Of a DNA stretch of 64,000 nucleotides, positions 1 to 64,000 are shown piece by piece. The stretch is taken from positions 605 through 64,604 of IMG/VR virus record IMGVR_UViG_3300010367_000128, one strand, 5' to 3'. The notes under the pieces are model-generated. The model ran no database searches. It was not told the origin of the DNA and worked only from the letters and a program-made list of their open reading frames with translations. Origin of the DNA: a virus (taxonomy: Duplodnaviria; Caudoviricetes). Each line of letters begins with the position of its first letter. The first letter of the stretch is position 1. The translations under genes were made by a program, and so were the position numbers.

Positions 1-120
1 GACCTGTCCGGCCCGCAGCACCTCGGCAGCGTCATGGTCTACGACACCGAGGAGGAGGCGCTCTCACACTACGACGGCCGCAGTGCCGTCGCCTACTGGC
101 CACCGAGGGCCGCCGCATGA
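1..120 (+). CDS. 3' end of hypothetical protein (truncated by window)
   Basis: Frame 1 open (DLSGPQHLG...PRAAA*); its TGA overlaps the ATG at 117. Confidence 0.6.
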   Translation, partial: DLSGPQHLGSVMVYDTEEEALSHYDGRSAVAYWPPRAAA

Positions 121-335
121 ACCGCCAGGGCGTCAAGTCATCCAACCTAAAGAGCGTCGGATACGACGCAGCCACCTCCACGCTGGAGGTGGAATTCAGC
201 AACGGCACCGTCTGGCAGTACGCCGCCGTTCCAGGCGATGTCTACCGAGACCTCATGAAAGCGCCGTCGGTGGGCTCGTACTTCGCCCGTGAGGTCCGGG
301 GCAAGTTCGAAGCCAGCAAGGCGGTGCAGTCATGA
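117..335 (+). CDS. KTSC domain protein
   Basis: VKSSNLKSVGYD..LEVEF..G.VWQY..VP..VY..LM.APSVGSYF is the KTSC pattern. Confidence 0.92.
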   Translation: MNRQGVKSSNLKSVGYDAATSTLEVEFSNGTVWQYAAVPGDVYRDLMKAPSVGSYFAREVRGKFEASKAVQS

Positions 336-853
336 GCTGCGGATGCGGCGGAAAGCGCCTGCCCAATTCCATCGTCGTGCGCTTGGAGTGCGCGCGCATG
401 GCCATAAGCCAAGGCGGCTTACCGAGCGCCGTGGAAGAAATGGCAAGAACCCTGCACCGCTTTGTGCTTGGCGGACTGCCGGGCGACGAGACAACGCTCG
501 ACGCAAGCGACCACGACCCGGCCACGCCGTTCGCCGAGCTGGCCGATGCCGACAGCGTGAAGCTGCGCAACGACGCGATCAACGCGCCGCTGATGTTGTT
601 GCGCTCGCTGCGTGAGCCGGACGTAGCTGCGCTGGAAGGCATGGGGATCGAGACCATCGGTCAGCTCGTGCAACACGATTTTTGGCCCGAACATGGACCG
701 GAGCGGCAACCGCTGTCCATGGCCGTCAGCACCGCGCTCGATCACGCACGCGGTCCACTGGAGGCGATGCGTCTGTCCTACCTGATGTCAGCCGACGACG
801 TGCGTCAATGGATTCTCGGAGCCGACTATGGCGACGAAAAAACCAGCGGCTAA
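332..853 (+). CDS. Hypothetical protein, possible RNAP alpha-CTD-like HhH segment
   Basis: Coupled ORF; LEGMGIETIGQLVQ resembles alpha-CTD. Confidence 0.6.
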   Translation: MSCGCGGKRLPNSIVVRLECARMAISQGGLPSAVEEMARTLHRFVLGGLPGDETTLDASDHDPATPFAELADADSVKLRNDAINAPLMLLRSLREPDVAALEGMGIETIGQLVQHDFWPEHGPERQPLSMAVSTALDHARGPLEAMRLSYLMSADDVRQWILGADYGDEKTSG

Positions 854-1517
854 GGGCAAGAAGCCCACCAAGGCCAAGGCTCCGCCGATGCGCAAACGTC
901 GGGCGGTGCCACTGGTCAAGTCAGGCGAGGACATCCCGCCCGACTTGGTCGACCCCGAGTTCCTGACCGAGGGCGAACTGCTCCGCCGCGAGCGCTTCGC
1001 CCAGGCTTACGTGCTGCACGGCACGCTGGCCAAGGCGGCCATGGAAGCGGGGTTCCAGTGCACCACCGTCAACTCGGCCACCGTGGTCGGCCACCGGATC
1101 TACCACGAACCGGCCGTGCGGGCACGTATCAAGGAGATCCAGGGGCAACTCGTCAACCGCATCGGCGTGACCCAGGAGCGCGTGCTCCTGGAGCTGGCGC
1201 GGGTGGCCTTCCTGGACCCGGGCGAGGTGATGGATGACCTGGGCGTGCGGGCACTGCACGACATCCCCGAGGAAACCCGGCGGGTGGTGGCCAGCTACAA
1301 GTCCAAGCGCCGGATCATCCCCGGTAACGAAGGAGCGCCGGACATGGAGGAGGAAGAACGCGAGGTCCGCTTCGTCAGCAAGGACGCCGCGCTGGACAAG
1401 CTGTCGCGCTACCTGGGCATGTACGAGAAGGAGAAGGACGACAAGGGACTGACCACCGAAGATTTCGTGAAAGCCCTGGGGGAGGGCATCGCCCGTGCCG
1501 CAAATCGAGCGCGCTAG
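828..1517 (+). CDS. terS: Terminase small subunit
   Basis: RFAQAYV..AAMEAG, VTQERVLLELARVAF, K.AALDKL.RYLGMY; directly upstream of TerL. Confidence 0.88.
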   Translation: MATKKPAAKGKKPTKAKAPPMRKRRAVPLVKSGEDIPPDLVDPEFLTEGELLRRERFAQAYVLHGTLAKAAMEAGFQCTTVNSATVVGHRIYHEPAVRARIKEIQGQLVNRIGVTQERVLLELARVAFLDPGEVMDDLGVRALHDIPEETRRVVASYKSKRRIIPGNEGAPDMEEEEREVRFVSKDAALDKLSRYLGMYEKEKDDKGLTTEDFVKALGEGIARAANRAR

Positions 1518-3021
1518 AAGCTCTGCCGGCGCCCGGAAGAACCTTTCCGCGCTGGACAAGGAGCTGGCCAAGCAGATCGGCACCTACTTCGCCGATCCGC
1601 TCGGCTTCGTGCTGTTCGCGCTCCCGTGGGGCGTCGCGGGAACGCGTCTCGCCAAGCAGTCCGGCCCCGACCAGTGGCAGGTGGAAATCCTCGACGAGCT
1701 GGGCAAGCGCGTCCGAGCTGGCGAGAACATCGCTGAGGCACTGCCCGTGCTGATCGCGGTGGCGTCCGGCCACGGCATCGGCAAGACCGCGCTGATCGCC
1801 TGGATCATCCTGTGGTTCATCGCCACGCGTGAGCACCCGCAGATCATCGTCACCGCCGGCAAGAAGGAACAGCTCCAGGGCAAGACATGGCGTGAGCTGG
1901 CCAAGTGGAACAAAATGAGCATGTGCGGCCACTGGTTCCACTGGACCGCGACCAAGCTGGAGCATGTGCTGTTCCCCGAGACCTGGTTCGCCAACGCGAT
2001 CCCCTGGTCGAAGAACGCGCCGGAAAACTTCGCCGGTACCCACGAGGAGCACGTGCTGGTCATCTTCGACGAGGCATCGGCCGTCGACGACCTGATTTGG
2101 GAGGTGACCGACGGCGCCATGACCACGCCGGGCGCCATGTGGATCGCCTTCGGTAACCCGACGCGCACCACCGGCCGATTCGCCCAATGCTTCGGCAAGT
2201 TCAAGCACCGCTGGTACACCAAGCACATCGACAGCCGCACGGCGAAGATGGCCAACAAGGCCTATCTCCAGCAGATGGTCGACGACTACGGCGAGGACAG
2301 CGATTTTGTGCGTGTGCGTGTGCGCGGCTTGTTCCCGCGCCTGGGCAACATGCAGCTGCTTTCCGTTGAGGACGTCGCGCGTGCATGCAAGGTCGAGCCC
2401 AAGGGCTACGAGCGCTTCGGTCGCGTCATGGGCGTGGACATCGCCCGCCACGGTGACGACCAGTCGGTCATCGCCATGCGCCAGCACCGCAAGATGGAAC
2501 CGCTGATCCGGCTACGCATCCCGGACCTCATGCAGTTGGCCTCGCGCATCGCCGAGGCGATCGACGAGTACAGCCCGGACACGGTGTTCATCGACGCCAC
2601 CGGCATGGGTTGGGGCGTGGTCGATCGCCTGCATCAGATGGGCTATCACCACGTCATCGGCGTGCAGACGGGCGAGGCCTCCAGCCAGCCGGATCGGTTC
2701 AAGAACCTGCGCGCCGAGCTATGGATCGCCCTCCAGACCTACGTGCGCAACGGTGGCCAGCTGCCCTTGCTGTCGAACGGCCGCATCGACCCCGAGCTGG
2801 AAAGCGAACTCACCGAACCGGAGTACGGCTTCGACGACCAACAGCGTTACGTGATCGAGTCGAAGAAGGACATGAAGAAGCGCGACCTGGCCAGCCCGGA
2901 CGGGGCCGACGCCATCGCGTTGACCTTCATGGCGCCAGTGGCGCCCACGCGCAAGAAGAAAGACACTTGGCGGAACCGGCTGCGCTCCAAGCAAGCGCGC
3001 GGTTCCTCGATGGCCGCCTAA
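1495..3021 (+). CDS. terL: Terminase large subunit
   Basis: Walker A ASGHGIGKT, Walker B VIFDEAS, GNPT, nuclease GVDIAR and SPDGADA. Confidence 0.96.
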   Translation: MPQIERARSSAGARKNLSALDKELAKQIGTYFADPLGFVLFALPWGVAGTRLAKQSGPDQWQVEILDELGKRVRAGENIAEALPVLIAVASGHGIGKTALIAWIILWFIATREHPQIIVTAGKKEQLQGKTWRELAKWNKMSMCGHWFHWTATKLEHVLFPETWFANAIPWSKNAPENFAGTHEEHVLVIFDEASAVDDLIWEVTDGAMTTPGAMWIAFGNPTRTTGRFAQCFGKFKHRWYTKHIDSRTAKMANKAYLQQMVDDYGEDSDFVRVRVRGLFPRLGNMQLLSVEDVARACKVEPKGYERFGRVMGVDIARHGDDQSVIAMRQHRKMEPLIRLRIPDLMQLASRIAEAIDEYSPDTVFIDATGMGWGVVDRLHQMGYHHVIGVQTGEASSQPDRFKNLRAELWIALQTYVRNGGQLPLLSNGRIDPELESELTEPEYGFDDQQRYVIESKKDMKKRDLASPDGADAIALTFMAPVAPTRKKKDTWRNRLRSKQARGSSMAA

Positions 3022-3036
3022 CCTGGAATCACGCGC

Positions 3037-5154
3037 ATGAGCGTCAACGACCCGAGCACCCTCCCCAAAGGCCCCGGCGCCATGGCACAGCAGGCCGTGG
3101 ACAATTGGGTGCGCTACCAGTACGTCCGCGATCGCGGTCACTTCGAATACTGCGAGAAGGCCCAGCGTCTTGAGCAGTATTACCTTGGCGGCGGCGAGCA
3201 GTGGCTCCCCGAGGACCGCGCGATCCTGGAGTCCCAGGGCCGCCGGCCCATCGAGATCAACGAGATTTTCGACGCCATCAACAACGCGCTGGGCTACCAG
3301 GTGGCCAACCGCGTGGATATCTCGTTCCGCCCACGCGGCGGCGGGGCGACCGAGGAGCTGGCCTCCACGCTGTCGAAGCTGGCCATGCAGATCGCCGACT
3401 CGACCAAGCTGCAATGGCATGAATCGCAAGTCTTTTCCGATGGCATGATCCAGCAGCGCGGCTACTACGAGGTGCGCCTGGCCTTCGACAAGAACATGCA
3501 GGGCACGATCGATATCAGCGTGCTCGATCCCATGGACGTCATTCCCGACCCGGATGGCAAGGAATACGACCCCGACACCTGGTCGGACGTCACGATCACC
3601 CGCTGGTACAGCCTCGATCAGATCGAGAGCTTCTATGGTTCGGACGCCCGCCGTGCGGTCGAGGATCGCTGGGCAGGCGATCCGCAGCAGGATTTCGGCG
3701 ACGACATCAACGAGACCCAGCGCAATACCTTCGCCGCCAACGACGAGACCGGGCCGCGCTACGACGCGTTCTACAACGACGGCGGCATCCCACGCTACCG
3801 GATCATCGACCGCCAGTTCTGGCAGATCGTGCCGACCACCGTGGTGGTGTTCCCGACCGGCGACGTGCGTAACGCCGAGGACGCCAGCCCGGAGAAACTG
3901 GCTTACTGGCGCGCCAAGGGCGCCAGCATCTTGAAGCGTCCGCAAAAGCGCGTGCGCTGGGTGGTGACCACGTCCGATTCCATCCTGTTCGACGACTGGT
4001 CGCCCTATGACCACTTCACCGTGGTGCCGTTCTTCCCGTACTTCCGCCGGGGCAAGACCCGGGGCGGCATCGACAACCTGGTCGGCCCGCAGGATCTCAT
4101 CAACAAGGGCATGAGCCAGTACCTCCACGTCATCAACACCACCGCCAACGGCGGCTGGATCGTCGAGCAGAACAGCTTAACGAACATGACCACCGAAGAC
4201 CTCAAGGACAACGGCGCGACCACCGGCCTGGTCATCGAGCACCGCAAGGGTGCAGAAAAGCCGGCGAAGATCGAGCCCAACCCGATTCCCTCTGGGCTGG
4301 AAAACATCATCCAGATGGGCTCGTCGAAGATCAAAGCCATTTCCGGCTCGTCCGACGAGCGCAATGGCACCGCCGGAGGCGCCAACCAGGCCGGCATCGC
4401 GGTCCAGGCCAAGCAGTTCGCCGCGCAAATGTCGCTGACCGTGCCGCTGGACAACCTGGGACGCACGCGGCACATGCTCGCCCAACGCCTCCTGGAGCTG
4501 ATCCAGGGCTACTACGACGAACCGCGCGTGTTCCGTATCACCAAGACCGGCGCCGATGGCCAGCAGACCACCGAGGAGCTGGCGATCAACCAGGTCAACG
4601 AGGACGACGGCAGCGTCTTGAACGACGTCACCGTGGGCGAGTACGACGTGGTCATCGCCGAGCAGCCGGCGCAGATCACCTACGAGAACAGCCAGTTCAA
4701 CCAGGCCATGGAAATGCGCAAGCAGGGCATCCAGGTGCCCGACGACGTCGTGCTGCGTTACTCGGCGCTGGCCGACAAGGCCGAGGTGATCAAGCGCATG
4801 AACGACGCGCCCAAGGGCAATCCGCTCGACGACGCCAAGGCGGTCCTGGCCCAGGCCCAGGCCGAGGTGGCCAAGGCCACCGCCGTGTCCAAGAACGTCG
4901 AGGCCATGTTCTCGGGCATCCGCACCGCGCAGATCATCGCGCAGATGCCGCAATCCGCGCCGATCGCCGACACCATCGTCCGCTCGGCCGGCTTCGTCGA
5001 CAAGGACGGCGGCGACGTCTACGGCAACCCGCCACCCGCTGGCGCGTTGCCCCCCGCTCCGAATAACACCCACCCCGCTACCCCGGATAATCCGGATCGC
5101 GGGCTTGACGCCGGCATCGAAAACGGCAACCCGCAACCCGTAGCAGGAGCATGA
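3037..5154 (+). CDS. Portal protein (P22-like)
   Basis: YYLGGGEQW..D..L..GR..IEINEI, VGPQDLINK; 705 aa following TerL. Confidence 0.9.
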   Translation: MSVNDPSTLPKGPGAMAQQAVDNWVRYQYVRDRGHFEYCEKAQRLEQYYLGGGEQWLPEDRAILESQGRRPIEINEIFDAINNALGYQVANRVDISFRPRGGGATEELASTLSKLAMQIADSTKLQWHESQVFSDGMIQQRGYYEVRLAFDKNMQGTIDISVLDPMDVIPDPDGKEYDPDTWSDVTITRWYSLDQIESFYGSDARRAVEDRWAGDPQQDFGDDINETQRNTFAANDETGPRYDAFYNDGGIPRYRIIDRQFWQIVPTTVVVFPTGDVRNAEDASPEKLAYWRAKGASILKRPQKRVRWVVTTSDSILFDDWSPYDHFTVVPFFPYFRRGKTRGGIDNLVGPQDLINKGMSQYLHVINTTANGGWIVEQNSLTNMTTEDLKDNGATTGLVIEHRKGAEKPAKIEPNPIPSGLENIIQMGSSKIKAISGSSDERNGTAGGANQAGIAVQAKQFAAQMSLTVPLDNLGRTRHMLAQRLLELIQGYYDEPRVFRITKTGADGQQTTEELAINQVNEDDGSVLNDVTVGEYDVVIAEQPAQITYENSQFNQAMEMRKQGIQVPDDVVLRYSALADKAEVIKRMNDAPKGNPLDDAKAVLAQAQAEVAKATAVSKNVEAMFSGIRTAQIIAQMPQSAPIADTIVRSAGFVDKDGGDVYGNPPPAGALPPAPNNTHPATPDNPDRGLDAGIENGNPQPVAGA

Positions 5155-5156
5155 CC

Positions 5157-5357
5157 ATGGCTAGCCCGACCAGTGAATCCGCAGGCAAGTACGTCCCCGC
5201 CATCGAGCGCAAGAGCGGTTGGGATGACTATGACCTGGACGGCTTCTTGCGTACCCTATCGGACGCCGAGAAGATCAAGAAAAACAAGCCACTGATGGCG
5301 GCGTTGCGCAAGACCGCGCAGAAGAAGGTCGCCGCTCTCCAGGCGATCACGAAGTAA
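5157..5357 (+). CDS. Hypothetical protein
   Basis: AGGAG RBS 7 nt before ATG 5157; between portal and scaffold. Confidence 0.7.
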   Translation: MASPTSESAGKYVPAIERKSGWDDYDLDGFLRTLSDAEKIKKNKPLMAALRKTAQKKVAALQAITK

Positions 5358-5378
5358 ACCCAGGCCAAGGAGCCCACC

Positions 5379-6383
5379 ATGCCACGCGATACCGAATTCA
5401 ATCTGGACGACAGCAACAGCCAGGGCGGCGACGTCCCGGATATCTACGACGACGGCAACGGTGGGTTCACCGACGCCGACGGCAACCCGGTCGATGCCGA
5501 CGGCCAGCCGATCGAGCCCGAGGACCGTGGCGACGAGGTCCTCGAAGACGACCCGGACGCCAATGCGGACGGCAAGGGCGAGCCGACGCCCGATGACGAA
5601 CTCGACCCGGATCTCCTGGACGAGCTGGCCGGCGGCAAGTCCAAGACCGTGCCGATCACCCGGTTGAACGAAGTTCTCGACCTCAACCGCCAGCTGATGG
5701 ACATCATCAAGAGCGTCCCGTCGCTCCAGGCCGCCCCCGTCAAGGAGGACAAGCCGAAAGAGCCGACCTTCGACCTGGCCGCCAAGCTCAAGGAGCGCAA
5801 CGCCAAGCTGACCGACGGCGACGAGGAGGGTGCGCTGGCGCTCGACCTGGAGATCGAGGAGTACCGGATCAGCGAGGCCACCACCCGCGCCCAGGCCAAC
5901 GCCATCAAGGCGGTGACCCAGCAGAACGAGCAGAACGCGGTGCAGGCCGTGGCGGATGCGGCGGTGGTGAAATACCCGTTCCTGGAGACCGACAACGACG
6001 CCATGGACGAAGTGATGATGTATCGCGATCACTTCTTCAAGAAGGGCGCCTCGCTGTCGGTGGCGTTGAGCAAGGCGGTGGAAAAGGTCTGCCCGGCCAA
6101 GGCCAAGGAACTTGGTTTCGAGGATGACCCGCCGGCCGACAAGGAAGACAAGCCTGGCAAGAGCAAGCCGCGCGTGCTGTCCCTGGCCGAACTGCGCAAG
6201 GCCCGGGCGGTCAAGCGCAACGTGGGCGTCGAGCAGCGCCAGCCGCCGCGCGTCAATGGCACGGGCAACCCGAACAGCCGCACGATCAACCCGGCCAACC
6301 TCAACATCGAGGACATGCCGGACGAGGAGTTCAACGCGCTGCCGGAGGAAGTGAAGGCCAAGCTGCGGGGCGATACCGCATAG
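5379..6383 (+). CDS. Capsid scaffolding protein
   Basis: Acidic disordered N-terminus, VPITRLNEV, helical core, C-terminal DEEFNALPEEVKAKLRG; upstream of MCP; AAGGAG RBS. Confidence 0.8.
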   Translation: MPRDTEFNLDDSNSQGGDVPDIYDDGNGGFTDADGNPVDADGQPIEPEDRGDEVLEDDPDANADGKGEPTPDDELDPDLLDELAGGKSKTVPITRLNEVLDLNRQLMDIIKSVPSLQAAPVKEDKPKEPTFDLAAKLKERNAKLTDGDEEGALALDLEIEEYRISEATTRAQANAIKAVTQQNEQNAVQAVADAAVVKYPFLETDNDAMDEVMMYRDHFFKKGASLSVALSKAVEKVCPAKAKELGFEDDPPADKEDKPGKSKPRVLSLAELRKARAVKRNVGVEQRQPPRVNGTGNPNSRTINPANLNIEDMPDEEFNALPEEVKAKLRGDTA

Positions 6384-6386
6384 TTC

Positions 6387-6415
6387 TTGCGAACCCGTTC
6401 ACACTTGTGCATGAT
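6387..6415 (+). promoter_or_regulatory. Sigma70-like promoter upstream of capsid gene
   Basis: TTGCGA (6387-92), 17-nt spacer, CATGAT (6410-15) with extended TG. Confidence 0.55.
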
Positions 6416-6419
6416 CCGT

Positions 6420-6656
6420 CCTGCGTGTGTCACCTTGGCAGGGGCGGACGTCCAGAGGCGGGGAGGCCCATCCTCCTCGCCGATGGTTTAGTTCAACCGC
6501 AGTGACAGGTAACGGCGCCTGCAAGCCGTGGGTCGCTCCCAACGCGTTTCAGCTTGACCCGAGCGTTAACAGGGTGGGACGAGGCAACCAACAAGCCTCA
6601 CGACACGAATGGCCGTCCTGGCCACGTCTTCCCCATCTTTCCGGAGTCAAGCAGCC
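6420..6656 (+). ncRNA. Candidate structured leader RNA of the capsid gene
   Basis: About 235 nt non-coding with at least six complementary helix pairs (see findings). Confidence 0.4.
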
Positions 6657-7757
6657 ATGGCCGCTACCAATTTTGCCGCCCTCACCCCTCGCCAGAAAAT
6701 CGTCTGGGCCCGTGAGGTCTGGAGCGAAGCGCGCGATAACACCTTCACCAAGCGTTTCACCGGCACGTCCGAAAACTCGATGATCCAGCGGATCACCGAG
6801 CTGACCAAGACGGAAAAGGGTGAGCGCGTCCTCATGCAGCTGGTGGCCGACCTCGTCGAAGACGGTGTGATCGGTGACAACCAGCGCGAGGGCAACGAGG
6901 AGGAGATGCAGTCCTATAGCCAGGAAATCACGATCGACCTGATTTCCCACCAGGTGAAGAACAAGGGCAAGCTCGCCGAGCAGAAAACGGTGCTCAACTT
7001 CCGTCAGCTCGCCCGCTCGCGCCTGGCCTACTGGCTGACCAACCGCATCGACCAGCTCGTGATGCTGAACCTGGCCGGCGTCAGCTACGCGTTCACCAAC
7101 TCGGGCGCCCCGCGCTCGTCCAAGTCGCCGTTCAAGAACCTCGCGTTCTCGGAAGGCAACAACCCGCTGACCAGCAAGCGCCACATGATGTGGACCGGCT
7201 CCGCGCTGGTGCCCTCGGACACCACGCAGGTGACCTCGGCCTACAAGCCGTCGTACGCCATGATCGTGGACGCCGTGGCCTACGCGAAGGATCACTACAT
7301 CAAGCCCCTCATGGACGGCGGCAAGGAGTATTACGTGCTCCTTGTCAAGCCCGGCACGCTGGGCGCGCTCAAGAAGGACCCGGACTACCAGCGCGCGATC
7401 GTCACCGCGATGCCGCGTGGCAAGGAAAATCCGTTCTTCACGGGCGGCGTGGTCACCGTCGATGGCGTGGTGCTGCACGAGCATCGCCTGGTCTACTCCA
7501 ACACGGCCGCAGCGGATGGCCAGCGCTGGGGTGCGGGTGGCAACGTCACCGGCACCCGTGCCGTCCTGTGCGGTGCGCAGGCGCTCGGCATGGCCGACAT
7601 CGGCTCGCCCGAGTGGGACGAGGAGTGGTTCGACTACAAGACCAAGCAGGGCATTTCGATCGACAAGATGTTCGGCTTGCTCAACCCGCAGTTCTATTCG
7701 ATCTACGACAAGTCGGTCGAGGACTTCGGCAAGCTGACCATAGACCTCTCCCTGTAA
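6657..7757 (+). CDS. Major capsid protein (N4-gp56/DUF4043-like)
   Basis: TNFAALT, IQRITELTKTEKGER..QLVADL..DGV.GDN..EGNEE, LCGAQALG.AD; GGAG RBS before ATG 6657. Confidence 0.92.
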   Translation: MAATNFAALTPRQKIVWAREVWSEARDNTFTKRFTGTSENSMIQRITELTKTEKGERVLMQLVADLVEDGVIGDNQREGNEEEMQSYSQEITIDLISHQVKNKGKLAEQKTVLNFRQLARSRLAYWLTNRIDQLVMLNLAGVSYAFTNSGAPRSSKSPFKNLAFSEGNNPLTSKRHMMWTGSALVPSDTTQVTSAYKPSYAMIVDAVAYAKDHYIKPLMDGGKEYYVLLVKPGTLGALKKDPDYQRAIVTAMPRGKENPFFTGGVVTVDGVVLHEHRLVYSNTAAADGQRWGAGGNVTGTRAVLCGAQALGMADIGSPEWDEEWFDYKTKQGISIDKMFGLLNPQFYSIYDKSVEDFGKLTIDLSL

Positions 7758-7768
7758 CCAGGGACGCG

Positions 7769-7806
7769 ACAAGCGGCGGTTTCCGCCGCTTGTTGTGGTG
7801 TTTTTC
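7769..7806 (+). terminator. Stem-loop after MCP (terminator or mRNA stabiliser)
   Basis: ACAAGCGGCGG-TTT-CCGCCGCTTGT 11-bp stem followed by a T-rich tract. Confidence 0.7.
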
Positions 7807-7836
7807 GTCCATCCCATTGCCCATACAGGTGCCGTC

Positions 7837-8280
7837 ATGTCCCTCCAGAATCCCAAGCTGATTTCGAACCTCGACGGTCGAGCGGCTGTCGCCGCCGGCT
7901 ACATCGAGCTGACCCTGGCCAACTTCGTCGCGCGTAACAACGTGATCGACATCGACCTGCCTCCGGGTAGCGAACTGGTCTCCGGCCACCTCAACGTCAC
8001 CGACGCGTTCGACGCGGCCACGACCGACACGATCAAGGTCGGCGACAACGCGAACGACGCCCGCTACCTGGCCGCCTCCACGGTCAAGGCCACCGGCCGT
8101 ACGGTCCTGGTCCCCACCGGCTTCATCAATACCGGCGACACGCATACGCTGCGTGTTACCCGCGTGGCGAGTGGCACGGCGGCGACCAAGGGCACCGTGC
8201 GCATTTACTTCCAGTATGCCGAGATCGGCAAGTCCGACTGGACCCAGGGCGATCAGGGCGCGGGTTACTATCCGACCTGA
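7837..8280 (+). CDS. Capsid cement/decoration protein (Bbp16-like)
   Basis: IDLPPGS...G.LNVTDAFD..T..IKVGD....RYL beta-rich pattern; follows MCP. Confidence 0.65.
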   Translation: MSLQNPKLISNLDGRAAVAAGYIELTLANFVARNNVIDIDLPPGSELVSGHLNVTDAFDAATTDTIKVGDNANDARYLAASTVKATGRTVLVPTGFINTGDTHTLRVTRVASGTAATKGTVRIYFQYAEIGKSDWTQGDQGAGYYPT

Positions 8281-8290
8281 TCCACCGACG

Positions 8291-8320
8291 AAGGAGGGGC
8301 GGTAACGCCCCTCCTTTTCC
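8291..8320 (+). terminator. Rho-independent terminator
   Basis: AAGGAGGGGCG-GTAA-CGCCCCTCCTT then TT; GNRA loop. Confidence 0.75.
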
Positions 8321-8354
8321 ATTGACCGCTTAATGCCCCGCCACGGAGTACGTC

Positions 8355-8783
8355 ATGAACGACAAGACCGAAACCCCCCGCTGGTACTCGCCCGACGGCA
8401 CCCCAATCCATGTCTACCTGCCCGACGGCAGCAAGGCGATCGTCGCCGAAGATCCGCGTGAGTTGCCGCGCAAGTTCTGGAAAGCCGCCGGCCGCGCCGG
8501 TTGCATGACCACCGGCATGCCCAACGTCAAGGACATGCAGCCACCCCAGGGCAATCCCGAAGACGACGCCGAGACGCGCATCGAGCTGATCGCGGCGGCC
8601 ATCCAGGAAGCCATGGGCCAGGAAGAAGACGCGCCCGGCTACGAGGACGCCTTCACCAACGCCGGCAAACCCAACGTCCAGTGGCTTTCGAAGAAAGTCG
8701 GCTTCACCGTCACCGCTGCCGACCGCGACGAGGCTTACGACCGCGTCGAACTCGAAGGCGAGGAAGAAGAAAGCGAGGATTGA
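8355..8783 (+). CDS. Hypothetical head-module protein
   Basis: GGAG RBS; FTNAGKPNV..LSKKVGF.VTA.DRDEA small helical motif. Confidence 0.75.
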   Translation: MNDKTETPRWYSPDGTPIHVYLPDGSKAIVAEDPRELPRKFWKAAGRAGCMTTGMPNVKDMQPPQGNPEDDAETRIELIAAAIQEAMGQEEDAPGYEDAFTNAGKPNVQWLSKKVGFTVTAADRDEAYDRVELEGEEEESED

Positions 8784-8788
8784 TTGGC

Positions 8789-9451
8789 ATGGACTTCGCG
8801 GCGCTCATGGCGGCTCTACGGGTACGGCTCGACGACAAGGTCGAGCCGTTCTTGTGGGCGGACCAAGACCTCAAGGACTACCTCAACGAGGCCTGCCGCG
8901 AGGCGGTCGAGCGATCGCTGTTGATCCTCGACCGCACCACCACCGCCATTTGCGCCATCGCCATCGACCCGGACACGCGGGTCTACGAGCTGGACCCGCG
9001 TGTCATCGACGTGCACAAGGCATGGCTGGATCGCCGTCCGTATTGCTACCTGCGGCGAATCGCCGATGCCTACCCCACCGCGCTCAATTCCGGGCTGGCC
9101 GAGTTCTATTCGGTCGTCCAGGAAGGCGGTCGGAAGTTCCTGACCCTCGACCGCGTGCCGAGCGCCGAAGACCCGGCGACCACGCTGTTGCTGGAGGTCT
9201 ATCGGTACCCGCTGGCGCCGATGGTGGACGACGACGACGTGCCGGAGCTGCCCGAGGCACGCCACCGCGACATGCTGCATTGGGCGGTCTATCTGGCCTA
9301 CGACAACCGCGATCCCGACGCGGGCGACGTCAGCAAGGCGCAGACCGCCGCCACCCGATTCACCGAAGCGTTCGGCGAGAAGATCGACGCCAACGTGCAC
9401 CGCAAGCAACTGCGCCACCAGCCAACCGTCAGTCGACCCATCCCATTCTAG
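8789..9451 (+). CDS. Head-tail adaptor/connector
   Basis: LR.RLDD...FLW.D.DL.DYLNEA.RE, PELPEARH..MLHWA.Y.AY; podovirus adaptor position. Confidence 0.75.
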   Translation: MDFAALMAALRVRLDDKVEPFLWADQDLKDYLNEACREAVERSLLILDRTTTAICAIAIDPDTRVYELDPRVIDVHKAWLDRRPYCYLRRIADAYPTALNSGLAEFYSVVQEGGRKFLTLDRVPSAEDPATTLLLEVYRYPLAPMVDDDDVPELPEARHRDMLHWAVYLAYDNRDPDAGDVSKAQTAATRFTEAFGEKIDANVHRKQLRHQPTVSRPIPF

Positions 9452-9463
9452 GAAGCCGCCGCC

Positions 9464-9868
9464 ATGGCCAATGCCCTCTATGACAAAGCCCGTGAGCGAC
9501 TGCTACGGGGTCAGTTCGATTGGATCAACGACACCATGTCGGTCGTCCTGGTCGACAACGGCACCTATACGGTCAACCTGACCACCCATGAGTATTACAA
9601 CGCCGTGCAGGCGGGTGTGATCGCCGGTCCGGTGGCGCTGGCCTCCAAGACCATCGTGTCCGGGGCGGCCGATGCCAACGACGTGACGTTCTCGTCCGTG
9701 TCCGGCGCCAGCATCGAATCGATCGTGATCTACAAGGTGGTGACCAACCCGGCCGATTCGCCGCTGTTGGCCTACATCGACACGGCCACGGGTCTGCCCA
9801 TCACCCCCAACGGCGGCGACATCATCGTCACCTGGGACAACGGTCCGAACAAGATTTTCAAGCCCTAA
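9464..9868 (+). CDS. Virion structural/tail protein
   Basis: MANALYDKARE...ADANDVTF...LPITPNGGDIIVTWDNGPNKIF, a common phage tail-protein pattern. Confidence 0.8.
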   Translation: MANALYDKARERLLRGQFDWINDTMSVVLVDNGTYTVNLTTHEYYNAVQAGVIAGPVALASKTIVSGAADANDVTFSSVSGASIESIVIYKVVTNPADSPLLAYIDTATGLPITPNGGDIIVTWDNGPNKIFKP

Positions 9869-9883
9869 CCGGAGCGCAGACCC

Positions 9884-10546
9884 ATGGCTTATACCGCGTA
9901 CAAAATCGTCGTTGCGGGCGATGTCAGCGACCTCACCAAGCAGGTCACCCAGCAGATCGCCCTCGGCTTCCAGCCGCTCCTGGCGCCCTTCGTCGTGCGC
10001 GACGGTGGCCAGGTGGCCCAGGCGGTCACCCAGGGCACGCCGGACACGGGTGAGGTGCCGTCGACCTCGACGGTGGTCGCCGATGGCGCCACCCTGGCCA
10101 TCACCAACAGCGCGGGCACCGACAGCCACAACGCGATCGCGGACGTCGCCGCTGGCGCGTTCGTCTCGATCAACCTGGCGGCCACCGCGTCGTTCTGCGA
10201 CAACGGAGACACGGTGGCCGTGCGCAACTCGGCGGGTGCCGATTCGCATAACGGCACGGCCGTGGTCACGGCCGGTGTGCTGACGGGGATCAACCTGGCC
10301 GCGACGGTGGCCATGGTCGACAACGCCGACGCGATCACCATGCAGAACTCGGCCGGTGCCGCGATCGCCGGTACGCATGCGGCTACGGTGGCCGCTGGCG
10401 TGCTGTCGAACGTCAAGCTCGCGGCGACGGTGGCCCCGATCACCAATGGTCAGGCGCTTACCGGGGTGGCACCGAGCGGCGTCTACACCAACACCGTCAC
10501 ATTCGCGGTGACCAATGGTGTCGTTACGGGAATTACCCTCTCGTAA
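9884..10546 (+). CDS. Fibre-like protein with DUF1737-like N-terminus and three ~40-aa repeats
   Basis: YKIV...L..QV...IA.GFQP..AP N-terminus; NSAG..SH..A.V.AG....INLAAT x3. Confidence 0.7.
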   Translation: MAYTAYKIVVAGDVSDLTKQVTQQIALGFQPLLAPFVVRDGGQVAQAVTQGTPDTGEVPSTSTVVADGATLAITNSAGTDSHNAIADVAAGAFVSINLAATASFCDNGDTVAVRNSAGADSHNGTAVVTAGVLTGINLAATVAMVDNADAITMQNSAGAAIAGTHAATVAAGVLSNVKLAATVAPITNGQALTGVAPSGVYTNTVTFAVTNGVVTGITLS

Positions 10547-10608
10547 GCACCTCCCGCCGTGCGGCTGGCGCCGCTATGCTTCGCCGGCAACCCGCCAAGG
10601 AGCACTAC

Positions 10609-11211
10609 ATGATCCGCGCCAGCCGCACCGCCTTCCAGGAACAGCCAAACGGCGACCTGGTATGCACCATCACCATTCCAGCCGCCGACCGCGCGGCTGT
10701 CTTCGCCGACGTCGACATGCCGATTTCGCTATCGGCTACACCCATCACCCTGGAGCGTGTCGGCGCCGACGTCGCGGCCTTGTCGGACCGTTTAAAAGCC
10801 ATGGTCGTCCAGTCGGCCCAAGTGATCGCCGAGGCGGCCGACTTCACCGTCGAGATCGATGCGGAGGCGGAAACCGCCGACAAGCCGCCGACGCAGACCA
10901 TCGGGGTCGATGGCATGGACACCGCCAGCGTGATCGAGGCCGTGACCAGTGGCGCGCAGGCCTGGAATCATCCGGCCGCACCGCATCTGGATCGCCTGTT
11001 CAAGCACCCACCGTTCCAGGCCTTCGCCATGGAGCGTCTGCCAAAAGATCCGTTCACCGGCCCCATGGAGGCCGCGACGCGGCTCATCACCAAGAAGGTC
11101 AAGGGCAAGCCCATGGACGTGGCCATGGCGGCTATGGAGCGAACGATGGATGAATACATCGAATGGACGGCCAAACAAGGCTTCATCACCTGGCCGGAGA
11201 AACAGGCATGA
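10609..11211 (+). CDS. Hypothetical protein
   Basis: AAGGAG RBS before ATG 10609; coupled to next gene. Confidence 0.7.
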   Translation: MIRASRTAFQEQPNGDLVCTITIPAADRAAVFADVDMPISLSATPITLERVGADVAALSDRLKAMVVQSAQVIAEAADFTVEIDAEAETADKPPTQTIGVDGMDTASVIEAVTSGAQAWNHPAAPHLDRLFKHPPFQAFAMERLPKDPFTGPMEAATRLITKKVKGKPMDVAMAAMERTMDEYIEWTAKQGFITWPEKQA

Positions 11212-12116
11212 CGACCCTACTTAGCACCACCGACAGCTTTGTCGACAACGCAACCGACGCGAATTTCCGCCTGTGGGGTTCGACGATCTCGGCGCATTTC
11301 GCTGCCGTTGGACTGGTTCAAGGTACTGACTCGGGTCAGATCAATTGGGCGACGGTGGTCAAACCGACAGCAGCCACCACGTCAGCGGGCTATGAAATCT
11401 GGAAGCTCAACGATTCGTTGTTCGCTACCTATCCCATCTACATCAAGGTTGAGTACGGAACCGACAACATTGCCACGCGTCCCGCGACGTGGATCACCAT
11501 CGGCACGGGCACCAACGGCGCGGGCACCATCACCGGGCCAGCAACGACACGCTTGATTATGACCAGCGGGCAAAATGCCGTGGCGAAGAACACCTACGTG
11601 TCCCGCGCATGTTTCGTCAATGGCTTCTTTGGCTGCGACTTTTACCGTGATATCTACAACTCTGGCCTCTCATCGAGCAGCGTATCGCTGGTGAAATTCT
11701 GCATTTCGCGCACGGTCGATGACTCGGGTACCCCGACCGGCGACGGTTACGTCTTCACCTACCACACGCAGGGTTTGACGTCGGCCACCATGCAGGCGGT
11801 GAACGTCGCCAAGAACATCGTGGGCGCGGTCACCACGGCCCACACGCTGATCCCCGGCAATTTCAACTCGACCCTCACCGACGACACGCCGGGCAACTAT
11901 CAGGCGTTCAAGCCCTACCAGCTCTTTCCGAAGATGCGCCCCGTCTTCGGCTTGGCGACGACCTTCGGTGCTGAGACCGCAGTCGATACGCAGTATTCGG
12001 CCGTGCTGATCGGCACCACGTCGCGCAACTACATTTGCACGGGTATCCAGGGCTACGGCAATCAGCAAGACAGCCGTAACGCCAACGCCACCAACCTCGG
12101 CATGTTGTGGGAATGA
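11208..12116 (+). CDS. Putative tail/receptor-binding protein
   Basis: Thr/Gly/Asn-rich beta protein in tail module; ATGA overlap. Confidence 0.6.
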   Translation: MTTLLSTTDSFVDNATDANFRLWGSTISAHFAAVGLVQGTDSGQINWATVVKPTAATTSAGYEIWKLNDSLFATYPIYIKVEYGTDNIATRPATWITIGTGTNGAGTITGPATTRLIMTSGQNAVAKNTYVSRACFVNGFFGCDFYRDIYNSGLSSSSVSLVKFCISRTVDDSGTPTGDGYVFTYHTQGLTSATMQAVNVAKNIVGAVTTAHTLIPGNFNSTLTDDTPGNYQAFKPYQLFPKMRPVFGLATTFGAETAVDTQYSAVLIGTTSRNYICTGIQGYGNQQDSRNANATNLGMLWE

Positions 12117-12119
12117 GCG

Positions 12120-13208
12120 ATGGTTAACTTCGTCGGCGCCCCACCGCCCAACACGATCACCGGAGAGTCGTGGTCGCAGACCAAGATGGACCCGAACTCG
12201 CCGTTCGTGCCGAATCTCGCATCACTGCGGGAAACGGCCATGCCACCGTGGCATGGCAACGGTTACATCGCGGGTGACTCACCGGATGGCCTCGTCACCT
12301 TCAATGGGGCGGGTACCGTGCGCACCATCGACCTGTTCGACCGGGTCACCAACAGCTACATCATGAGCACGGTCTCGGCCAGCGACGGCACCTATCGGTT
12401 CAACGGATTGAGCCTAAGCCGGCAGTTCGACGTGCGCGCGCGTGGCGCCAGCAGTACCGAGAACGACATCATCATGGCGCGCATTACCTCGGCAATCTCG
12501 GCGCCCACGTTGACCGGCACGCTGACGCCACGGGTATCCGTTGATTGGGCGTACAACAGCTCCCTCGTGATCGGGGGTGGCATTCCGCCGTACAGCAACC
12601 CGCGCGTCGTGTCCGGTGCGTTGCCGACGGGGTTTACGCTGCAAGTGTCGGGCAACCAGCTCATCGTCGCGGGGCAGGCACCGAGCGCGGCCGAGGTGGA
12701 TACCTTTACCCTGGCGGTGGACTCGTCGGATGGACAGACCGCCACGTCGGCCTCGCAGACCATCACCACGGTGAATGGCTATCGCTACTGGCGTGTCAAC
12801 ATAAGTGCGAACAACGGCGGGGCGTCGTTCGTGGTCATCGCCGAACTGGAGTTCCGCGCCACCCATGGTGGTTCCGACCTGACCTCGCCCGGGTTGGCTC
12901 CAACGCGTGCATTGGCAAGCAGCGAGGCCAACAGCTCCAACATCGCCGCCTATGGTTTCGACGACAACTCGACCAACAAGTGGACGGCTAATGCAACCTC
13001 CGGCTGGTTGCGCTGGGACTTTGGCACCGAAACGAGCGTGACCGAGATCGCGCTCATGGGCCAGTACATCACGGGCGACCAGGCCACGTTCGCGCCGAAG
13101 GACTTCATTGTCGAAGCGAGCCCGGACGGGGTGAACTGGCTGACGCGCAAGACGGTCACCGGCCAGACCGCATGGGGCGCCGCCGAAGTGCGCGTATTCA
13201 ACTGGTGA
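12120..13208 (+). CDS. Tail fibre with Ig-like and discoidin (F5/8 type C)-like domains
   Basis: GG.PPY...VVSGALPTG Ig-like repeat; YRYWRVNI..IAELEF, ASSE..A..GFDD..T.W, PKDFIVEAS.DG.NW. Confidence 0.72.
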   Translation: MVNFVGAPPPNTITGESWSQTKMDPNSPFVPNLASLRETAMPPWHGNGYIAGDSPDGLVTFNGAGTVRTIDLFDRVTNSYIMSTVSASDGTYRFNGLSLSRQFDVRARGASSTENDIIMARITSAISAPTLTGTLTPRVSVDWAYNSSLVIGGGIPPYSNPRVVSGALPTGFTLQVSGNQLIVAGQAPSAAEVDTFTLAVDSSDGQTATSASQTITTVNGYRYWRVNISANNGGASFVVIAELEFRATHGGSDLTSPGLAPTRALASSEANSSNIAAYGFDDNSTNKWTANATSGWLRWDFGTETSVTEIALMGQYITGDQATFAPKDFIVEASPDGVNWLTRKTVTGQTAWGAAEVRVFNW

Positions 13209-13211
13209 CCC

Positions 13212-16200
13212 ATGGCCTACACGATCCCGCCAGGTAACAAGGTCGCCTACCCGTTCACGTCCGGAACGCCTTACACGATCCCGTTGGGCAACAAGGTGGC
13301 GTTCCGCTTTGGCGGCCTTCCGGGCACGGTGTTCGCGGTCGGCTGGGACAGTGCGCTATTCGGTAGCGCCAGCATCGTCAACACGACCACGCAGCTGTTC
13401 GTGCAGGGCATCGACGATGGCCTGGTCAGCCTCAACCTGGTGGTCACCAAGTCGCTTCTGGCACAGGGCTTCACCACGATGCTGTTCGGCCAGCAGGCCG
13501 TGCGCAACAACACCACGATCGCCAGCCCGTCCGGGTTCGCGCCCAACGTGTTCGGCACCGCCTGGGCGTCGTATTACACGCGGTTCCTTACCCCCAGCGG
13601 ATGGTCGTCCGAGGCCTATGGCGTCGCCCAGCTCTCCGGTGGCGTGCGCAACGCACAGATGAATGGCTTCGCCACCCAGGCGATGGGTACGCCATCGATC
13701 ACCTTCCAGCTGCGCCAGCTGTTCCCTCAGTGGTTCGTCGACACCAGCTATGGCACGCCAGTGATGGGTTACGACCGCCCCGTGGCGGCTACGGGCTTCG
13801 ACAGCGCCGCCTTTGGCGATGCCGAGGTGTTCGACAACACCATCCACTGCAACCTGACCGGCTTCGACGCCGCCGCGTTCGGCGCCACCGAGGCGTACCT
13901 CTACACGCGGACCGTCCAAGCCAAGTCGGTCGCCGACCTCGACATCAACAACATTGGCTTTCCGCACGTCTTCAACCGGACGCATTACGTCATCCAGAGC
14001 TACCGGAGCACCGACTGGATCGAAGGGGGTGTCGCCGACCCGCTGACCACCAGCATCCGCAACGTCAACCGGGTGGTTGACCTGGTCGGCAACGGCATCG
14101 CCCCGGTCTTCCGGCAGGTGTCGATCAACGCGGAGGTGGTCAACGGCGCGCGCGCGTACGACCTGGTCGGGTTCGACGCCACCGTATGGGGCAGTGGCAC
14201 GTTCATCGCCCCCCGCGTGCGCACCGTCGGGCCGCAGGGCTTCGAACCGATCGAACTGTCCAGCCGCTTCCACATCGTGCGCAACGCGGCGTTCCAAATC
14301 CTGCCGGTCGGTACCGACACCAGCGCGGTCGGCACGCCACCGCTGGTGGTCAACACCCGCCGTTCGTTCTATGTCGGAGGGCTAGGCCAAACGGCCGAGT
14401 TCGGTCTGCCGTTCATCGCGCCGGGCGTGCGCACGATCGGTCCGCAGAACAACCTTGAGCCCGTGCGCGGCCTGATCGGCGGCGCCACCGTGTGGTTCCG
14501 CGTGCGCCAGCTCACCCAGCTGCCGCCGGATTTCCCATTCACCGCCTTTGGCGTGCCCACGCTGGACATCCACCGCAACGACGTGTTCGCCAAGTCGATT
14601 CCGCCCACCTGGCAGTGGGGCACGCCCAGCGTGCGCAACAACACGCCGGAGGTGCGACCGCTATGGGACAGCGACAGCTTTACCCGCTTCGGCGCCACGG
14701 CGGTGTTCAACCGCTGGAACTACTACCCAATGCAGGGCGACGTGCTCTCGGCGTTCGGCCTGGTGCTGATCGAATACCGGACCAAGACGGTGAGCCCGCC
14801 GGGTTTCGACGCGCTGCGGCCCAACCTCCTGCACCGCATCCAGAAGCTCACTCCGGACCCGCCGGCCACGCAGAACGTCAACCCAGCCGGGCTGGGCGAC
14901 CAGTTGCTCATGTCTGGCCCGTTGGCCAAGAGCAACGCGCTATTCCCGCCGGGCTTCACCAGCGACGCCTACGGCCAGACCGTGTTGGAGAACCGTGGCA
15001 TCTTCGTCGCCGGCATCGCCCCGCCGATCGACGATGGCAGCGGCACGCAGTTCGGCGTGCCCACGCTGCCTATGCGCCAGACTGCGCGGCCCGACGGTTT
15101 CCTTTCCGAAGGCCACGGTAAGCCGATCCTCGATCCGTTGACCATCTGGGCACCGACCGGCGCGCCCGATCAGGCGATCAGCAACCACGGCGGCATCGGC
15201 GGCACCACCATCGACTGGTTCCTCTCGCAGAACGACATCCGCCCCGTGTGGGGTCAGGCGCGGGTGGAGAACAAGAACCGGGCCATCGCGGCCAACACCC
15301 TGGGTGACGAGTCGAGCTTCGGGCAGACCAAGGTCACCCTGAAAATCCAGTACGTGTTCCCCGACGGCCAGCGCTTCGGTAAGTACGGCTACCCGGAGCT
15401 GTTCGGCGGCAACCGTGCGTTGATCCTGTACGGCTTCGACCTGGCCAGCTACGGCGCGCCGCGTGTCGACCACGTCGAACCACGCAATCGCAAGCTGACC
15501 GTCAACGGCCTCAACCCCCTGGTCTTTGGCACGCCCTGGGTCTCCAACTTCATCCGCACCCTGCCGGTACCGGGACTCAACGCCACGCTGTTCGGCAGCA
15601 CGATCGTGCAGCGTCCGCCACCACCGGCCCTGCCGAACGGCCTCGATGCAACGCTATGGGGCGCGGCCACGTTCATCGCCTACCGCATCCGCACGCTGGC
15701 GCCCGTCGGGCTCGACTCGTTCGTCATGGACTACGTGCTGGGCAACTTCCGCGATCGCCTGCGCGTGCGCGGCAACCTCACCCGCGAGAACGTCAGCGCG
15801 GGCGATCTCCTAGCCATGGGCACGCCATCGCTCGATCAAGGCACGCGCCCGCTGTTCGTGCCCGGCTGGAGCGGCGCCAGCGGACGCCCGAGCGTGCGCC
15901 GGATCAACCGCGTGGACATCGTCAGCGCCGGTCGTCACGACACCTACGGCGAGACGTGGGTGATGGGCGTGATCCCCGGCACAATCCAGCCGCGTGGCGA
16001 GGACTTCGCCCAGCTGGGTCAGCCGCGTTTCGTGCACACGGCGAACGTGCTTGGCTGGACCGGCGAGCTGGGTGCCGTGCGCGTGGGTCGTCCCGTTGGC
16101 GCGGAAGGCTTCGACCCGTCACAATTCGGCCAGGTCGTCGCCATGGGCTTCGGTTGTGGACGCCAGGCGCGGGTCATGCGCGGCTGGGATAGCGCCAGCA

Positions 16201-16229
16201 TCGGCGCGGCATCGGTAGGGGGTGTGTGA
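13212..16229 (+). CDS. Large repetitive virion protein
   Basis: 1005 aa with recurring G[FW]D...[FYW]G units. Confidence 0.75.
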   Translation: MAYTIPPGNKVAYPFTSGTPYTIPLGNKVAFRFGGLPGTVFAVGWDSALFGSASIVNTTTQLFVQGIDDGLVSLNLVVTKSLLAQGFTTMLFGQQAVRNNTTIASPSGFAPNVFGTAWASYYTRFLTPSGWSSEAYGVAQLSGGVRNAQMNGFATQAMGTPSITFQLRQLFPQWFVDTSYGTPVMGYDRPVAATGFDSAAFGDAEVFDNTIHCNLTGFDAAAFGATEAYLYTRTVQAKSVADLDINNIGFPHVFNRTHYVIQSYRSTDWIEGGVADPLTTSIRNVNRVVDLVGNGIAPVFRQVSINAEVVNGARAYDLVGFDATVWGSGTFIAPRVRTVGPQGFEPIELSSRFHIVRNAAFQILPVGTDTSAVGTPPLVVNTRRSFYVGGLGQTAEFGLPFIAPGVRTIGPQNNLEPVRGLIGGATVWFRVRQLTQLPPDFPFTAFGVPTLDIHRNDVFAKSIPPTWQWGTPSVRNNTPEVRPLWDSDSFTRFGATAVFNRWNYYPMQGDVLSAFGLVLIEYRTKTVSPPGFDALRPNLLHRIQKLTPDPPATQNVNPAGLGDQLLMSGPLAKSNALFPPGFTSDAYGQTVLENRGIFVAGIAPPIDDGSGTQFGVPTLPMRQTARPDGFLSEGHGKPILDPLTIWAPTGAPDQAISNHGGIGGTTIDWFLSQNDIRPVWGQARVENKNRAIAANTLGDESSFGQTKVTLKIQYVFPDGQRFGKYGYPELFGGNRALILYGFDLASYGAPRVDHVEPRNRKLTVNGLNPLVFGTPWVSNFIRTLPVPGLNATLFGSTIVQRPPPPALPNGLDATLWGAATFIAYRIRTLAPVGLDSFVMDYVLGNFRDRLRVRGNLTRENVSAGDLLAMGTPSLDQGTRPLFVPGWSGASGRPSVRRINRVDIVSAGRHDTYGETWVMGVIPGTIQPRGEDFAQLGQPRFVHTANVLGWTGELGAVRVGRPVGAEGFDPSQFGQVVAMGFGCGRQARVMRGWDSASIGAASVGGV

Positions 16230-17428
16230 TGGCGAAGATCGGGCCGTGGCCGCAGGGCATGGACAACGTGAGCGCAGACACCGATTTGCCGGTCGATCGC
16301 GCCGGCAACCCCGTGGCCGTCGTCGATTGCAGCAACGGCGATCTCGACGACGCCGGCAAGTTCGCTGTCCGGCCGGGCTTGCAACGCTTGCTGACCGACA
16401 ACGACGTGCATTCGCTCTACGCGCCGCCGGGCTGGGGGACGTGGCTGGGCGGGATCGGTGCCAACCTGGTCGAGCTGACCGACAACGGCACCGCGCTCGG
16501 CATCGAGGTGCGCGCTACGCTGCCCTCCAGCGCGCCGCTGTCCTTCGACCGACTCGGCGACGCGATCTACTACACCTCGATCGACGCCATCGGCGTGCTG
16601 CCGCGTCGCGGGCCGGCGTTGCCGCTGGCGCCCCCGGATGCGATCCCGCCGGTCGCCAGCGGCGACCCGATCGGTGGCCTGTTTGCCGGACGCTACAGCG
16701 TCGCCATGAGCTGGTTATTCGACGACGGCACCGAGGGCGGCCTGTCCCCGTTGGTCAGCGTCAACGTGCCCGAGGGCGGCGGAATCCGCCTCTCGTGGAC
16801 CGCGCCCGCCGGGGCGGCCATGGGCCGGATCTACCGCACCCAGCTGGACGGCACCGTGCTCTACCGGGTCACCGACGTGCCCGTGGGCTTGGGCAGTACC
16901 TTGCTCGGGGTCGGCCCGGTCGGCCGGGCCGCCGATACCCAATACCTGCGCGCCATGCCGCCGGGCGAGATCCTGCGCCGCTGGCGCGGCTACCTGCTCG
17001 TCGCACGTGGGCGCCACCTGTACCTGTCCCAGCCCATGCGCTATGGCCTGTACTCGCCGCGCCACGGCTTCGTCCAGTTCCCCGAGCGCATCACCTTTGT
17101 GGAAGGCGTCGAGGGTGGCGTATTCGTCGGCCAGCAGACCGGCGTGGTCTTCCTGGATGGCAGCAAGCCCGGCGACTGGAGCCACCGCGATACCGGCGGC
17201 GATCCACCGTTCCCCGGCTCAAGCGTGCTGGCCGACGCGTCCATGTTCGGCGCCGATCTTCAACTTCCGCCCGGCGATCACGCCGTGTGGCTCTCCACCA
17301 ATGGCTACGTGCTCGGCCAGCCCTCCGGGGCGATCGTCGAGCCGCAGGCCAAACGCCTTCGTCTGCCCGTCACGGCGGCCGGAAAAACGGCGATCGTCGA
17401 TCGTCGGCTTATCACCATCACCTCGTGA
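16229..17428 (+). CDS. Virion structural protein (tail nozzle/stabilisation-like)
   Basis: GMDN N-terminus, LYLSQP.RY, beta-propeller-like pattern; TGATG coupling. Confidence 0.7.
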   Translation: MAKIGPWPQGMDNVSADTDLPVDRAGNPVAVVDCSNGDLDDAGKFAVRPGLQRLLTDNDVHSLYAPPGWGTWLGGIGANLVELTDNGTALGIEVRATLPSSAPLSFDRLGDAIYYTSIDAIGVLPRRGPALPLAPPDAIPPVASGDPIGGLFAGRYSVAMSWLFDDGTEGGLSPLVSVNVPEGGGIRLSWTAPAGAAMGRIYRTQLDGTVLYRVTDVPVGLGSTLLGVGPVGRAADTQYLRAMPPGEILRRWRGYLLVARGRHLYLSQPMRYGLYSPRHGFVQFPERITFVEGVEGGVFVGQQTGVVFLDGSKPGDWSHRDTGGDPPFPGSSVLADASMFGADLQLPPGDHAVWLSTNGYVLGQPSGAIVEPQAKRLRLPVTAAGKTAIVDRRLITITS

Positions 17429-17438
17429 GGAACGCCCC

Positions 17439-18023
17439 ATGAACAGCATCCACCGCCGTGCACTCGACGAGGCCATCGCCGCGTCGATCGCCGAACGCCA
17501 GGCCGCCTACCCGCAGGCGAACGCCTTCGGCACCTATTACGAAATTCTCAACGGCGAACTGGTCGGCGTGCATACCGTCGACGTCTCGCCCAACCTGTTG
17601 CCCACCGAGGGCATCATCGACTGCCTGGACACCTGGCTGGGTGCGACGGCGAAGAAAGCCGGCTGGTACATCGGCATCTACGCCAACGCGGTCAACCCGG
17701 CGTCGGGCTGGACCGCCGCCAACGTGGCCGCCAACGCTGGGGAAATCACCAGCCAGACCGAAGGCTACAGCGAGACCACGCGCCCGCAGTTCGTGGCCAA
17801 CGCCGCCGCCGCCGGGGCGATCGACAACGTCGGCCACGAGGCCACGTTCTCGATCGTCGGGACCGGCGACATCACCGTCAACGGCGCGCTCCTGATTTCC
17901 GACAGCGCCAAGGGCGGCACCAACGGCAAGTTGGCCTCGGCCACGCGGTTCGGGGCCACGCGCACGCTCCAGAACGGCGACAGCTACAAGATCGGTTACC
18001 GCGTCACGTTGACCAGCGCGTAA
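17439..18023 (+). CDS. Virion structural protein
   Basis: NLLPTEG...WYIGIY..., TVNGA.L.S.S.KGGT.GKL.SA.RF; GAGG RBS. Confidence 0.72.
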   Translation: MNSIHRRALDEAIAASIAERQAAYPQANAFGTYYEILNGELVGVHTVDVSPNLLPTEGIIDCLDTWLGATAKKAGWYIGIYANAVNPASGWTAANVAANAGEITSQTEGYSETTRPQFVANAAAAGAIDNVGHEATFSIVGTGDITVNGALLISDSAKGGTNGKLASATRFGATRTLQNGDSYKIGYRVTLTSA

Positions 18024-18026
18024 GCC

Positions 18027-20567
18027 GTGCTGCCGCCCAACAGCATCGCGATCGAGGGGGATCAGGTCGCGGGACAGGCGTACATCCCCCGCGCCGTCGC
18101 GATGCTGCGGCGGTTGCGCCAGCGGGTCGAAGTCGGGGGCGTGCAAACCGCCTCCGACTTCGTGCGCCTGGACGATCACGCGTACCTGTACGGCGTGGTG
18201 GCGGGCGCGGTGCACAAGGCGGTGATCGTCGTCGACGCGGTGGCGCCGGGCGAAACGCCCAGCGGCCCGCGTTACGAGACCCCGCAAATCCCCGATTTCT
18301 ACTCCGGCGCGGTGCTGGGCGGGACGTTGCCCGTGCCGCCCGTGACGACCCCGCCGACGCCGCGCACGCTGGCCTCGTTCTGGCCGACCACGGCATGCCG
18401 CAAGCTGTTTCCGACCTTGCTCGACGCCGCGCAAGGCGTCACGAAACTCACCGTCGAGCCCTACCCGGAATTCGCCAGTGTGCTCAGCAACGCGAATGAC
18501 CAGGGGCAGACCTATAGCCAGTATTACCGGCTCAAGCCGACCATGTATTCCGGCCTGATGCGCCAGGTCGTGCAGCTGCTCATGGGCTTTGGCAAGCAGG
18601 ACCGTAAGAGCGTGTACGACACCACCGCGCCCGCGATCGGTCGCAAGCCACGCAAGCGCAAGACGCCCCCGACGGGGTACCAGGGCGAGGTGGCCAAGGC
18701 CGGCGTGCAAATCCGGTACGACTGGCGCTGGTACCGCACGCACGGCATCACGGTGGCCGCCGACAACCGGCTGTGGCTGGTCGAGATCGGCACCACGCGC
18801 GGCATCCTGGCCATGCCCTTGCCGATGAACGCAACCAGTCAGCTCGCCGCCTTCCGCGACAAGCTGGACGCGATGGGCGACACCGCCGGAGCCTTGGCCT
18901 GGGACACCCTGGGCGGCTTCCCGACCGGCGAGGGCTTCCCGGCCACCGCGATGGACAGCTGGGTGCGCGCCGGCCGCGTGCTGCAACTGGCCAGCGCCAG
19001 CGACGTGCAGGCGTTCTACCAATACCGGCCGTTCAGTTCCGCGCTGGGCTGGGCGTTCAACCGGCGCGGCAGCGAGGCGCATAACACCTGCGTCAGCTAC
19101 GACGACGACAATTTCCAGACCGCCTACCACTTCGCCGTCAACCTCGCGATCGGGGCCAGCACGCCGCGTCCCGCGCCAGCCAGCGCGGCTACCCTGCGCG
19201 CGAAGTTCGCTACGCTCACCAGCGACCCACGGTTCGCCGCCGTAATGTTCAAGATCGGCCGGCTGACCGACAGCCAGGCGGAGGAGTTCCTGCGCCGTGG
19301 CGGCCCGGTGGCGAGCATCTTCGACGATCTCGACGCGCTGGTGCTGCCACCCCCGGCGGTGGGCAACGGCAACCTGCGCGAAATGAGCCGGGGCCGGCTC
19401 TACAAGCCTGGCCCGAAGGCGCAGACCGATCTCAAGTTCCCCAGCTACGAGCTGGGTTACTTGCTGTCCTGGGACATGCAGCCGGCCGGCCCGGGGCCGT
19501 TCGTCGGCAAGTGCGACACGATCGTGCATGTGTTTTTCGCCGGGGATCAGCTCAAGTACGTGAAGTTCTTCAACGACCCGGCACGCATCCCCTGGGCGGT
19601 CAGCAACAACGACAGCGACGGGTGCGAGGTCATGGGCACCTTCACCACGACCACCGAGTCGGGCGTGCTGGGCATCCCGCCGATGGTCTACACGAGCGAC
19701 TTCGACGATCGCGACCAGTTCGCCACCAGCCGCTCGATCAGCACGCGCAAGGGTCAATCGCTCGGCTACTCGGCGATCAACGCCAACGACGACATCACCG
19801 CGCCCTACCTGGCCTCGATCACGCGGACCAAGCGTTTCCAGGTCGACAGCCGCTCGGAGTCGTGGAGCGGCGAGTTCCGCACCGCCGCGATGGTGGTGCC
19901 GTTCGATGACCGCTGCGCGTACTACTACGCCACGGCCACGGGCGCGGCCAGCCACTCGACCAACACCTCCTCGGCGTACAAGACCGTGCAAGACCCGTGG
20001 TCCGCCCGGACCTGGCGCAATTTTCCCGGCTACACCGGCCATTGGGGCGGCGAAGGCACGGCGGACGATCCGTGGTACCTGATTCGCGCCATCCAGCACC
20101 CGGACGGATGCGGCCCGGTCACCGCGCGCACCGTGTCTGCGCCGGGCGCGATCTACAGCCCGAGCACCTGCTCGGACTTCGCCGACAGCGGGCCGTGGAT
20201 CTTCACCTGCGACAACGCCGACGCGAAGCTCTATTCGATCCCGGCGCCGCCGCTGCCGCCCTCGACCAATACCGGCGAAGTCGACAAGGTGGTCGTGACC
20301 GCCTACCTGGTCAACGACAGCCAGTTTGCCCCCTTGCAGACCCAGCAGCGCGACACCGACGTGCTCAGTTACGCCAACCCGTGGTTCCTCATGAGCCCGG
20401 ACCCCGACACGCAGCTCACGCAGTACGCCGAGGTCACCCACAACGCCATGGGCGACGCTACCGTCATGCGATACTCCGTCCAGCCGAACGGCGCCGTGGC
20501 GACCCGTGGCGGTCCCCAGCCACCGGGCTTCGCCAACAGCAACACGACATTCATAGGGGTGGTGTGA
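18027..20567 (+). CDS. Virion structural protein
   Basis: 846-aa ORF in tail module with genome-typical codon use. Confidence 0.72.
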   Translation: MLPPNSIAIEGDQVAGQAYIPRAVAMLRRLRQRVEVGGVQTASDFVRLDDHAYLYGVVAGAVHKAVIVVDAVAPGETPSGPRYETPQIPDFYSGAVLGGTLPVPPVTTPPTPRTLASFWPTTACRKLFPTLLDAAQGVTKLTVEPYPEFASVLSNANDQGQTYSQYYRLKPTMYSGLMRQVVQLLMGFGKQDRKSVYDTTAPAIGRKPRKRKTPPTGYQGEVAKAGVQIRYDWRWYRTHGITVAADNRLWLVEIGTTRGILAMPLPMNATSQLAAFRDKLDAMGDTAGALAWDTLGGFPTGEGFPATAMDSWVRAGRVLQLASASDVQAFYQYRPFSSALGWAFNRRGSEAHNTCVSYDDDNFQTAYHFAVNLAIGASTPRPAPASAATLRAKFATLTSDPRFAAVMFKIGRLTDSQAEEFLRRGGPVASIFDDLDALVLPPPAVGNGNLREMSRGRLYKPGPKAQTDLKFPSYELGYLLSWDMQPAGPGPFVGKCDTIVHVFFAGDQLKYVKFFNDPARIPWAVSNNDSDGCEVMGTFTTTTESGVLGIPPMVYTSDFDDRDQFATSRSISTRKGQSLGYSAINANDDITAPYLASITRTKRFQVDSRSESWSGEFRTAAMVVPFDDRCAYYYATATGAASHSTNTSSAYKTVQDPWSARTWRNFPGYTGHWGGEGTADDPWYLIRAIQHPDGCGPVTARTVSAPGAIYSPSTCSDFADSGPWIFTCDNADAKLYSIPAPPLPPSTNTGEVDKVVVTAYLVNDSQFAPLQTQQRDTDVLSYANPWFLMSPDPDTQLTQYAEVTHNAMGDATVMRYSVQPNGAVATRGGPQPPGFANSNTTFIGVV

Positions 20568-21742
20568 TGGCCGAGATTTGCGACCTGGTCGAAGCGGCGG
20601 TAGCCGGCGACAGCGCCATCGCCACCAGCGCGATCCAGCCGGCCAGCCTGGTTGTCTCCACGGCGGTGGCCGGCGAGACGCTGGCGCACACGGTCCTCCT
20701 GGCCCTGGACGATGCCTTGCTCGGCGAGGCCTCGGCCAGCGAAAGCGTCGGCATCCTCTTGGTCAGCGGCGGCACGATCGCCGCCTACGCGCTGCCCTCG
20801 GGCAGCGTGCGCGACCTGGCGCTGTCCCGTGCGGTGGCCAGCAGCCGGCTCCTGCCGATCGTCCTAGACCATGCGGACGACTACGCCATCGGCCAATCGG
20901 CCTACCTGGCTATGCCGATCGGCCAGTTGGTGACCTCGCAGGCGGTGGCCAGCAGCACGGTGCTTCCGCAGGCCACGGTGGGCACCCTGGCGGTCAGCGC
21001 CGGCCGGCTGGCGGACCAGGCGCTTTCCGCCCGGCTTATGCTCCTCGTCAGTGGCATGACGGGCGCCAGCGCGACGTGGGCGCAGGTCGAGCGCATCGAC
21101 CTGGCCGTGGCCAACGCGGTGGCCAGCGCCGTGGCCTTGCAGGCGCTCCAGCTGCACGACCTGGCCCGCAGTACCGGCGTGGTCGGCAGCACGACCGATG
21201 ACGTGCTGCACGCGATCAACCTGGCGATCAGCGACGCCTACGCCGTCGACAGCGTCATCGGCGAGCCGGTCGGTGGCGCGTGGACCGCCAACACCGACAC
21301 CCTGGCCATGAGCCGCTACGCGCATCTGCCGCTGCATGCCCTGGCCAGCGTTGGCGATCGCCTGCTCCTGGCCGGGCACGCCGGGGTGTACCGGCGCGGC
21401 GGGACCGACGACGACGGCGTGCCGATCGACGGCTACGTCCGCACCGGCCTGCACCGCTGGGGCACCAACGCGCTGTTCCGCGTGCAGCAGGTCTACGCCG
21501 GTTATACCGGCGGCGGCTTGCGCGTGCAGGTGGGTGAGACCAGCACGGGACAGGAAATCACCTACAGCTACGACATGCCCGCGCGCAGCAGCACGCCGAC
21601 CGCGCCCACCCATGGGCGGGTGAAACCCGGTGCGGGCATGCGCACCATGTACGCCCGATTGACCCTTCGCAACATCGACGGCGCGCCCCTGCGTGTCGTC
21701 GACGCGGACCTGACCACGTTCGACACGTCGAGGAAAACCTGA
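20567..21742 (+). CDS. Virion structural protein
   Basis: TGATG-coupled; Ala/Ser/Val repeats and C-terminal RVKPGAGMR..Y...TL.N. Confidence 0.7.
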   Translation: MAEICDLVEAAVAGDSAIATSAIQPASLVVSTAVAGETLAHTVLLALDDALLGEASASESVGILLVSGGTIAAYALPSGSVRDLALSRAVASSRLLPIVLDHADDYAIGQSAYLAMPIGQLVTSQAVASSTVLPQATVGTLAVSAGRLADQALSARLMLLVSGMTGASATWAQVERIDLAVANAVASAVALQALQLHDLARSTGVVGSTTDDVLHAINLAISDAYAVDSVIGEPVGGAWTANTDTLAMSRYAHLPLHALASVGDRLLLAGHAGVYRRGGTDDDGVPIDGYVRTGLHRWGTNALFRVQQVYAGYTGGGLRVQVGETSTGQEITYSYDMPARSSTPTAPTHGRVKPGAGMRTMYARLTLRNIDGAPLRVVDADLTTFDTSRKT

Positions 21743-23691
21743 TGGCTGGCGCACCCATTTCCCTCCCCGATCAGACCCCGCCGCCGTGGGTGTACGAGAC
21801 GCCGGCCAACGTGGTGATCGATCAGATCGGCAAGATGAGCGACCGCGCCAACAGCGCGTTGTCGCTCACCTACGACGCCATCCGCCAGCTGGGCGCGCTG
21901 ACCATCGATGGCGACAGCGCGGCCCCGCCGGAGCTGGCCTTCCCGGACATCACGCCGGTCAACATCACCCGCCCGGATCGGCCCAGCGCGGTCGCCCTGG
22001 GCACGGTCGATCCGTTCAACCTGCCCGTGTTCCAGGAATTCGCCGACCTCTACGCGCAACTGGACGCGATCACCAACGACCTGCCCGACCCAGGCGATTT
22101 CGAGCCCTCGATCGGCACCATCGTCATCCCCGCGCCGCCACCGCCGATCCAGCTGGGCGACAAGCCGGTCAAGCCGGAACTGGCCGACCTGGTCGTGCCG
22201 ACCGCGCCGGACATCACCTTGCCGGCGCTCGATCCGCTCCTGACGATCGACGTGCCGGACTTCGTCATGCCGGAGTTCCCGACCTTCGACGACCAGCCGG
22301 TCGAGTTCGACGGGCAGGTGCCGAACACCGCGATGGCGTGGACCGAGCCGACCTATGCGCCGGTCGTGCTCGATGACCTGGTGCGCGAGATCAAGCTGGC
22401 CCTGGGCGGCGGTACCGGCATCCACCCGGACGTCGAGGAGGCACTGTTCGCGCGCACCCGCGCCAAGGACGACGTGGCCGCGTTGAAGCGCACCCAGGAG
22501 GCGGTGGACACCTGGGCCGGGCGGGGCTTCGCGATGCCGCCGGGCATGCTCGTTGAGCAGGTGAACGCGGCCCAGCAGGACAACCAGCTGGCCGCCAACG
22601 ACCGCGCCAGCGACGTGCTGGCCAAGTCCGCGCAGTGGGAGATCGAGAACCTACGCAACGCGATCGTCCAGGGCATCGCCTTGGAAACCCAGCTGATGGG
22701 CCAGTTCAACAACGTGGCTCAGCGTAGCTTCGACATGGCGCGCACGCGGCGCGACGCCGACCTCCAGCTGTTCCAGGCGCAGATCTCCCTCTACAACGCG
22801 CGCCAGGCCGGTCGGCAGATGCTCGTGGAGGTGTTCAAGGCCAAGCTGCAAGCGGCGATGTCGCAGATCGACGCGTTCAAGTCGCTGGTCGAGGCTGAGC
22901 AGGTCAAGGCGCAGGTCAACGAGTCGGTGGTGCGCGCCTACAGCGCGAAGATCGACGCGTTGAAAGCGATCGTGGCGATCTTCCAGGCACGCATCGAGGC
23001 GGTGAAGGCCCAGGCCGACATCGAGCGCAACAAGGTCGATATCTTCAAGGCCGAAACCGATGCGTTCTCGGCCGGGATCGACGCGCAAAAAACCGTGTTC
23101 GAAGCCTACGAGGCGCAGGTGCGTGGCGAGGCGGCCAAGGGCTCGATCATCGAGTCCGAGGCGCGCGCGTTCGCCGCCACGGTGGAAGCGACCAGCGCCA
23201 ACGGCAACGTGAAGATCGCCGCGATCCGGGGCAAGATCGACGCCATCGGTGCGGCGGTGCAGAAATTCACCGCCTTGATCGGCGGCGAGCGCGACCGTGT
23301 CGGCGCCCAGGCCACGGCGATCCAGGCCAAGGCACAGGCGTTTTCCGCCGATGCAACCCGGTACAGCGCCGAGCTGGGCGCCAACACCGAGGAGGTGCGC
23401 CTGGCCATCACGCAGACCGAAAGCCGTCTACGCAACAACCTGGCCTATTACGAGACCCGCGTGCGCGAGTACGACCAGGCAATGAGCCGCCTGGTGGAAC
23501 GCGCGCGGGTGATCGTCGCGGCCCTGTCGGCCGGCGGCAACATGGCCGCGCAGCTGGCCAGCGGCGCGATGTCGGCCATGCACGTCCAAGCCAGCCTGTC
23601 CGGGTCGGGCAGCGCCAGCACCTCGTGGAGCAGTGGGTACAGCTACTCCGAATCGCACAATTTCGAAGACGAAAGCACCAGCCACGAATAA
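21742..23691 (+). CDS. Virion protein with long coiled coil (probable internal/ejection protein)
   Basis: Pro-rich N half, WAGRGFAMPPG, long Ala/Gln helix. Confidence 0.7.
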   Translation: MAGAPISLPDQTPPPWVYETPANVVIDQIGKMSDRANSALSLTYDAIRQLGALTIDGDSAAPPELAFPDITPVNITRPDRPSAVALGTVDPFNLPVFQEFADLYAQLDAITNDLPDPGDFEPSIGTIVIPAPPPPIQLGDKPVKPELADLVVPTAPDITLPALDPLLTIDVPDFVMPEFPTFDDQPVEFDGQVPNTAMAWTEPTYAPVVLDDLVREIKLALGGGTGIHPDVEEALFARTRAKDDVAALKRTQEAVDTWAGRGFAMPPGMLVEQVNAAQQDNQLAANDRASDVLAKSAQWEIENLRNAIVQGIALETQLMGQFNNVAQRSFDMARTRRDADLQLFQAQISLYNARQAGRQMLVEVFKAKLQAAMSQIDAFKSLVEAEQVKAQVNESVVRAYSAKIDALKAIVAIFQARIEAVKAQADIERNKVDIFKAETDAFSAGIDAQKTVFEAYEAQVRGEAAKGSIIESEARAFAATVEATSANGNVKIAAIRGKIDAIGAAVQKFTALIGGERDRVGAQATAIQAKAQAFSADATRYSAELGANTEEVRLAITQTESRLRNNLAYYETRVREYDQAMSRLVERARVIVAALSAGGNMAAQLASGAMSAMHVQASLSGSGSASTSWSSGYSYSESHNFEDESTSHE

Positions 23692-23701
23692 GGGGGCCGC
23701 C

Positions 23702-26101
23702 ATGGCTACGCAGCAGGACATCGACAAGCTCAACCGCCGCGCATCCACGGCCGTGGACGGCACCGCGCCCATCGGCGACGCCGCGCAGGCCGCCGCCCGC
23801 GCCACGCAACCGCGCTCGATCGACGCGGCCGTGCCGGGCAACGTGGCCAACACGCTGGCTTCGCCGCCGCTGCGCCTGAGCCAGCAGCGTCCGGCCGACT
23901 TCATCGCCGACAGCGCGGGCAACGTGCAGGCGAACACGCCCTCGGCGGGCTGGACGACCCAGCCGGGGGCGAGCGCGCCGAGCGCCGCCCAGCGCATGGC
24001 CAGCACCGCGCCGACGGCGCCCAACCTCCAGGTCACGCCGGGGGCGACCAACCCGAACGTGATCGATCCGGTGCCGCCGACCCGCGCCACCGTGGTACGT
24101 CCCCCGGCCGGTGGCGGCGCGGGCCTGGCCCTGGAGCCCACGCCGGCCCCGGTCGCCGCGCCTGCCGCGCCGCTGGCGCTGCCCAAGCCGACCCTGGTAG
24201 TCGGTGCCGACGGGGTGGCGATGAACACGCAGGCGGCCAACGCCCGCGCCCAGCTGGGGGCGACGCCGGACATCGTGCGCGCGCAGCAGGCCCACCCGGC
24301 GTTCACCGACCCGGCCGCGCCGCCTCCAGCAGCAGCGCCCCCGGCACCTGCCCCGGCATTCAATCGCCCCGGTACCGGCGGCCCGCTGGTTGATCAGATG
24401 GGCAATATCAGCGCCGAGGACTTCGCCCGCCGCACCGCCGCCGCGCGCGCCGCGCCAGTCGGCCCGATCCCCGGTGCGGTCAACCCCGAGGGCGTGGCCA
24501 ACGCCACGGCCAGTGCCGCCGAGACCCTGGCCGGCGCCCCGAAGCCATCGCTGGCCTACCGCGCCGGCTCGGCGGTAGCGGACGTGCCCGGGGCGCTGGG
24601 CAAGGCCGCCCGATTTGGCGCGGCGCCCGTGGAGACCGTGCCCGGCCGCTTCGGTACCGCGCGGACGGCGCCCGGCCAGAACGGCGGTGCGGCCACCGTG
24701 CTGGCGCTCACCGCGCTGGGCGGCGCGGCGCAGTCGGCCAACCGCAGCACCGAGGATTACCGCACGCGGCTGGGCATGGACCCGGTCGGCGGCGTTGGCG
24801 GCGACATCGTCGCGCGCACGGCCGGCGTGCTGTCGGACTTCGGCGCGAACCTGTTGGACGTCCCGGTCGGCCTGGCCAACGCCACCGGATTGACCGATAT
24901 CCGGCCGTTCGGCTCGATGTTCAACGACACGGCCGGCAACTACAAACCGAACTACGCCACCGACAAGGGCGGCTTGGCCGTGCGCCCGGACGCGGAGCAG
25001 GAGAAGCAGAACGCCGGCTGGTACGAGCAGCAGGCGGCCAACCTGCAACGCGATTTCGAGCAGCGCGCGGCGGCGGCGCGGGCGACGGCGGGCACGCCCG
25101 ACGCCACCACGGCGGCCTCGCCCTCGGCCACCACCACGCCAGCGGCGACCGGCGCAGCTCCGGCCCCGTCCGCCGCCACCCAGCTCGCCAGCCTTCCGGC
25201 CACCGCGCCGGTCGCGCCCGCTGCGATGCCGGCCGTGCCGCTCACCCCGGAACAGGCGCAGGCCAGCAACGTGGCCGGCACGGCGGTGATCAACGGGCGC
25301 ATGGTCGCTCCCGACGAGATCGCGCGCCTGGCCAACCGCAACGTTGTCTCCAGCCAGGCGTTCACCAACCCGGCCGTGGGCACCTTGTTCTCCGAGGCCA
25401 ACGGCGGGCGGACGCCGACCACCGAGGAAGCGCTGGCCCTGCGCGAGCGGATGAACGGCGGCAACGCGGCCTCGATGCTGGCCCAGGCCCCCGGCCAGAT
25501 CGTCATCCCCGGTAGTGGCTCCAGCGGCGGCGGGATCGGTGGGCGCAACCCCGGTGCCGACCGCACGGCTACCGTGAACAAGCTGATGAGCGACATTTCG
25601 AGCGCCCTCGGCAGCGGCAAGCGGCGCACCGCGCGCGAGCTGATCGGTCAGCTGTCGGCGTACAACCAGGTCGGCAACACCGACGCCAACCTGGCCGACG
25701 CCCGCAGCGGGCGCAATGGCGCGGCAGCGGCGAAGGCGCCGAAAACGCCGGTCGAGCAAGCGCTGGAGCTGGCCCAGCTCCAGGAGGCTTCCGGTCGTGC
25801 GGAAGGCACGCAGCTCTCCAACGCGCAAGCCAAGCTGTCCCAGCAGCTCCAGCAGGCGGTGATCGACGCGACCACGCCGGCCGCGCGCAAGGCGGCCACC
25901 GAGAAGCTGGCCGCGCTGTCTGGAAAAGAGCCGCCGAAGCGGAATTTGAGTAACATCCGCGTACCGATCGGCGACGGGCTCGATGCGCGTAACCTTGAGC
26001 TGCCGATCGACACCGAAACGGGCCAGTTCGTGATCCCCGATGGGTTCATGGACTTGGTTAAACCGCCTGCGAAACAAGGGCAGGCCAGCGCGAAAAACTA
26101 G
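23702..26101 (+). CDS. Putative ejection/internal virion protein
   Basis: Ala/Pro/Gly-rich low-complexity protein before the giant gene; AAGGGG RBS. Confidence 0.65.
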   Translation: MATQQDIDKLNRRASTAVDGTAPIGDAAQAAARATQPRSIDAAVPGNVANTLASPPLRLSQQRPADFIADSAGNVQANTPSAGWTTQPGASAPSAAQRMASTAPTAPNLQVTPGATNPNVIDPVPPTRATVVRPPAGGGAGLALEPTPAPVAAPAAPLALPKPTLVVGADGVAMNTQAANARAQLGATPDIVRAQQAHPAFTDPAAPPPAAAPPAPAPAFNRPGTGGPLVDQMGNISAEDFARRTAAARAAPVGPIPGAVNPEGVANATASAAETLAGAPKPSLAYRAGSAVADVPGALGKAARFGAAPVETVPGRFGTARTAPGQNGGAATVLALTALGGAAQSANRSTEDYRTRLGMDPVGGVGGDIVARTAGVLSDFGANLLDVPVGLANATGLTDIRPFGSMFNDTAGNYKPNYATDKGGLAVRPDAEQEKQNAGWYEQQAANLQRDFEQRAAAARATAGTPDATTAASPSATTTPAATGAAPAPSAATQLASLPATAPVAPAAMPAVPLTPEQAQASNVAGTAVINGRMVAPDEIARLANRNVVSSQAFTNPAVGTLFSEANGGRTPTTEEALALRERMNGGNAASMLAQAPGQIVIPGSGSSGGGIGGRNPGADRTATVNKLMSDISSALGSGKRRTARELIGQLSAYNQVGNTDANLADARSGRNGAAAAKAPKTPVEQALELAQLQEASGRAEGTQLSNAQAKLSQQLQQAVIDATTPAARKAATEKLAALSGKEPPKRNLSNIRVPIGDGLDARNLELPIDTETGQFVIPDGFMDLVKPPAKQGQASAKN

Positions 26102-26112
26102 GGGAATGACCG

Positions 26113-29100
26113 ATGGCGCGTGATCCGAACGTTGACCGACTGATTGCCGCGCTATCGACGCCTCCCCCGCCGGAAGACACGCCGAAGGTGCAGGCCTCCG
26201 ACTTCGGCAAGCAGCTCGGCAGCGGCGCCCTCCAAGCCGTCGGCTACGGCCTGGAGGGCGTCGGTCAAGCGATCAACGCCCCGTCCAATGGCAACGGCCA
26301 GCAACCGCTCGTCGATGCCTCGCCGATCACCGCGCTGGGCCGACGCATCGCGGCCAAGGGGACCGAGGTAGGCAAGTCGGTCTCGCCCACCGCCGCGCAG
26401 CGCATGGCGGCGTCGACGCCCGACGGCACGTTCACCGATCCGTCGTCGTGGACGCTGGGCAGCGATCCCAGCGTCAGCGGCTACGCGCTCCAGGCGGCCA
26501 ATGTGCTGGGCCAGGTGGCGCCGGTCGCCGCCACCGCGTTGGCCACGCGCGGGCGCATCCTGCCCACGGCCGGTGTCTCGGCGGCCTTGGGCGGTGGCGC
26601 CGCCGCCGGTCAGGAGGAGGACCGGATCAACGCGATGCCCGCCGAGCAGCTGGCCACGCTGCCGGCCTACCAGGACGCCATTGCGCGTGGCATGTCCCCC
26701 GCCGCCGCGCGCGATCGCCTGGCCAGCCGGGCCGGGCAGACCGCGTTCGCGCAGACCGCGCCCGTGTCGGCGCTGTCCGGCCTCACCGAGGGCTTGCCGA
26801 TCACCGGCCAGTTCCAGAACGCCTTGGGCAAGGTGGTGGGGACCTCGCGCGTGGCCCGCGCGGTGGCCGGTGGCGTCACCGATGCCATCGCCGAAGGTAG
26901 CCAAGAGGCGCTGGAGAACGCGGCCGAGATCAGCGGTGCGAACACCGCCACGGGCGAGGACCGCTCGCTCCAGGAGGGCGGCGTGCAGAACGCCGTGCTG
27001 GGCGCGGTGGGTGGTGCCGCTGTCGGTACCGCTGGTGGCCTTATACACAACGGTCACGGCGCCCCCGTATCCTCGGACACCCCGGTCGCCGCCCCTGCCT
27101 CCGCGCCGGGCGAAGCCCCGGCCGCCCCACCCAAGCCGGCCGCCGTCAGCGCGCCGTACCAGGCTGGCGCGGTCAACCCGCTGACCGGCGATATCAATGT
27201 CGCCCCGGGCGTCAACGTCAACCCGAACGACGGTCCGCTGTCCAAGGCGCTCGGGACCGGCGCCGTGGTCGGGGCCATGGACCGCCCCGCCATGGTGACG
27301 ATGGACGACGGCAGCGTCGTCCATGGCGAGACCGGCGAGGTCTTGACCGGGCCGTCCGAGCAGATCGCCCAGCAGCGCGAAGCCGACGCCAAGCAGGCCA
27401 AGGCCGCCGCCAAGACGGCCGAGGCGCCTGCCCCGTCGCAAACCGAATCCAGCAACGAGCTGGCCCTGGATCTCCCACCGGCACCGGCCCCTGGCACTGC
27501 CGTGGAAAATGCCCCGGCATCACCCGTGGCAAATGCCGAGGCAACGCCAACGCCAACGCCAACGGTGACCGAACCGGACACGACAACCGCCAGCGTGCCG
27601 TTCTTCATCACCATGGCCCAGCGTGCCGAGCTGCGCGCGCGCGGGGTCGACAACGATGCCATTCGACGGATGACCCCGGCCGAGGCCCAGCAACGCTTGG
27701 CCCAACCCGCGCCAGTCACGGCGGATATTTCTGGATTGAATAAGCGTCAGTTGACGGCGCAGGCTCTCACGGTTGAGCAGGAACAGGCGAAGCGCATCGA
27801 CCTCCTTGGTGACGAGGCAAAGCTCACTGCGTATGCAGCGGATAAGGGCGTTTCCGTTGATGAAATGCGAGCTACCCTCCAAGCCAACCATCAGGTGAAT
27901 ACCGCGCGTCTGGATCAGCTCAATAAAGCCCTGGCAACAGCTCCCGACGACCCGGTGAAGCCCGTCACCTCTTGGAAGGACGTCCCCGCGAACCAACAGG
28001 CCCTTGATGCCGCCGTGGCCGAGGCCTATGCCCAGCGCGGCGTGCTCGACGCGCAGGCGACCGGCGCCCTGGCCAAGCGGCTCGGGGTGACCCGTCAGGA
28101 GGTCGCCGAGGCGAAGAAGCGCGTTTCCGGCACGGCCCCGGCGGAGGCCACGCCGGCCTCGGCCACGACTTACCCGACCGTCATCGCCGCCAATCGCGCG
28201 CGCCGAGCGATGGCCGATCCCAATACCTTCGTGGTTGCCCAAACCGGCCCGAAGGCCTACGAGCTGCGCCCTGTCGGCGCGGCGGAATCTACGAGCCAGG
28301 AGAACAGTAATGGCAACGAAGAAGCCAAGCCCGTTCGGCGGGAAGGTGGTCAGCAAGTCGGTCCCAATGCCGGCGAAAATGCGCCAGGCAATGAACGGCA
28401 AGCCGGCAGCGAGGAAGGCGGCACCGCCGTCCAAGGTGGTCCAGCGCCGGACGCCGGTAGCGCGACCGGCAGCGGCGGGAGCGGGAGCGATTCCGGCGAT
28501 GCCGTTGCAGCCGTCGGCGAAGCTGGGCGGGGGCGTGGCGGTGCCGACGAAAACGCCCGTGGCGGCAGCGGCACCGAAACTGCGGACCTCGGGCGGGCAG
28601 TCGAAGATGGGCGGCAAGGCCAAGCCGTCGCCGATGGCGGCACGGGCCGCGAAGATGCTCTCCAGCCGACCGAAGTAAACGAGAGCGGCGAGCTGTTGGA
28701 TGGGGATATCACCACGCCCAGCGGCTCGCCGTTCACCATCCGCGACGCGGCCGAGAAGACCGCCGCGCGTCACCCTGGCCACAGCGTGGTCGAGCTGGAG
28801 GACGGCGGCTACGTCGTCCGTGAAGGAGTGCGAAATGAGCAAGCCCCTGCTAACGAGGAGCCCGTTTCTGGACGAGCTGGTCCTGATGGAAAAGCTAGCC
28901 GAGCCAATGAAGGAACAGAGGAACGCGCTGGCGCGAGCGTTTCCGATGGAGCCGTGGCCGGAGAGCCCGCCGGAGCCGTTGAAACTCCAGCATCTAGCGA
29001 CAAGTTACCCGCTCGTGGTGAAACGCCCGTAGCCACCAACCCCGATGAAGCGCTGGCCAAGGCCCGCAATGGTGACCCGCTTGCGCCGAAAGAACAGAGG

Positions 29101-32100
29101 CTCCTCGCCCGCCGCAAGGTGATCGAGAAGCTGGACGCGGCGAAGCTCTATTCCGATATCAGCGGTGCCAGCAAGTCCGCCGCGACCAAGGCGATCAACG
29201 CCATGGAAACGGCGAAGGACCGCAGCGGGGGCGTGCTCAAGGACGGCCTGCGTGACGTGGCGGCGGTGATCGAGGCCGCGCAAAAGGCCATCCCGAAGGG
29301 AGCCAGCGCGAGCGAACAGACCGTGGACGGTATCAACGCCGTGATGGAGACGTTGAGTAAGAAAAAGCCGAAGCCGAAGGCGGACGCAGTGCCCGCGCCC
29401 GGCAAGGGCGAGGGCGTCAACGAGAACCGCGCCGACCAGCCGGCCTTGTTCAGCAAGAACACCGCCAGCACGCCGACCGCTCGCACGCTCGATCCCGAGC
29501 GCGTCACCGCGCAGGTGACGAAGATCACCTCGGCCTGGAAGAACGCGCCGCTGGTGCGCGTGGTGGCCACCGCCGCCGAGCTGCCGGCGCACATCCGCGT
29601 GGCGGCCGGGTTCGACGCCAGCGTCGAGGCCGCGCACGAGAACGGCGCGATCTACATGATCGCGGACAGGTTCAGCACGCCGGCCCGCGTGCAGCAGGTG
29701 CTTGCGCACGAGGCGATCGGCCACTACGGCGTCGAGCAGATCCTCGGCCCGCAGGGCTTCCGCAACGTCCGCGACCAGCTGATCGTCGCGCGCGACGCCG
29801 GCCGGCTCAAGGAGCTGTTCGCCGAGATCGATAGCCGGTACGGCACCCTGGACAACGACACGCTGGCGTCCGAAGCGCTGGCGGTGATGGCCGAGCGAGG
29901 CACGCGCACGCCGCTGCTTGGCCGCGCCCTGAACGCCTTGCGCGCATTCCTGCGCTCGCTGGGCTTCACCATCACGTTCAGCGAGGGCGACCTGCGCCAC
30001 ATCCTGGCCAACGCCGGCAAGTGGTTGGAGTCCGGCCGCGCGCGCCCGCTGGTCAAGTTGCGCGAGGAGGCCTCGTTCGCCTCGGGCGAGACCTCGGCCG
30101 GCGATCCGGAGTCGAACGATTCGCCCTTCGACGAAGGCTGGTGGGCCAGCGTGCCCAACCGGGGCGACAGCGCGGTGGTCGCCGACGCACGTCGGCAGTG
30201 GGCCGAGAAGGGCACCGAGAGTCCGTACTTCAAGGAATGGTTCGGCAACAGCCAGGCCAAGACCAAGGCGGGCAAGCCGGTGACGTTCTACCACGCCACC
30301 AACGGCGATTTCTCCGTGTTCGACACGACCAAGGCAGGCACCTCAACCGGCTACGCCGCGTCTGGCCTGGGCATCTTCCTCACGCCCAACCAAGACACCG
30401 CCAGCCGCTACGGCGATCGCGTCATGCAGCTCTACGTGAAGGCGGAAAAGCCCTACCGCATGGGCGTCGACGAACTGTCCAGTTTCGAGACCGTCGGCGA
30501 TGCACGGCGACGCCAGCAGGAACTCGCCGCGCAGGGCTATGACAGCATTTTTGTGCCGGCGGACAAGACGCTGATCGCCTTTGGCGCCGACCAGGTGAAA
30601 AGCGCCACCAGCAACCGGGGCACGTTCAGCGCGGCCACCCCGGATATCAATTTCAGCAAGTACGAAAAACCGGCGCCGGAGTTCGTACCCGATGGAAAGC
30701 AGACCGAGACGAAGGCCTTCAAGGAGTGGTTTGGCGAGTCGAAGGTGACCAACGAGGACGGTACACCAAAGGCGGTTTTTCACGGCAGCACGGCAAATAT
30801 CGAATCGTTTAAGGGTCCAGCTTACTTCAGCGAAGACCCGACCGAAGCCAGTGCCTACACCTTCGCCAGTCGGCTGGCGAAGCGTGAAAAGGCGCTGGCA
30901 AACAGCAAGTACAAAACTGCCAAGGGTGCGGAAAAGTACGCCGGACAGCGGGTGGATTACACCGGGATCGTCGATGATGACAATTCGGTAGGTAAGCCGT
31001 TCGCCACTGACCAGGGCGTGGTTATCCGTAATGCCGACGGCACGATCACCGCTTTCACGGACCTGGTGGGCGATAAAAAGACGTTCAATCTCCAGGACAT
31101 GACCATCGAGCTAAAGCGTGGTGACGGCAGGAAGGCCGCGCGGAAGCTGGTCACGGATTACCGCGAACACATCGATGATCGCTTTCCGCCCGGCAAGGGC
31201 GTCAATGGCAACGTCACGCCGGTGTATCTGGCCATCGAGAACCCGATGGAAATGCATCCACACGTCGCCAACCGATTCGGCGCCCGGCTTGGCGGAACCA
31301 GCGAGGAGTGGGCGGCCACCGTCGCCGACTTGGAAGCCAAGGGCTACGACGGCATTTCGACGATCAGCGACGATCCAGGTGCGCCATATGGGACGAAACA
31401 GTGGATTCCTTTGCGCCCCGAGCAGATCAAATCGGCGGTAGGGAATAACGGAGCTTTTAGCAAGGCTGACGAGCGCATCACCTTCAGCAAGAACCCCGCC
31501 GCCGCGCTCAACGACGATATCGAGAAGGCCGCCAAGTTCAAGGTGACCGACATCGTCGACACGCTGCGCGACAAACGCGAGGACTGGCGCCCGAACTGGT
31601 TGGGCATGCTCACCCTGCGTCAGCTGGGCGAGGTGGCCGCGCCGTACCTGCCGAAGATCGGCGCCTACACCGACACCGTGCAGACCATGCAGACCCGCCG
31701 CAACCAGCTCCAGGAGAGTGCGGCGAAGACCGCCGACAAGTGGTGGCAGTGGCAGCGCAAGAACCGCGAGGCGGGACAGGCGATGGCCGAGGTGATGCAC
31801 GATGCGACGCTGTCGGGCGTCGACCCGGCGGAACCGTTCCGCCCCGGCAGCGTGACCCTGGCCGGCGGGATCACCGTGCCGATGACCGAGGCGGCGGTGG
31901 CCAAGGAGGTACGCAGCCTGGAAGCCAAGGCAGCGAACGCGCCCAAGCAGGTGAAAAGCCTGTTGCAGGCCGACATCACGCGGCTCCAGGAGGCGCTGGC
32001 GCAGGAAGCGGGCCGGCGTCAGGCGTACCCGGAACTCAAGCAGCGCTATGACGCGCTGCCCGAGGGTGCGAAGGCCATCTATACCGAGGTGCGCGATGCA

Positions 32101-34305
32101 TACACTGAGCGCGCGGACGCGATGCAGGAGGCATTGGTGCAGCGCATCGCCGGCCTGGAGCTGGGCGAGGCCGCGCGCAAGGATCTCACCGATCGCGTGC
32201 GTGCCCACTTCGAATCGGCCCGGGTGCAGGCCCCATACTTCCCGCTGGCGCGCTTCGGCGAGTATTGGGTGGCCGCCGAGAAGAACGGGGAGAAGGAATT
32301 CCGCATGATGGAAAACCGCGCCCAGCAGCGGCGCGTGCAGAACGCCTATGCCAAGGAGGGTTGGACGACCAAGGCCGGCGCCAAGCTCGACATGCTCCAG
32401 GCGGTCGACGGCGCCAGCGCCTCGTTCATGGCCCAGGTGACCGAAAAGCTCAACGAGGCGAACGTGGACAAGGATGTCACCGACGAGATTTATCAGCTCT
32501 ACCTCCGCACGCTGCCGGACCTTTCCGTGCGCAAGCAGTTCATCCACCGCAAGGGTGTCGCCGGCTACGACCAGGATGCGCTCCGCGCGTTCGCCGGGCA
32601 CATGAACCACGGCGCCTACCAGCTGTCGCGGCTGGAGAACAGCCAGGTGATGGAGACCTTGCTGCGGACCATGCGCAAGGACGTCGAGGCCTTGAGCGAG
32701 GGCGGCGGCGTGGAGGCGGTCAAGGCCGCGCGGGCGATGAGCGAGGTCGACAAGCGGCACCAGTGGATCATGAACCCGAAGGACGCGGCGTGGGTCCAGC
32801 GCGTCTCCTCGGCCAACTTCGCCTATTACCTGGGCGCTACCCCGGCCGCCGCGCTGGTCAACGTGCTCCAGGGCGCGGTCACGACCTTCCCCGCATTGGC
32901 CTCCAAGCACGGCTGGGTGAAGGCGCTTTCCGCCTTGACCTCGGCCACGAACGCCTCGATCCGCACCTACGGCAACATCGAGAAGACCCTGCGCAACGCC
33001 GACGAGCGCACGGCCTACGAGCAGTTGCTCGCCATGGGCGCGATCGATCGAACGCTGTCGCACGACCTGGCCGGCATGGGCGAAGGCTCGCTCCTCTCCT
33101 ACAACCCGGCGTGGCGCAAGACCATGGGTGTGCTATCGCACCTGTTCCACAAGGCCGAGGTGTTCAACCGCGAGGGTGCGGGCCTTGCCGCGTATCGCTT
33201 GAGCCGCGAGGCGGGCGAGACCCACGAGGCGGCGGTGAAGTACGCCGCCGACACGATTTTCCAGACCCATTTCGACTACTCCAACGCCAACCGCGCCCGC
33301 TTCATGCAGGGCAATGCGGCCAAGGTGCTGTTCGCCTTCAAGCAATACAGCCAGTCGATGACCTATTACCTCTGGCGGAACTTCTACCAGGCCACGCGCG
33401 GCGCGAGCCCGCAGGAGCGCAGCGAGGCGCGGAAGAAGCTGGTTGGCACGCTGGGCATGACGGCGGTGTTTTCCGGCGTGCTCGGCCTGCCACTGATGAC
33501 CCTGTCGATGCAGGTCGCCAACGCCATGGCGGCGATGTTCGGCGACGACGACGAGCCGTGGGATGCCGAAACGGAGTTCCGCAACTTCCTGTCCGACTTC
33601 CTCGGCCCCACCTTCGGCCGGATCGCCCAGGTCGGCCCGGTGCAGGCACTCACCGGCCTGGGCATCGCCGACCGCACCAAGCTCGATCAAATGTGGTTCC
33701 GTCCCTCGGATAAAGAACTGGAGGGCCGGGCCGCGTACGACTACCTGCTTGAACAGGTCGCCGGTCCGGTCGGTGGCATGTTCGCCAACGGCTACCGCGC
33801 GGGCCAGCTCTACGCCGACGGGGAACTCTGGCGTGGCATCGAGACCGCCATGCCCAAGGCGGTCAAGGACGCGTTGAAGACGATCCGCTATGCCAACGAG
33901 GGCGTGCGCACGCTGTCGGGCGATCCGCTGGTGCCCGACCTGTCGCCGTATCAGATCGCGATGCAGGCGGCCGGGTTCTCCCCGGCCGAGGTGTCCGAGC
34001 GCTACGAGGCGAACAACGCGATGAAGGGCTACGAGCAGACCTTGGTGAAACGCCGCCAGTCGCTCTTGGACGCCTACGCGATGGCCACGCAAACCCGCGA
34101 CATGGAAGCGGTGCGCGCGGCCACGGAGGCCATCGAGCGGTTCAACCGGAAGAACCCGGAAATCGGGATCAACGCCAGCACGATCCGGCGCAGCTTGCAG
34201 TCGCGGCAGAAGTACAGCCAGCGCATGGTCGATGGCCTCGTGCTCAACCCGAAGCTGGATGCACGCCTGCGCGCGGCGGTGTCCTTCGACGATCAAGGGG
34301 AGTGA
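26113..34305 (+). CDS. Giant polyvalent internal virion protein (metallopeptidase-like, two ART-PolyVal-like and PLxRFG domains)
   Basis: AHEAIGHYG (~29700); FKEWFG.S....G.P...H..GYD..QxKSA..N.G.FS twice (30217-30660, 30706-31491); YFPLARFGEY (~32240). Confidence 0.85.
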   Translation: MARDPNVDRLIAALSTPPPPEDTPKVQASDFGKQLGSGALQAVGYGLEGVGQAINAPSNGNGQQPLVDASPITALGRRIAAKGTEVGKSVSPTAAQRMAASTPDGTFTDPSSWTLGSDPSVSGYALQAANVLGQVAPVAATALATRGRILPTAGVSAALGGGAAAGQEEDRINAMPAEQLATLPAYQDAIARGMSPAAARDRLASRAGQTAFAQTAPVSALSGLTEGLPITGQFQNALGKVVGTSRVARAVAGGVTDAIAEGSQEALENAAEISGANTATGEDRSLQEGGVQNAVLGAVGGAAVGTAGGLIHNGHGAPVSSDTPVAAPASAPGEAPAAPPKPAAVSAPYQAGAVNPLTGDINVAPGVNVNPNDGPLSKALGTGAVVGAMDRPAMVTMDDGSVVHGETGEVLTGPSEQIAQQREADAKQAKAAAKTAEAPAPSQTESSNELALDLPPAPAPGTAVENAPASPVANAEATPTPTPTVTEPDTTTASVPFFITMAQRAELRARGVDNDAIRRMTPAEAQQRLAQPAPVTADISGLNKRQLTAQALTVEQEQAKRIDLLGDEAKLTAYAADKGVSVDEMRATLQANHQVNTARLDQLNKALATAPDDPVKPVTSWKDVPANQQALDAAVAEAYAQRGVLDAQATGALAKRLGVTRQEVAEAKKRVSGTAPAEATPASATTYPTVIAANRARRAMADPNTFVVAQTGPKAYELRPVGAAESTSQENSNGNEEAKPVRREGGQQVGPNAGENAPGNERQAGSEEGGTAVQGGPAPDAGSATGSGGSGSDSGDAVAAVGEAGRGRGGADENARGGSGTETADLGRAVEDGRQGQAVADGGTGREDALQPTEVNESGELLDGDITTPSGSPFTIRDAAEKTAARHPGHSVVELEDGGYVVREGVRNEQAPANEEPVSGRAGPDGKASRANEGTEERAGASVSDGAVAGEPAGAVETPASSDKLPARGETPVATNPDEALAKARNGDPLAPKEQRLLARRKVIEKLDAAKLYSDISGASKSAATKAINAMETAKDRSGGVLKDGLRDVAAVIEAAQKAIPKGASASEQTVDGINAVMETLSKKKPKPKADAVPAPGKGEGVNENRADQPALFSKNTASTPTARTLDPERVTAQVTKITSAWKNAPLVRVVATAAELPAHIRVAAGFDASVEAAHENGAIYMIADRFSTPARVQQVLAHEAIGHYGVEQILGPQGFRNVRDQLIVARDAGRLKELFAEIDSRYGTLDNDTLASEALAVMAERGTRTPLLGRALNALRAFLRSLGFTITFSEGDLRHILANAGKWLESGRARPLVKLREEASFASGETSAGDPESNDSPFDEGWWASVPNRGDSAVVADARRQWAEKGTESPYFKEWFGNSQAKTKAGKPVTFYHATNGDFSVFDTTKAGTSTGYAASGLGIFLTPNQDTASRYGDRVMQLYVKAEKPYRMGVDELSSFETVGDARRRQQELAAQGYDSIFVPADKTLIAFGADQVKSATSNRGTFSAATPDINFSKYEKPAPEFVPDGKQTETKAFKEWFGESKVTNEDGTPKAVFHGSTANIESFKGPAYFSEDPTEASAYTFASRLAKREKALANSKYKTAKGAEKYAGQRVDYTGIVDDDNSVGKPFATDQGVVIRNADGTITAFTDLVGDKKTFNLQDMTIELKRGDGRKAARKLVTDYREHIDDRFPPGKGVNGNVTPVYLAIENPMEMHPHVANRFGARLGGTSEEWAATVADLEAKGYDGISTISDDPGAPYGTKQWIPLRPEQIKSAVGNNGAFSKADERITFSKNPAAALNDDIEKAAKFKVTDIVDTLRDKREDWRPNWLGMLTLRQLGEVAAPYLPKIGAYTDTVQTMQTRRNQLQESAAKTADKWWQWQRKNREAGQAMAEVMHDATLSGVDPAEPFRPGSVTLAGGITVPMTEAAVAKEVRSLEAKAANAPKQVKSLLQADITRLQEALAQEAGRRQAYPELKQRYDALPEGAKAIYTEVRDAYTERADAMQEALVQRIAGLELGEAARKDLTDRVRAHFESARVQAPYFPLARFGEYWVAAEKNGEKEFRMMENRAQQRRVQNAYAKEGWTTKAGAKLDMLQAVDGASASFMAQVTEKLNEANVDKDVTDEIYQLYLRTLPDLSVRKQFIHRKGVAGYDQDALRAFAGHMNHGAYQLSRLENSQVMETLLRTMRKDVEALSEGGGVEAVKAARAMSEVDKRHQWIMNPKDAAWVQRVSSANFAYYLGATPAAALVNVLQGAVTTFPALASKHGWVKALSALTSATNASIRTYGNIEKTLRNADERTAYEQLLAMGAIDRTLSHDLAGMGEGSLLSYNPAWRKTMGVLSHLFHKAEVFNREGAGLAAYRLSREAGETHEAAVKYAADTIFQTHFDYSNANRARFMQGNAAKVLFAFKQYSQSMTYYLWRNFYQATRGASPQERSEARKKLVGTLGMTAVFSGVLGLPLMTLSMQVANAMAAMFGDDDEPWDAETEFRNFLSDFLGPTFGRIAQVGPVQALTGLGIADRTKLDQMWFRPSDKELEGRAAYDYLLEQVAGPVGGMFANGYRAGQLYADGELWRGIETAMPKAVKDALKTIRYANEGVRTLSGDPLVPDLSPYQIAMQAAGFSPAEVSERYEANNAMKGYEQTLVKRRQSLLDAYAMATQTRDMEAVRAATEAIERFNRKNPEIGINASTIRRSLQSRQKYSQRMVDGLVLNPKLDARLRAAVSFDDQGE
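28310..28678 (+). CDS. Nested +1-frame ORF: 122-aa basic, histone-H1-like protein
   Basis: AGGAG 7 nt before ATG; mostly G/C-ending codons in this frame; 16 K, 8 R, no D/E. Confidence 0.55.
   Translation: MATKKPSPFGGKVVSKSVPMPAKMRQAMNGKPAARKAAPPSKVVQRRTPVARPAAAGAGAIPAMPLQPSAKLGGGVAVPTKTPVAAAAPKLRTSGGQSKMGGKAKPSPMAARAAKMLSSRPK
28835..29032 (+). CDS. Nested +1-frame ORF, 65 aa
   Basis: AAGGAG 6 nt before ATG; host-frame codon bias relaxes over this stretch. Confidence 0.45.
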   Translation: MSKPLLTRSPFLDELVLMEKLAEPMKEQRNALARAFPMEPWPESPPEPLKLQHLATSYPLVVKRP

Positions 34306-34312
34306 GCAAAAG

Positions 34313-34345
34313 AGAAAGGCCCGGATTTTGAGTCCGGGCCTTTCT
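34313..34345. terminator. Bidirectional terminator between convergent structural and recombination operons
   Basis: AGAAAGGCCCGGA-TTTTGAG-TCCGGGCCTTTCT 13-bp stem with A/T flanks. Confidence 0.8.
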
Positions 34346-34408
34346 GCTTACGATGGCACGTGCGTTCACGACGGTACGTTCGGCGCGTGTGTCTCGTCGG
34401 GAGGCATC

Positions 34409-34960
34409 TTAGAACGGAATAGTGTCCTCATCAAAGCCGTCGGTGTCCTGCGAGCGCGGCTCCCCGAAGGATCGCCCACCCGGTCCGGGCATCTGATTCT
34501 CACGCGGACGCTCGCGCGGTGCGCCGTAGCTGGAACCACCCCCCGTGCCCGGATACGTCCCGCTAGCGCTGCCCCGACGTTCACCAGCCGGCCGGCCGGT
34601 GCGCTCGCCACCTTCGCCGCCGCCCTGGCCACCGAGCATCTGCATTTCGTTGGCGATGATGTCGGTCGAATAACGCTCGATGCCATCCTTGTCGGTGTAC
34701 TTGTCGGTGCGCAGCGAGCCCTCGATGTAGACCTGGCGGCCTTTTTTCAGGTACTCCCCGGCGATCTCGGCCAGCTTACCGAACAGCTTGACCCGGTGCC
34801 ATTCGGTGCGCTCTTGCTTCTCGCCGGACTGCTTGTCCGTCCAGGCTTCGGACGTGGCGATGCGCAGCGACGTGATCGCCGTGCCGCTGCCCGTGTAACG
34901 CGTTTCCGGGTCCGCGCCGAGATTGCCCACGATGATCACTTTGTTGATGCCGCGTGCCAT
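34409..34960 (-). CDS. ssb: Single-stranded DNA-binding protein
   Basis: [19 protein letters not shown]...ERTEWHRV; acidic tip DEDTIPF. Confidence 0.97.
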
Positions 34961-34970
34961 GCCTATCCCC

Positions 34971-36632
34971 TTATCCGAGCCATTCAACGTGGAAGGCCGC
35001 CGGCAACTTCGGCATTTCCTTCAAGGTGCCGGCAAGGATAACCTGCACCTCGGCCTGCGAAGAAAGCCATTTCAGGATCGGCCCCCGGTGCTTTGGCGCG
35101 ACCACATCGAAGTGGTCGAGCACCATCACCCGCAAGCCGCCCTGCACCGCCAGGGCATAGGCCATGGCCATGCGCACGCGCCACTGTTGCGAATCCGAAG
35201 CCATCGGGTAGGGCGTGGTGCCGTAATACAGCTCCAGGTCGTTCCCCATCTGCACCATGGTCTCCAGGCCCGCCGAGGCCTCGCGCAGCAGCTCGTTGAA
35301 GGTGGCCACGGTCGAGCCAAGGAACTCGGCTGGCAACGCCACCAAGGCCTCGGCCAGCTTGGTGAAGCCGACCACATCGAGGTGGTGATCGCGCGCCTTG
35401 CGCGTGCGCTCCTCGACCTGCGCCGCCTCGGCCTGCGCGTTGGTGGCGCGGTTCAGATCGGCCTTGGCTAGGGCCACTTCCGCCACCTTCGCCGCGTGCA
35501 GGCCGTTGGCCGCCTCGACCTCCTTCGCGGTGGTTCGCTCGGGCAGGCTGTCGAGCAGTTCTTGCGAGGCCTTGCCACGCGCGATGGTCGACTCCAGGTT
35601 GCGGATGCGCGAATCCAGATCGCCGAGTTGCTGGCGCAGATCCGCCACCGCCCGACCGGCCTCGATCGGGTCGTGCTTGGGCTTGACCGCCTCCCAGGCG
35701 ACCAGCTGGCCATCGGCCAGGGCCAGCACCGAGGCGCACGACGGGCAGGTGTAGGTGTGGCTCCCCTTGTACGCGGCGCTTTCCGCCAGTTCGGCCAGCT
35801 TGGCGGCCAGTTCCTCGCGCTCGGCCGTACGGCTGGCTAGGGCGGCCTCGGCGGCAGCGATCCCCTCCACAGCGGCCTGGGCGGATTCCGCCGCCTTGTG
35901 CGCATCGAACCGCCGTTGCAGGTCATAGGCGATCGTCTTGCGCTCGGCCTCCTCGTCGGCCAGGGTATTCACCTGCGCCTGCAACGCCTCGATGTCCGGC
36001 AGCTCGTCGAACGAGGGCGACGCCGCTCGCCAACCGTCGGCCTTGGCCTCACCGTAGTTTTCACCCGTCAAGGACTTCCACGCGCCACGCGCCTGGCTAG
36101 CCAGCTCCTTGGCCTCCTTGGCCGCACCATCGAAGCCGAGCTTGATGTACTTGAGCGCGGCGGCCACCCGCGCCTCGTCGTGGCCCTTCTTGACCAGGAT
36201 GTCGGTGACGGTGGAGGCCTTGACTTCGACCCCGGCCATGCCGAACAGCAGCTTGCGCCGCTCGGCCAGTTCCATGGCGAAATACGCCTCCGGCTCCAGC
36301 GACAGCGGCGAGCCGTCCAGCGGCGGCGCGCTGGCGCTATGGTTGCCCGTCTTGAGCCCCAGCTTGTAGGTACGCGGGATGCCGTCGACCTCGCACAGCA
36401 CGGTGACGTCGCCCTTGCTTTCGCCCTGGGTGATGAGCTGGGCGATGTCCTTTTTGTAGCCGATGCCACGGATCGGCTCGCCGGTCAGGGCCAGCTTGAT
36501 CCCGCTGGCAATCGCGGTTTTTCCCACGCCGTTGTCGCCGCAGATGAACAGCACGTTGGCGTGGCGCGGGATGCTGATGGCCAGGTCGCGATGCGAGAGG
36601 TAGTTCGTGGCACGGATTTCCGTAATGCGCAT
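34971..36632 (-). CDS. SMC/Rad50(SbcC)-like ABC ATPase
   Basis: Walker A GDNGVGKT, coiled coils with CPSC zinc hook, ASDSQQ signature, MVLDHFD Walker B. Confidence 0.82.
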
Positions 36633-36637
36633 GTTGG

Positions 36638-37660
36638 TTACTCCACGTTGAACAGGTCGTCGTCGCGGCCCGAAGGGGGCGCATCCTGGGTGGCGCTTTG
36701 CTTTGCGGCCGGCTTGGCCTTGGCCGGTGGCTCGTCGAACTCCTGGGGCAGCGGCTCGCGCTTGTCGCCAGCGGGCACCTCGCGATCGACTTCGGTGTCG
36801 CGGGTAACTTCGAACGGCAGCTCGTCGTGGGCCAGCGGGTGCACCGGCTCGTCCCCAGCATCCTCCGTGACGGGCTCCTCCGGTGCATCGGGATCGAGGC
36901 TTGTGGTGGCGTCGGTGGCGTCGGCCAGTTCGCCCTCGTCGATCGCGGTGTCGCGCAGGCGTTCGTTCACCGCCGAGGCGCTGGTGCGGCGACGGTTGGC
37001 CGTGTGCTCGTCGATGATCGAGACGTCCTCGATTTCCTCGACCGTGGGCAAGCCGAGGGTCAGCTCGGGCGCGTGCGCTTCCAGCCAGAACGACGCGGCG
37101 CGGTACATGAACATCTGATCGGCCATCGTCGTCCACTTCGCGTTCTTGTCCCAGCCCTCGCCCTTGACCATCTTCCAGGTCACCCAGGTGCCAAGTAGCA
37201 CTTCGCCGCTCTCCTTGTCGGTCGCGTACGCGCGGCACCCGTAGCCATCCTGGCCGGGCTCGCCCTTCCACTCGTACTTGATGCGCGAGAACAACGGCGA
37301 GTTGTTGACCAGCGCGGCCTTGAACTTGCCCCGGAAGCCGGGGCGGCCCTTGACCACGTCCATGTTCTGCATGAGGGTGAACGGCGACAGACCCATACGC
37401 GAGGAGATCTCCAGCGCGACCAAGCAGTTGCCCAGGCCAACGGGGTTGTGCACCCACTGGCCATTGCGCAGGTTGTAGGCCTGATACTGGTCCGGCACCA
37501 TCGTCGATTCGGAGAGTGTCTTAGCCATTTCCATGGCCACATGAAAACTCCGGCCGCTGGAGAACACGGCCAGCGGGTTGTTGTCACTGGCGATCGCCGG
37601 CAACAGCGACGGCTCCATGGCGGTGCTTTCCGCCAGTGCGTTGTCTTTCGGTTCGGTCAC
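36638..37660 (-). CDS. RecT/Red-beta-like single-strand annealing protein
   Basis: MAKTLSESTMVP..Y, NCLVALE...MGLSP...MQN..VVKGRP, KW.TM..QM..YRAA. Confidence 0.8.
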   Translation of the reverse strand: MTEPKDNALAESTAMEPSLLPAIASDNNPLAVFSSGRSFHVAMEMAKTLSESTMVPDQYQAYNLRNGQWVHNPVGLGNCLVALEISSRMGLSPFTLMQNMDVVKGRPGFRGKFKAALVNNSPLFSRIKYEWKGEPGQDGYGCRAYATDKESGEVLLGTWVTWKMVKGEGWDKNAKWTTMADQMFMYRAASFWLEAHAPELTLGLPTVEEIEDVSIIDEHTANRRRTSASAVNERLRDTAIDEGELADATDATTSLDPDAPEEPVTEDAGDEPVHPLAHDELPFEVTRDTEVDREVPAGDKREPLPQEFDEPPAKAKPAAKQSATQDAPPSGRDDDLFNVE

Positions 37661-37914
37661 GACGTGGTTTCCTTGTTATCGGTGGGACGGCCAACGAGGC
37701 CGCAGTACCCGGTGAGTGAATCTTCCCAGCGCCAGGCCATGCAGCTGGCGGCGATGCAGCAACAATCGCGATCCGCGACGCCGCCCGTGTTCGGCACACG
37801 ATTGCCCGAGGTGCCGCCGATGGCGGCCACATCCTTCCGATCGACCACGGGGATTTGCGACATGGCGAACGGGCACCAGCGCTGACGCGCGAGGGTTGGC
37901 GACATGATGCTCAT
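37657..37914 (-). CDS. Cys-rich hypothetical protein
   Basis: WCPF...CIASSCMAWRW...GYCGL; coupled on both sides. Confidence 0.7.
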   Translation of the reverse strand: MSIMSPTLARQRWCPFAMSQIPVVDRKDVAAIGGTSGNRVPNTGGVADRDCCCIAASCMAWRWEDSLTGYCGLVGRPTDNKETTS

Positions 37915-38834
37915 GCGGCCATGGCCTCATCCAAGCCGGTGTAGATCTTCGGCAGACGCAGGTCGGCGACCCCGTTGGTGTAGCTGGGGAAATCGTCGCG
38001 CTCGATGCAGTCACGCAGCTTGCGCAGGCCGGCCATGTACTTGTTTTCCCCATCCAGCCGGTCGTCGTCGCTCAACTGGTAGGAAGCCGGTGCGTAGGGC
38101 GGGGTCTTCTCCTGCACCAGGAAAATGAAGTTGTCGATGTGCACGTTGTTTTCTTCGAACGCGCGGGAATACATCGCGTCCTGCATGTCGTAGCTCATCC
38201 GCTTGGCGGCATAGCGCCAGTTTTCCGGCGCCGCCGAGCGAGCCGACTTGAGATCGACGAACAGGCCGTTTTCGGCGTGCAACCAGTCCCCGCGCGACTT
38301 GCAGCGGATGCCGGTCTCATTGCACGTCCACAATGCGGTGACTTCGGCCCGGCCCCCTTTGCGCAGGAGATCGCGGACCCATTTGAAGCGGTACAGCGCA
38401 TCGCGCATGCCGATCACATGGCGGTGCTGGGCCGGGGTGATCCAGACCTTGCCGCGCGTCTCCTCCTCGATCCAGACCTGGCGCAGCTTCGCGTTCGCCG
38501 GCTTGCGCAGGCTTCCAAAGTCCGGCATGACGATCACCTTCGCGTCGAACAGATCCGGCTCCAGCACGGCGACGTGGTAGGCGCTGCCGAAACGCAGCAC
38601 ATCCGCGTCCTCGATCGGTTCGCCACGCTCGTCCAAGCGCACCGGGTTCTCTAGGTGGTCGAGGAAGTGAAAGGCGGATTTGCCGGTCAGCAGCGAGAGG
38701 GCCGACTTCGACACAATCGAGGGCGAGCCGTGGTACAGCGATTCGTCCAGGTCTTCCAGCAAGGCGTGGCCGGGCTGGCCGCGCGCGAACGCGGGCGCCG
38801 ACCAGGCGGGCAGTTTCATCATGGCAGGGTGCAT
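37911..38834 (-). CDS. RecE/exonuclease VIII-like PD-(D/E)XK nuclease (DUF3799-like)
   Basis: YH...SKS.L, FGSA.HVAVLEP, CKSR.DW...VDLKS, YDMQDAMY. Confidence 0.88.
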   Translation of the reverse strand: MHPAMMKLPAWSAPAFARGQPGHALLEDLDESLYHGSPSIVSKSALSLLTGKSAFHFLDHLENPVRLDERGEPIEDADVLRFGSAYHVAVLEPDLFDAKVIVMPDFGSLRKPANAKLRQVWIEEETRGKVWITPAQHRHVIGMRDALYRFKWVRDLLRKGGRAEVTALWTCNETGIRCKSRGDWLHAENGLFVDLKSARSAAPENWRYAAKRMSYDMQDAMYSRAFEENNVHIDNFIFLVQEKTPPYAPASYQLSDDDRLDGENKYMAGLRKLRDCIERDDFPSYTNGVADLRLPKIYTGLDEAMAA

Positions 38835-38845
38835 TTTGACTCTCC

Positions 38846-38872
38846 AAAAGCGGGCGCCGCTCGGGCGCCCGC
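38846..38872 (-). terminator. Putative internal terminator/attenuator just upstream of the recE-like RBS
   Basis: 9-bp GCGGGCGCC stem followed by TTTT on the minus strand. Confidence 0.5.
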
Positions 38873-38905
38873 CATGTTGCTTACCGCACGTCTCAGCGTA
38901 TGCGA

Positions 38906-39772
38906 TTACACCGCGTCGTCGAATTCCGGCGAATCCGGCACGTCGGTTTCGCCCAGGGCGACCGGCAGTTGCACGGCCCCGCTGATCTTCTCCGCCGTCG
39001 ACTCCAGCACCTCACGCTCGACGTACTTCCGTTCCGGCAAGCGGATGCCCATCTGCACTTTCTGCCCCGGGCCCGCCGGCAGGCGGTACAGCAGTTCGGC
39101 GACGATGGTCATGGACGCGCCCCCGTGGAGCACCGGCAGTTCGAACGAGAGTTCGGTGGGCACGTTGATGTTCATCCGGCTGGTGGCGTCGGACTTCGCC
39201 GTCACCCGCACGTCGTAGCCCATCTTGACCGAGCCGCTGAAATCGTCCTCGACGCTGGCGTACTCGCCCTTGCTCGACAAGGTGAGGGTCTGCACCAGTT
39301 CCAGCAGGTCCGCCACGCTCAACGAGGAGCAAAACTTCGCGACATCCTTCAACTGGAGGGCGAAAGCGTTCTGATCCTGCATCTTGCCATCGAGTTCCGT
39401 CAGCAGCTTGTACGGCAGCGAGCAGGCCACGCACAGGTCGACCTCGTGCGTCGTCCACGCCGGGGTGCCGGGCGCGGGGAAGTCCAGGTAGGCCTTGGCC
39501 AGCGTGCCGCCGTCGGTGAAACGCAGGTTCGGGGCGACGAAGATGCGCGCGCTGGGCGACTTGTACAGGTTCACGTAATCGACGAAGTCATCGAAGCGGT
39601 GCAGCTTGGTCAAGCCGACGATCCGCTGCGGGGCATCCGCATGGCCCTGCAACGGGACCACGCGAAAACCGTCCGGTACCGCCGCCAGCGGCACGCTGAC
39701 GCCGGGAATGCTCAACGCGACGGGCTGGACCGGGTTCAGGCGGTCGGCCAGCTCCTTGAAAAACTGTTCCAT
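38906..39772 (-). CDS. DUF2303 (YfdQ-like) protein
   Basis: P.RI.G...L...DDF.DY, A.A.LDF..PG.PAW..H; paired with upstream YfdP-like gene. Confidence 0.8.
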   Translation of the reverse strand: MEQFFKELADRLNPVQPVALSIPGVSVPLAAVPDGFRVVPLQGHADAPQRIVGLTKLHRFDDFVDYVNLYKSPSARIFVAPNLRFTDGGTLAKAYLDFPAPGTPAWTTHEVDLCVACSLPYKLLTELDGKMQDQNAFALQLKDVAKFCSSLSVADLLELVQTLTLSSKGEYASVEDDFSGSVKMGYDVRVTAKSDATSRMNINVPTELSFELPVLHGGASMTIVAELLYRLPAGPGQKVQMGIRLPERKYVEREVLESTAEKISGAVQLPVALGETDVPDSPEFDDAV

Positions 39773-39794
39773 GGGTAACTCCTTGGTGGATGGG

Positions 39795-39822
39795 AAACCG
39801 CTGGGCGCGGACCGCCCAGCGG
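39795..39822 (-). terminator. Intergenic stem-loop
   Basis: CCGCTGGGCG/CGCCCAGCGG 10-bp stem, TTT on minus side. Confidence 0.45.
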
Positions 39823-39843
39823 GTCATGCAACGGCGGACGCCG

Positions 39844-40227
39844 TCAGTTGGCGTCGGTGAAGCCCTGCCGGCCGAGCGTGCCGGTGGCGCGCACCGTGCT
39901 GCCGCGCGCTTCGCGGTCCTCGCGGGCCTGTTCCAGGGGGAGCTTTTCCTGGTCCGGGTCGTCACGCAGCAGTTCGCCACGCTGGGCGAAGAACGTGCCC
40001 GCTTCCTGGGTGAACGCGGCCGGCGGCTTCTTCACCGACAGCTTGGGCGTCACTTCCATCTCGCGGTTGTCGCGGCCCTTGGGCGAGAGCGAAATGGTGA
40101 CGGTGATCGTGCCGCTTTTGCCGGACTCCTGGCAGCGCTGCACGAGGTCTCGCAGTTCTTCACCCGCGTGGTTGTCGAAGACCCCACCACGGATCAGGGC
40201 GAGGATGTTCGAAAGGGGCTTGGCCAT
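39844..40227 (-). CDS. YfdP-like conserved phage protein
   Basis: L..IRGG......L..LV....ESGK.G.IT.TI...P, FF....G.L.RDDPDQ. Confidence 0.78.
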   Translation of the reverse strand: MAKPLSNILALIRGGVFDNHAGEELRDLVQRCQESGKSGTITVTISLSPKGRDNREMEVTPKLSVKKPPAAFTQEAGTFFAQRGELLRDDPDQEKLPLEQAREDREARGSTVRATGTLGRQGFTDAN

Positions 40228-40237
40228 GATGATTTCC

Positions 40238-40690
40238 TTACCGGGGCGTGGAGTTGGGGATATCGATGCCCGCCCGGATCGACGTCGAATCCCGTATCGC
40301 GTTGATGGTGGCGAGTATGTCGCCCTCGCTCATGTTGTGCGGTGACACCGTCGCCCGTTTCGCCTCGCGCAGGATCAGCACCATGCTGGTCGGGGCGCCA
40401 AAGCTGCCCCGGTAGATGCCCTGGGCCACGAGCTTGAGCCGTTCGGCCACCGAGACCGTCGCGGCGGGCATGCCGCCGGGAACCAAGGCGATGCCCAGGT
40501 GACCCAGCCGGTCCATCGGACTGTTCCACGCTGCCCGGGCCTGCGCCTGGTGATCGGCGCGGGTCTTGATCACCGCCGGGCCGCGCGCGCCGCAGCGTGG
40601 GCAGGCCACCCATACGGCCAGGGCGTCGCCCTCGATCGGCGGGGTCGGGTACTGGCAGAAGTGGCAGGGAACGGCGTCAGCCATGGTCAT
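40238..40690 (-). CDS. Lar-like restriction-alleviation zinc-ribbon protein
   Basis: PCHFC...VACPRCGARGP...A.AAWN. Confidence 0.6.
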   Translation of the reverse strand: MTMADAVPCHFCQYPTPPIEGDALAVWVACPRCGARGPAVIKTRADHQAQARAAWNSPMDRLGHLGIALVPGGMPAATVSVAERLKLVAQGIYRGSFGAPTSMVLILREAKRATVSPHNMSEGDILATINAIRDSTSIRAGIDIPNSTPR

Positions 40691-41096
40691 CGCCCACGGT
40701 GCCGCGATCCTCGACGAGTTCGTTAACCACCCGGCCGCCGTTCAAGGACACGGCCAGATCGCGCAGCAGCGGGTGGCCGATGACCAGTTCATTGATGCGC
40801 GGAATACCCAGGCCGAAGTCGGTATCCAGCTGGGCCAGCAGGCACAGCAGGTCACGCGACAGCTGCAACGCATGCAGCCACCCGTCCGGGTGATCCGGGG
40901 TGGTCACGTTGATGGTTTTCAGCCACGCCAGCGGCGAGCCGGTGTTGCCGTGGATCGGCGCCAGCAGGAGGACCGAGGACGGGAAATTCGGATCGGTGGG
41001 AGGCAGGCGCAGGCGTTCCTCCACCGAACCCATCCAATCATTCAAATGCTTACGGACTTGCTTCACCAGTTCGTCGTGCGAGGACGGGGCAGACAT
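40677..41096 (-). CDS. Hypothetical protein, first gene of leftward operon
   Basis: AGGAG RBS; overlaps the next gene. Confidence 0.65.
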   Translation of the reverse strand: MSAPSSHDELVKQVRKHLNDWMGSVEERLRLPPTDPNFPSSVLLLAPIHGNTGSPLAWLKTINVTTPDHPDGWLHALQLSRDLLCLLAQLDTDFGLGIPRINELVIGHPLLRDLAVSLNGGRVVNELVEDRGTVGDDHG

Positions 41097-41133
41097 TGGC
41101 AGGGCTCCTATGAAGTGAAGACGACGATATCAC

Positions 41134-41152
41134 GTCAACTTACGCGTTGACA
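41134..41152. promoter_or_regulatory. GTCAAC-N6-GTTGACA palindrome in divergent control region
   Basis: Back-to-back -35-like boxes; motif recurs at 45968 and 51273. Confidence 0.55.
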
Positions 41153-41243
41153 ACTACCCGTTCGCCATGCGAGCCTAAATATGCGTCGAAACCGACCAAC
41201 GGCAAAGATGCCGTTTACATGCGTACACAACGGAGTCACCACG

Positions 41244-41522
41244 ATGAAGTGGAAAGAGCAGAACAAAAAGCGGGTTCGCGTGATCCTCGACGCGATCACC
41301 GCGACCAGTAGCCAAGCAGAGCTGGCGAGGAGCTACAAGCTGTCCAGCCGCAGCGTGCTCCACCAGTGGTACCAGCGTGGCCAGATTCCGCTCAAGTACC
41401 ACGCCGAGGTGATCGCCGACGCAGCCCAGGTGGGCGTGACGGTGACGGCCGGCGAGTTGCACCCGGACGCCTTGCTGGTCGAGCGCAACAACGCGAACGC
41501 GGCAGGAGGGACCCACGCATGA
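41244..41522 (+). CDS. Cro-like HTH regulator (carph-isopro-like)
   Basis: QAELAR.......VLHQW..RGQIP.KY...VI..A...G..VT..EL; first gene of rightward operon. Confidence 0.75.
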   Translation: MKWKEQNKKRVRVILDAITATSSQAELARSYKLSSRSVLHQWYQRGQIPLKYHAEVIADAAQVGVTVTAGELHPDALLVERNNANAAGGTHA

Positions 41523-41959
41523 GCGAGAACGTGATCGACCTGGCCGTCCAGTTCCAGACCGACAAGGGCGCGCTCCTGGTCATGCGGCGCATCCGCGCGG
41601 TGGGCAATATCGCCGACGACCTCTCCACCGTGCTGGCCACGCTGCGTCACGACGAGCAGCGTTTCTTGACCGCGCTCCTGGTCTGGCGCATCGAGGGCGG
41701 CCAGGTGTTCCCGGCCAGCGACTTGTTGCAAAAGCTGCCGCTCCTGCACTCGATGTCCTGGAGCAATATCGTATCGGTGGCCGAAAGCCTAGCCGAGGCG
41801 GGCGTGATCGAGGTGGTACCGATCGAGCATGACAAGGAAGGCACCGCGACACGGGTCGGCTTTGTCTGGAAGGCGCTGGATGCGGCCATCGAAGCCGCCA
41901 TGCAGCACGCGGACACGCCGAAGATTGCAGGGTTGGATGGAACGCCGTTGCGCCGTTAG
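41519..41959 (+). CDS. Hypothetical protein, possible winged helix
   Basis: AGGAGG RBS; MSWSNIVSVAESLAEAGVIEV. Confidence 0.65.
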   Translation: MSENVIDLAVQFQTDKGALLVMRRIRAVGNIADDLSTVLATLRHDEQRFLTALLVWRIEGGQVFPASDLLQKLPLLHSMSWSNIVSVAESLAEAGVIEVVPIEHDKEGTATRVGFVWKALDAAIEAAMQHADTPKIAGLDGTPLRR

Positions 41960-41973
41960 GGCCGGAGGTAGTC

Positions 41974-42747
41974 ATGGCAGGGCCGTTTTATTACCGGCAC
42001 TACATCGGCGACTACGACACCGCAACGAAAGATTTCAACTTGCTCCAGCACGGCGTCTACCGCCGCTTGCTGGACGGGTATTTCTCGCTGGGTGGACTAC
42101 CGTCCGATGAAATGAAGCTGTTTCGGATCACGGGCGCGTTGACGCCCGACGAGCAGGCGGAGGTGCGTTACGTGGTCGCTCTCCAGTTCGAAGTGGAAGG
42201 CGATCGGCTGATCAACGAACGGTGCGACACGGAGCTGGCGCGCATCGCCAAGGAATCCAGTGTGCAGAGCGAAAAGGCACGCAAACGCTGGGGAACGAAG
42301 GCGGAAACCGCCGCCATCCATCCCCCGGCATCACCACCTGCACCACCAGCGGCACCTCCCGCTGCATCTTCCGGAGCGATGCCAGTCAAGAGTCAAGATT
42401 CAAAGCCAAAGAAAGAGCAAAAACAAAAGCAAAAAGACGACCTGCCCGATCCCGCCAGTTTCGAGTACCCGGCGTGGCTCCCGCTGGACACGTTCAGGAA
42501 ATATCTGCGCACCCGCAAGACCCCCGCGTCCTACCACGCCATCGAACTCCTGGTGAAAAAGCTGTTCGACCTCCGCGCCAAGGGCCAAGACCCGCAGCGG
42601 GTGATCGAGCAGTCCATCGCCAACGGCTGGACCGGGATTTTCGAGTTGAAGGACGCCGCGCTGAGCCGACAGAACCGTCGCGAAACGACGGAACGCAACA
42701 ACGAGTCCACCGCTGATCGGTGGGCCATGGAGGATTTGATCGGATGA
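41974..42747 (+). CDS. YdaU/DUF1376-family replication initiator
   Basis: YYRHYIGDY...T......HGVYRRLLD.Y, N.RCD.EL, KARKRW, repeat-rich linker, VIEQSIANGWTGIF. Confidence 0.88.
   Translation: MAGPFYYRHYIGDYDTATKDFNLLQHGVYRRLLDGYFSLGGLPSDEMKLFRITGALTPDEQAEVRYVVALQFEVEGDRLINERCDTELARIAKESSVQSEKARKRWGTKAETAAIHPPASPPAPPAAPPAASSGAMPVKSQDSKPKKEQKQKQKDDLPDPASFEYPAWLPLDTFRKYLRTRKTPASYHAIELLVKKLFDLRAKGQDPQRVIEQSIANGWTGIFELKDAALSRQNRRETTERNNESTADRWAMEDLIG
42320..42435. other. Probable replication origin inside the initiator gene
   Basis: [GT]GCA units at exact 12-bp spacing (42327, 42339, 42351, 42363) followed by an A-rich, strand-biased tract. Confidence 0.65.
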
Positions 42748-43145
42748 CCACCATCGAAGATATCGTGGGCCTGGTGTCCCGCCGCGCCGCCCAGGCCGAA
42801 GCCGACCGGCTGGAGAACGTGCGCAAGCTCACCGTGGCGGGGTTCAGCCACGAGGACATGTGCGAACTACAGCACGCCATGAACACGCTGGAATTGCTCC
42901 CCGCGCTCCAGCGCAACCTCGACCACCTGGCGGGCGTGCACGGCGTGGTGCCCGCCGCGCGCTTGAACCTGGCCGTGTGCGAGTTCGCCGAGAAAGCGCA
43001 CGGGCGCTTGTGGGAGGCGCAGGAGCGGAGCGGGGTGGCGTTGACCAGCGGGCACGACGCGCAGGCGATCCGCGACAACGTGATCGCCGCCCGGCGCAAC
43101 CTGATCGGCCTGGAGAACGTTCACCGGGAGCGCGCCGATGGCTAA
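42744..43145 (+). CDS. Hypothetical protein
   Basis: ATGA-coupled, GGAGG RBS. Confidence 0.65.
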   Translation: MTTIEDIVGLVSRRAAQAEADRLENVRKLTVAGFSHEDMCELQHAMNTLELLPALQRNLDHLAGVHGVVPAARLNLAVCEFAEKAHGRLWEAQERSGVALTSGHDAQAIRDNVIAARRNLIGLENVHRERADG

Positions 43146-43602
43146 GTTCGCCAGTGAAACCAGCGTGTCCAGCGAGAAAAGCCGGATGGAGATCGAGGCC
43201 ACGCTGCGCCGCTACGGCGCCGACCAGTTTGGCTACATGAGCGACGTAGGCCGGGCCATGGTCGCCTTCGTCGCGCACGGCCGCCGCATCCGCTTCACCA
43301 TCCCGTTGCCGCACCTCGACGACGAGGCGTTCAAGTGGACCCAGCACCGCTCCCGGGTGCGCCGCTCACCGGAGGCGCAGAAGAAGGCGCACGAGCAGGC
43401 GACGCGGCAGCGCTGGCGTGCGTTGGCCCTGGTCATCAAGGCCAAGCTGGAGGCCGTGGAGGCGGGGATATCGAGCTTTGAGGAGGAGTTTCTGGCCCAT
43501 ATCCTCCTGCCCGACGGCTGCACCATGGCCGACAAGGCGTTGCCGTACATCGCCGAGGCCTACGCCAGCGGCAAAACCACGCCCTTGCTGGGAAGGTTCT
43601 AG
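43138..43602 (+). CDS. Conserved phage hypothetical protein
   Basis: T.V..EKSR.EIE..L.RYGA..F...RQRWRAL.LVIKAKLEAVEAGI..FE.EFLA. Confidence 0.8.
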   Translation: MAKFASETSVSSEKSRMEIEATLRRYGADQFGYMSDVGRAMVAFVAHGRRIRFTIPLPHLDDEAFKWTQHRSRVRRSPEAQKKAHEQATRQRWRALALVIKAKLEAVEAGISSFEEEFLAHILLPDGCTMADKALPYIAEAYASGKTTPLLGRF

Positions 43603-43604
43603 CC

Positions 43605-44018
43605 ATGGGCACGCTCAACATTGGCCTGGTCGCCTACCACGCGGTGGGCAACCTGTGTTTCGTGAAGGTGCCCAGCGAGCGCGGGCGCTACCTGCTCACG
43701 GACCTATGCGTGATCGCGGTGGAATGCAAGGTCTGCGGGGCGATCGTCGGTGAGCCGTGCCGGTCCTACTACGGCTTGAGGTTTTGGGAGAAGCGGTACC
43801 CCGAAACCAGGCCGTCCGCGCATACCAGTGGCGTGCATGTCGATCGTAAGCATGCCGCCGACAGCAAGTATGGCCGGGGCTGGAAAAAGACCGTGCTGGC
43901 GCACTACAAGCTGCATCTGGCCGCCAGCGATATCGACGCGGCCATGGCGCACCTGCCCGATCCGGCGCCCGAGGAAGTGGTAACCGAGATCGATGTTCCC
44001 GTGACGAGGAAACCATGA
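43605..44018 (+). CDS. Zinc-finger-containing hypothetical protein
   Basis: VECKVCGA.VGEPC...H.DR. Confidence 0.65.
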   Translation: MGTLNIGLVAYHAVGNLCFVKVPSERGRYLLTDLCVIAVECKVCGAIVGEPCRSYYGLRFWEKRYPETRPSAHTSGVHVDRKHAADSKYGRGWKKTVLAHYKLHLAASDIDAAMAHLPDPAPEEVVTEIDVPVTRKP

Positions 44019-44194
44019 CCATCTTCCACACCCAGGAATACCCGGACGGACCGCACGGCAAGGCGTTGGTGACCAGCACCACCGACCGGCGCCAGGCGAT
44101 CCAGAACACCATTGACGCCATGGCGCGGGCCGAGCAACGCCTGCGTCAGGCCCGAGCGGAGGACAGTGGCGATGCAGACCCATCAGCGGCGTGA
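44015..44194 (+). CDS. Small hypothetical protein (59 aa, not in ORF track)
   Basis: GAGG RBS, ATGA overlap, MTIFHTQEY...DPSAA*. Confidence 0.55.
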   Translation: MTIFHTQEYPDGPHGKALVTSTTDRRQAIQNTIDAMARAEQRLRQARAEDSGDADPSAA

Positions 44195-44687
44195 GTTTTC
44201 GCGCTCCCTGGCGCAGTTGTTCGCCATCTACGGAGAGGAGATCACCGAGAACCTGCTAAGCGCCTGGTGGGCCATCCTGGAGCCCTACCGGCTCGACATG
44301 GTGCAGGCGGCCATGAATCTGCACGCCTCGGACATCGAGAAAGGCCGCTGGAAGCCGACCCCGGCCGACGTGCGCGGCCACCTGGAGAAGACCCTGCCGG
44401 CGATGGCCCACGCGCATTGTGGGCGCATCCTGGCCGCCGGGCGACAGCGCATGGCCGTTCACCGCGAGGTGATCGCCCGGTTGATCACCGACCGCCAGTT
44501 GAACCTGATTGCGGACGAGGAGTTGAGTGAGCGCATCGCGATCGAGCACGCCCACATGCACCGGATCGAGTCCGAACCGGCCTACCAGGCCGCCTTGCGC
44601 GGCATCCAGTTCCGCGACGACGAGGGCGCGGCGGAAAGCCACCTTCCGCTGGCCGTGCGTCGTTCGCTGAATCGCGACGATGGTTGA
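44172..44687 (+). CDS. Putative helicase loader/inhibitor-like protein
   Basis: F...L......YG..IT......WW..L..Y....V..A...H......GRW.PTPADV, typical downstream of initiators. Confidence 0.62.
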   Translation: MQTHQRREFSRSLAQLFAIYGEEITENLLSAWWAILEPYRLDMVQAAMNLHASDIEKGRWKPTPADVRGHLEKTLPAMAHAHCGRILAAGRQRMAVHREVIARLITDRQLNLIADEELSERIAIEHAHMHRIESEPAYQAALRGIQFRDDEGAAESHLPLAVRRSLNRDDG

Positions 44688-45084
44688 CGACAACATCATC
44701 GACCTGGACGCCGAGCGGCGCGAGCGCGAGCCGCCCGAACCGCCGTACATGCGGGCGGAATTCCGCGCCAACGCGCCGGTGCGCATGGTGGGCGTGCCGC
44801 GCGACGCGGCGGCGATGCGGGCCGCCGCCTACGACATGGTCAACGCGGCCATGGCGTTGCTGACCGAGAGCTGCCGCCTGGAGCCCGATGGCAACCACTT
44901 GCCGCGCATGGTGGCCATGCTGTTCCACTCGGCCCGCGTGCGCGTCGCCACCTACAACGGAACCGGCCCGAACGATGCCGAGTCCGCCGCCTCGCTCGAT
45001 TGGATGGCACGCTGCGTGCCGTACATCGGCCAGGTACTCACCCACCTGCGTGAGCAGGCCCGCAACGATGAGGGAAATACATGA
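44680..45084 (+). CDS. Hypothetical protein
   Basis: Coupled ORF. Confidence 0.6.
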   Translation: MVDDNIIDLDAERREREPPEPPYMRAEFRANAPVRMVGVPRDAAAMRAAAYDMVNAAMALLTESCRLEPDGNHLPRMVAMLFHSARVRVATYNGTGPNDAESAASLDWMARCVPYIGQVLTHLREQARNDEGNT

Positions 45085-45617
45085 CGACAGCCGTACCGAA
45101 ACGCCGCCCGCTGTTCCAGCGCCGCCGCCGCACCGCCATCGAACACGGCATCCAGGTCGGCCTATTCGACTGGCGGGCGATCGCGGTAGGCCAGCTGCCC
45201 GAGCTGGCGCTGCTGCACGCGGTGCCCAACGGGGCCGGGCTGAAACACACGGTCAAGCGCAAGGCCTGCGGGACAAAGGTGCGTTACAGCGCGGAGGGCG
45301 CGCGCTTGCGCCGTGAGGGCCTGACCGCCGGCATCCCGGACGTCGCCTGGCCGGTGCCGCGTGGGCCGTACCACGGCCTCTACATCGAGCATAAGTCCGA
45401 GGTGGGGCCGGTCTCGGACGAGCAAATCAAGATGATCCGCCTGTTGATCGCGCAGGGCTATTACGTGGCGGTCAGTCGGGGGAGCGCGGAGTCGATCGAA
45501 CTGGTGCGCGCCTACTGGAACCTTGGCGACTTTTCCGTGGGCGCCCCTTCGCCGCTCGCGGTGCCCGTGGTTCCCCATCCGCGAAGGAAGCGAACACCGA
45601 CTCCCACGCCTGCTTAG
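45081..45617 (+). CDS. VRR-NUC domain nuclease
   Basis: EH.IQ, LHAVPNG, G..AGIPD, GLYIE.K, S.EQ. Confidence 0.85.
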   Translation: MTTAVPKRRPLFQRRRRTAIEHGIQVGLFDWRAIAVGQLPELALLHAVPNGAGLKHTVKRKACGTKVRYSAEGARLRREGLTAGIPDVAWPVPRGPYHGLYIEHKSEVGPVSDEQIKMIRLLIAQGYYVAVSRGSAESIELVRAYWNLGDFSVGAPSPLAVPVVPHPRRKRTPTPTPA

Positions 45618-45933
45618 GATTCGCTGCGAGTACCTGGAGGCAATAGAACGCCGCATAGGGGGCCGATCGACCGTAGCCGATCGGCCCCGTTTCTTTGCGC
45701 AGGCTGACCACGCGGCGACGGCGCGGCGCGCACCAGTTGGTCAGCGTGTTGCGGGCGACGCCGATGGCGCGGGCGACGTGATCCATGGTGATCGCCCGGG
45801 TCCCCGGGGGTGCGCAGCGCATCACCATGCGCACCAGGGTGCGGATTTCGCCGGGCTCGATGGTGAAGGCTTCCGAGGCCGCGTTCGGGAGCAGGACGCT
45901 AACGACGCTGCCCATATTGGGGGTAGTGCTCAT
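45472..45933 (-). CDS. Aca1-like HTH regulator
   Basis: TMDHVARAIGVARNTLTNW HTH then GYGRSAPYAAFYCLQVLAANP, similar to the Aca1 C-terminus as I recall it (GYRPAPYTVQFALECLANDP). Confidence 0.6.
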   Translation of the reverse strand: MSTTPNMGSVVSVLLPNAASEAFTIEPGEIRTLVRMVMRCAPPGTRAITMDHVARAIGVARNTLTNWCAPRRRRVVSLRKETGPIGYGRSAPYAAFYCLQVLAANPKQAWESVFASFADGEPRAPRAAKGRPRKSRQGSSRRAPVRSTPRSPD

Positions 45934-45980
45934 GATTCGGATATCCGCGTAGCCAAGCCGTTTCCGCGTAAACAACAATG

Positions 45981-46009
45981 TTGACACGGCACAAAACGAG
46001 GATTAAGTT
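45981..46009 (+). promoter_or_regulatory. Sigma70 promoter of accessory operon 1
   Basis: TTGACA-17 nt-TAAGTT with A-rich upstream tract. Confidence 0.72.
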
Positions 46010-46036
46010 ACACCGACCTACCGACCGAGGCAAACC

Positions 46037-46468
46037 ATGGACTACGATGCCCGCTTGACCGCCGCGACTGCCGCCCTGTTGGGCTTCTCGCTGGCGGGCG
46101 CTCCCCTCCCCAAGTTCCCCGGCACCGGCCGCCTGGCGCCCGAGACGGCCAAGGCGATGGCCGAGGCGGCGCTTTTGGCCGCGCACCCTGTCCATGCGGG
46201 GCGCACCGACGAGCAGTACGCCATCGAGTTCGGTGGCTACCTGGCCACGGCCGCGACCAGCTACCTCGCCGCGCGTAATCGCCTCGACCTGGCGATCGAG
46301 GCGAACGAAATGGCCTACGAGGACGACGAGAGCGAAAGCGAAGCCCTCGATGAGCTGGAGGCGGCACGGGAAACCGTGAGCGAGGCCGATGACTGCTTGC
46401 GCAACGCGATTTACCAGTTTACCAAGCGGGCCGAACGCGCAGGCCTTGGCAAGGCGGTGGCCGAATGA
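46037..46468 (+). CDS. Acidic hypothetical protein
   Basis: GAGG RBS; EDDESESEALDELE patch. Confidence 0.72.
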   Translation: MDYDARLTAATAALLGFSLAGAPLPKFPGTGRLAPETAKAMAEAALLAAHPVHAGRTDEQYAIEFGGYLATAATSYLAARNRLDLAIEANEMAYEDDESESEALDELEAARETVSEADDCLRNAIYQFTKRAERAGLGKAVAE

Positions 46469-46722
46469 ACGCCGAGACGCAGAAGGTGGGCCTGATGAAT
46501 CTTCGTCGCCGCCACGAGGAATACATGATCGCGTGGCGTCAAAGTGGTAAGCCAACGCGCAATTACGAAACGCCTTGCTGCGGCAAGGAAATCGAAACAA
46601 CGGCCCCTTCGAACGACGAGACGTGGGACTCGCTCACAACGTGCCCATGGTGCGGCGATCTTCATATGAAGGTAGTCACGCGCCATGCCGTCCGCACCGC
46701 CCGCGTCGGGGGTGCGGCATGA
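46465..46722 (+). CDS. Small Zn-binding protein (paralogue of 55906-56166)
   Basis: TPCC...ETTAPSN..WDS...CP.CG. Confidence 0.72.
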   Translation: MNAETQKVGLMNLRRRHEEYMIAWRQSGKPTRNYETPCCGKEIETTAPSNDETWDSLTTCPWCGDLHMKVVTRHAVRTARVGGAA

Positions 46723-47012
46723 TCCTGGCCATCGTACTTGCCACCGGCACGGCCTTGTCGCCGGCATCGAAGATGGACGAGTTGGCTTGGTGCACAAGCG
46801 TGCGTCGGATGGCCGTGGCCACGGCCACCGCCAAGCTGAACGGCCTGACGGAAACCCAAGCGCACGGCATGGTCTTCACGATCGAGAACCCGTATGCACG
46901 CGCCTCGGCGCACGCGGTAATTTATATGGCCTACCACGGCAACGCCGACGATGGCGTGTCGCCCAAGGTCTTCGGCTCGATCGCCTTCCAAGCCTGCATG
47001 AGCGAGGAGTGA
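46719..47012 (+). CDS. Hypothetical protein with hydrophobic N-terminus
   Basis: MILAIVLATGTAL; ATGA coupling. Confidence 0.6.
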   Translation: MILAIVLATGTALSPASKMDELAWCTSVRRMAVATATAKLNGLTETQAHGMVFTIENPYARASAHAVIYMAYHGNADDGVSPKVFGSIAFQACMSEE

Positions 47013-47015
47013 CCC

Positions 47016-47231
47016 ATGCGCATTCAAACCGTCACCCGCGAGCATCGGAACGACTTCCAGGCCACCCTGGAATGCGAGCACTGCACCCATACGGGAACGC
47101 TGACCGGGGGCTACCACGACGCGTTCTACCACGGGCACGTCATTCCCTCGATTATCTGCGCCGGATGCGGAAAGAACCGCGCCGGTCACACCACCCCGCA
47201 CGCCGGGGTCAACGGGGTTGTCACGGTATGA
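47016..47231 (+). CDS. Small zinc-ribbon protein
   Basis: RNDF.A..ECEHC...GY.D..YH..VIP...C..CGK; GAGGAG RBS. Confidence 0.7.
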   Translation: MRIQTVTREHRNDFQATLECEHCTHTGTLTGGYHDAFYHGHVIPSIICAGCGKNRAGHTTPHAGVNGVVTV

Positions 47232-47599
47232 AAAACGAATCGAAAGAATGGTTGAAGGGCATCGCCGTGGGCGACACCGTAGTGGTTAGGCGACCCGGTG
47301 GTATTTCGAGACGGGCCAATTATTCCCTAGCCAAGGTGGATCGGCTGACGGCGACGCAAATCATCATCCGGAATGAATACGCCCGCGAGGAGCGCTTTCG
47401 TCGCAGCGATGGGTCGAAGATCAGCGATCGGTGGGGCACTGATTTGATGCCAATGACCGATAACGTGCGCAAAAATATGCATGAACAGCGGATCGAAAAT
47501 CGGTTCGCCACGCTGGTTGTGCATGGGAACAAAACCCTGTCGATTGCTGACCGGGAGGCCATGCTGGCCGCCTACGATGCGCTGCACACAGGAGAATAA
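47228..47599 (+). CDS. Small beta-barrel hypothetical protein
   Basis: VGD.V....KV.RLT.TQI.....RFRR.DG. Confidence 0.68.
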   Translation: MKNESKEWLKGIAVGDTVVVRRPGGISRRANYSLAKVDRLTATQIIIRNEYAREERFRRSDGSKISDRWGTDLMPMTDNVRKNMHEQRIENRFATLVVHGNKTLSIADREAMLAAYDALHTGE

Positions 47600-47602
47600 G
47601 GC

Positions 47603-48760
47603 ATGAGCACGATGACGCTGGAACAGGTGCGTGACGCACTACAAAGGTTGAGCAGGGGCCGCATGGATTATGTGGAGCTACGCCAGATGGCCGATGCTAT
47701 CGACGCCCACCTCACTTTGCGACTGGTTCAGCCTGCCGAGCAGCCGAGGGGCGAGCCGGTGGCTTATCGCTATGCCCTTGAGTCCGGCAAATGGACGGTG
47801 TTCATCAGCAAGGCGCGTGCGAGGTACTTGGCGGAACACGGCGCAGAGGCCGATCCCCTGTACTCCGCCCAGCCGAAGCCCGAGCAGGCGGTGGGCGATG
47901 GAGTGAAGCCGAGCGCGTGGCTCTATACGTGGCACGATCCGCTGCACGACGCAGAACTAACAGTTGCCGCCGACGCGTGCGAGGAACGCGCGAGGAAACG
48001 CGCGGCGGAAGTCGGTGCCGTCGTCGAACCTCTATACAAGCAGAGCCCGGCTGTCGCCACGGCTGGGGATGGGGATGGGGTGACGATCAAGCGCTACGAC
48101 GTCGAGTACATGCCGCGCATATTCGGTGACGGTGTGAAGCGGGACGGCGCGACGATGCGAGAGCACCCGCAAGGCGTGTACGTCACCTATTGCGATCACC
48201 TCGCCGCCCTCGCCTCTCGCCCCGTGGAAGCTGTCGCCACGGTTGCCGAGGTGACGGTCAAATCGATCATGGAGATTGTTGAGGGAGTAATTCGCGACCA
48301 CGGTGGGGAAGACCTTGACGATGAAGATGTCCGGCACAGTTTCGACGCGTGCTTACGCGAACGCCTAGAAGCCGCCCTCGCCCATCTCCGTCCCACGGGG
48401 GTGACGGACGATAGCCTTGACGCTGAAAACAACGACCTGTCTGCGGATAACTATCGGCTGCATTCGCGGATTGGTGAACTTGAGGCTGAGCTAGAACGTC
48501 TCACCGCCCTCGCCCAGCCGCGCCCTATGGGCGGGGTGCCGGATGTTGAAGCGATGACGCGGCGATTCCTGAGTTGGCGACTTCCCGACGCCTTCGCCCC
48601 GGATTGCGGCATCAGCTTCAAGCCGCTGACCAATCCCCCGGGGATGCAACCGCCGCTATGGCCGACGGGGACCAACCTGTTCGCCTACGAACAGGCCAAG
48701 GCGATGTTTGAGTACGTGCTCGCCGCCGCGCCGGAGGTGGGTCAGAACAATGAAAACTGA
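47603..48760 (+). CDS. Modular Ead/Ea22-like mosaic protein
   Basis: EPVAY..., PLY..P, AALA..P linkers repeated; AGGAG RBS. Confidence 0.7.
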   Translation: MSTMTLEQVRDALQRLSRGRMDYVELRQMADAIDAHLTLRLVQPAEQPRGEPVAYRYALESGKWTVFISKARARYLAEHGAEADPLYSAQPKPEQAVGDGVKPSAWLYTWHDPLHDAELTVAADACEERARKRAAEVGAVVEPLYKQSPAVATAGDGDGVTIKRYDVEYMPRIFGDGVKRDGATMREHPQGVYVTYCDHLAALASRPVEAVATVAEVTVKSIMEIVEGVIRDHGGEDLDDEDVRHSFDACLRERLEAALAHLRPTGVTDDSLDAENNDLSADNYRLHSRIGELEAELERLTALAQPRPMGGVPDVEAMTRRFLSWRLPDAFAPDCGISFKPLTNPPGMQPPLWPTGTNLFAYEQAKAMFEYVLAAAPEVGQNNEN

Positions 48761-48860
48761 CTGGATCGTGCTGACCATTCTGGCCCCCTTCGTGCTTATC
48801 GGCGTGGTGGGCTGGTGGGCCGGCTGGCTGATCGGAAAACTACCCTGGGGAGAATCGTGA
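48750..48860 (+). CDS. 36-aa single-TM peptide
   Basis: GGAGG RBS; MKTDWIVLTILAPFVLIGVVGWWAGWLIGKLPWGES*; TGATG coupling. Confidence 0.55.
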   Translation: MKTDWIVLTILAPFVLIGVVGWWAGWLIGKLPWGES

Positions 48861-49216
48861 TGGCCGACCGCAAGCTATCGCAGGTGGAACTCGACGCGGA
48901 GAACGCGGCGAAGGAACTGGCGACGATGCCGGATGCATGGTTCAAGGCTGGCGTGCAGCCGTTGCCGGTCATGCGCGCCATCGCCCTCCTGCGCCAGCTT
49001 GGGGCGCGGGTGGCGCGGGTGGAGAAAGACCTGGCCGCCGAGCGCCGCCAGCACCGGGAGACCGAGCAGCGCGTCGTGGACGTGCGCCGGGAGCGTGACA
49101 TCGCCCGCTCCGAGCGCGACGCACGCCTGTCGCTGGTCCGTGACACCGCTCCGATGGAGTACGGCGTCCGTGCCGGTACCGACCGGACTACCTCGGGAGA
49201 CATTGGCCAGCCATGA
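48860..49216 (+). CDS. Coiled-coil hypothetical protein
   Basis: GGAG RBS; coupled. Confidence 0.62.
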   Translation: MADRKLSQVELDAENAAKELATMPDAWFKAGVQPLPVMRAIALLRQLGARVARVEKDLAAERRQHRETEQRVVDVRRERDIARSERDARLSLVRDTAPMEYGVRAGTDRTTSGDIGQP

Positions 49217-49497
49217 ACGCACACCAACGCCGTACCTATCGCCGCCGCGTGAAGAAGGACCATCGTTTTTGGCCTTTGGGCACCACAGTCAGAGTTAAGC
49301 CGGGGCATCACAGTCCGGAAGCCGTTGGCGAAATCGGTCACGTCTTCAAGCATGGCTACCCGTGCAAGTCGGGCGTTAACTGCATCGTCGATTTCTTCTC
49401 GCCGATCTACGACACCACCTATGGCGGGTCCCGTTACGCCCACTACGTGGATTTCCAGCACCTTGAGGTGATCAACAAGCTGGCGGTGCGCGCATGA
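49213..49497 (+). CDS. Hypothetical protein
   Basis: ATGA-coupled; MNAHQRR start. Confidence 0.65.
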   Translation: MNAHQRRTYRRRVKKDHRFWPLGTTVRVKPGHHSPEAVGEIGHVFKHGYPCKSGVNCIVDFFSPIYDTTYGGSRYAHYVDFQHLEVINKLAVRA

Positions 49498-49868
49498 AAG
49501 CCCTCTCGATCCGACAGCCCTGGGCCTGGCTGATCACGCACGGGTACAAGCGTGTGGAGAACCGCTCCTGGCGTACCCCGTTCCGTGGTGAGTTTCTAAT
49601 ACACGCCGCCGGCAAGATGACCCAAAACGATTACTACCGAGCCTTTTCGCTCGCGTTTCGCCAGGGGATCATCGTGCCGCACGAGGATGCGCTGGGGTTC
49701 GGCGGCATCGTTGGCGTGGCCACCCTTGTCGACTGCCGGCCGGTCGACCCCCGGGGCGAGAAAGACCCGTTTTTCTTCGGTCCCTATGGCTTCATCCTCA
49801 CGGATGCCGAGCCCAGGGAATTCATTCCCTGCAAGGGAAAACTCGGCTTCTTCAACGTGGAGAGTTGA
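49494..49868 (+). CDS. ASCH domain protein
   Basis: MKALSIRQPWAWLI..G.K.VENRSW.T..RG..LIHA. Confidence 0.92.
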   Translation: MKALSIRQPWAWLITHGYKRVENRSWRTPFRGEFLIHAAGKMTQNDYYRAFSLAFRQGIIVPHEDALGFGGIVGVATLVDCRPVDPRGEKDPFFFGPYGFILTDAEPREFIPCKGKLGFFNVES

Positions 49869-49873
49869 TCGAC

Positions 49874-50383
49874 ATGACCTTTACCCTGGCGGATGAGACG
49901 GTACGCAGCGCGGCGGACATCAGCGAGTGCGGGCAGTATCGCTACACCCTGTCCCGCGTGTGGGACGACGACCTGCCGCTGGTCGGCTATTGCATGCTGA
50001 ACCCGAGCACGGCCGATGCCATGCAGGACGACCCGACCATCCGTAAGTGCATCCACTTCGCCCGGGCCCACGGCTACGGCGGTATCCGCGTGGTGAACCT
50101 GTTCGCCTTCCGCTCGGCGCACCCGGCGGAACTGCCGGTCCTGGTCGGCCAAGCCCAGGGCCCAGCCAACGAGACGCACCTGCGTCGACTGGCCAGCCAC
50201 GTCGCTTCGGTCATCTGCGCCTGGGGCTGCAATGTGCGCGTCACCCCCGAGGTTGTCGGCGTGGCCATGCGCGCGTTCGCCGGTACCGACCTGCCGACCT
50301 TGTGCCTGGGCCGGACCAAGGACGGCAGTCCCCGCCATCCGTTGTACTTGGCGAACAGCACCTCGCTGGAGACCTACCCGTGA
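49874..50383 (+). CDS. DUF1643 domain protein
   Basis: YRY.L.R.WD, MLNPSTAD...DDPTIRKC, VNLFA.R, AWG, G.PRHPLY. Confidence 0.92.
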   Translation: MTFTLADETVRSAADISECGQYRYTLSRVWDDDLPLVGYCMLNPSTADAMQDDPTIRKCIHFARAHGYGGIRVVNLFAFRSAHPAELPVLVGQAQGPANETHLRRLASHVASVICAWGCNVRVTPEVVGVAMRAFAGTDLPTLCLGRTKDGSPRHPLYLANSTSLETYP

Positions 50384-50568
50384 TGCGTATCCTGCTCGCC
50401 AGCTTGGCCACGCTGTACGTCTACGGCGCGGGGGCCTTTTGCATGTGGGCGGGCGGCGCCGCCTGGGGCACGGTGGAAACAGGCATGATCGTGTTCCTGC
50501 TGGCCATTGTCGGGCCGCTGGCTGGGGCATTCGCCTACAACGCGAAAACCATATGGGCGGGACTATGA
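50383..50568 (+). CDS. Small two-TM membrane protein
   Basis: Two hydrophobic segments; TGATG coupling. Confidence 0.58.
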   Translation: MRILLASLATLYVYGAGAFCMWAGGAAWGTVETGMIVFLLAIVGPLAGAFAYNAKTIWAGL

Positions 50569-50729
50569 AACGCGGTCAGAAAACCAAGGGTGGCCTGACG
50601 CGCAAGGAGCGCCAGGCCGAGGCACGCTTGGACCGGCGTCCACCGATGACGATCGATCAAGCCCGCGAGCGGGAGGCCTTGCTCCGCGCCGCGCTCGGGA
50701 TAAAACACCGTCCTGGTCTCGGCCCATGA
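50565..50729 (+). CDS. Small basic hypothetical protein
   Basis: ATGA coupling on both sides. Confidence 0.5.
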   Translation: MKRGQKTKGGLTRKERQAEARLDRRPPMTIDQAREREALLRAALGIKHRPGLGP

Positions 50730-51289
50730 AGCGCGGAGCCCCACTCCGGCGAAAGAAAGGCCTGCGCCCCGGTCCACCATTGAAGCGTGTGGCCTTGGAA
50801 GCCATATATGACGGCAATGGCGCCGTGGCAGGATGGAAGCCGAAAAAGACCAGCACGTTGCGCCAAGGACGAAGCACGGGAAAGCCGACCAAGGCCCAGG
50901 CCGAGCGCATGGACAAGGTGGCCAACGGCGGGTGCATCGCCTGCTACCACGAGTTCCTATGGAACAGCGCCAACGTCATCGCCTACGGGATCGGTACCGG
51001 CATAGGTGGTGGTACCGAAGTGCACCACCTTACCGTGGGTGGCAAGCATGGTCAGCGACGCCGAGGGCACTGGTTCACCATCGGTCTTTGCTCCTGGCAC
51101 CATCGTGGCGAGTCGCATATTTCGCCGAAGGTTGAGCGATGCAAGATCGCGCTGGGGCCGAGCCTGCATCACCATCCCGCTGAGTTTCGTGCACGCTATG
51201 GCAGCGACGATTACCTGCTGGCGTGGCAGAACTACCTCATCCAGATGCCCGGCATCCCGATGCCGGAATTGCGTCAACGCGGGTGTTGA
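50726..51289 (+). CDS. Ref-family (RecA-dependent) HNH nuclease
   Basis: Basic N-tail, GCIAC, EVHHL..G.K.GQ.R.GH..TIGLC.WHHRG, GPS. Confidence 0.78.
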   Translation: MKRGAPLRRKKGLRPGPPLKRVALEAIYDGNGAVAGWKPKKTSTLRQGRSTGKPTKAQAERMDKVANGGCIACYHEFLWNSANVIAYGIGTGIGGGTEVHHLTVGGKHGQRRRGHWFTIGLCSWHHRGESHISPKVERCKIALGPSLHHHPAEFRARYGSDDYLLAWQNYLIQMPGIPMPELRQRGC

Positions 51290-51314
51290 CATAGGCGGTA
51301 TCCGCCTGTAGTGT
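51286..51314 (+). promoter_or_regulatory. Sigma70 promoter of accessory operon 2, with inverted-repeat operator in spacer
   Basis: TTGACA-TAGGCGGTATCCGCCTG-TAGTGT; spacer holds AGGCGG/CCGCCT inverted repeat. Confidence 0.75.
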
Positions 51315-51371
51315 GCGGACTGTCCGGGGCGCTGAACCCCGGCGCCCCTGCCAAAAATCGAGGTAATGACC

Positions 51372-51566
51372 ATGCCGCACATCATGATGTACCCGCGTCC
51401 GCGCAAGCCGGACATTCACCACTTCGCCGTCACCGTGCGCAGTCCCGAAGGTGTCAGCACGTTCCATCTGCCGGCCGAATCGGCCAACGATGCGCGGCGC
51501 GAGGCGATCCGCCTGTACGCCAACGAGCACGATAGCCCGGTCACGGCCTGGGCGGAGGTGCACTAA
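51372..51566 (+). CDS. Small hypothetical protein
   Basis: GAGGT RBS 7 nt before ATG 51372. Confidence 0.65.
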   Translation: MPHIMMYPRPRKPDIHHFAVTVRSPEGVSTFHLPAESANDARREAIRLYANEHDSPVTAWAEVH

Positions 51567-51805
51567 TGGCTCACTACATCGATGACTATCGCAACGACCC
51601 ACGCCGGTACCGGCGCACCATCTATCAGGTGATGGTGCTTACGCGCCTGATCTACCAGCGCAACGGCTGGCCACATGGGGCAGCCGAGGCCATCGCGCGC
51701 CTGCGCCGCCATGCCGAGTCGATCAGCGTTAGAACGCTGGGTGCGCACGGGCACCTGACCCAGCTTAACCCTGTCCAGCACGTCAGCGAGGAGTTCGGCC
51801 CATGA
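51566..51805 (+). CDS. Small hypothetical protein
   Basis: GGAGGT RBS; TAATG coupling. Confidence 0.65.
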   Translation: MAHYIDDYRNDPRRYRRTIYQVMVLTRLIYQRNGWPHGAAEAIARLRRHAESISVRTLGAHGHLTQLNPVQHVSEEFGP

Positions 51806-51951
51806 GCACCAATGCGACGCCTTGGCAAGCGGGATATGACGATGCGCAGTCGCACAAGGCTCCGGATGAGTCCCTCCTCGGAGACGAGGCCAAAGCGTAT
51901 AGCCGTGGCTGGCTGGCAGCCATGGAAGACATGTGCGGAGAGCAGGCATGA
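51802..51951 (+). CDS. 49-aa Rmf/CrpP-fold-like peptide (not in ORF track)
   Basis: GAGGAG RBS; WQAGYDDA...AYSRGW. Confidence 0.55.
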   Translation: MSTNATPWQAGYDDAQSHKAPDESLLGDEAKAYSRGWLAAMEDMCGEQA

Positions 51952-52241
51952 GCACCGAGACGATGAAGGTGGATGTGCTGGATGCGATGGATATGTACGT
52001 CGCGAAGGCGAAGGACATCGCAGCCGAGAACCCTGACAGCACCGGATTGCAGCAAGACGTGATTCAGGCGGAAGCAGCCCGCGCCGCCATGGCCGAGTTG
52101 ATTGAGGTCATGCAGGAGGCGCAGAGGATCACTCGCTTAGCGCTTGCCGAGAGGGCAATTAAGGGCCCGCTACGCTCACACTTTACCGGCCTATCGCATC
52201 GCCTTACCGCCTCCCTTGCCCGCGTTGGGGGTGCCAAGTGA
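51948..52241 (+). CDS. Hypothetical protein (cassette B)
   Basis: MSTETMKVDVL...ARAAMAELIE...LARVGG. Confidence 0.68.
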   Translation: MSTETMKVDVLDAMDMYVAKAKDIAAENPDSTGLQQDVIQAEAARAAMAELIEVMQEAQRITRLALAERAIKGPLRSHFTGLSHRLTASLARVGGAK

Positions 52242-52750
52242 ACGCCGAGACGCAGAAGGTGGATGTGCATCAGAGCAAGCTGCGCCCGGAGGACAACAAG
52301 TTCCACAAGGGCAATGGCTCCGATCAGAAGCACTACTGGCTGACGCCTGCGGCGCTGTACGCGCAGTTGGACGGCGAACACAGCTTCACGTTCGACCCGT
52401 GCCCGTACCCGAAGCCGGATGACTTCGACGGCCTTACGTGTGAATGGGGTCAGTCCAACTACGTCAATCCGCCCTTCGGCTCGATCCTCCACCAGGGCAA
52501 GAAGAAGGGGCCGACCGCTTGGGCGCGAAAGGCTATCGAGGAATCGAAGAAAGGTAAGCGCGTTGTACTCGTGTACCCCATCGACAAGTGGGTACTGATG
52601 CTGCTTGCCGCAGGTGCGAAGGTTTCGAACTTGGGCGACGTCCGCTGGGTGGCTACCGAAGATGGATCCACCGGGAAGGGGACGGGACGACACATTGCTT
52701 GCTTCGTACTTGAGGGTGACGCCCTCGCCCGCGTCGGGAGTGACGCATGA
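52238..52750 (+). CDS. Phage DNA N6-adenine methyltransferase (Dam, T1/HP1-type)
   Basis: WLTP..L...LD....F.FDPCP, DGL...W, YVNPPF catalytic motif. Confidence 0.8.
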   Translation: MNAETQKVDVHQSKLRPEDNKFHKGNGSDQKHYWLTPAALYAQLDGEHSFTFDPCPYPKPDDFDGLTCEWGQSNYVNPPFGSILHQGKKKGPTAWARKAIEESKKGKRVVLVYPIDKWVLMLLAAGAKVSNLGDVRWVATEDGSTGKGTGRHIACFVLEGDALARVGSDA

Positions 52751-53136
52751 TCATCCAGCAGAAAACACCACGCCTGATGATGGGCGGCCAAGTCACCAGC
52801 GACATCGTCGCCTATTTCATCATCATGCTCACCGCGCAGGTGGTCGCTACCTACCTGGCCGCACAGGATGGCTTTGTCGTCGGCCTGGTCATCGGCGGGG
52901 CCTCGATCTTCACCTGGCTCCTGGTCTTCGGTTTCTACACCTACGACCAGCGCCAGGCCGAGCGACGCAAGCGCTGGTCGAGCCGCGTGTGGAACGATGG
53001 CGATGCCATCCTCAAGCGCTTCAACGACTCGTTCCAGGCCGTGGGCGAGGACGCTGCGCGCGATCCCACCAACACGTTCCGAACCATGCGCCGTCGGGCG
53101 CTCCTGGCCCTTGCGCGGAAGCGCCGCCAGGTCTAA
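52747..53136 (+). CDS. Two-TM membrane protein
   Basis: Two hydrophobic helices, basic C-terminus. Confidence 0.65.
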   Translation: MIIQQKTPRLMMGGQVTSDIVAYFIIMLTAQVVATYLAAQDGFVVGLVIGGASIFTWLLVFGFYTYDQRQAERRKRWSSRVWNDGDAILKRFNDSFQAVGEDAARDPTNTFRTMRRRALLALARKRRQV

Positions 53137-53175
53137 CCCCTTCTCACCCATGCATGCCTGACCAAGGAGCAGATC

Positions 53176-53517
53176 ATGCTAAGCGCAAACCCCGAATCGA
53201 TCGCCGCTGGCGTTCTCCGCCAGATCGTGATCAACAACCTGGCCAAGCTGCCGCCCATTTCGTTCCACGACGACCCGGACCACGGGATCGTGCTGATCAA
53301 GCGGGGCGAGCGCGGCTACTTCACTACCCCGCCGTTGACCGAGAAAGGGCGTGGCATGAAGGCCACCGATATCAACGCCACGCTGGGCATCACCCGCGAG
53401 CAGTCGATCGCCATGCGCGTGGGGGCCCTGTTCGGCTGGCACGTCGAAGGCGCCGACCCCGACAACTGGTTGACCCTCGGCAAGGGTGCGCCGGGCTTCA
53501 CGGGGAAGCGCTCATGA
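53176..53517 (+). CDS. Hypothetical protein with IKRGE.GY...AM..G..FGW...GADP motif
   Basis: AAGGAG RBS; motif recalled from mobile-element proteins. Confidence 0.7.
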   Translation: MLSANPESIAAGVLRQIVINNLAKLPPISFHDDPDHGIVLIKRGERGYFTTPPLTEKGRGMKATDINATLGITREQSIAMRVGALFGWHVEGADPDNWLTLGKGAPGFTGKRS

Positions 53518-53987
53518 GTTGGAACGACCCTACACCAGCCGACCGTGGCGATGTCGTGGTGAATACCTCGATCGAGACGATCGAGCCACCGGCAGTCGCA
53601 CTAAAGATCACGCGCACGTTCGAAGCCACCGGCTACCACGTCGCCATGATCTACCGGGGCCACCTGATCAAGCGCGTCAGCGCATGGACGGAGGGCGGCC
53701 GCCAGGCGGCCAATGACCATGCCAAGGAGGTGGCGTTATCCCTTGGTGTGCAGGATTCCGTCGACGAGCCCATGCAGATAGTGGTGGTGGAGTCGATCAT
53801 TCGCTACGAACGCGAGTTCCATGCCACACGGGTGGATGCCTACAACAAGCGCGAGGTCGATTTCTACCTGCCGCGCCGGAGTAGCCGAGTGCATTCGCAC
53901 GTCGTCGTATGGTCGAGCGCCGCGCCACTGATCGGGAAAGAGCTGAGCAGCGAGATCATCGAACGCCTGATCAAGGATCACCTCTGA
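53514..53987 (+). CDS. Hypothetical protein
   Basis: ATGA-coupled. Confidence 0.62.
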   Translation: MSWNDPTPADRGDVVVNTSIETIEPPAVALKITRTFEATGYHVAMIYRGHLIKRVSAWTEGGRQAANDHAKEVALSLGVQDSVDEPMQIVVVESIIRYEREFHATRVDAYNKREVDFYLPRRSSRVHSHVVVWSSAAPLIGKELSSEIIERLIKDHL

Positions 53988-54139
53988 TGGGCCGCCACGA
54001 CGATCTCCAGTGGCGCGAGGACGAACTAAGGGCCGCGCGCGAACGCCGCGCCAACCCCTACAGCTTGCAGTCTCTCAAGCCCCGCCGCAAACCCACCTTC
54101 TGGCAGCGCCTCCGCGCCGTCTTCACTCGCAAGCGATAG
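53987..54139 (+). CDS. Small basic hypothetical protein
   Basis: AAGGA RBS, TGATG coupling, TFWQRL amphipathic end. Confidence 0.55.
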   Translation: MGRHDDLQWREDELRAARERRANPYSLQSLKPRRKPTFWQRLRAVFTRKR

Positions 54140-54147
54140 GACCGACC

Positions 54148-54411
54148 ATGCCCCTGAAAACCGCAAAGACCCGCACGCTCAAGGTCGATATCTCCATGAC
54201 CCTGGAGGTCTACGGCGACACCGAGCGCGCGCTGAATTTCCAAGCCCGCGACGCGATCCCGCTGCGCCTGAATTTCGTGGCCGGTGCCATCCGCCGCAAC
54301 CTCCTCGACGACAGCGAGGCGATCCGCGACACGGTCACCGTGCACGATCACTACGGCACGCCGGCCGTCGTGCTGGCCACAGTCAAGGTGACCGAGGCGT
54401 CGCCGACATGA
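54148..54411 (+). CDS. Hypothetical protein
   Basis: AGGA RBS; distant similarity to next ORF. Confidence 0.62.
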   Translation: MPLKTAKTRTLKVDISMTLEVYGDTERALNFQARDAIPLRLNFVAGAIRRNLLDDSEAIRDTVTVHDHYGTPAVVLATVKVTEASPT

Positions 54412-54653
54412 AGCATCGCACCATGGACATCACGATCAAGCTGACTGTGGAGGGGCAAGGCGAGAGCGCGGCGGCGGCCGGCCTAGACCTTCGCTCCAAC
54501 ATGTGGCTGCGCCTAGGCTACCTGACCGCGCTCGTCGATCCGCAGGCCATCGCCGACGGCAAGCCGCACGCGTTTCATCCCGTGCGACCGGGCGATCTCG
54601 CCCACCTCCAGCACGAGCTGGCCACTGTCACCGTCAAGGAAATGGAACCGTGA
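54408..54653 (+). CDS. Hypothetical protein
   Basis: GAGG RBS; ATGA coupling. Confidence 0.62.
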   Translation: MKHRTMDITIKLTVEGQGESAAAAGLDLRSNMWLRLGYLTALVDPQAIADGKPHAFHPVRPGDLAHLQHELATVTVKEMEP

Positions 54654-55636
54654 ACGAGAAACCGCTCTTGGACAAGGAAAAAATCGACCAGGCGATCGCC
54701 ACCGCGAGCCTTTACGCGCAACCGGGCGCCGTAGTTCCGTTTTCCCCCGCGACCATCCATGAGCTGATTGACACCATGGGCACGCTGGCCGAAGCCGTGG
54801 GCACGCTGCACGATGGTTACCGCGACGAGCAGGAACGGCGCGTGCTGGCCGAGAACGCGACCACCCGGGCCATCCATTCGACGGCCGAGCAGCTGACGGC
54901 CATGGCCGAGGATGCCCACAACGGCAAGCCGCAGAACCGCGCTCGCACCATCGTCGTCACCCGCACGGCGGTTCCGTCCCCGCAGGCTGTCGAGGCCGCG
55001 CGCAAGGCATACGCCGACAAGGCCAAGCCGGGTACGGACCCCTATTACGCCTATCGCGGCGGCTACTGGCAGGTGCAGGAAGATGGCCGGCTCGTCGAGG
55101 GGCTGGCGCTGGACGAAGCCGTTTATGCCGTCATCACGCAGATGCAGGAAGGCGAGCACAAGCGCATGCGCATGCAGTCGGTCGCCGAGATCGAGCACAC
55201 CGCGCGCGAGAACGGTCGACACATGGGCAAGCGCGAGATGGAGCCGTTTCCCCCGCCCGTCGGCGATGTGGTGGACGCGGAATTCAATGAGAATGAGGGG
55301 GCCACGTTTATCGACAGCGTTCGCCAGTTGATCGGCGACTGGCTGGCCAACGGCGTCAGGTCGGCCCACCATATGCTCACCCCGGACGACCTGGTCGAGG
55401 CCTCGACCGCGCTGGATGAACGGTACCCGTTGCGGGCGTTAGGCACGCCCCATTGGGAGCGGGTTGGTTACACCGCCAACGACGCCCGCATCCTCGTTAT
55501 GCTGGGTCGCTTCTACGCCACCGCCACCACCCTGAACCACTTCATATGGTCGTCGCCGGAGGTCTACCTGGAGCGCGAGCAGGGCGCCACCCAGGCAATG
55601 GTGTACGAGCAGTTCATGCGGGGTAGCGATGCCTAA
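54650..55636 (+). CDS. Hypothetical protein
   Basis: GTGA-coupled long ORF with typical codon use. Confidence 0.65.
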   Translation: MNEKPLLDKEKIDQAIATASLYAQPGAVVPFSPATIHELIDTMGTLAEAVGTLHDGYRDEQERRVLAENATTRAIHSTAEQLTAMAEDAHNGKPQNRARTIVVTRTAVPSPQAVEAARKAYADKAKPGTDPYYAYRGGYWQVQEDGRLVEGLALDEAVYAVITQMQEGEHKRMRMQSVAEIEHTARENGRHMGKREMEPFPPPVGDVVDAEFNENEGATFIDSVRQLIGDWLANGVRSAHHMLTPDDLVEASTALDERYPLRALGTPHWERVGYTANDARILVMLGRFYATATTLNHFIWSSPEVYLEREQGATQAMVYEQFMRGSDA

Positions 55637-55904
55637 CCCATTCGCACGCGCCCCGGCCGACGTCCGCTCCACGCACCAGCAACGCGTGTACCTGGTGAAG
55701 CTCCTGCAACGCCACGAGTACATCGCGCGAGGACGCGTCGACGTCCGCACCGGCCCCCTCTGGCGGCCGTTGTTCAAGGCGGTCAAGAACGAACCGGCAC
55801 CCGGTACCAATGGGATGACCGACTTCCCCACCATTGACGAGTTCATCGACAGCCTGACGGTCACCCAGGCCAGCGACCTCATCAACCACCTGTTGGAGGA
55901 CTGA
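55629..55904 (+). CDS. Hypothetical protein
   Basis: T..Q..YL..L...LT..QAS.LI..L small helical motif. Confidence 0.65.
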   Translation: MPNPFARAPADVRSTHQQRVYLVKLLQRHEYIARGRVDVRTGPLWRPLFKAVKNEPAPGTNGMTDFPTIDEFIDSLTVTQASDLINHLLED

Positions 55905-55905
55905 C

Positions 55906-56166
55906 ATGATCACCTATACCTATACCGAGCACCAGCTGACCCGGCTCCAGCGTGAGCTGGATGCCTACATGGCGAAGTGGAAGGCCGAAGGCAAGCCCAG
56001 CCTCCCCTACACCACGCCGTGCTGCGCCTCCGCACAGGAAACCACCGCGCCCAGCAATACCTCCGAGCAATGGGACTCGATGTGCCTCTGCCCGAAGTGC
56101 GGTGCGATGTACTGGAAGAACGTCACCCACGACGCGGTCGTGGTGCAACTGCCGCCCAAGGAATAA
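55906..56166 (+). CDS. Small Zn-binding protein (paralogue of 46465-46722)
   Basis: GGAGG RBS; TPCC...ETTAPSN...WDS...CPKCG. Confidence 0.72.
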   Translation: MITYTYTEHQLTRLQRELDAYMAKWKAEGKPSLPYTTPCCASAQETTAPSNTSEQWDSMCLCPKCGAMYWKNVTHDAVVVQLPPKE

Positions 56167-56169
56167 ATC

Positions 56170-56430
56170 ATGGCCGAACGCACCGAACTGGAGCGCAGCT
56201 GGTCGCTCTATCACGAGGTCAAGCCCAACGGGTCCGAATCGTGGACCCTGCACGACGAGGATGGCGAAGAACGCGCCCTCTATACCCAGCAACCCACCGT
56301 GGCCCAGCTGAACGCGTGGACCCACGGTTTCGAAGCCGGCCACCGCAATGGGCTGATCGAGGGTCGTCGCCAGCACGCACAGCGTGTCGGTGTCGTCCTG
56401 AAATACCTGTTGAGCGGGGAGACCGACTAA
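56170..56430 (+). CDS. Hypothetical protein
   Basis: AAGGA RBS. Confidence 0.65.
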   Translation: MAERTELERSWSLYHEVKPNGSESWTLHDEDGEERALYTQQPTVAQLNAWTHGFEAGHRNGLIEGRRQHAQRVGVVLKYLLSGETD

Positions 56431-56461
56431 TCCCGCACCACCCACCCAAGGAAACCAACGC

Positions 56462-56785
56462 ATGACCCAGCACCCGATCCATCTCCGATCACCGCAGGCC
56501 GACGGAGCGAACCAAGCACCCACCGAAGCCCGCCTCGTTTCCCCCGTCACCTCCGCCATGGCAAGGATCACCCATGCCCAGGACGACTTGGAAGCGATGA
56601 TATCGCGGGTGTACGAGCGCCTTTCGCCCGTGCTCTCCATTGAACGGCCCGAGCCAAAAGACCAGGCCAAGGACGACCCGGAAGTGCACATATCGACGCA
56701 CCATGGCGACCTGGTGACCATCCTGGGTCGGCTTCGGGAGCAGGAGGAACGCCTGGGCAAGCTCATCGATCGCCTGACGATCTAA
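56462..56785 (+). CDS. Hypothetical helical protein
   Basis: AAGGA RBS. Confidence 0.62.
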   Translation: MTQHPIHLRSPQADGANQAPTEARLVSPVTSAMARITHAQDDLEAMISRVYERLSPVLSIERPEPKDQAKDDPEVHISTHHGDLVTILGRLREQEERLGKLIDRLTI

Positions 56786-56788
56786 ACC

Positions 56789-57079
56789 ATGACCGACCGC
56801 GACCTGTTCGGCCCGGTACCGCCTGGCCAGCCCACCACCAAGGGCCGTGGCCCGAAGGGCGGCAAGCACTACACCAAGCCCAAGGGCTACGCCGGCTTGC
56901 CCGGTACCGGACCGGACGGGAAGCGATGCATGGACTGCGCCCATTACCGGCGCGTCCAAGGCGGCGCCAAGGATTACCCGAAGTGCGCCCTTACCCGCCC
57001 CAACTGGACCGCCGGACGCGCCAGCGACATCCTCGCGCGCTCGCCGGCCTGCTCTCGATACGAGGAACCCCCCACATGA
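56789..57079 (+). CDS. Cys-containing hypothetical protein
   Basis: GYA..PGTGP.G..C..C.H...KC...DI....PAC. Confidence 0.7.
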   Translation: MTDRDLFGPVPPGQPTTKGRGPKGGKHYTKPKGYAGLPGTGPDGKRCMDCAHYRRVQGGAKDYPKCALTRPNWTAGRASDILARSPACSRYEEPPT

Positions 57080-57384
57080 GTGACGCCCAGCGAGTCCTTG
57101 ACCTGATCAAGGCCTGCGAGCCCTGGCGGCAGCGCATCACCGCGATCAACAACCATCTGCTCAATGTATCGACCGCCCCGACGTGTTCGGCCGCCGTCGT
57201 CGTCTTCGTCGACGGGCACCGTATGGAGCTGAACAGGCGGTTCTATTCGGGCCAACCCGCCCGCCTCCAGCCGGGCATGGCCATGCTGATGCTGGCCACC
57301 ATCAAGGTGCTGCGCGAGGAGCTGGCGCACTGCGAGGCTACCCTGGCCAAGATGACCCGCGAGATCCGGGAGGCCACCCTGTGA
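57076..57384 (+). CDS. Hypothetical protein
   Basis: GAGG RBS; ATGA coupling. Confidence 0.6.
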   Translation: MSDAQRVLDLIKACEPWRQRITAINNHLLNVSTAPTCSAAVVVFVDGHRMELNRRFYSGQPARLQPGMAMLMLATIKVLREELAHCEATLAKMTREIREATL

Positions 57385-57614
57385 CCGCCACGCCCGTCAT
57401 CATCTACGGCTACACCGTCGAGCGTTACGACGTGTTTGGCGATCCGCCGCACACCGTCATCACCACCCCCACGGGCAAGCGCATCCTGGAGCGTCAAGGG
57501 GTGATGCCCCTCGACAAGGCGGAGGTCTTCATCCAGGGCTACGAGGCCGGTCACGACCAGGGCGTGGAGGACGGCGAGGAGCTGTTCAAGCGCCGAAACT
57601 GGAGCCCGCTATGA
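57381..57614 (+). CDS. Hypothetical protein
   Basis: GGAGG RBS before GTG. Confidence 0.6.
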   Translation: MTATPVIIYGYTVERYDVFGDPPHTVITTPTGKRILERQGVMPLDKAEVFIQGYEAGHDQGVEDGEELFKRRNWSPL

Positions 57615-57691
57615 ACGCCCACCAGCGTCGCGTGGTTCTACGCGAGTCCAGGCGACGGAACGATGCCGCGTGCGATGGCACCACCTCATGA
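57611..57691 (+). CDS. 26-aa micro-ORF
   Basis: GGAG RBS; ATGA overlaps at both ends. Confidence 0.4.
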   Translation: MNAHQRRVVLRESRRRNDAACDGTTS

Positions 57692-57942
57692 GCTGGCTAC
57701 GCCAACCCACCCGCGCATTCACCATCGACGACCTGGAATCGGCCGCGAAGAATGACCGAGGCGGCAGCGCCGACCTCCACACCTCCACGGGCACGCTGTC
57801 CTGCCAGGTCTTCCGCAACACCCTGGGCACCATCACCTCGACCCGCTACTACGTCCAGGACGGCACCCGCTCGAAAGCCCTCAACCGCTCGCAAGCGATC
57901 GCCGTGCTGGCGCACCTGCAAGCCCACAAGGGGGCACCATGA
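57688..57942 (+). CDS. Hypothetical protein
   Basis: Coupled ORF. Confidence 0.58.
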   Translation: MSWLRQPTRAFTIDDLESAAKNDRGGSADLHTSTGTLSCQVFRNTLGTITSTRYYVQDGTRSKALNRSQAIAVLAHLQAHKGAP

Positions 57943-58406
57943 CCGCTCCAGCAATGCGCGCGGTCATGCGCATGCGGAACAGGATGTACGCGCGCCGCCC
58001 GCTCAAGCCGCACATATTCCTGGCCTACCCCGGAAGCGGGGACCCGCGATGGATTGCCACCTATGGCGTTTACACGGGATATGGCGCCAGCGCCGTGGAA
58101 GCCGAGGAAGACCTGGCCCGCTTCGCTGGCGCCTGTCGGGCTCGACTCGTTCTTCACCACCTATACGCGCAAGCACCTGCCGCCACCGTGGAGACCCAAA
58201 CCGTGACCAATCCACGTCCCAGCTTCTACAAGCCCCACCTCAGCGTCAACGTCATCCCCGGCAACTCGCAGAAGTTCCGCTGGCGCGCGACGTTCGAAGG
58301 CATCGACGGATTCGGCCGAAGCCCGCGCGCCGCCATGATCTATCTGGAGGCCGAGTACAAGAAGCGCCTATGCACTGCGTACGTCCCATGGAGGGCAACG
58401 TCATGA
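57939..58406 (+). CDS. Hypothetical protein
   Basis: AAGGGGG RBS; two weak internal repeats (KPH......W.AT..G..G.G.S...A). Confidence 0.62.
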   Translation: MTAPAMRAVMRMRNRMYARRPLKPHIFLAYPGSGDPRWIATYGVYTGYGASAVEAEEDLARFAGACRARLVLHHLYAQAPAATVETQTVTNPRPSFYKPHLSVNVIPGNSQKFRWRATFEGIDGFGRSPRAAMIYLEAEYKKRLCTAYVPWRATS

Positions 58407-58507
58407 ACGACCGAACGAAAGCCATGGCCTGGGTATTCGCCGCTGCCTGGATCGTGCTGGCCTGCATCTCGGCGGCCTTTACCACGGCACTGATGGGTGA
58501 TCGATGA
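58403..58507 (+). CDS. 34-aa single-TM peptide
   Basis: GGAGG RBS; hydrophobic helix. Confidence 0.5.
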   Translation: MNDRTKAMAWVFAAAWIVLACISAAFTTALMGDR

Positions 58508-58743
58508 CCACCCGCCTCTCTCCCCCCAACCCTGACCGAGTCCGTGAGGCACGCCTACAGGCTGGCCTCACACAAAGCGAAGCGGCGTCCGTGGTGCATT
58601 CCACCGGCCGACGCTGGCGCGAATGGGAAGCCGGCGACCACCGGATGCCCCCTGCCTCCTGGGAGCTGTTCCTCCTGCGCACCCAGGCCGTGATCTTCAC
58701 CGAGCCGGCCGAACTGGCCGACATGCCACCCGTCAAGGAATAA
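58504..58743 (+). CDS. XRE-type HTH regulator (Aca-like)
   Basis: P.P..VREARLQAGLTQSEAA.......WREWEAG..RMP.A.WELF. Confidence 0.82.
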   Translation: MTTRLSPPNPDRVREARLQAGLTQSEAASVVHSTGRRWREWEAGDHRMPPASWELFLLRTQAVIFTEPAELADMPPVKE

Positions 58744-58747
58744 TCCG

Positions 58748-59779
58748 ATGCGTTCTTCACTCCTCAGTTTGGGCCGAGCTATCGGCCACGTACTCACCTA
58801 CGCCGCCGAGGCATCCCTTGTGATGCTTGCGTTCATGCTCGCCATCGTGGTCTCCAACATGTTGCTCAATGTTTGGGAGAGCGCAGGAATTAGCGGCGTC
58901 GTGAAGGGAATTTTGACCGTCCTGGTGATTCTCACGGCCGTTAAGTTCGGCTCTTTGCGCACGCGTACACGCGAAATTCTCGATAGCCGTCAGCAACTTA
59001 CGAGACAGTTGCTTATGGTGGAGGAAGAAATTGTGCAAGTTGGCGCGGACGTTCGGGCCATGACGGAGGCCACCAGCGAGGGCGTCAAGGCGATGCGAGA
59101 CGCGCTGGAGGCGACACTGCAAGCCGTGCTGAACATGGAGGCGACCAGGCCACCTGTGGATTTCGTCAGTGACGAGAAGTTCGAAACGCTGCCCGAGAGC
59201 GTGAAAGCCAAGTTGCGCGGTGGTGACACTACCTTGGGCGAGTTCGCCAAGTCGGAACCCGACCCGAAGCGGTTCCAGTTCTCCGAGGAGGAGTACGCGA
59301 GCCTGGCGCGTGAGCCGGTGAAGCCGCCCACCCAGGGCGTGGCGGACGTGACGCTGGGCGATCAAAGCGGATTCGGCCAGCCTGCGGTCGACTACCGATC
59401 GACGCTTGCCATGGAGGAGGCCGCGCGCCATCGCCGGGTGGCCGAGCTGCGGCAGGACTTGGCCACCGAGAAGCACGAAGGGCGGCGGAGGGGCTTGCTC
59501 GACGAACTGACGCACCTGTCGCTGCGGGTGGACGCGGGCAACTGGCCCAGCCACGCGCCGGACGAGAAAGGCGCCTCAGCGCTGTTCGCCAGCGGGCAGG
59601 GCAAGCAAGTGAACGTGCTGGCCAGCGAGGAGACCGTGGAGTGCGAAACCTGCGGCGGTCGAGGCGAGGGAGTCGAACCGTATGTCGGCGGCGGCGGCAG
59701 GCACCAGGAGCGCACGGTGCCGTGCCCCGACTGCGATGGCCAGGGCTTCACCTTGGTGACCAAGGCGGGCGACGAGTAG
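58748..59779 (+). CDS. Membrane protein with coiled coil, scaffold-like motif and DnaJ-type zinc finger
   Basis: Two N-terminal TM helices; DEKFETLPESVKAKLRG; CETCGGRG...CPDCDGQG. Confidence 0.75.
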   Translation: MRSSLLSLGRAIGHVLTYAAEASLVMLAFMLAIVVSNMLLNVWESAGISGVVKGILTVLVILTAVKFGSLRTRTREILDSRQQLTRQLLMVEEEIVQVGADVRAMTEATSEGVKAMRDALEATLQAVLNMEATRPPVDFVSDEKFETLPESVKAKLRGGDTTLGEFAKSEPDPKRFQFSEEEYASLAREPVKPPTQGVADVTLGDQSGFGQPAVDYRSTLAMEEAARHRRVAELRQDLATEKHEGRRRGLLDELTHLSLRVDAGNWPSHAPDEKGASALFASGQGKQVNVLASEETVECETCGGRGEGVEPYVGGGGRHQERTVPCPDCDGQGFTLVTKAGDE

Positions 59780-59781
59780 CC

Positions 59782-60114
59782 ATGCACCCACGCCGCCCCA
59801 TGGAGCCCAACAGCAAGGCCAGCCGCATCCTGCGCGTGCTGGCCGAGGGACCGGCCACCACTGCCGAGGTGGCCGCTGAACTCGACCTACCCATCAAGAT
59901 CACCTGCGCCCACCTGGGCAACCTGGTGATCCGGGGCAAGGCCCGCAAGCGCCGGTTCACCGGCAAGGGCCACGGCAAGACGATGCTCTGGAGTCTTCCC
60001 GAGCACGATATCGACAGGCATACTCACCGCGCGCCATCGACCCCGGTGGTGCACCCGGCCCCTGCGGAGTTCCTTGGCGACGCAGGGGCCGGCCCTTCCA
60101 AGCCGAGGCGTTGA
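59782..60114 (+). CDS. Winged-helix DNA-binding protein
   Basis: RILRVLAEGPATTAEVAAELDL......HL.NL...G. Confidence 0.7.
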   Translation: MHPRRPMEPNSKASRILRVLAEGPATTAEVAAELDLPIKITCAHLGNLVIRGKARKRRFTGKGHGKTMLWSLPEHDIDRHTHRAPSTPVVHPAPAEFLGDAGAGPSKPRR

Positions 60115-60145
60115 CCAACTTTCGCCGGCAATCCCCCTGCCGCAG

Positions 60146-60169
60146 ACCCGCCCCGAGCGGGTTTTTTTT
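60146..60169 (+). terminator. Rho-independent terminator
   Basis: ACCCGC-CCCGA-GCGGGT ending in a T8 run. Confidence 0.8.
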
Positions 60170-60309
60170 CGCCCCAAGCAGGGCTATCCGGCGGTATGCG
60201 CCTGGGGGCCGGTGATTGTTCATACCGTACCGGTGTTTCTGCACACCACATGGCCATCGATCGGCTTATTGGAACGAAACCGCGAACGATGACGTAGGCG
60301 GTTATAGCC

Positions 60310-60430
60310 TATCGTATGCCACTGCATAAGCCACTGCATTACCACGGCACTACCCGTGGATATGCCCCCGCGATGCCATTCAATAGTCATAGTCATAAAG
60401 AGCTATAGAACCCCTATAGTCCCCTTCCCG
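60310..60430. repeat. Intergenic iteron-like array (candidate second origin)
   Basis: GCCACTGCAT x2 plus degenerate copies at 11-12 bp spacing, ATAGTC repeats, 18/20 match to the initiator-internal array. Confidence 0.6.
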
Positions 60431-60479
60431 TTTGGCCTAGCCCGCCTGTATCGTTCGCGCTACACCGGGGAGCAACGCC

Positions 60480-60986
60480 ATGGCCAATCAGCGAGACAGC
60501 GAGACGCCTGGCCCTGCCTTTTGGCTCCAGGTGCGTCTCCTTCGCCTGCTCGGCTGGAGCAACGGGCTGGAAGGCTGGTTGTCCCTGATGGCCACCTGCT
60601 GGGGCCTGTCGCTCCTGGTCTATCCGAGCTACTGGACGCAGACCTGGAGCGCCTACCGCAGCGAATGGCCGATCACGCCGATCCACATGGCGTGGGTGCT
60701 GACGATCTCCGGCGCGCTGGGCCTGGGCAGCATGAAGACCCGGAGCCGGCACTGGCGCATGCAAACCAGCGTGCTCGCCTTCATCGCCTGGGCCTGTCTG
60801 GCCGTCTACGACCTGGCCGTGCCGCCGCTGCCGCTGGTGCAGGCGTTCGTCATGCACAGCCTGATCGCCATCGCCGAGCTGGGCGTGTACGTACGCATCC
60901 TGATCGGCTTCGACTCCAAGACCTCGCAGCTGGCCAGCTACATCGAACGCCCCACCGACAAGGACGACGGCGCATGGAAGTCCTGA
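60480..60986 (+). CDS. Four-TM membrane protein (holin/antiholin candidate)
   Basis: GGGAG RBS; four hydrophobic segments; starts the lysis block. Confidence 0.6.
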   Translation: MANQRDSETPGPAFWLQVRLLRLLGWSNGLEGWLSLMATCWGLSLLVYPSYWTQTWSAYRSEWPITPIHMAWVLTISGALGLGSMKTRSRHWRMQTSVLAFIAWACLAVYDLAVPPLPLVQAFVMHSLIAIAELGVYVRILIGFDSKTSQLASYIERPTDKDDGAWKS

Positions 60987-61372
60987 AAGACATCATCGAA
61001 ATGGCCAAGCAGTACGGCGTGATCGGCGCCGGCTGGATTCTCGTCTTCGGTGGCGTCGTGTGGGTCGCGGGCCACGGCGGCAAGATGGCCTTGAAGAACG
61101 TGAAGGAGCTGCTGGACGCCAGCGACAAGCTGCGGTTGTCCATGCAAGACCAGCTCGATCGCGCCAACCAGTCCGAGCGCGAGACGGACATGCAGAACCG
61201 CCGGCTGGTGATCGAGAACGCCGACCTGCGAGCCTCGATCGATCAGATGCGCCGCGACATGGAGCGGGCCGCCGCCCGGGCCGACCGCATCGAGCGCGAC
61301 AACCAGGACGCCCAGGTGCGCATTCGGACCCTTACCGAGGAACTTCGGTCCCTCTCCGCGAGGCTGACGTGA
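60974..61372 (+). CDS. TM plus coiled-coil protein (holin candidate)
   Basis: One N-terminal TM helix, long heptad tail. Confidence 0.62.
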   Translation: MEVLKDIIEMAKQYGVIGAGWILVFGGVVWVAGHGGKMALKNVKELLDASDKLRLSMQDQLDRANQSERETDMQNRRLVIENADLRASIDQMRRDMERAAARADRIERDNQDAQVRIRTLTEELRSLSARLT

Positions 61373-61692
61373 ATGCGCGCGAACGGCTTACCCGCTTGGT
61401 CGAAGATGCCGAGGCCGCTGCATCCGGTGGCCACGCCACGGTCGCCGAACGCCTGCTCCAGCACCGTGAACTGCTCGTGGCGATCCGCGAGCAGATCGAT
61501 GCGAACGCACGCCTGCGTGATGCCGTGCTCGAAATGCTGGCGCTGGTGCGCCTGTACCCGGTCTATTCGACAGACTTTCGCGATGGCTCGGCACCGACCC
61601 GTCACCGCTGGGGCCTGCGTCCCGGCAAGGCCGAGGCGTTTGACCGCGCCATCGAAAAACTGAGCCTGATCGCCAGGGAGCCCACTGCATGA
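61369..61692 (+). CDS. Hypothetical protein
   Basis: GAGG RBS, GTGA coupling. Confidence 0.55.
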   Translation: MNARERLTRLVEDAEAAASGGHATVAERLLQHRELLVAIREQIDANARLRDAVLEMLALVRLYPVYSTDFRDGSAPTRHRWGLRPGKAEAFDRAIEKLSLIAREPTA

Positions 61693-62666
61693 ACGCCTTA
61701 GCCACCGCCGTCCAACGCACGTTCAAGCCGCCGCGCGAAGTCAGCGCCAGCGGCATGTCCTTCATCCAGCACGCCGAGGGCGAGCCGGGCACCGGCAAAC
61801 CCATGCTCACCGCCTACCAGGACGACAAGGGCGTGTGGACGATCGGCTGGGGCCACACGGCGGGCGTTGTGCCCGGCATGCGCATCACCGTGGGCCAAGC
61901 CATAGGCCTGCTCGATAGCGATCTCGACCAGGCGGAAAACGCCGTCGCGACTATGGTGCTGGTGCCGCTCAACGACAACCAGTTCGACGCGCTGGTCTCG
62001 CTGGTGTTCAACATCGGCGTCGAGGCCTTCCGTGCCTCGACCTTGCTGCGCGTGCTGAACCAGGGTCGTTACGACTTGGTGCCGGCGGAAATGGCACGCT
62101 GGAACAAGATCAAGCCCAAGGGTAAGCCGTCGCGCGTGGTGCCGGGCCTGACCAATCGCCGCGCCAGTGAGGCAGCGCTGTTCCTCACCGTGCCATCGAT
62201 GTTGCCCTTGCCGCTGCTTGGCACTGTCGACGCGGCCAAGCGGCTGGGCAGCAACGACCCACAGGAGGCACCCGACTTCTCGCAGGTCGAGGCCAGCGTG
62301 GTCCCCGACGACGAGAACATCACGATGGCCTCATCGCCCGCCATGATCCCGGTGGCCGCGACCGGACCGTCGCCAGCGGTCGAGCTGTCCAACATCACGC
62401 CCACGCCACCGGCCAATTCGGTCGTGCAGACCCCGGCCGGCAAGACCGGCATCGCCGCCTTGTTCGCGGGCACGGGTGGCCTGGTCACCGAGGGCTATGC
62501 CCAGCTCCAGCCGCTTATCGATGCGTGGCGCTCGATCACCTGGGGCACCGCCGGGCTGGGCTCGTGGGCCAAGGTGATCGGCGTGGTTTTCATCGTCGGC
62601 GCGCTGGGCTTCACCGCCTGGTCGCTTTGGCAGCAGCACCGCAAGTTGTCGGGGAGGAAAGTGTGA
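61689..62666 (+). CDS. Endolysin, GH24 lysozyme with C-terminal membrane segment
   Basis: EG..AYQDDKGVWTIGWGHT, LNDNQFDALVSLVFNIG, GLTNRRASE. Confidence 0.92.
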   Translation: MNALATAVQRTFKPPREVSASGMSFIQHAEGEPGTGKPMLTAYQDDKGVWTIGWGHTAGVVPGMRITVGQAIGLLDSDLDQAENAVATMVLVPLNDNQFDALVSLVFNIGVEAFRASTLLRVLNQGRYDLVPAEMARWNKIKPKGKPSRVVPGLTNRRASEAALFLTVPSMLPLPLLGTVDAAKRLGSNDPQEAPDFSQVEASVVPDDENITMASSPAMIPVAATGPSPAVELSNITPTPPANSVVQTPAGKTGIAALFAGTGGLVTEGYAQLQPLIDAWRSITWGTAGLGSWAKVIGVVFIVGALGFTAWSLWQQHRKLSGRKV

Positions 62667-62887
62667 TGCTCCCCACCGAAGCCCGTACCCACGTCGGCCA
62701 GAACGTCGTCGCGTTCCGGTTCGCCATCAACGAGCGCGTGCGCCTCACCGATGCCGATTGCGTGGGCCGTATCCGCGAGCAATGCAACACCGCCAACGGC
62801 CATGAGTACCTGGTCGCCTACTTCGACAGCGACAAGGTGATGCGCACGGAGACGCTGACCGATGCCGAGCTGGAGAAGCTGTCATGA
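62666..62887 (+). CDS. Small SH3-like hypothetical protein
   Basis: GGAGG RBS; F.I.ERV......G.I........EYLVAY. Confidence 0.62.
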   Translation: MLPTEARTHVGQNVVAFRFAINERVRLTDADCVGRIREQCNTANGHEYLVAYFDSDKVMRTETLTDAELEKLS

Positions 62888-63321
62888 CCCGTGCCCTCGC
62901 CATCGTGTGCCTCCTCCTGGCCATCGCGCTGGGCATCGCCATCTACGTCGCCAACGATCGCCAGGGCCAGATCAATCTCCTGGCCCAGGACAACCGCGCC
63001 AAAGCGCAGGCGTTGGCCGAGGCGGCCGACACCTCGCGCACCAACAGCGCCACCATCGTCACGCTCCAAGGCAAGCTAAGCGTCGCCGCTGGCCACGCCC
63101 AAGACCTGCAACGCCGCCTCGACACGGCAAACCATGACCTGGCCGACGCGGACACCGCACGCGTCAAGGCCCAACGCGAGGCCGAGAAGGCCAGAGGATT
63201 GATCTATGCACACGATCCGGCATCTGCCGAGTATGGCCGCGCTCTCATGCCTGGCCCTCTGTCTGAGCGCCTGCGGCAGCGCTACGAAGCCCTCCGCGAT
63301 CGTCCGCCAGGAGGTGATTGA
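62884..63321 (+). CDS. Rz: Inner-membrane spanin
   Basis: N-terminal TM then coiled coil; after endolysin. Confidence 0.78.
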   Translation: MTRALAIVCLLLAIALGIAIYVANDRQGQINLLAQDNRAKAQALAEAADTSRTNSATIVTLQGKLSVAAGHAQDLQRRLDTANHDLADADTARVKAQREAEKARGLIYAHDPASAEYGRALMPGPLSERLRQRYEALRDRPPGGD

Positions 63322-63562
63322 CGCGCCACGGGCGCAGTACGTGCCGATCCCGGGCAACTTCACCGCGCACCCGAGCCTGCCACCGCTACCCCAGCCAGCC
63401 AAGGTCGACGGCAGTGTGTGCAAGGACGGCTGTTTCTCCAACGATCAGGTGCAGGCCATCCTCGACGCCCTGATCACCACGGCAGGCCAGTGCTTCGATC
63501 GCCTGGACACCGTCAACCGCCTGTCGCGCCAGACCACGGCGCCAAAGGAACCCACGCCATGA
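63206..63562 (+). CDS. Rz1: Outer-membrane lipoprotein spanin
   Basis: Overlaps Rz in another frame; lipobox LSAC; Pro-rich; GAGGA RBS. Confidence 0.8.
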   Translation: MHTIRHLPSMAALSCLALCLSACGSATKPSAIVRQEVIDAPRAQYVPIPGNFTAHPSLPPLPQPAKVDGSVCKDGCFSNDQVQAILDALITTAGQCFDRLDTVNRLSRQTTAPKEPTP

Positions 63563-63747
63563 CCCCCATCACCATCACGTTCGGCCTGCTTTTCGTCCTG
63601 TTCTTCGTCTCCGCCACGGTCTCGATCGTGCTGGGCGTGGCCGCGAAGGAGCACCGCACGTCCACCTTTTGGTTCCGCATCGCGGTGATGTCCGCCTTGC
63701 TGGCGCTCCTGATCGCACGCGGCTTGAGGACGGTCACCACCGCATGA
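63559..63747 (+). CDS. Small two-TM membrane protein
   Basis: AAGGA RBS; two hydrophobic segments. Confidence 0.6.
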   Translation: MTPITITFGLLFVLFFVSATVSIVLGVAAKEHRTSTFWFRIAVMSALLALLIARGLRTVTTA

Positions 63748-63926
63748 CGGACATCGATCAATGGCTGGCCACGATGGCCACCGAACCGGGCCTCGACGAG
63801 CTGCGCCTTGCCTCGTCGAGGCTTACCACTATCATCCGCGCCATGCCCGATAGCGAATACCGCCATCTGGCAGAGTGCAAACTCGGCGATGCCATCGCGA
63901 TGGCCTTCGTCGCCGCCAAGCAGTAA
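63744..63926 (+). CDS. Small helical-hairpin protein, possibly Acb2/Tad1-like
   Basis: PDS..R.LA..KL.DA...A..A pattern. Confidence 0.55.
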   Translation: MTDIDQWLATMATEPGLDELRLASSRLTTIIRAMPDSEYRHLAECKLGDAIAMAFVAAKQ

Positions 63927-63949
63927 CCCGCCTAGCCAAGGAGCCAACC

Positions 63950-64000
63950 GTGCAAACGAAAGTTCTACCGGAACAGATCCAGGCGCTACTCCAGCGCGTC
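63950..64000 (+). CDS. 5' end of ORF (truncated)
   Basis: AAGGAG RBS, GTG start, MQTKVLPEQIQALLQRV. Confidence 0.55.
   Translation, partial: MQTKVLPEQIQALLQRV

Follow-up and report, generated by a model that had tools for sequence, protein, structure and literature searches.

Unrelated genes of an uncultured soil phage carry shared in-frame ends with a probable source in a resident three-helix gene family

How phages exchange a single accessory gene without wrecking coupled operons is a long-standing question, and it is debated whether recombination occurs at boundary sequences or is random and illegitimate, with selection acting afterwards. In lambdoid phages, short conserved boundary sequences have been described at module junctions (Susskind & Botstein 1978; Clark et al. 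2001, cited in PMC3029335). According to that account, they flank non-homologous segments, the junctions fall between genes whose stop and start codons overlap within an operon, and crossover there by general or phage recombinases has been proposed. T4-type phages carry mobile regulatory cassettes, PeSLs, each consisting of an intergenic promoter and a stem-loop terminator, and recombination between them gives insertions, deletions, replacements and mini-circles (Arbiol et al. 2010, PMC2839356). Internal proteins of T-even phages bear a capsid targeting sequence (CTS) with a demonstrated targeting function (PMC3012670). Phage annealing proteins promote relaxed or homeologous recombination, from which mosaicism results (Martinsohn et al. 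2008, PMC2327257; De Paepe et al. 2014, PMC3945230).

The DNA analysed here, called the window, is a stretch of 64,000 nucleotides (positions 605 to 64,604 of the IMG/VR record IMGVR_UViG_3300010367_000128). It belongs to an uncultured soil phage known from a metagenome assembly without a cultured host; the complete record is 64.6 kb. Three genes in its early/accessory region, encoding a Zn-ribbon protein, a small protein (g2) and a Dam-like methylase, have in common a start of about 24-30 nt and an end of about 27 nt, called the left (L) and right (R) boundaries (Table 1). L is exact (24/24) between the Zn-ribbon gene (46466-46489) and the methylase gene (52239-52262), and with flanks the likeness is 28/30 (46460-46489 vs 52233-52262). 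The g2 copy matches that of the methylase at 26 of 30 positions from the second base (51949-51978 vs 52239-52268), or at 25 of 30 when counted by hand from the start codon, and a window-wide scan recovered it at 23/27 (51953-51979). Neither strand of the window has a further copy of the L 24-mer with three or fewer mismatches, and a shuffle control gave a match in 0 of 100 sequences. The window-wide scan of 24-mers with up to three mismatches yielded 17 direct pairs, and the only gene-end pairs were the three of this set. R is alike at 24/27 between the Zn-ribbon and methylase genes and at 20/27 between the g2 and Zn-ribbon genes. Its 16-mer core is found with no or one mismatch at the three boundary sites only; the remaining 10 of 13 matches have two to three mismatches, where 6.98 matches are expected by chance at three or fewer. 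For both boundaries, the Zn-ribbon and methylase copies resemble each other more than either resembles the g2 copy.

Table 1. Positions in the window of the three boundary-sharing genes, the copies of their ends and the genes with recombination functions
Feature	Position	Strand	Remarks
Zn-ribbon gene	46465..46722	+	85 aa; core at about residues 10-69, phrog_3786
Zn-ribbon residues 1-8 and 79-85		+	three-helix family termini
g2	51948..52241	+	97 aa; intact three-helix family member (VDVL ... AELIE ... ALARVGG)
Dam-like N6-adenine methyltransferase	52238..52750	+	170 aa; core residues 11-159/160
Dam residues 1-10 and about 161-170		+	three-helix family termini
L, Zn copy	46460..46489	+	TGA stop of upstream gene overlaps Zn ATG
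L, g2 copy	51949..51978	+	diverged, 26/30 to Dam copy
L, Dam copy	52233..52268	+	exact 24-mer at 52239-52262; likeness to g2 continues to 52268
R, Zn copy	46698..46724	+	ARVGGAA, then stop; G-rich SD-like tract; ATGA overlap with next gene, 46719-47012
R, g2 copy	52217..52243	+	directly adjoins Dam L; GTGA overlap
R, Dam copy	52726..52752	+	ARVGSDA, then stop; SD-like GGGAG; ATGA overlap with gene 52747-53136
RecT-like single-strand annealing protein	36638..37660	-	phrog_561, E 5e-59
Exonuclease VIII-like protein	37911..38834	-	phrog_412, E 6.6e-66; likely partner of the RecT-like protein
RecA-dependent nuclease, Ref-like	50726..51289	+	PF16786, E 3.4e-15; between the two cassette loci; start read by eye, family search on 50729-51289

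All three proteins end in ARVG[GS], and a six-frame motif scan of the window placed the two terminal peptides at the ends of ORFs in these three genes only. Between the ends, there is no detectable homology: blastp matches are confined to the termini, and the global DNA scores of the three cores are those of shuffled sequences. Family placement differs as well, since the Zn-ribbon core falls into phrog_3786 and the methylase core into PF05869/phrog_111, and the g2 core into none. A short conserved sequence separates non-homologous segments at gene boundaries, as has been described for the lambdoid phages. On the other hand, compared with the lambdoid boundaries as summarised in PMC3029335, the stretches here lie inside reading frames (8-10 N-terminal and 6-9 C-terminal codons), their ends are traceable to one donor gene family, and, rather than across a phage group, they were observed in a single genome and, at the protein level, in three relatives.

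The donor family comprises three-helix proteins of about 80-110 aa that start with M-x(1-8)-VDVL and end with ALARVGG-x, and it corresponds to no Pfam or PHROG entry. Homologues of g2 are P0004 (E 7e-24) and P0005 (E 1.6e-17), and a phmmer search of 1.84 billion representatives with P0005 yielded 49 matches. In an alignment of 22 sequences (20 short phmmer matches, g2 and P0004), the N-terminal motif [VI]D[VIP][LCVF] lies inside the first 16 residues of 19, ARVxG lies inside the last 10 residues of 10, and a looser C-terminal motif is present in 18. An HMM of this alignment, which includes g2 itself, finds the g2 ORF in the window at 84.4 bits and detects neither the methylase nor the Zn-ribbon protein. 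The g2 model is a three-helix bundle (mean pLDDT 84.8). Both terminal motifs are found in g2; the methylase has M-x6-VDV and ALARVG, and the Zn-ribbon protein has M-x6-V and ARVGG, beyond which these two proteins share nothing with the family. Between its conserved motifs (VDVL, AELIE and ALARVGG), the family is a mosaic in its own right: g2 shares its N-terminal half with P0005 and its C-terminal half, at 100%, with P0004, whose counterpart in P0005 matches P0016 at 82% identity. These ends had been taken for standardised adapters in a sequence-only reading of the window; they are instead the termini native to one resident family. With modest confidence, we regard g2 as the intact owner of these native 5' and 3' ends and the methylase and Zn-ribbon genes as chimeras, likely produced by core replacement in paralogues.

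The shared ends are absent from other homologues of the methylase. Its local Pfam score for PF05869 is 24.6 bits, under the cut-off of 28.1, and it matches phrog_111 at E 1.1e-12; there are 5818 homologues at E <= 1e-40, and a precomputed PF05869 label is attached to many of these. NPPFG is invariant in the homologue alignment, in which the conserved core spans residues 11-159, and this NPPF-type motif is presumably the catalytic site. The ends are on none of the 80 loci kept from 235 relatives found in IMG/VR and on none of 119 among the matches listed from the 5818. P0055 and P0056 are 90-91% identical to the methylase and yet lack them. In the model, both tails fall outside the confident fold (mean pLDDT 44 for residues 1-10 and 51 for residues 161-170). 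At the left junction, some homologues read ...YKVD-HQSKL at the protein level where the window has ...QKVDV-HQSKL.

The Zn-ribbon protein matches phrog_3786 at E 2.3e-17 over residues 4-78, and its predicted Zn binding is suggested by a CC...CxxC pattern. In tblastn, 22 matches were obtained in phage records, none of which extends past residues 10-69 or reaches the termini. KPP25 ORF037 is as long as the Zn-ribbon protein, but its termini differ; its ..DL.. near the start and its final ..VRV amount to microhomology at the junctions in protein sequence. One close relative only, P0002, keeps both ends, and three of its first 10 residues differ from those of the window protein, whereas the left ends of the Zn-ribbon and methylase genes in the window are identical. 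That the Zn-ribbon left end is nearer to the methylase than to its own orthologue is a hint that copies in this genome have exchanged sequence and that the end is not simply a passive scar. P0002 bears both ends on the gene that has them in the window, a point against the sequence-only reading. Over all relatives, however, the boundaries do not always flank the same genes: Dam cores occur elsewhere without the ends, and the content of P0005 differs.

The boundaries carry translation signals. Each of the three starts forms an NTGA overlap with the stop of the gene upstream, and the 3' ends of the Zn-ribbon and methylase genes overlap the next start as ATGA. The 4-nt NTGA overlap accounts for 10 of 20 junctions in 46.0-53.5 kb and is the commonest junction type there. 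GGGGG or GGGAG lies 5-6 nt before the next start in all three copies of R, which supplies, as was noticed from the letters, the stop, a G-rich SD-like tract and the start of the next gene. L might alternatively be a non-coding 5' leader shared by the Zn-ribbon and methylase genes, that is, an ordinary ribosome-binding spacer with an SD-like AAGGTGG preceding starts at the internal ATG 46495 and GTG 52265. AAGGTGG is indeed 5 nt before ATG 46495, where the predicted SD pairing is -7.8 as against -8.2 at the annotated start, and a methylase started at V10 would open exactly at the conserved HQS core, as do some relatives that begin M-HQ.. (L037). Nevertheless, the SD scores of the annotated NTGA starts in the three genes are equal or better (-8.2, -6.6 and -9.7 vs -7.8, -3.0 and -6.7), and such starts have the prevailing junction type of this stretch. 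The internal Met is absent from P0002, the VDVL segment is conserved protein sequence in the g2 family, and a non-coding leader leaves R unexplained. A leader of this kind is very unlikely.

The conserved peptides could also be functional tags, the leader M-[NS]-x-E-T-[QM]-K-V-D and/or the ARVGG tail conferring a shared property such as a common partner or virion packaging. The CTS, as outlined in PMC3012670, is comparable in that unrelated proteins of one phage group have only a short N-terminal peptide in common; such a peptide is common to the unrelated proteins here too, although they also share a C-terminal tail and are not known virion components. For a leader of the CTS type, packaging in the head and removal by the prohead protease would be expected. 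Both peptides are in frame on the three unrelated proteins and on P0002, P0004 and P0005, the C-terminal motif is conserved in family members less than 50% identical, and the leader is unstructured in the g2 and methylase models, as expected of a tag. By hand reading, however, the 4-5 nt differences between the g2 and methylase copies of L all change the amino acid, with no synonymous change, and the copies of R differ mostly by non-synonymous changes, unlike purifying selection on a whole peptide. The GG of the tail is accounted for because it forms the SD-like tract of the next gene, and the genes lie in an early/accessory region without a known partner. A tag function is improbable, if less so than a non-coding leader.

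If the chimeras arose by core replacement in paralogues, a foreign core from a widespread family of its own would in each case have come to lie behind the first 8-10 codons and ahead of the last 6-9 codons of a three-helix family gene. We infer that recombination most likely replaced the interior of the paralogues; the replacement would have occurred at 1-3 codons of microhomology, as noted in protein sequence for some methylase homologues and KPP25 ORF037, and the junctions in P0002, P0004 and P0005 were likewise compared as proteins. The products may have survived selection for translational coupling since the kept ends carry the expression signals of the coupled operon, the NTGA stop-start overlap and first codons on the left, and the SD-like tract and ATGA overlap on the right. 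Both chimeras retain these left and right signals, which is consistent with survivors being the recombinants that kept the translation signals of their neighbours. The by-product would be direct repeats of 24-30 nt in the genome, which the RecT-like/exonuclease pair could use for deletion, stacking or exchange with phages having a family member. A counter-point to core replacement is that nearly the same pair of ends (L 24/24, R 24/27) is found on two different cores. Two independent illegitimate events would not obviously give near-identical end pairs, and ends moving with their cargo, or gene conversion between copies, fit this better.

L and R might thus be kept as portable in-frame homology arms. 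RecT-type annealing, either from phage to phage or among the copies, would then repeatedly exchange, stack or delete the cargo that they enclose. Within a single genome, two unrelated cargos bear the same L and an almost identical R, the Zn-ribbon left end matches the methylase rather than P0002, g2 and the methylase gene stand in tandem, and in P0005 an L-like start and an R end enclose other content. RecT-like, exonuclease VIII-like and Ref-like genes are encoded, and the lambdoid boundary sequences (PMC3029335) and PeSL cassettes (PMC2839356) offer precedents so far as those accounts describe them. As in mosaicism by annealing proteins, short or diverged homologies would be the proposed substrates; no recombination product has been observed here, and the arms, of only 24-30 nt, are at or under the minimum of about 30 bp that PMC3945230 quotes for Red-beta. 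Moreover, L searched fully degenerate at wobble positions gave no match in IMG/VR, and its four matches in the genome collection and five in the metagenome collection fall within other ORFs and are at chance level only. The ends are on three genes only in this genome, and close relatives retain the same cargo for the Zn-ribbon gene and g2. Related genomes numbered none by DNA and none by flanking genes, the three protein-level relatives P0002, P0004 and P0005 being the only ones. Contigs of only about 3x showed no joint at a boundary and no deletion or circle. Portable arms in active use are unlikely, and ongoing cassette exchange is unproven. Of the cassette-swapping system first proposed, the in-frame ends, the unrelated cores, the tandem genes and the encoded RecT-like protein have held up, while the status of the ends as adapters, the left boundary elsewhere and ongoing exchange have not.

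A site-specific cassette system of the integron or PeSL type might also leave direct repeats at cassette edges, as might an assembly artefact joining strains at repeats in a metagenome such as this. PeSLs, as described in PMC2839356, resemble the present elements in being short, repeated and placed on either side of non-essential genes of a variable region, whereas the elements here are coding. In 45.5-53.6 kb nothing resembling a promoter was detected, nor anything resembling a terminator at L or R, so that the sigma-70-like promoter and stem-loop terminator of each PeSL repeat have no counterpart. Boundary folding (z-scores from -1.6 to +1.9, without a stable hairpin) and L-R pairing are no better than in shuffles. 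Of the integron hallmarks, a tyrosine integrase and attC-like imperfect inverted repeats, neither was seen: the complete record has no match to tyrosine integrase (PF00589) or serine resolvase (PF00239), and L has neither an inverted copy in the window nor, like R, a significant hairpin. As to an artefact, the repeats are shorter than usual assembly k-mers, and the intervals 51965-52246 and 52438-52746 are spanned, with no differences, by separate contigs that may come from the same sample. Both explanations are extremely unlikely.

Collectively, the locus is a new variant of boundary-sequence phage mosaicism, a type already known. For two gene replacements it provides a clean natural case, with both junctions readable to the codon and the junction donor identified, and it illustrates how phage genes may get swapped with their expression signals kept. 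It also flags an unnamed, mosaic family of three-helix proteins in soil phages, and offers a testable substrate, in-frame arms of 24-30 nt beside a RecT/exonuclease pair. A bolder and rather doubtful proposal is that the termini of this hypervariable family serve as in-frame landing pads, so that RecT-type annealing could carry captured genes, with coupling intact, into any phage bearing a family member; this would be a gene-cassette economy without an integrase, and the mosaicism of the family would reflect the same process. If the ends are used repeatedly, they would provide a new phage route to mobilise anti-restriction and other accessory genes.

Three small genes, namely the Zn-ribbon gene (Zn), a gene for a helical protein of 97 residues (g2) and a Dam methylase gene (Dam), have sequences in common at their starts (left boundary, L) and ends (right boundary, R). 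A 24-mer of L occurs exactly at 46466-46489 in Zn and at 52239-52262 in Dam, and the two copies agree at 28/30 positions when the flanks are included. The g2 copy (51949-51978) agrees with that of Dam at 26/30, or at 25/30 counting from the start codon. No further copy of L with up to three mismatches was found in the window, and none of 100 shuffles matched. The R sequences at 46698-46724 and 52726-52752 agree at 24/27, while the R copy of g2 (52217-52243) agrees at 20/27. A scan of the whole window for direct 24-mer pairs with up to three mismatches returned 17, of which only three are at gene ends, all belonging to this set, and Zn, g2 and Dam are the only ORFs of the window with the L- and R-encoded peptides at their termini. 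Neither blastp nor global DNA scores compared with those of shuffles relate the cores of the three genes to one another, and they are assigned to different families. The exact L repeat, the near-identical R and these tests of the cores thus bear out the sequence-only observation of shared in-frame ends on unrelated cores. The longest near-repeat of the window outside this set is a 37-nt direct repeat (15692-15728 and 58122-58158, 31/37). Two other genes open similarly, ATGAACGCA at 49213-49221 (MNA..., first 8 nt common with L) and ATGAGCACC at 51802-51810 (MST..., first 9 nt common with g2); these likenesses are too short to tell from chance.

The parent IMG/VR record, of 64,604 bp with direct terminal repeats, is rated complete; the GC content is 65.8%. 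Structural genes are on the + strand up to about 34.3 kb, where an ORF of 2730 aa (26113-34305, +) closes the block. A leftward block at 34.4-41.1 kb includes two recombination genes, and a rightward block from 41.2 kb contains replication genes and numerous small accessory genes. Downstream of Zn, with one gene (46719-47012) in between, 47016-47231 encodes a further small CxxC...CxxC protein (phrog_14808, E 3.5e-24), which has neither boundary sequence.

Coordinates of the three genes with shared ends and of other genes discussed (window positions)
Feature	Coordinates	Strand	Location
RecT-like annealing protein	36638-37660		leftward block
Exonuclease VIII-like protein	37911-38834		leftward block
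Lar-like restriction-alleviation match	40238-40690	-	accessory region around Zn, g2 and Dam
Zn (Zn-ribbon gene)	46465-46722	+	
ProQ C-terminal-like protein	47228-47599		accessory region
ASCH protein	49494-49868		accessory region
DUF1643 protein	49874-50383		accessory region
Ref-like RecA-dependent nuclease	50726-51289		accessory region
g2 (97-aa helical gene)	51948-52241	+	
Dam (methylase)	52238-52750	+	

No related phage emerged when 45.0-54.0 kb was compared with the phage collection by megablast; blastn, which is more sensitive, matched just short patches in the Dam, DUF1643 and ASCH genes. By protein, no related loci were found for Zn, g2, the upstream gene or the downstream gene, and g2 had no tblastn match among phages. 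In a large protein collection, g2 has two close relatives, P0004 and P0005, compared here at the protein level, as is P0002 below. P0005 (166 aa) consists of an unrelated domain of about 70 residues followed by a g2-like part. As the query of a full phmmer search, P0005 had 49 matches, which form two groups: its N-terminal domain (HQPG.FNIE...VFDT), alone or joined to other sequence, and a family of proteins of 80-110 aa. Twenty short matches of P0005 were aligned with g2 and P0004; two proteins that are much longer at the N-terminus were left aside, as were those that have the N-terminal domain. The 22 aligned sequences have the consensus xxxxxVDVLAVM ... ARAAVAELIEA ... GEYHDPE ... RRR.ER.RL.AALARVxG. 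The N-terminal motif is present in 19/22, the ARVxG ending in 10/22 and a looser C-terminal motif in 18/22. The structure model of g2 is a three-helix bundle with coil at residues 1-9 and LARV at the end of helix 3. The family motifs at both termini and the fold of g2 thus identify L and R as the natural ends of this three-helix family. The family has no match in Pfam or PHROG, and none in a PDB fold search at E <= 0.001.

The other domain of P0005, of about 65 aa (HQPG.FNIE ... W.GGMNR ... R.RVF ... VFDT; proteins P0005-P0033), has no name. It stands alone in P0011 and P0020; elsewhere it precedes, as a fusion, either the three-helix family or C-terminal parts of quite another kind, up to 430 aa. 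Loci L098:4989-5513 and L099:4971-5456 encode it as well. The N-terminus of g2 resembles P0005 minus this domain, cut between two short ET-containing repeats.

Zn and Dam carry foreign cores between these family ends. Zn has matches in 22 phage records, none of which reaches beyond residues 10-69. ORF037 of KPP25 is of the same length with different termini, and both ends are present in the sole close relative, P0002 (81% identity). Dam has 235 relatives in IMG/VR and 5818 homologous proteins at E <= 1e-40, which have residues 11-159 in common (HQS.L ... FVLE). Neither family end was found in the 80 IMG/VR loci kept of the 235, or in the 119 homologues listed of the 5818, including those at 90-91% identity. 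The structure model of Dam is of low confidence in precisely the N- and C-terminal tails. Since the family HMM found no three-helix gene in the 80 Dam loci, the pairing of Dam with g2 is peculiar to the present phage. The shared peptides might instead be functional tags, for which the T-even capsid targeting sequence, as far as PMC3012670 describes it, is a precedent; this tag reading is quite improbable as an explanation.

At the left junction of Dam, ...YKVD-HQSKL of some homologues corresponds to ...QKVDV-HQSKL in the window. At the right junction, Dam cores end in FVLEG(D) and the three-helix family in ..D-A-ALARVGG. In the KPP25 homologue of Zn, the left junction reads ..DL.. and the last residues are ..VRV. 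Judged from these protein sequences, the overlaps of 1-3 residues appear to be what microhomology recombination would leave.

The ends may be retained for translation of the neighbours. Overlaps of 4 nt (NTGA) are present at 10/20 junctions in 46.0-53.5 kb, with one more ATGA by eye. Every R copy has GGGGG or GGGAG 5-6 nt ahead of the next start codon, and the restart codon marks the beginning of each L copy. If a new core came in while ~25 nt at either end of the resident gene stayed in place, the initiation signals of both neighbours would be left intact, and the ends may have been kept for these signals. That L is an untranslated leader of Zn and Dam instead of coding sequence is highly improbable: an internal ATG of Zn has a comparable SD score, but the annotated starts score equal or better in all three genes. 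Pairing between L and R in RNA was rejected, as duplex energies are the same as in shuffles and local folds are unremarkable. Integron-like sites were likewise rejected: the complete record encodes no tyrosine integrase or serine resolvase, L has no inverted copy, and there is no notable hairpin. Promoter/terminator cassettes were rejected too, as a scan of the boundaries gave neither a promoter nor a terminator. The sole sizeable intergenic gap in 46-53 kb is of 82 nt (51290-51371). A candidate promoter at 51286-51314 (TTGACA, 17 nt, TAGTGT) overlaps the stop codon of the Ref-like gene, with GC-rich inverted repeats after it; it was missed by the promoter scan because the second hexamer matches at just 3/6. 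If it is real, Zn would be in a different transcription unit from g2 and Dam.

The sequence-only reading took L and R for standardised coding adapters, through which cargo would be exchanged by RecT-type annealing. Outside the window, a wobble-degenerate L pattern had no match in IMG/VR, four in genome contigs and five in metagenome contigs. All nine are inside longer open frames, eight off any start codon, and their number is, by estimate, about that expected by chance. With L absent beyond chance level from any collection searched, only three genes carrying it in this genome, and arms at or below the minimum of roughly 30 bp quoted for Red-beta in PMC3945230, an established system of portable arms for active cargo exchange is rather unlikely. 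Fragments of the phage occur in three soil-metagenome runs of one study at about 3x, too thin for variants. No contig of these runs spans the region, and the sole joint listed (49054 to 52943; one contig, 21 letters on its shorter side), not at a boundary, was disregarded. These contigs weigh neither for nor against deletions. Five loci were found with the family alignment (A2) and two with the X-domain alignment (A4), and none of these contained arrays or further chimeras.

The replacement of cores between family ends might have occurred repeatedly. The ends of Zn and Dam are nearer each other than to those of g2, and Zn and Dam have the same left end, from which the Zn orthologue P0002 departs at 3/10 residues. 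P0005 is the match for the N-terminal half of g2, and P0004, at 100%, for the C-terminal half; the match for the C-terminal half of P0005 is P0016, at 82%. The helical family is thus mosaic, with switch points at two conserved motifs, AELIE and ALARVGG. As far as sequence comparison goes, the likeness of the Zn and Dam ends and this mosaicism would fit recurrent recombination at short conserved stretches, and enzymes for such recombination are encoded by the phage. The two nearest known phenomena, to the extent that these papers describe them, are lambdoid boundary sequences (PMC3029335) and PeSL shuffling (PMC2839356). Zn and Dam are a real, tidy case of in-frame replacement of gene cores, in which the junction sequences are traceable to a resident gene family.

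Follow-up and report, generated by a model that had tools for sequence, protein, structure and literature searches.

A soil phage membrane protein with a copy of its own scaffold's C-terminal element suggests a possible role at the membrane in aiding or regulating head assembly

Scaffold tails serve as handles that direct proteins to capsid subunits, and they are used in this way by phages, by satellites and by nanotechnologists. Natural copies of such tails on non-scaffold proteins have so far been known from helper-hijacking satellites, with CpmB as the example. The 80alpha scaffold and CpmB of SaPI1 are described as having a common C-terminal helix-and-hook (RIIK) that occupies the same capsid-protein site; CpmB copies this element of its helper's scaffold and competes for that site (PMC5644958). 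In P22, Arg293 and Lys296 of the scaffold hook are reported to contact Asp14, Glu15 and Glu18 of the coat N-arm (PMC12005531), and scaffold fragments 238-303 fused to foreign proteins are reported to suffice for targeting to coat protein (PMC9962691). T4 proheads are described as beginning on the inner membrane with the chaperone gp40 (PMC9958956).

We describe here a 343-aa phage protein which resembles CpmB in being a non-scaffold protein with a short copy of its cognate scaffold's C-terminal element, the part that binds capsid protein in the account of CpmB (PMC5644958). The original prediction, made from the sequence, knew of no described equivalent; this is too strong, because CpmB as described in that account is the closest known tail mimic. 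CpmB is small, soluble, dimeric and satellite-encoded, carries its motif at the C-terminus and redirects capsid size, whereas the 343-aa protein is encoded by a complete 64.6-kb phage with its own scaffold and has a membrane hairpin, an internal motif and a zinc finger. No sequence relation between the two is expected. A membrane-anchored, phage-encoded mimic of a scaffold tail was not found in our literature searches. The likeness to P22 gp8 lies in the short basic helix-turn-helix at the scaffold end, the P22-type portal and the protease-less portal-scaffold-capsid gene order. Unlike gp8, the scaffold tail of this phage has no detectable sequence or fold match to any solved structure: its profile gave only chance-level rows in the PDB (E >= 0.042), and Foldseek of the modelled scaffold C-terminus found no PDB match. 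What the gp8 analogy draws on is position, conservation and charge. In T4, gp40 has the portal protein gp20 as its target, and it is not known to carry a scaffold-like motif. By its description, it is a phage-encoded factor through which head assembly begins at the inner membrane (PMC9958956). Finally, the 343-aa protein resembles the DnaJ CR domain and small zinc fingers of the Anti-TRAP type, with two CxxCxGxG repeats, one zinc centre and use as a protein-protein interaction module. It differs from DnaJ in having no J domain, no DnaJ C-terminal domain and a sub-cut-off Pfam score, and in being membrane-anchored.

The source is a soil phage whose 64,604-bp record (IMGVR_UViG_3300010367_000128) is a virus genome with direct terminal repeats. 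The window is the whole stretch analysed, 64,000 nucleotides, and its features are listed in Table 1. The reading frames of the 343-aa protein and of the 334-aa scaffold exist as first described. A P22-type portal gene (3037-5154) precedes the scaffold and major capsid protein genes on the same + strand, and neither a cleavage site nor a protease gene was seen between the portal and capsid genes. The major capsid protein, the presumed partner of the scaffold tail, probably starts at M17 (nt 6657), since the consensus of 31 relatives begins MA.TNFAAL. The frame encoding the 343-aa protein is a real gene, as indicated by its GC content by codon position (0.67/0.45/0.80; GC3 0.80), a Shine-Dalgarno sequence AAGGA 8 nt ahead of the ATG, and the full-length homologue P0002, which aligns with its N-terminus from residue 1. 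A public gene call begins at M25 (319 aa).

Table 1. Features of the locus and of the head genes (window coordinates)
Feature	Position	Strand	Basis
Scaffolding protein gene, 334 aa, between portal and major capsid protein	5379..6383	+	position; tail profile E 1.5e-10
Scaffold tail PDEEFNALPEEVKAKLRG, then DTA and stop	6318..6371	+	scaffold C-terminus
Major capsid protein gene (Phage_capsid_3)	6609..7757	+	Pfam E 1.9e-39; phrog_334 E 8e-85
Upstream gene, 79-aa Xre-type HTH protein	58504..58743	+	Pfam HTH_31 E 1e-5
Gene of the 343-aa protein, membrane-anchored, with scaffold-tail copy and zinc finger	58748..59779	+	ORF list
Two hydrophobic helices, aa 22-42 and 47-67, hairpin, predicted N-in/C-in	58811..58948	+	Kyte-Doolittle, 19-residue windows 1.5-2.36
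Long amphipathic helix, aa 68-132, possible coiled coil	58949..59143	+	AF2 helix 50-132, pLDDT ~58-72
Unit 1, aa 141-158 SDEKFETLPESVKAKLRG, scaffold-tail copy, predicted helix-Pro-helix	59168..59221	+	relatives' tail profile
Unit 2, aa 179-204 SEEEYASLAREPVKPPTQGVADVTLGD, degenerate repeat of unit 1, common with P0003	59282..59359	+	internal alignment
Helical hairpin, aa 216-258, ends RVDAGNWP	59393..59521	+	AF2 helices 216-240 and 244-258, pLDDT 72-84
DnaJ CR-type zinc finger, aa 297-335, two CxxCxGxG	59636..59752	+	PF00684 E 6.6e-4, 20.3 bits
Downstream gene, 110-aa winged-helix (ArsR/DUF742-like) protein	59782..60114	+	weak Pfam, E 1e-4 to 2e-3
Intrinsic terminator ending the early operon	60144..60174	+	8-bp stem, 5 GC pairs, T8 run

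The two membrane-spanning segments of the original prediction coincide with the two hydropathy peaks. They are flanked by R2 and R10 on one side and by K66, R71, R73 and R75 on the other, and under the positive-inside rule these charges place both ends of the protein in the cytoplasm. It is predicted to be an inner-membrane protein whose other ~275 residues are cytoplasmic; this supports a motif facing the side on which the capsid protein is synthesised. The sole observation behind the suggested coiled coil is the long helix in a low-confidence AF2 model, which is poor as a whole (mean pLDDT 53.5; below 50 across most of aa 131-217). The hairpin at aa 216-258 is the best-predicted part of the protein and is conserved with P0002. 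The predicted DnaJ-type finger was recovered in the translation with both repeats, C299ETC302GGRG and C326PDC329DGQG. Its PF00684 (DnaJ_CXXCXGXG) score is below the gathering cut-off of 32.7 bits, whereas P0002 passes with 34.1 bits. No match to the J domain (PF00226) or the DnaJ C-terminal domain (PF01556) was found in the 343-aa protein at E <= 0.1.

The gene is closely spaced with its neighbours, the Xre-type HTH gene stopping 4 nt ahead of its ATG and the winged-helix gene starting 3 nt beyond its stop. It is the penultimate gene of an early (early/middle) operon that lies ahead of the late (lysis and head) operon. A gap of ~300 bp follows the terminator, and then come the lysis/late genes, including an endolysin gene at 61689-62666, so that the late operon begins ~0.7 kb downstream of our gene. 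The original distance of ~53 kb from the head genes holds on the linear map; measured around the terminal repeat, the gene is ~10 kb upstream of the scaffold gene. No promoter-like site specific to it was found in 56.5-62 kb, and no integrase was found in the genome. Among 27 related records, no clear counterpart of the winged-helix protein was found (one weak match, E 0.0015), and the early region is mosaic, which leaves no argument from synteny. Three soil-metagenome runs (DNA contigs, one study) gave short identical pieces at depth 1-8, and no sequence variant of the motif was present in these pieces.

The motif spans D142-G158 of the 343-aa protein (nt 59171-59221) and matches scaffold residues D315-G331 (nt 6321-6371) at 13 of 17 positions, exactly as first reported. 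The synonymous differences noted at that time were also confirmed: of the 13 residues in common, eight are encoded by identical codons in the two genes and five by synonymous ones. BLASTP aligned the two proteins with 13/22 identities (E 3e-5), and the DNA identity over the motif and its flanks is 48/75. Five synonymous codons among 13 argue against a fresh DNA duplication, and we count them in favour of selection rather than recent copying.

We scored the resemblance with a profile of 50 distinct scaffold tails from relatives, the genome under study being excluded. Among all 1051 six-frame ORFs of the window, the profile gave 36.7 bits (E 1.5e-10) to the phage's own scaffold and 16.2 bits (E 4e-4) to the 343-aa protein, and the third-ranked ORF reached 7.3 bits (E 0.24). 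A second tail-profile search, over virus records, found the protein at E 2.2e-4. In 1000 shuffled proteomes, each of 79 proteins and lacking the scaffold, no protein reached 16.2 bits, the maximum being 14.7. These results support the view that the motif is a statistically real copy of a lineage-wide scaffold C-terminal element. The alignment covers only the last 18 positions (31-48) of the 51-position model. The upstream conserved part of the tail (QPP..GxGxRA..[IV]D) is absent from the protein, which has ATRPPVDFV there. The copy is internal, with 185 of the 343 residues after it, and reads RGGD in place of the near-invariant RGD of the tails. Unit 1 agrees with its own scaffold tail at 13/18 positions and with relatives' tails at no more than 12/18 (one of 50; median 9), and the phage's own tail agrees with any relative's at no more than 11/18. 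Both window copies contain VKAKLRG (7/7) with the rare VK, and relatives' tails have EK. A strict regular expression of the motif found the two window copies alone, because EK in place of VK hid the relatives' tails from it. The comparison supports the phage's own scaffold tail as the nearest relative of the copy. In the AF2 model, unit 1 forms helices at 144-147 and 150-157 at low confidence, with pLDDT below 50 over most of the region. A complex prediction of capsid residues 17-382 (31-row alignment) with residues 120-195 of the 343-aa protein stayed under the threshold in both runs, which had no controls, and counts neither for nor against binding.

Among relatives, an ORF was found upstream of the capsid gene at 75 loci. 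At 64 of them the tail lies at the very C-terminus of that ORF; these gave the 50 distinct sequences, in all of which it ends 0-11 residues before the stop. The 11 loci dropped for a wrong-frame or unrelated ORF were L002, L004, L005, L007, L023, L028, L043, L068, L069, L070 and L075, and the whole records of L004 and L043 contain a normal scaffold tail. L026 and L052 had no ORF upstream of the capsid gene. Profile search found the tail in 28 of 28 virus records, and a second copy in none of the 27 related phage records. No scaffold relative was present in the viral contig collection; in the phages collection the only one was Acidovorax phage AP1, at 29% identity. An AF2 model of the last 120 scaffold residues (38 sequences) places helices at 101-105 and 109-115 in a block with pLDDT 81-90, and the scaffold tail is confidently predicted to fold as helix-Pro-helix. 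Judged by its conservation, the tail is a functional element of the scaffolds of this lineage, and by analogy it is probably their grip on the capsid protein. Position 36 of the capsid N-arm is Lys in relatives whose tail is acidic (EDEAxLAGD; 8/8) and Asp or Glu in those whose tail is basic (21/21), a charge covariation that is weak because it reflects a single clade split.

The weaker FSEEEYASL noted by the original prediction is present at aa 178-186. Units 1 (S141-E165) and 2 (S179-D204) align as an internal repeat with a score of 36, reached by 13 of 2000 shuffles. The segment PVKPPTQ...VTLGDQS..GQP matches P0003, and none of 500 shuffles gave as good a match. Among 1.84 billion representative proteins, three full-length members of the family are known, and the full motif was seen in the 343-aa protein alone. 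P0002 (36% identity) lacks the first helix of the motif and has both lysines of the second helix replaced, and P0003 keeps only the weaker second unit. With the tail profile, P0003 gave E 2.4 and P0002 was unlisted. For both, Logan assemblies are the only known source, and the longest contigs there measure 17,185 and 8,613 bp, respectively. The conserved family core consists of the TM hairpin, the second hairpin at aa 216-258 and the zinc finger, the segment of which is common to our protein and P0002-P0005. Absence or drift of the motif in homologues, joined with a lack of capsid-protein binding, had been named as refuting its proposed function. The first half of this applies in that the motif is degraded in P0002 and P0003, a pattern which leaves co-variation with the scaffold undistinguished from drift.

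Searches for further homologues returned only the protein itself from the phages collection (tblastn), from the viral contig collection (queried also with P0002 and P0003), from the word index, and from the metagenome and genome contig collections searched with the family alignment; the word index with that alignment returned the protein and P0003. No match was found among PHROG families at E <= 0.01 or, for the family, in the PDB by sequence, and the ESM Atlas gave no lead (best feature score 0.78, structure TM <= 0.23). The PADLOC model PDLC00696 of a 2TM CBASS-type effector matched aa 29-129, including both TM helices (E 0.0028, 15.3 bits), and no partner defence genes were seen. No homologue occurs in 32 related records or in 17 host genomes with related prophages, and the protein is therefore dispensable for this capsid type. 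Relatives of the phage occur as prophages in Rhodanobacteraceae, Halopseudomonas, Ectopseudomonas and Comamonadaceae.

Of the membrane-anchored scaffold mimic proposed at first, the significant tail copy, the membrane anchor and the cytoplasmic position of the motif stand, and its suggested actions, namely nucleating or tethering procapsids, blocking competitors or masking capsid from defences, are a matter of conjecture. Our leading interpretation, held tentatively, is that the protein may be a membrane-anchored accessory factor of head assembly which binds capsid protein. If the scaffold tail hooks onto capsid protein in the manner of P22 and 80alpha, its copy would bind the N-arm of the phage's own major capsid protein. 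The protein would already be in the inner membrane when the late genes are switched on. Its motif, ~75 residues from the membrane and followed by the degenerate second unit and the DnaJ-type finger, could then catch newly made capsid protein there, perhaps gaining avidity should the long helix oligomerise, and the finger could serve protein binding in a chaperone-like way. Overall, procapsid assembly would be localised, seeded or paced at the membrane, resembling in principle the membrane-bound, gp40-dependent prohead start of T4. A fuller version, which we regard as rather unlikely, is that the membrane-anchored own-scaffold hook and the zinc finger couple head assembly to the inner membrane either by seeding or holding capsid protein or by reporting its level to the flanking late-gene or lysis regulators. 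This would be an assembly checkpoint undescribed for P22-type phages.

It is possible, if somewhat doubtful, that the similarity has no capsid-binding role and that this membrane zinc-finger protein has another job, such as regulating or sequestering a flanking DNA-binding protein, providing a link to lysis or to the timing of late genes, or acting as a membrane chaperone or protease adaptor. The acidic-aromatic family helix F-S-[DE]-E-E-Y-x-[AS]-L of unit 2 would then have been duplicated and one copy become scaffold-like by chance. This would fit the sharing of unit 2, not unit 1, with P0003, the missing first helix in P0002, a match of just 18 internal residues, and a family core made of other parts. 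The position of the gene between the closely spaced HTH and winged-helix genes, with the terminator and the late operon coming next, points the same way, as does plant thylakoid FIP, described as having a membrane anchor and a DnaJ-like zinc finger and as binding FtsH5 (PMC5915565). However, no shuffled proteome reached the profile score (E 4e-4), and the copy is closer to its own scaffold than to any of the 50 tails, the rare VK included, which neutral resemblance does not predict.

The same profile, shuffle and own-scaffold evidence for binding would equally serve an improbable third explanation, by analogy with CpmB, in which the hook copy competes for scaffold sites on the capsid protein and thereby delays the phage's own assembly as a timer or traps the capsid protein of co-infecting relatives as exclusion. 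There is precedent in CpmB, whose tail mimicry is described as a means of competing with the 80alpha scaffold (PMC5644958). From the operon structure, early expression would place the protein in the cell before capsid protein appears, and the hydrophobic region has the weak PADLOC effector match. However, that match falls within the TM segments and does not reach significance for a library scan. The lack of an own promoter-like site in 56.5-62 kb and of moron-like features means that prophage expression is not indicated, and no integrase was found. A copy that best matches its own scaffold would also interfere with the phage itself. Very improbable is an encapsidation signal by which the protein, or a released soluble part, enters procapsids and reaches the next host, its hydrophobic helices inserting into that membrane like ejection proteins: P22 scaffold C-terminal fragments are reported to send fused cargo into capsids (PMC9962691) and a 2730-aa DarB-like/virion-RNA-polymerase-like protein of this phage suggests packaged proteins, but the gene lies in the early operon away from the virion genes, the positive-inside hairpin is expected to insert stably into the membrane of the cell that makes it, and the portal-capsid interval shows no protease gene or cleavage site.

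Taken as a membrane-anchored factor that binds capsid protein, the 343-aa protein would assist or regulate head assembly from the membrane. Should the motif be inert, the protein would still belong to a tiny new family of membrane-anchored zinc-finger proteins with no assigned role. If the interpretation is true, where or when a P22-type phage assembles its heads would be controlled from the membrane, and the hook and the capsid N-arm would form a simple, testable peptide-partner pair, in which capsid residue 36 is a candidate for charge pairing.

The putative membrane protein (343 aa) and the scaffold (334 aa) of this phage read as originally predicted, and a 17-residue stretch of the former is identical at 13 positions to the conserved C-terminal tail of the latter. 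The predicted synonymous differences were also found: at the 13 shared residues the codons are the same in eight cases and synonymous in five, and the two DNA copies agree at 48 of 75 bases. BLASTP aligned the two proteins with an E-value of 3e-5. A tail profile gave evidence independent of this pairwise comparison. The ORF directly upstream of the capsid gene was sampled at 77 related loci (an ORF was picked in 75, none in 2). A recognisable common tail ends the picked ORF in 64 of the 75 loci, yielding 50 distinct sequences; the remaining 11 were left out because the wrong ORF had been picked there. The consensus, ...QPP....G[VIM]G.RA....[IV]D-V..[LM][ST][DE][DE].[FY][DE].L[PS]..EK.[KR][LA]RGD, sits 0-11 residues from the stop codon, and a profile search of 28 whole records recovered a normal tail in every one, including two of the left-out loci. 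The profile, built without this genome, was searched with all filters disabled against the full set of six-frame ORFs of at least 30 aa in the window (1051 ORFs, 112,011 residues). The scaffold scored 36.7 bits (E 1.5e-10), the membrane protein 16.2 bits (E 4e-4), and no other ORF exceeded 7.3 bits (E 0.24). Shuffling the proteome 1000 times (79 proteins per round, scaffold omitted) gave a best score of 14.7 bits and never one of 16.2. At the scale of this genome the match is thus real, and the presence of a scaffold-tail copy in the membrane protein is confirmed and statistically sound.

The copy (unit 1) shares 13 of 18 aligned residues with the tail of its own scaffold. Against the 50 distinct tails of relatives it shares 12 residues with one, 10 with 11, 9 with 12 and at most 8 with 26, and none of them has more than 11 residues in common with the resident scaffold tail. 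Thus, among the sampled tails, the two copies of this genome are mutually closer than either is to any other. Both carry VK where 49 of the 50 have EK, ER or another residue; VK recurs only at one locus, L057. This pattern fits either an origin in the phage's own scaffold gene or adaptation of both copies to a common partner; the five synonymous differences speak against recent copying of the DNA.

The ORF of the membrane protein is a gene. Its GC contents at codon positions 1, 2 and 3 are 0.67, 0.45 and 0.80, and its neighbours are alike. The public gene call begins at M25 (nt 58820), 24 codons downstream, and gives a 319-aa product; this start would cut the first hydrophobic helix and remove half of it. 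A Shine-Dalgarno sequence, AAGGA, lies 8 nt upstream of the ATG at 58748, and the alignment with P0002, the sole full-length homologue, begins at residue 1; both support ATG 58748 over 58820. The spacing of the flanking genes, the terminator and the lysis genes beyond it place the gene where expression switches to the late phase, as the next-to-last cistron of the early/middle operon. The terminator and the first lysis-region gene are separated by about 300 bp of non-coding DNA of lower GC, and this region (60144-60480) likely marks the boundary between early and late genes and contains the late promoter. A scan of 56.5-62 kb found no sigma-70-like promoter. The distance of 53 kb to the scaffold gene holds on the linear map; on a concatemer or circle the membrane protein gene lies about 10 kb upstream.

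Features of the window
Feature	Coordinates	Strand	Remarks
Small terminase	start 828		gene map
Large terminase	start 1495		gene map
P22-type portal	3037-5154
68-aa ORF			between portal and scaffold
Scaffold	5379-6383	+
Major capsid protein	6609-7757		Phage_capsid_3, phrog_334
ORF 3' of capsid gene	7795-8280	+	directly downstream
Tail and virion genes			downstream of capsid gene
2730-aa DarB-like protein	26113-34305	+	among tail and virion genes
RecT/exonuclease block	36.6-41.1 kb	-
Long early/middle region	41.4-60.1 kb	+
Possible 34-aa peptide	58403-58507	+	ends where HTH gene begins
79-aa Xre-type HTH gene			stop 4 nt before ATG of membrane protein gene
Membrane protein	58748-59779	+	putative; scaffold-tail copy
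110-aa winged-helix gene			start 3 nt after stop of membrane protein gene
Strong intrinsic terminator	60144-60174		3' of winged-helix gene; 8-bp stem, T8
Three ORFs 5' of endolysin	60480-61692	+	168-aa multi-pass membrane protein, 131-aa protein, 107-aa ORF
Endolysin	61689-62666		lysis region continues towards terminal repeat and head genes

The source record is a 64,604-bp IMG/VR virus with direct terminal repeats, rated 100% complete, of which bases 605-64604 were analyzed (GC 65.8%). DNA of this phage is present in contigs from one soil-metagenome study. Relatives of its capsid protein (52-71% identity) are for the most part proviruses, with hosts, by GTDB titles, in Rhodanobacteraceae (70%), Halopseudomonas, Ectopseudomonas and Comamonadaceae. 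In contrast to this provirus status, PHROG and Pfam scans of the whole window detected no integrase or repressor family among the predicted genes. In the 2730-aa ORF, a DarB-like antirestriction PHROG covers the C-terminal 700 residues (E 3.6e-179), a segment with a helicase match is also present and the N-terminus weakly resembles virion RNA polymerase; the product is probably packaged or ejected. For the ORF 3' of the capsid gene, the stronger match is to a PHROG with the label 'Rz-like spanin' (E 1.9e-7) and the weaker to a virion structural protein; the location of the ORF suggests that it encodes a head protein and that the spanin label misleads. Among the ORFs 5' of the endolysin, the 131-aa protein has a TM segment plus a coiled coil (phrog_1009, E 8.6e-5), and these genes are candidate holin and spanin-like genes without family assignment. 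The possible 34-aa single-pass membrane peptide, MNDRTKAMAWVFAAAWIVLACISAAFTTALMGDR, appears solely as the terminal part of a longer ORF.

Hydropathy placed the two expected TM helices at residues 22-42 and 47-67, with a 4-residue loop between them. Charges flank the hairpin on both sides (R2 and R10 before; K66, R71, R73 and R75 after), and by the positive-inside rule both termini are predicted to be cytoplasmic. AlphaFold2, given a family alignment of three sequences, produced a poor model (mean pLDDT 53.5). In it, a single long helix begins with the second membrane helix and continues through residue 132, followed by low-confidence short helices 144-147 and 150-157 that form the motif and are broken at P149, further short helices at 164-168 and 180-188, and a better predicted helical hairpin at 216-258 (pLDDT 72-84). 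Alignment of unit 1 (S141-E165) with a weaker unit 2 (S179-D204) shows a tandem repeat, S[DE]E.[FY]..L..E.VK....G..D.TLG[ED], whose score was matched by 13 of 2000 shuffles. Of the proposed DnaJ-type finger, the two C-terminal CxxCxGxG repeats are present, and the Pfam DnaJ_CXXCXGXG score (20.3 bits) falls under the cut-off.

The last 120 residues of the scaffold, folded with 38 sequences, form a confident helix-Pro-helix tail (helices 101-105 and 109-115, block pLDDT 81-90). The scaffold C-terminal profile also gave a weak, non-significant match (E 0.25) in PDB 37sl chain A ('Cone-shaped protein SC1', 296 aa), where the segment G.GAR....LTDEEFEAL has the element order of the tail. From the position, conservation and small basic helix-turn-helix form of the tail, together with precedents and one covariation, we infer that it acts as a capsid-binding hook in this lineage. 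In P22, hook residues Arg293 and Lys296 bind Asp14, Glu15 and Glu18 of the coat N-arm (PMC12005531), and transplanted C-terminal scaffold fragments suffice to recruit foreign proteins to coat protein (PMC9962691). In 80alpha, the last 16 scaffold residues bind beside N-arm helix alpha1 (PMC5644958). Among the relatives, capsid N-arm position 36 is Lys in 8 of 8 with acidic tails (S.EDEA.LAGD) and Asp or Glu in 21 of 21 with basic tails (EK.K.RGD), and more charge changes occur at capsid positions 44, 48 and 53 (scaffold tails L054-L071). Because this pairing reflects a single phylogenetic split, it is only a hint of a candidate hook/N-arm contact.

A HMMER search of 1.84 billion representative proteins (E <= 0.001) yielded five proteins, the membrane protein itself and four from Logan assemblies (P0002-P0005), each a single-member cluster. 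P0002 (395 aa, E 1.7e-37) is 36% identical over the full length and retains the membrane hairpin, the long helix, the RVDAGNWP hairpin and two zinc centres; its motif region is without the first helix and has VEAAMRDG in place of VKAKLRGG. P0003 (359 aa, E 1.2e-8) has unit 2 split, with PDPRQFSDEEYNAL preceding the zinc finger and PVKPPTQ...VTLGDQSALGQP following it; none of 500 shuffles aligned as well as this second piece. Its domain order is permuted: a FSDEEYNAL helix, the zinc finger, then a PVKPPTQ...VTLGDQS..GQP segment. P0004 and P0005 are small proteins with the zinc finger alone in common. The tail profile matches neither P0002 nor P0003, and no homologue was found in 32 related virus records, where the only matches were scaffold C-termini (E 3.5e-5 and 3.7e-4), or in 17 bacterial genomes with related prophages. 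A second match to the hook part of the profile occurs in one of 28 records, this genome. Thus, in these searches, the full scaffold-type motif appears confined to the one protein, on a rare family background bearing a related acidic-aromatic helix. The motif proposed for the protein is there, and its absence from P0002 and P0003 weakens the interpretation drawn from it. Because of these family data, a protein with no capsid role at all is a close second among the readings.

A positive role, in which the protein would tether, seed or chaperone capsid protein at the membrane, is ranked first, since the gene shares its expression with regulators immediately ahead of the late genes and the motif best matches its own scaffold. 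A braking or exclusion role comes third. The nearest described scaffold-tail mimic, SaPI1 CpmB, is satellite-encoded, soluble and dimeric, carries its motif at the C-terminus and competes with the helper's scaffold (PMC5644958). The nearest case of head assembly linked to the membrane is T4 gp20/gp40 (PMC9958956). The claim that no equivalent is described thus needs CpmB set beside it as a tail mimic; for the membrane-anchored form, no example with a scaffold tail was found in the open-access full texts searched. That the motif is a cargo signal is the least favored reading, ranked fourth.

For the positive role, if the scaffold tail is a capsid-binding hook, a copy facing the cytoplasm from the membrane should bind the same site on the capsid protein, with free capsid subunits or open shell intermediates as proposed partners, and the zinc finger would be a second protein-binding module. 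This capsid-related interpretation is plausible but unproven, and the protein is best filed as a variant of scaffold-tail mimicry, a putative capsid binder.
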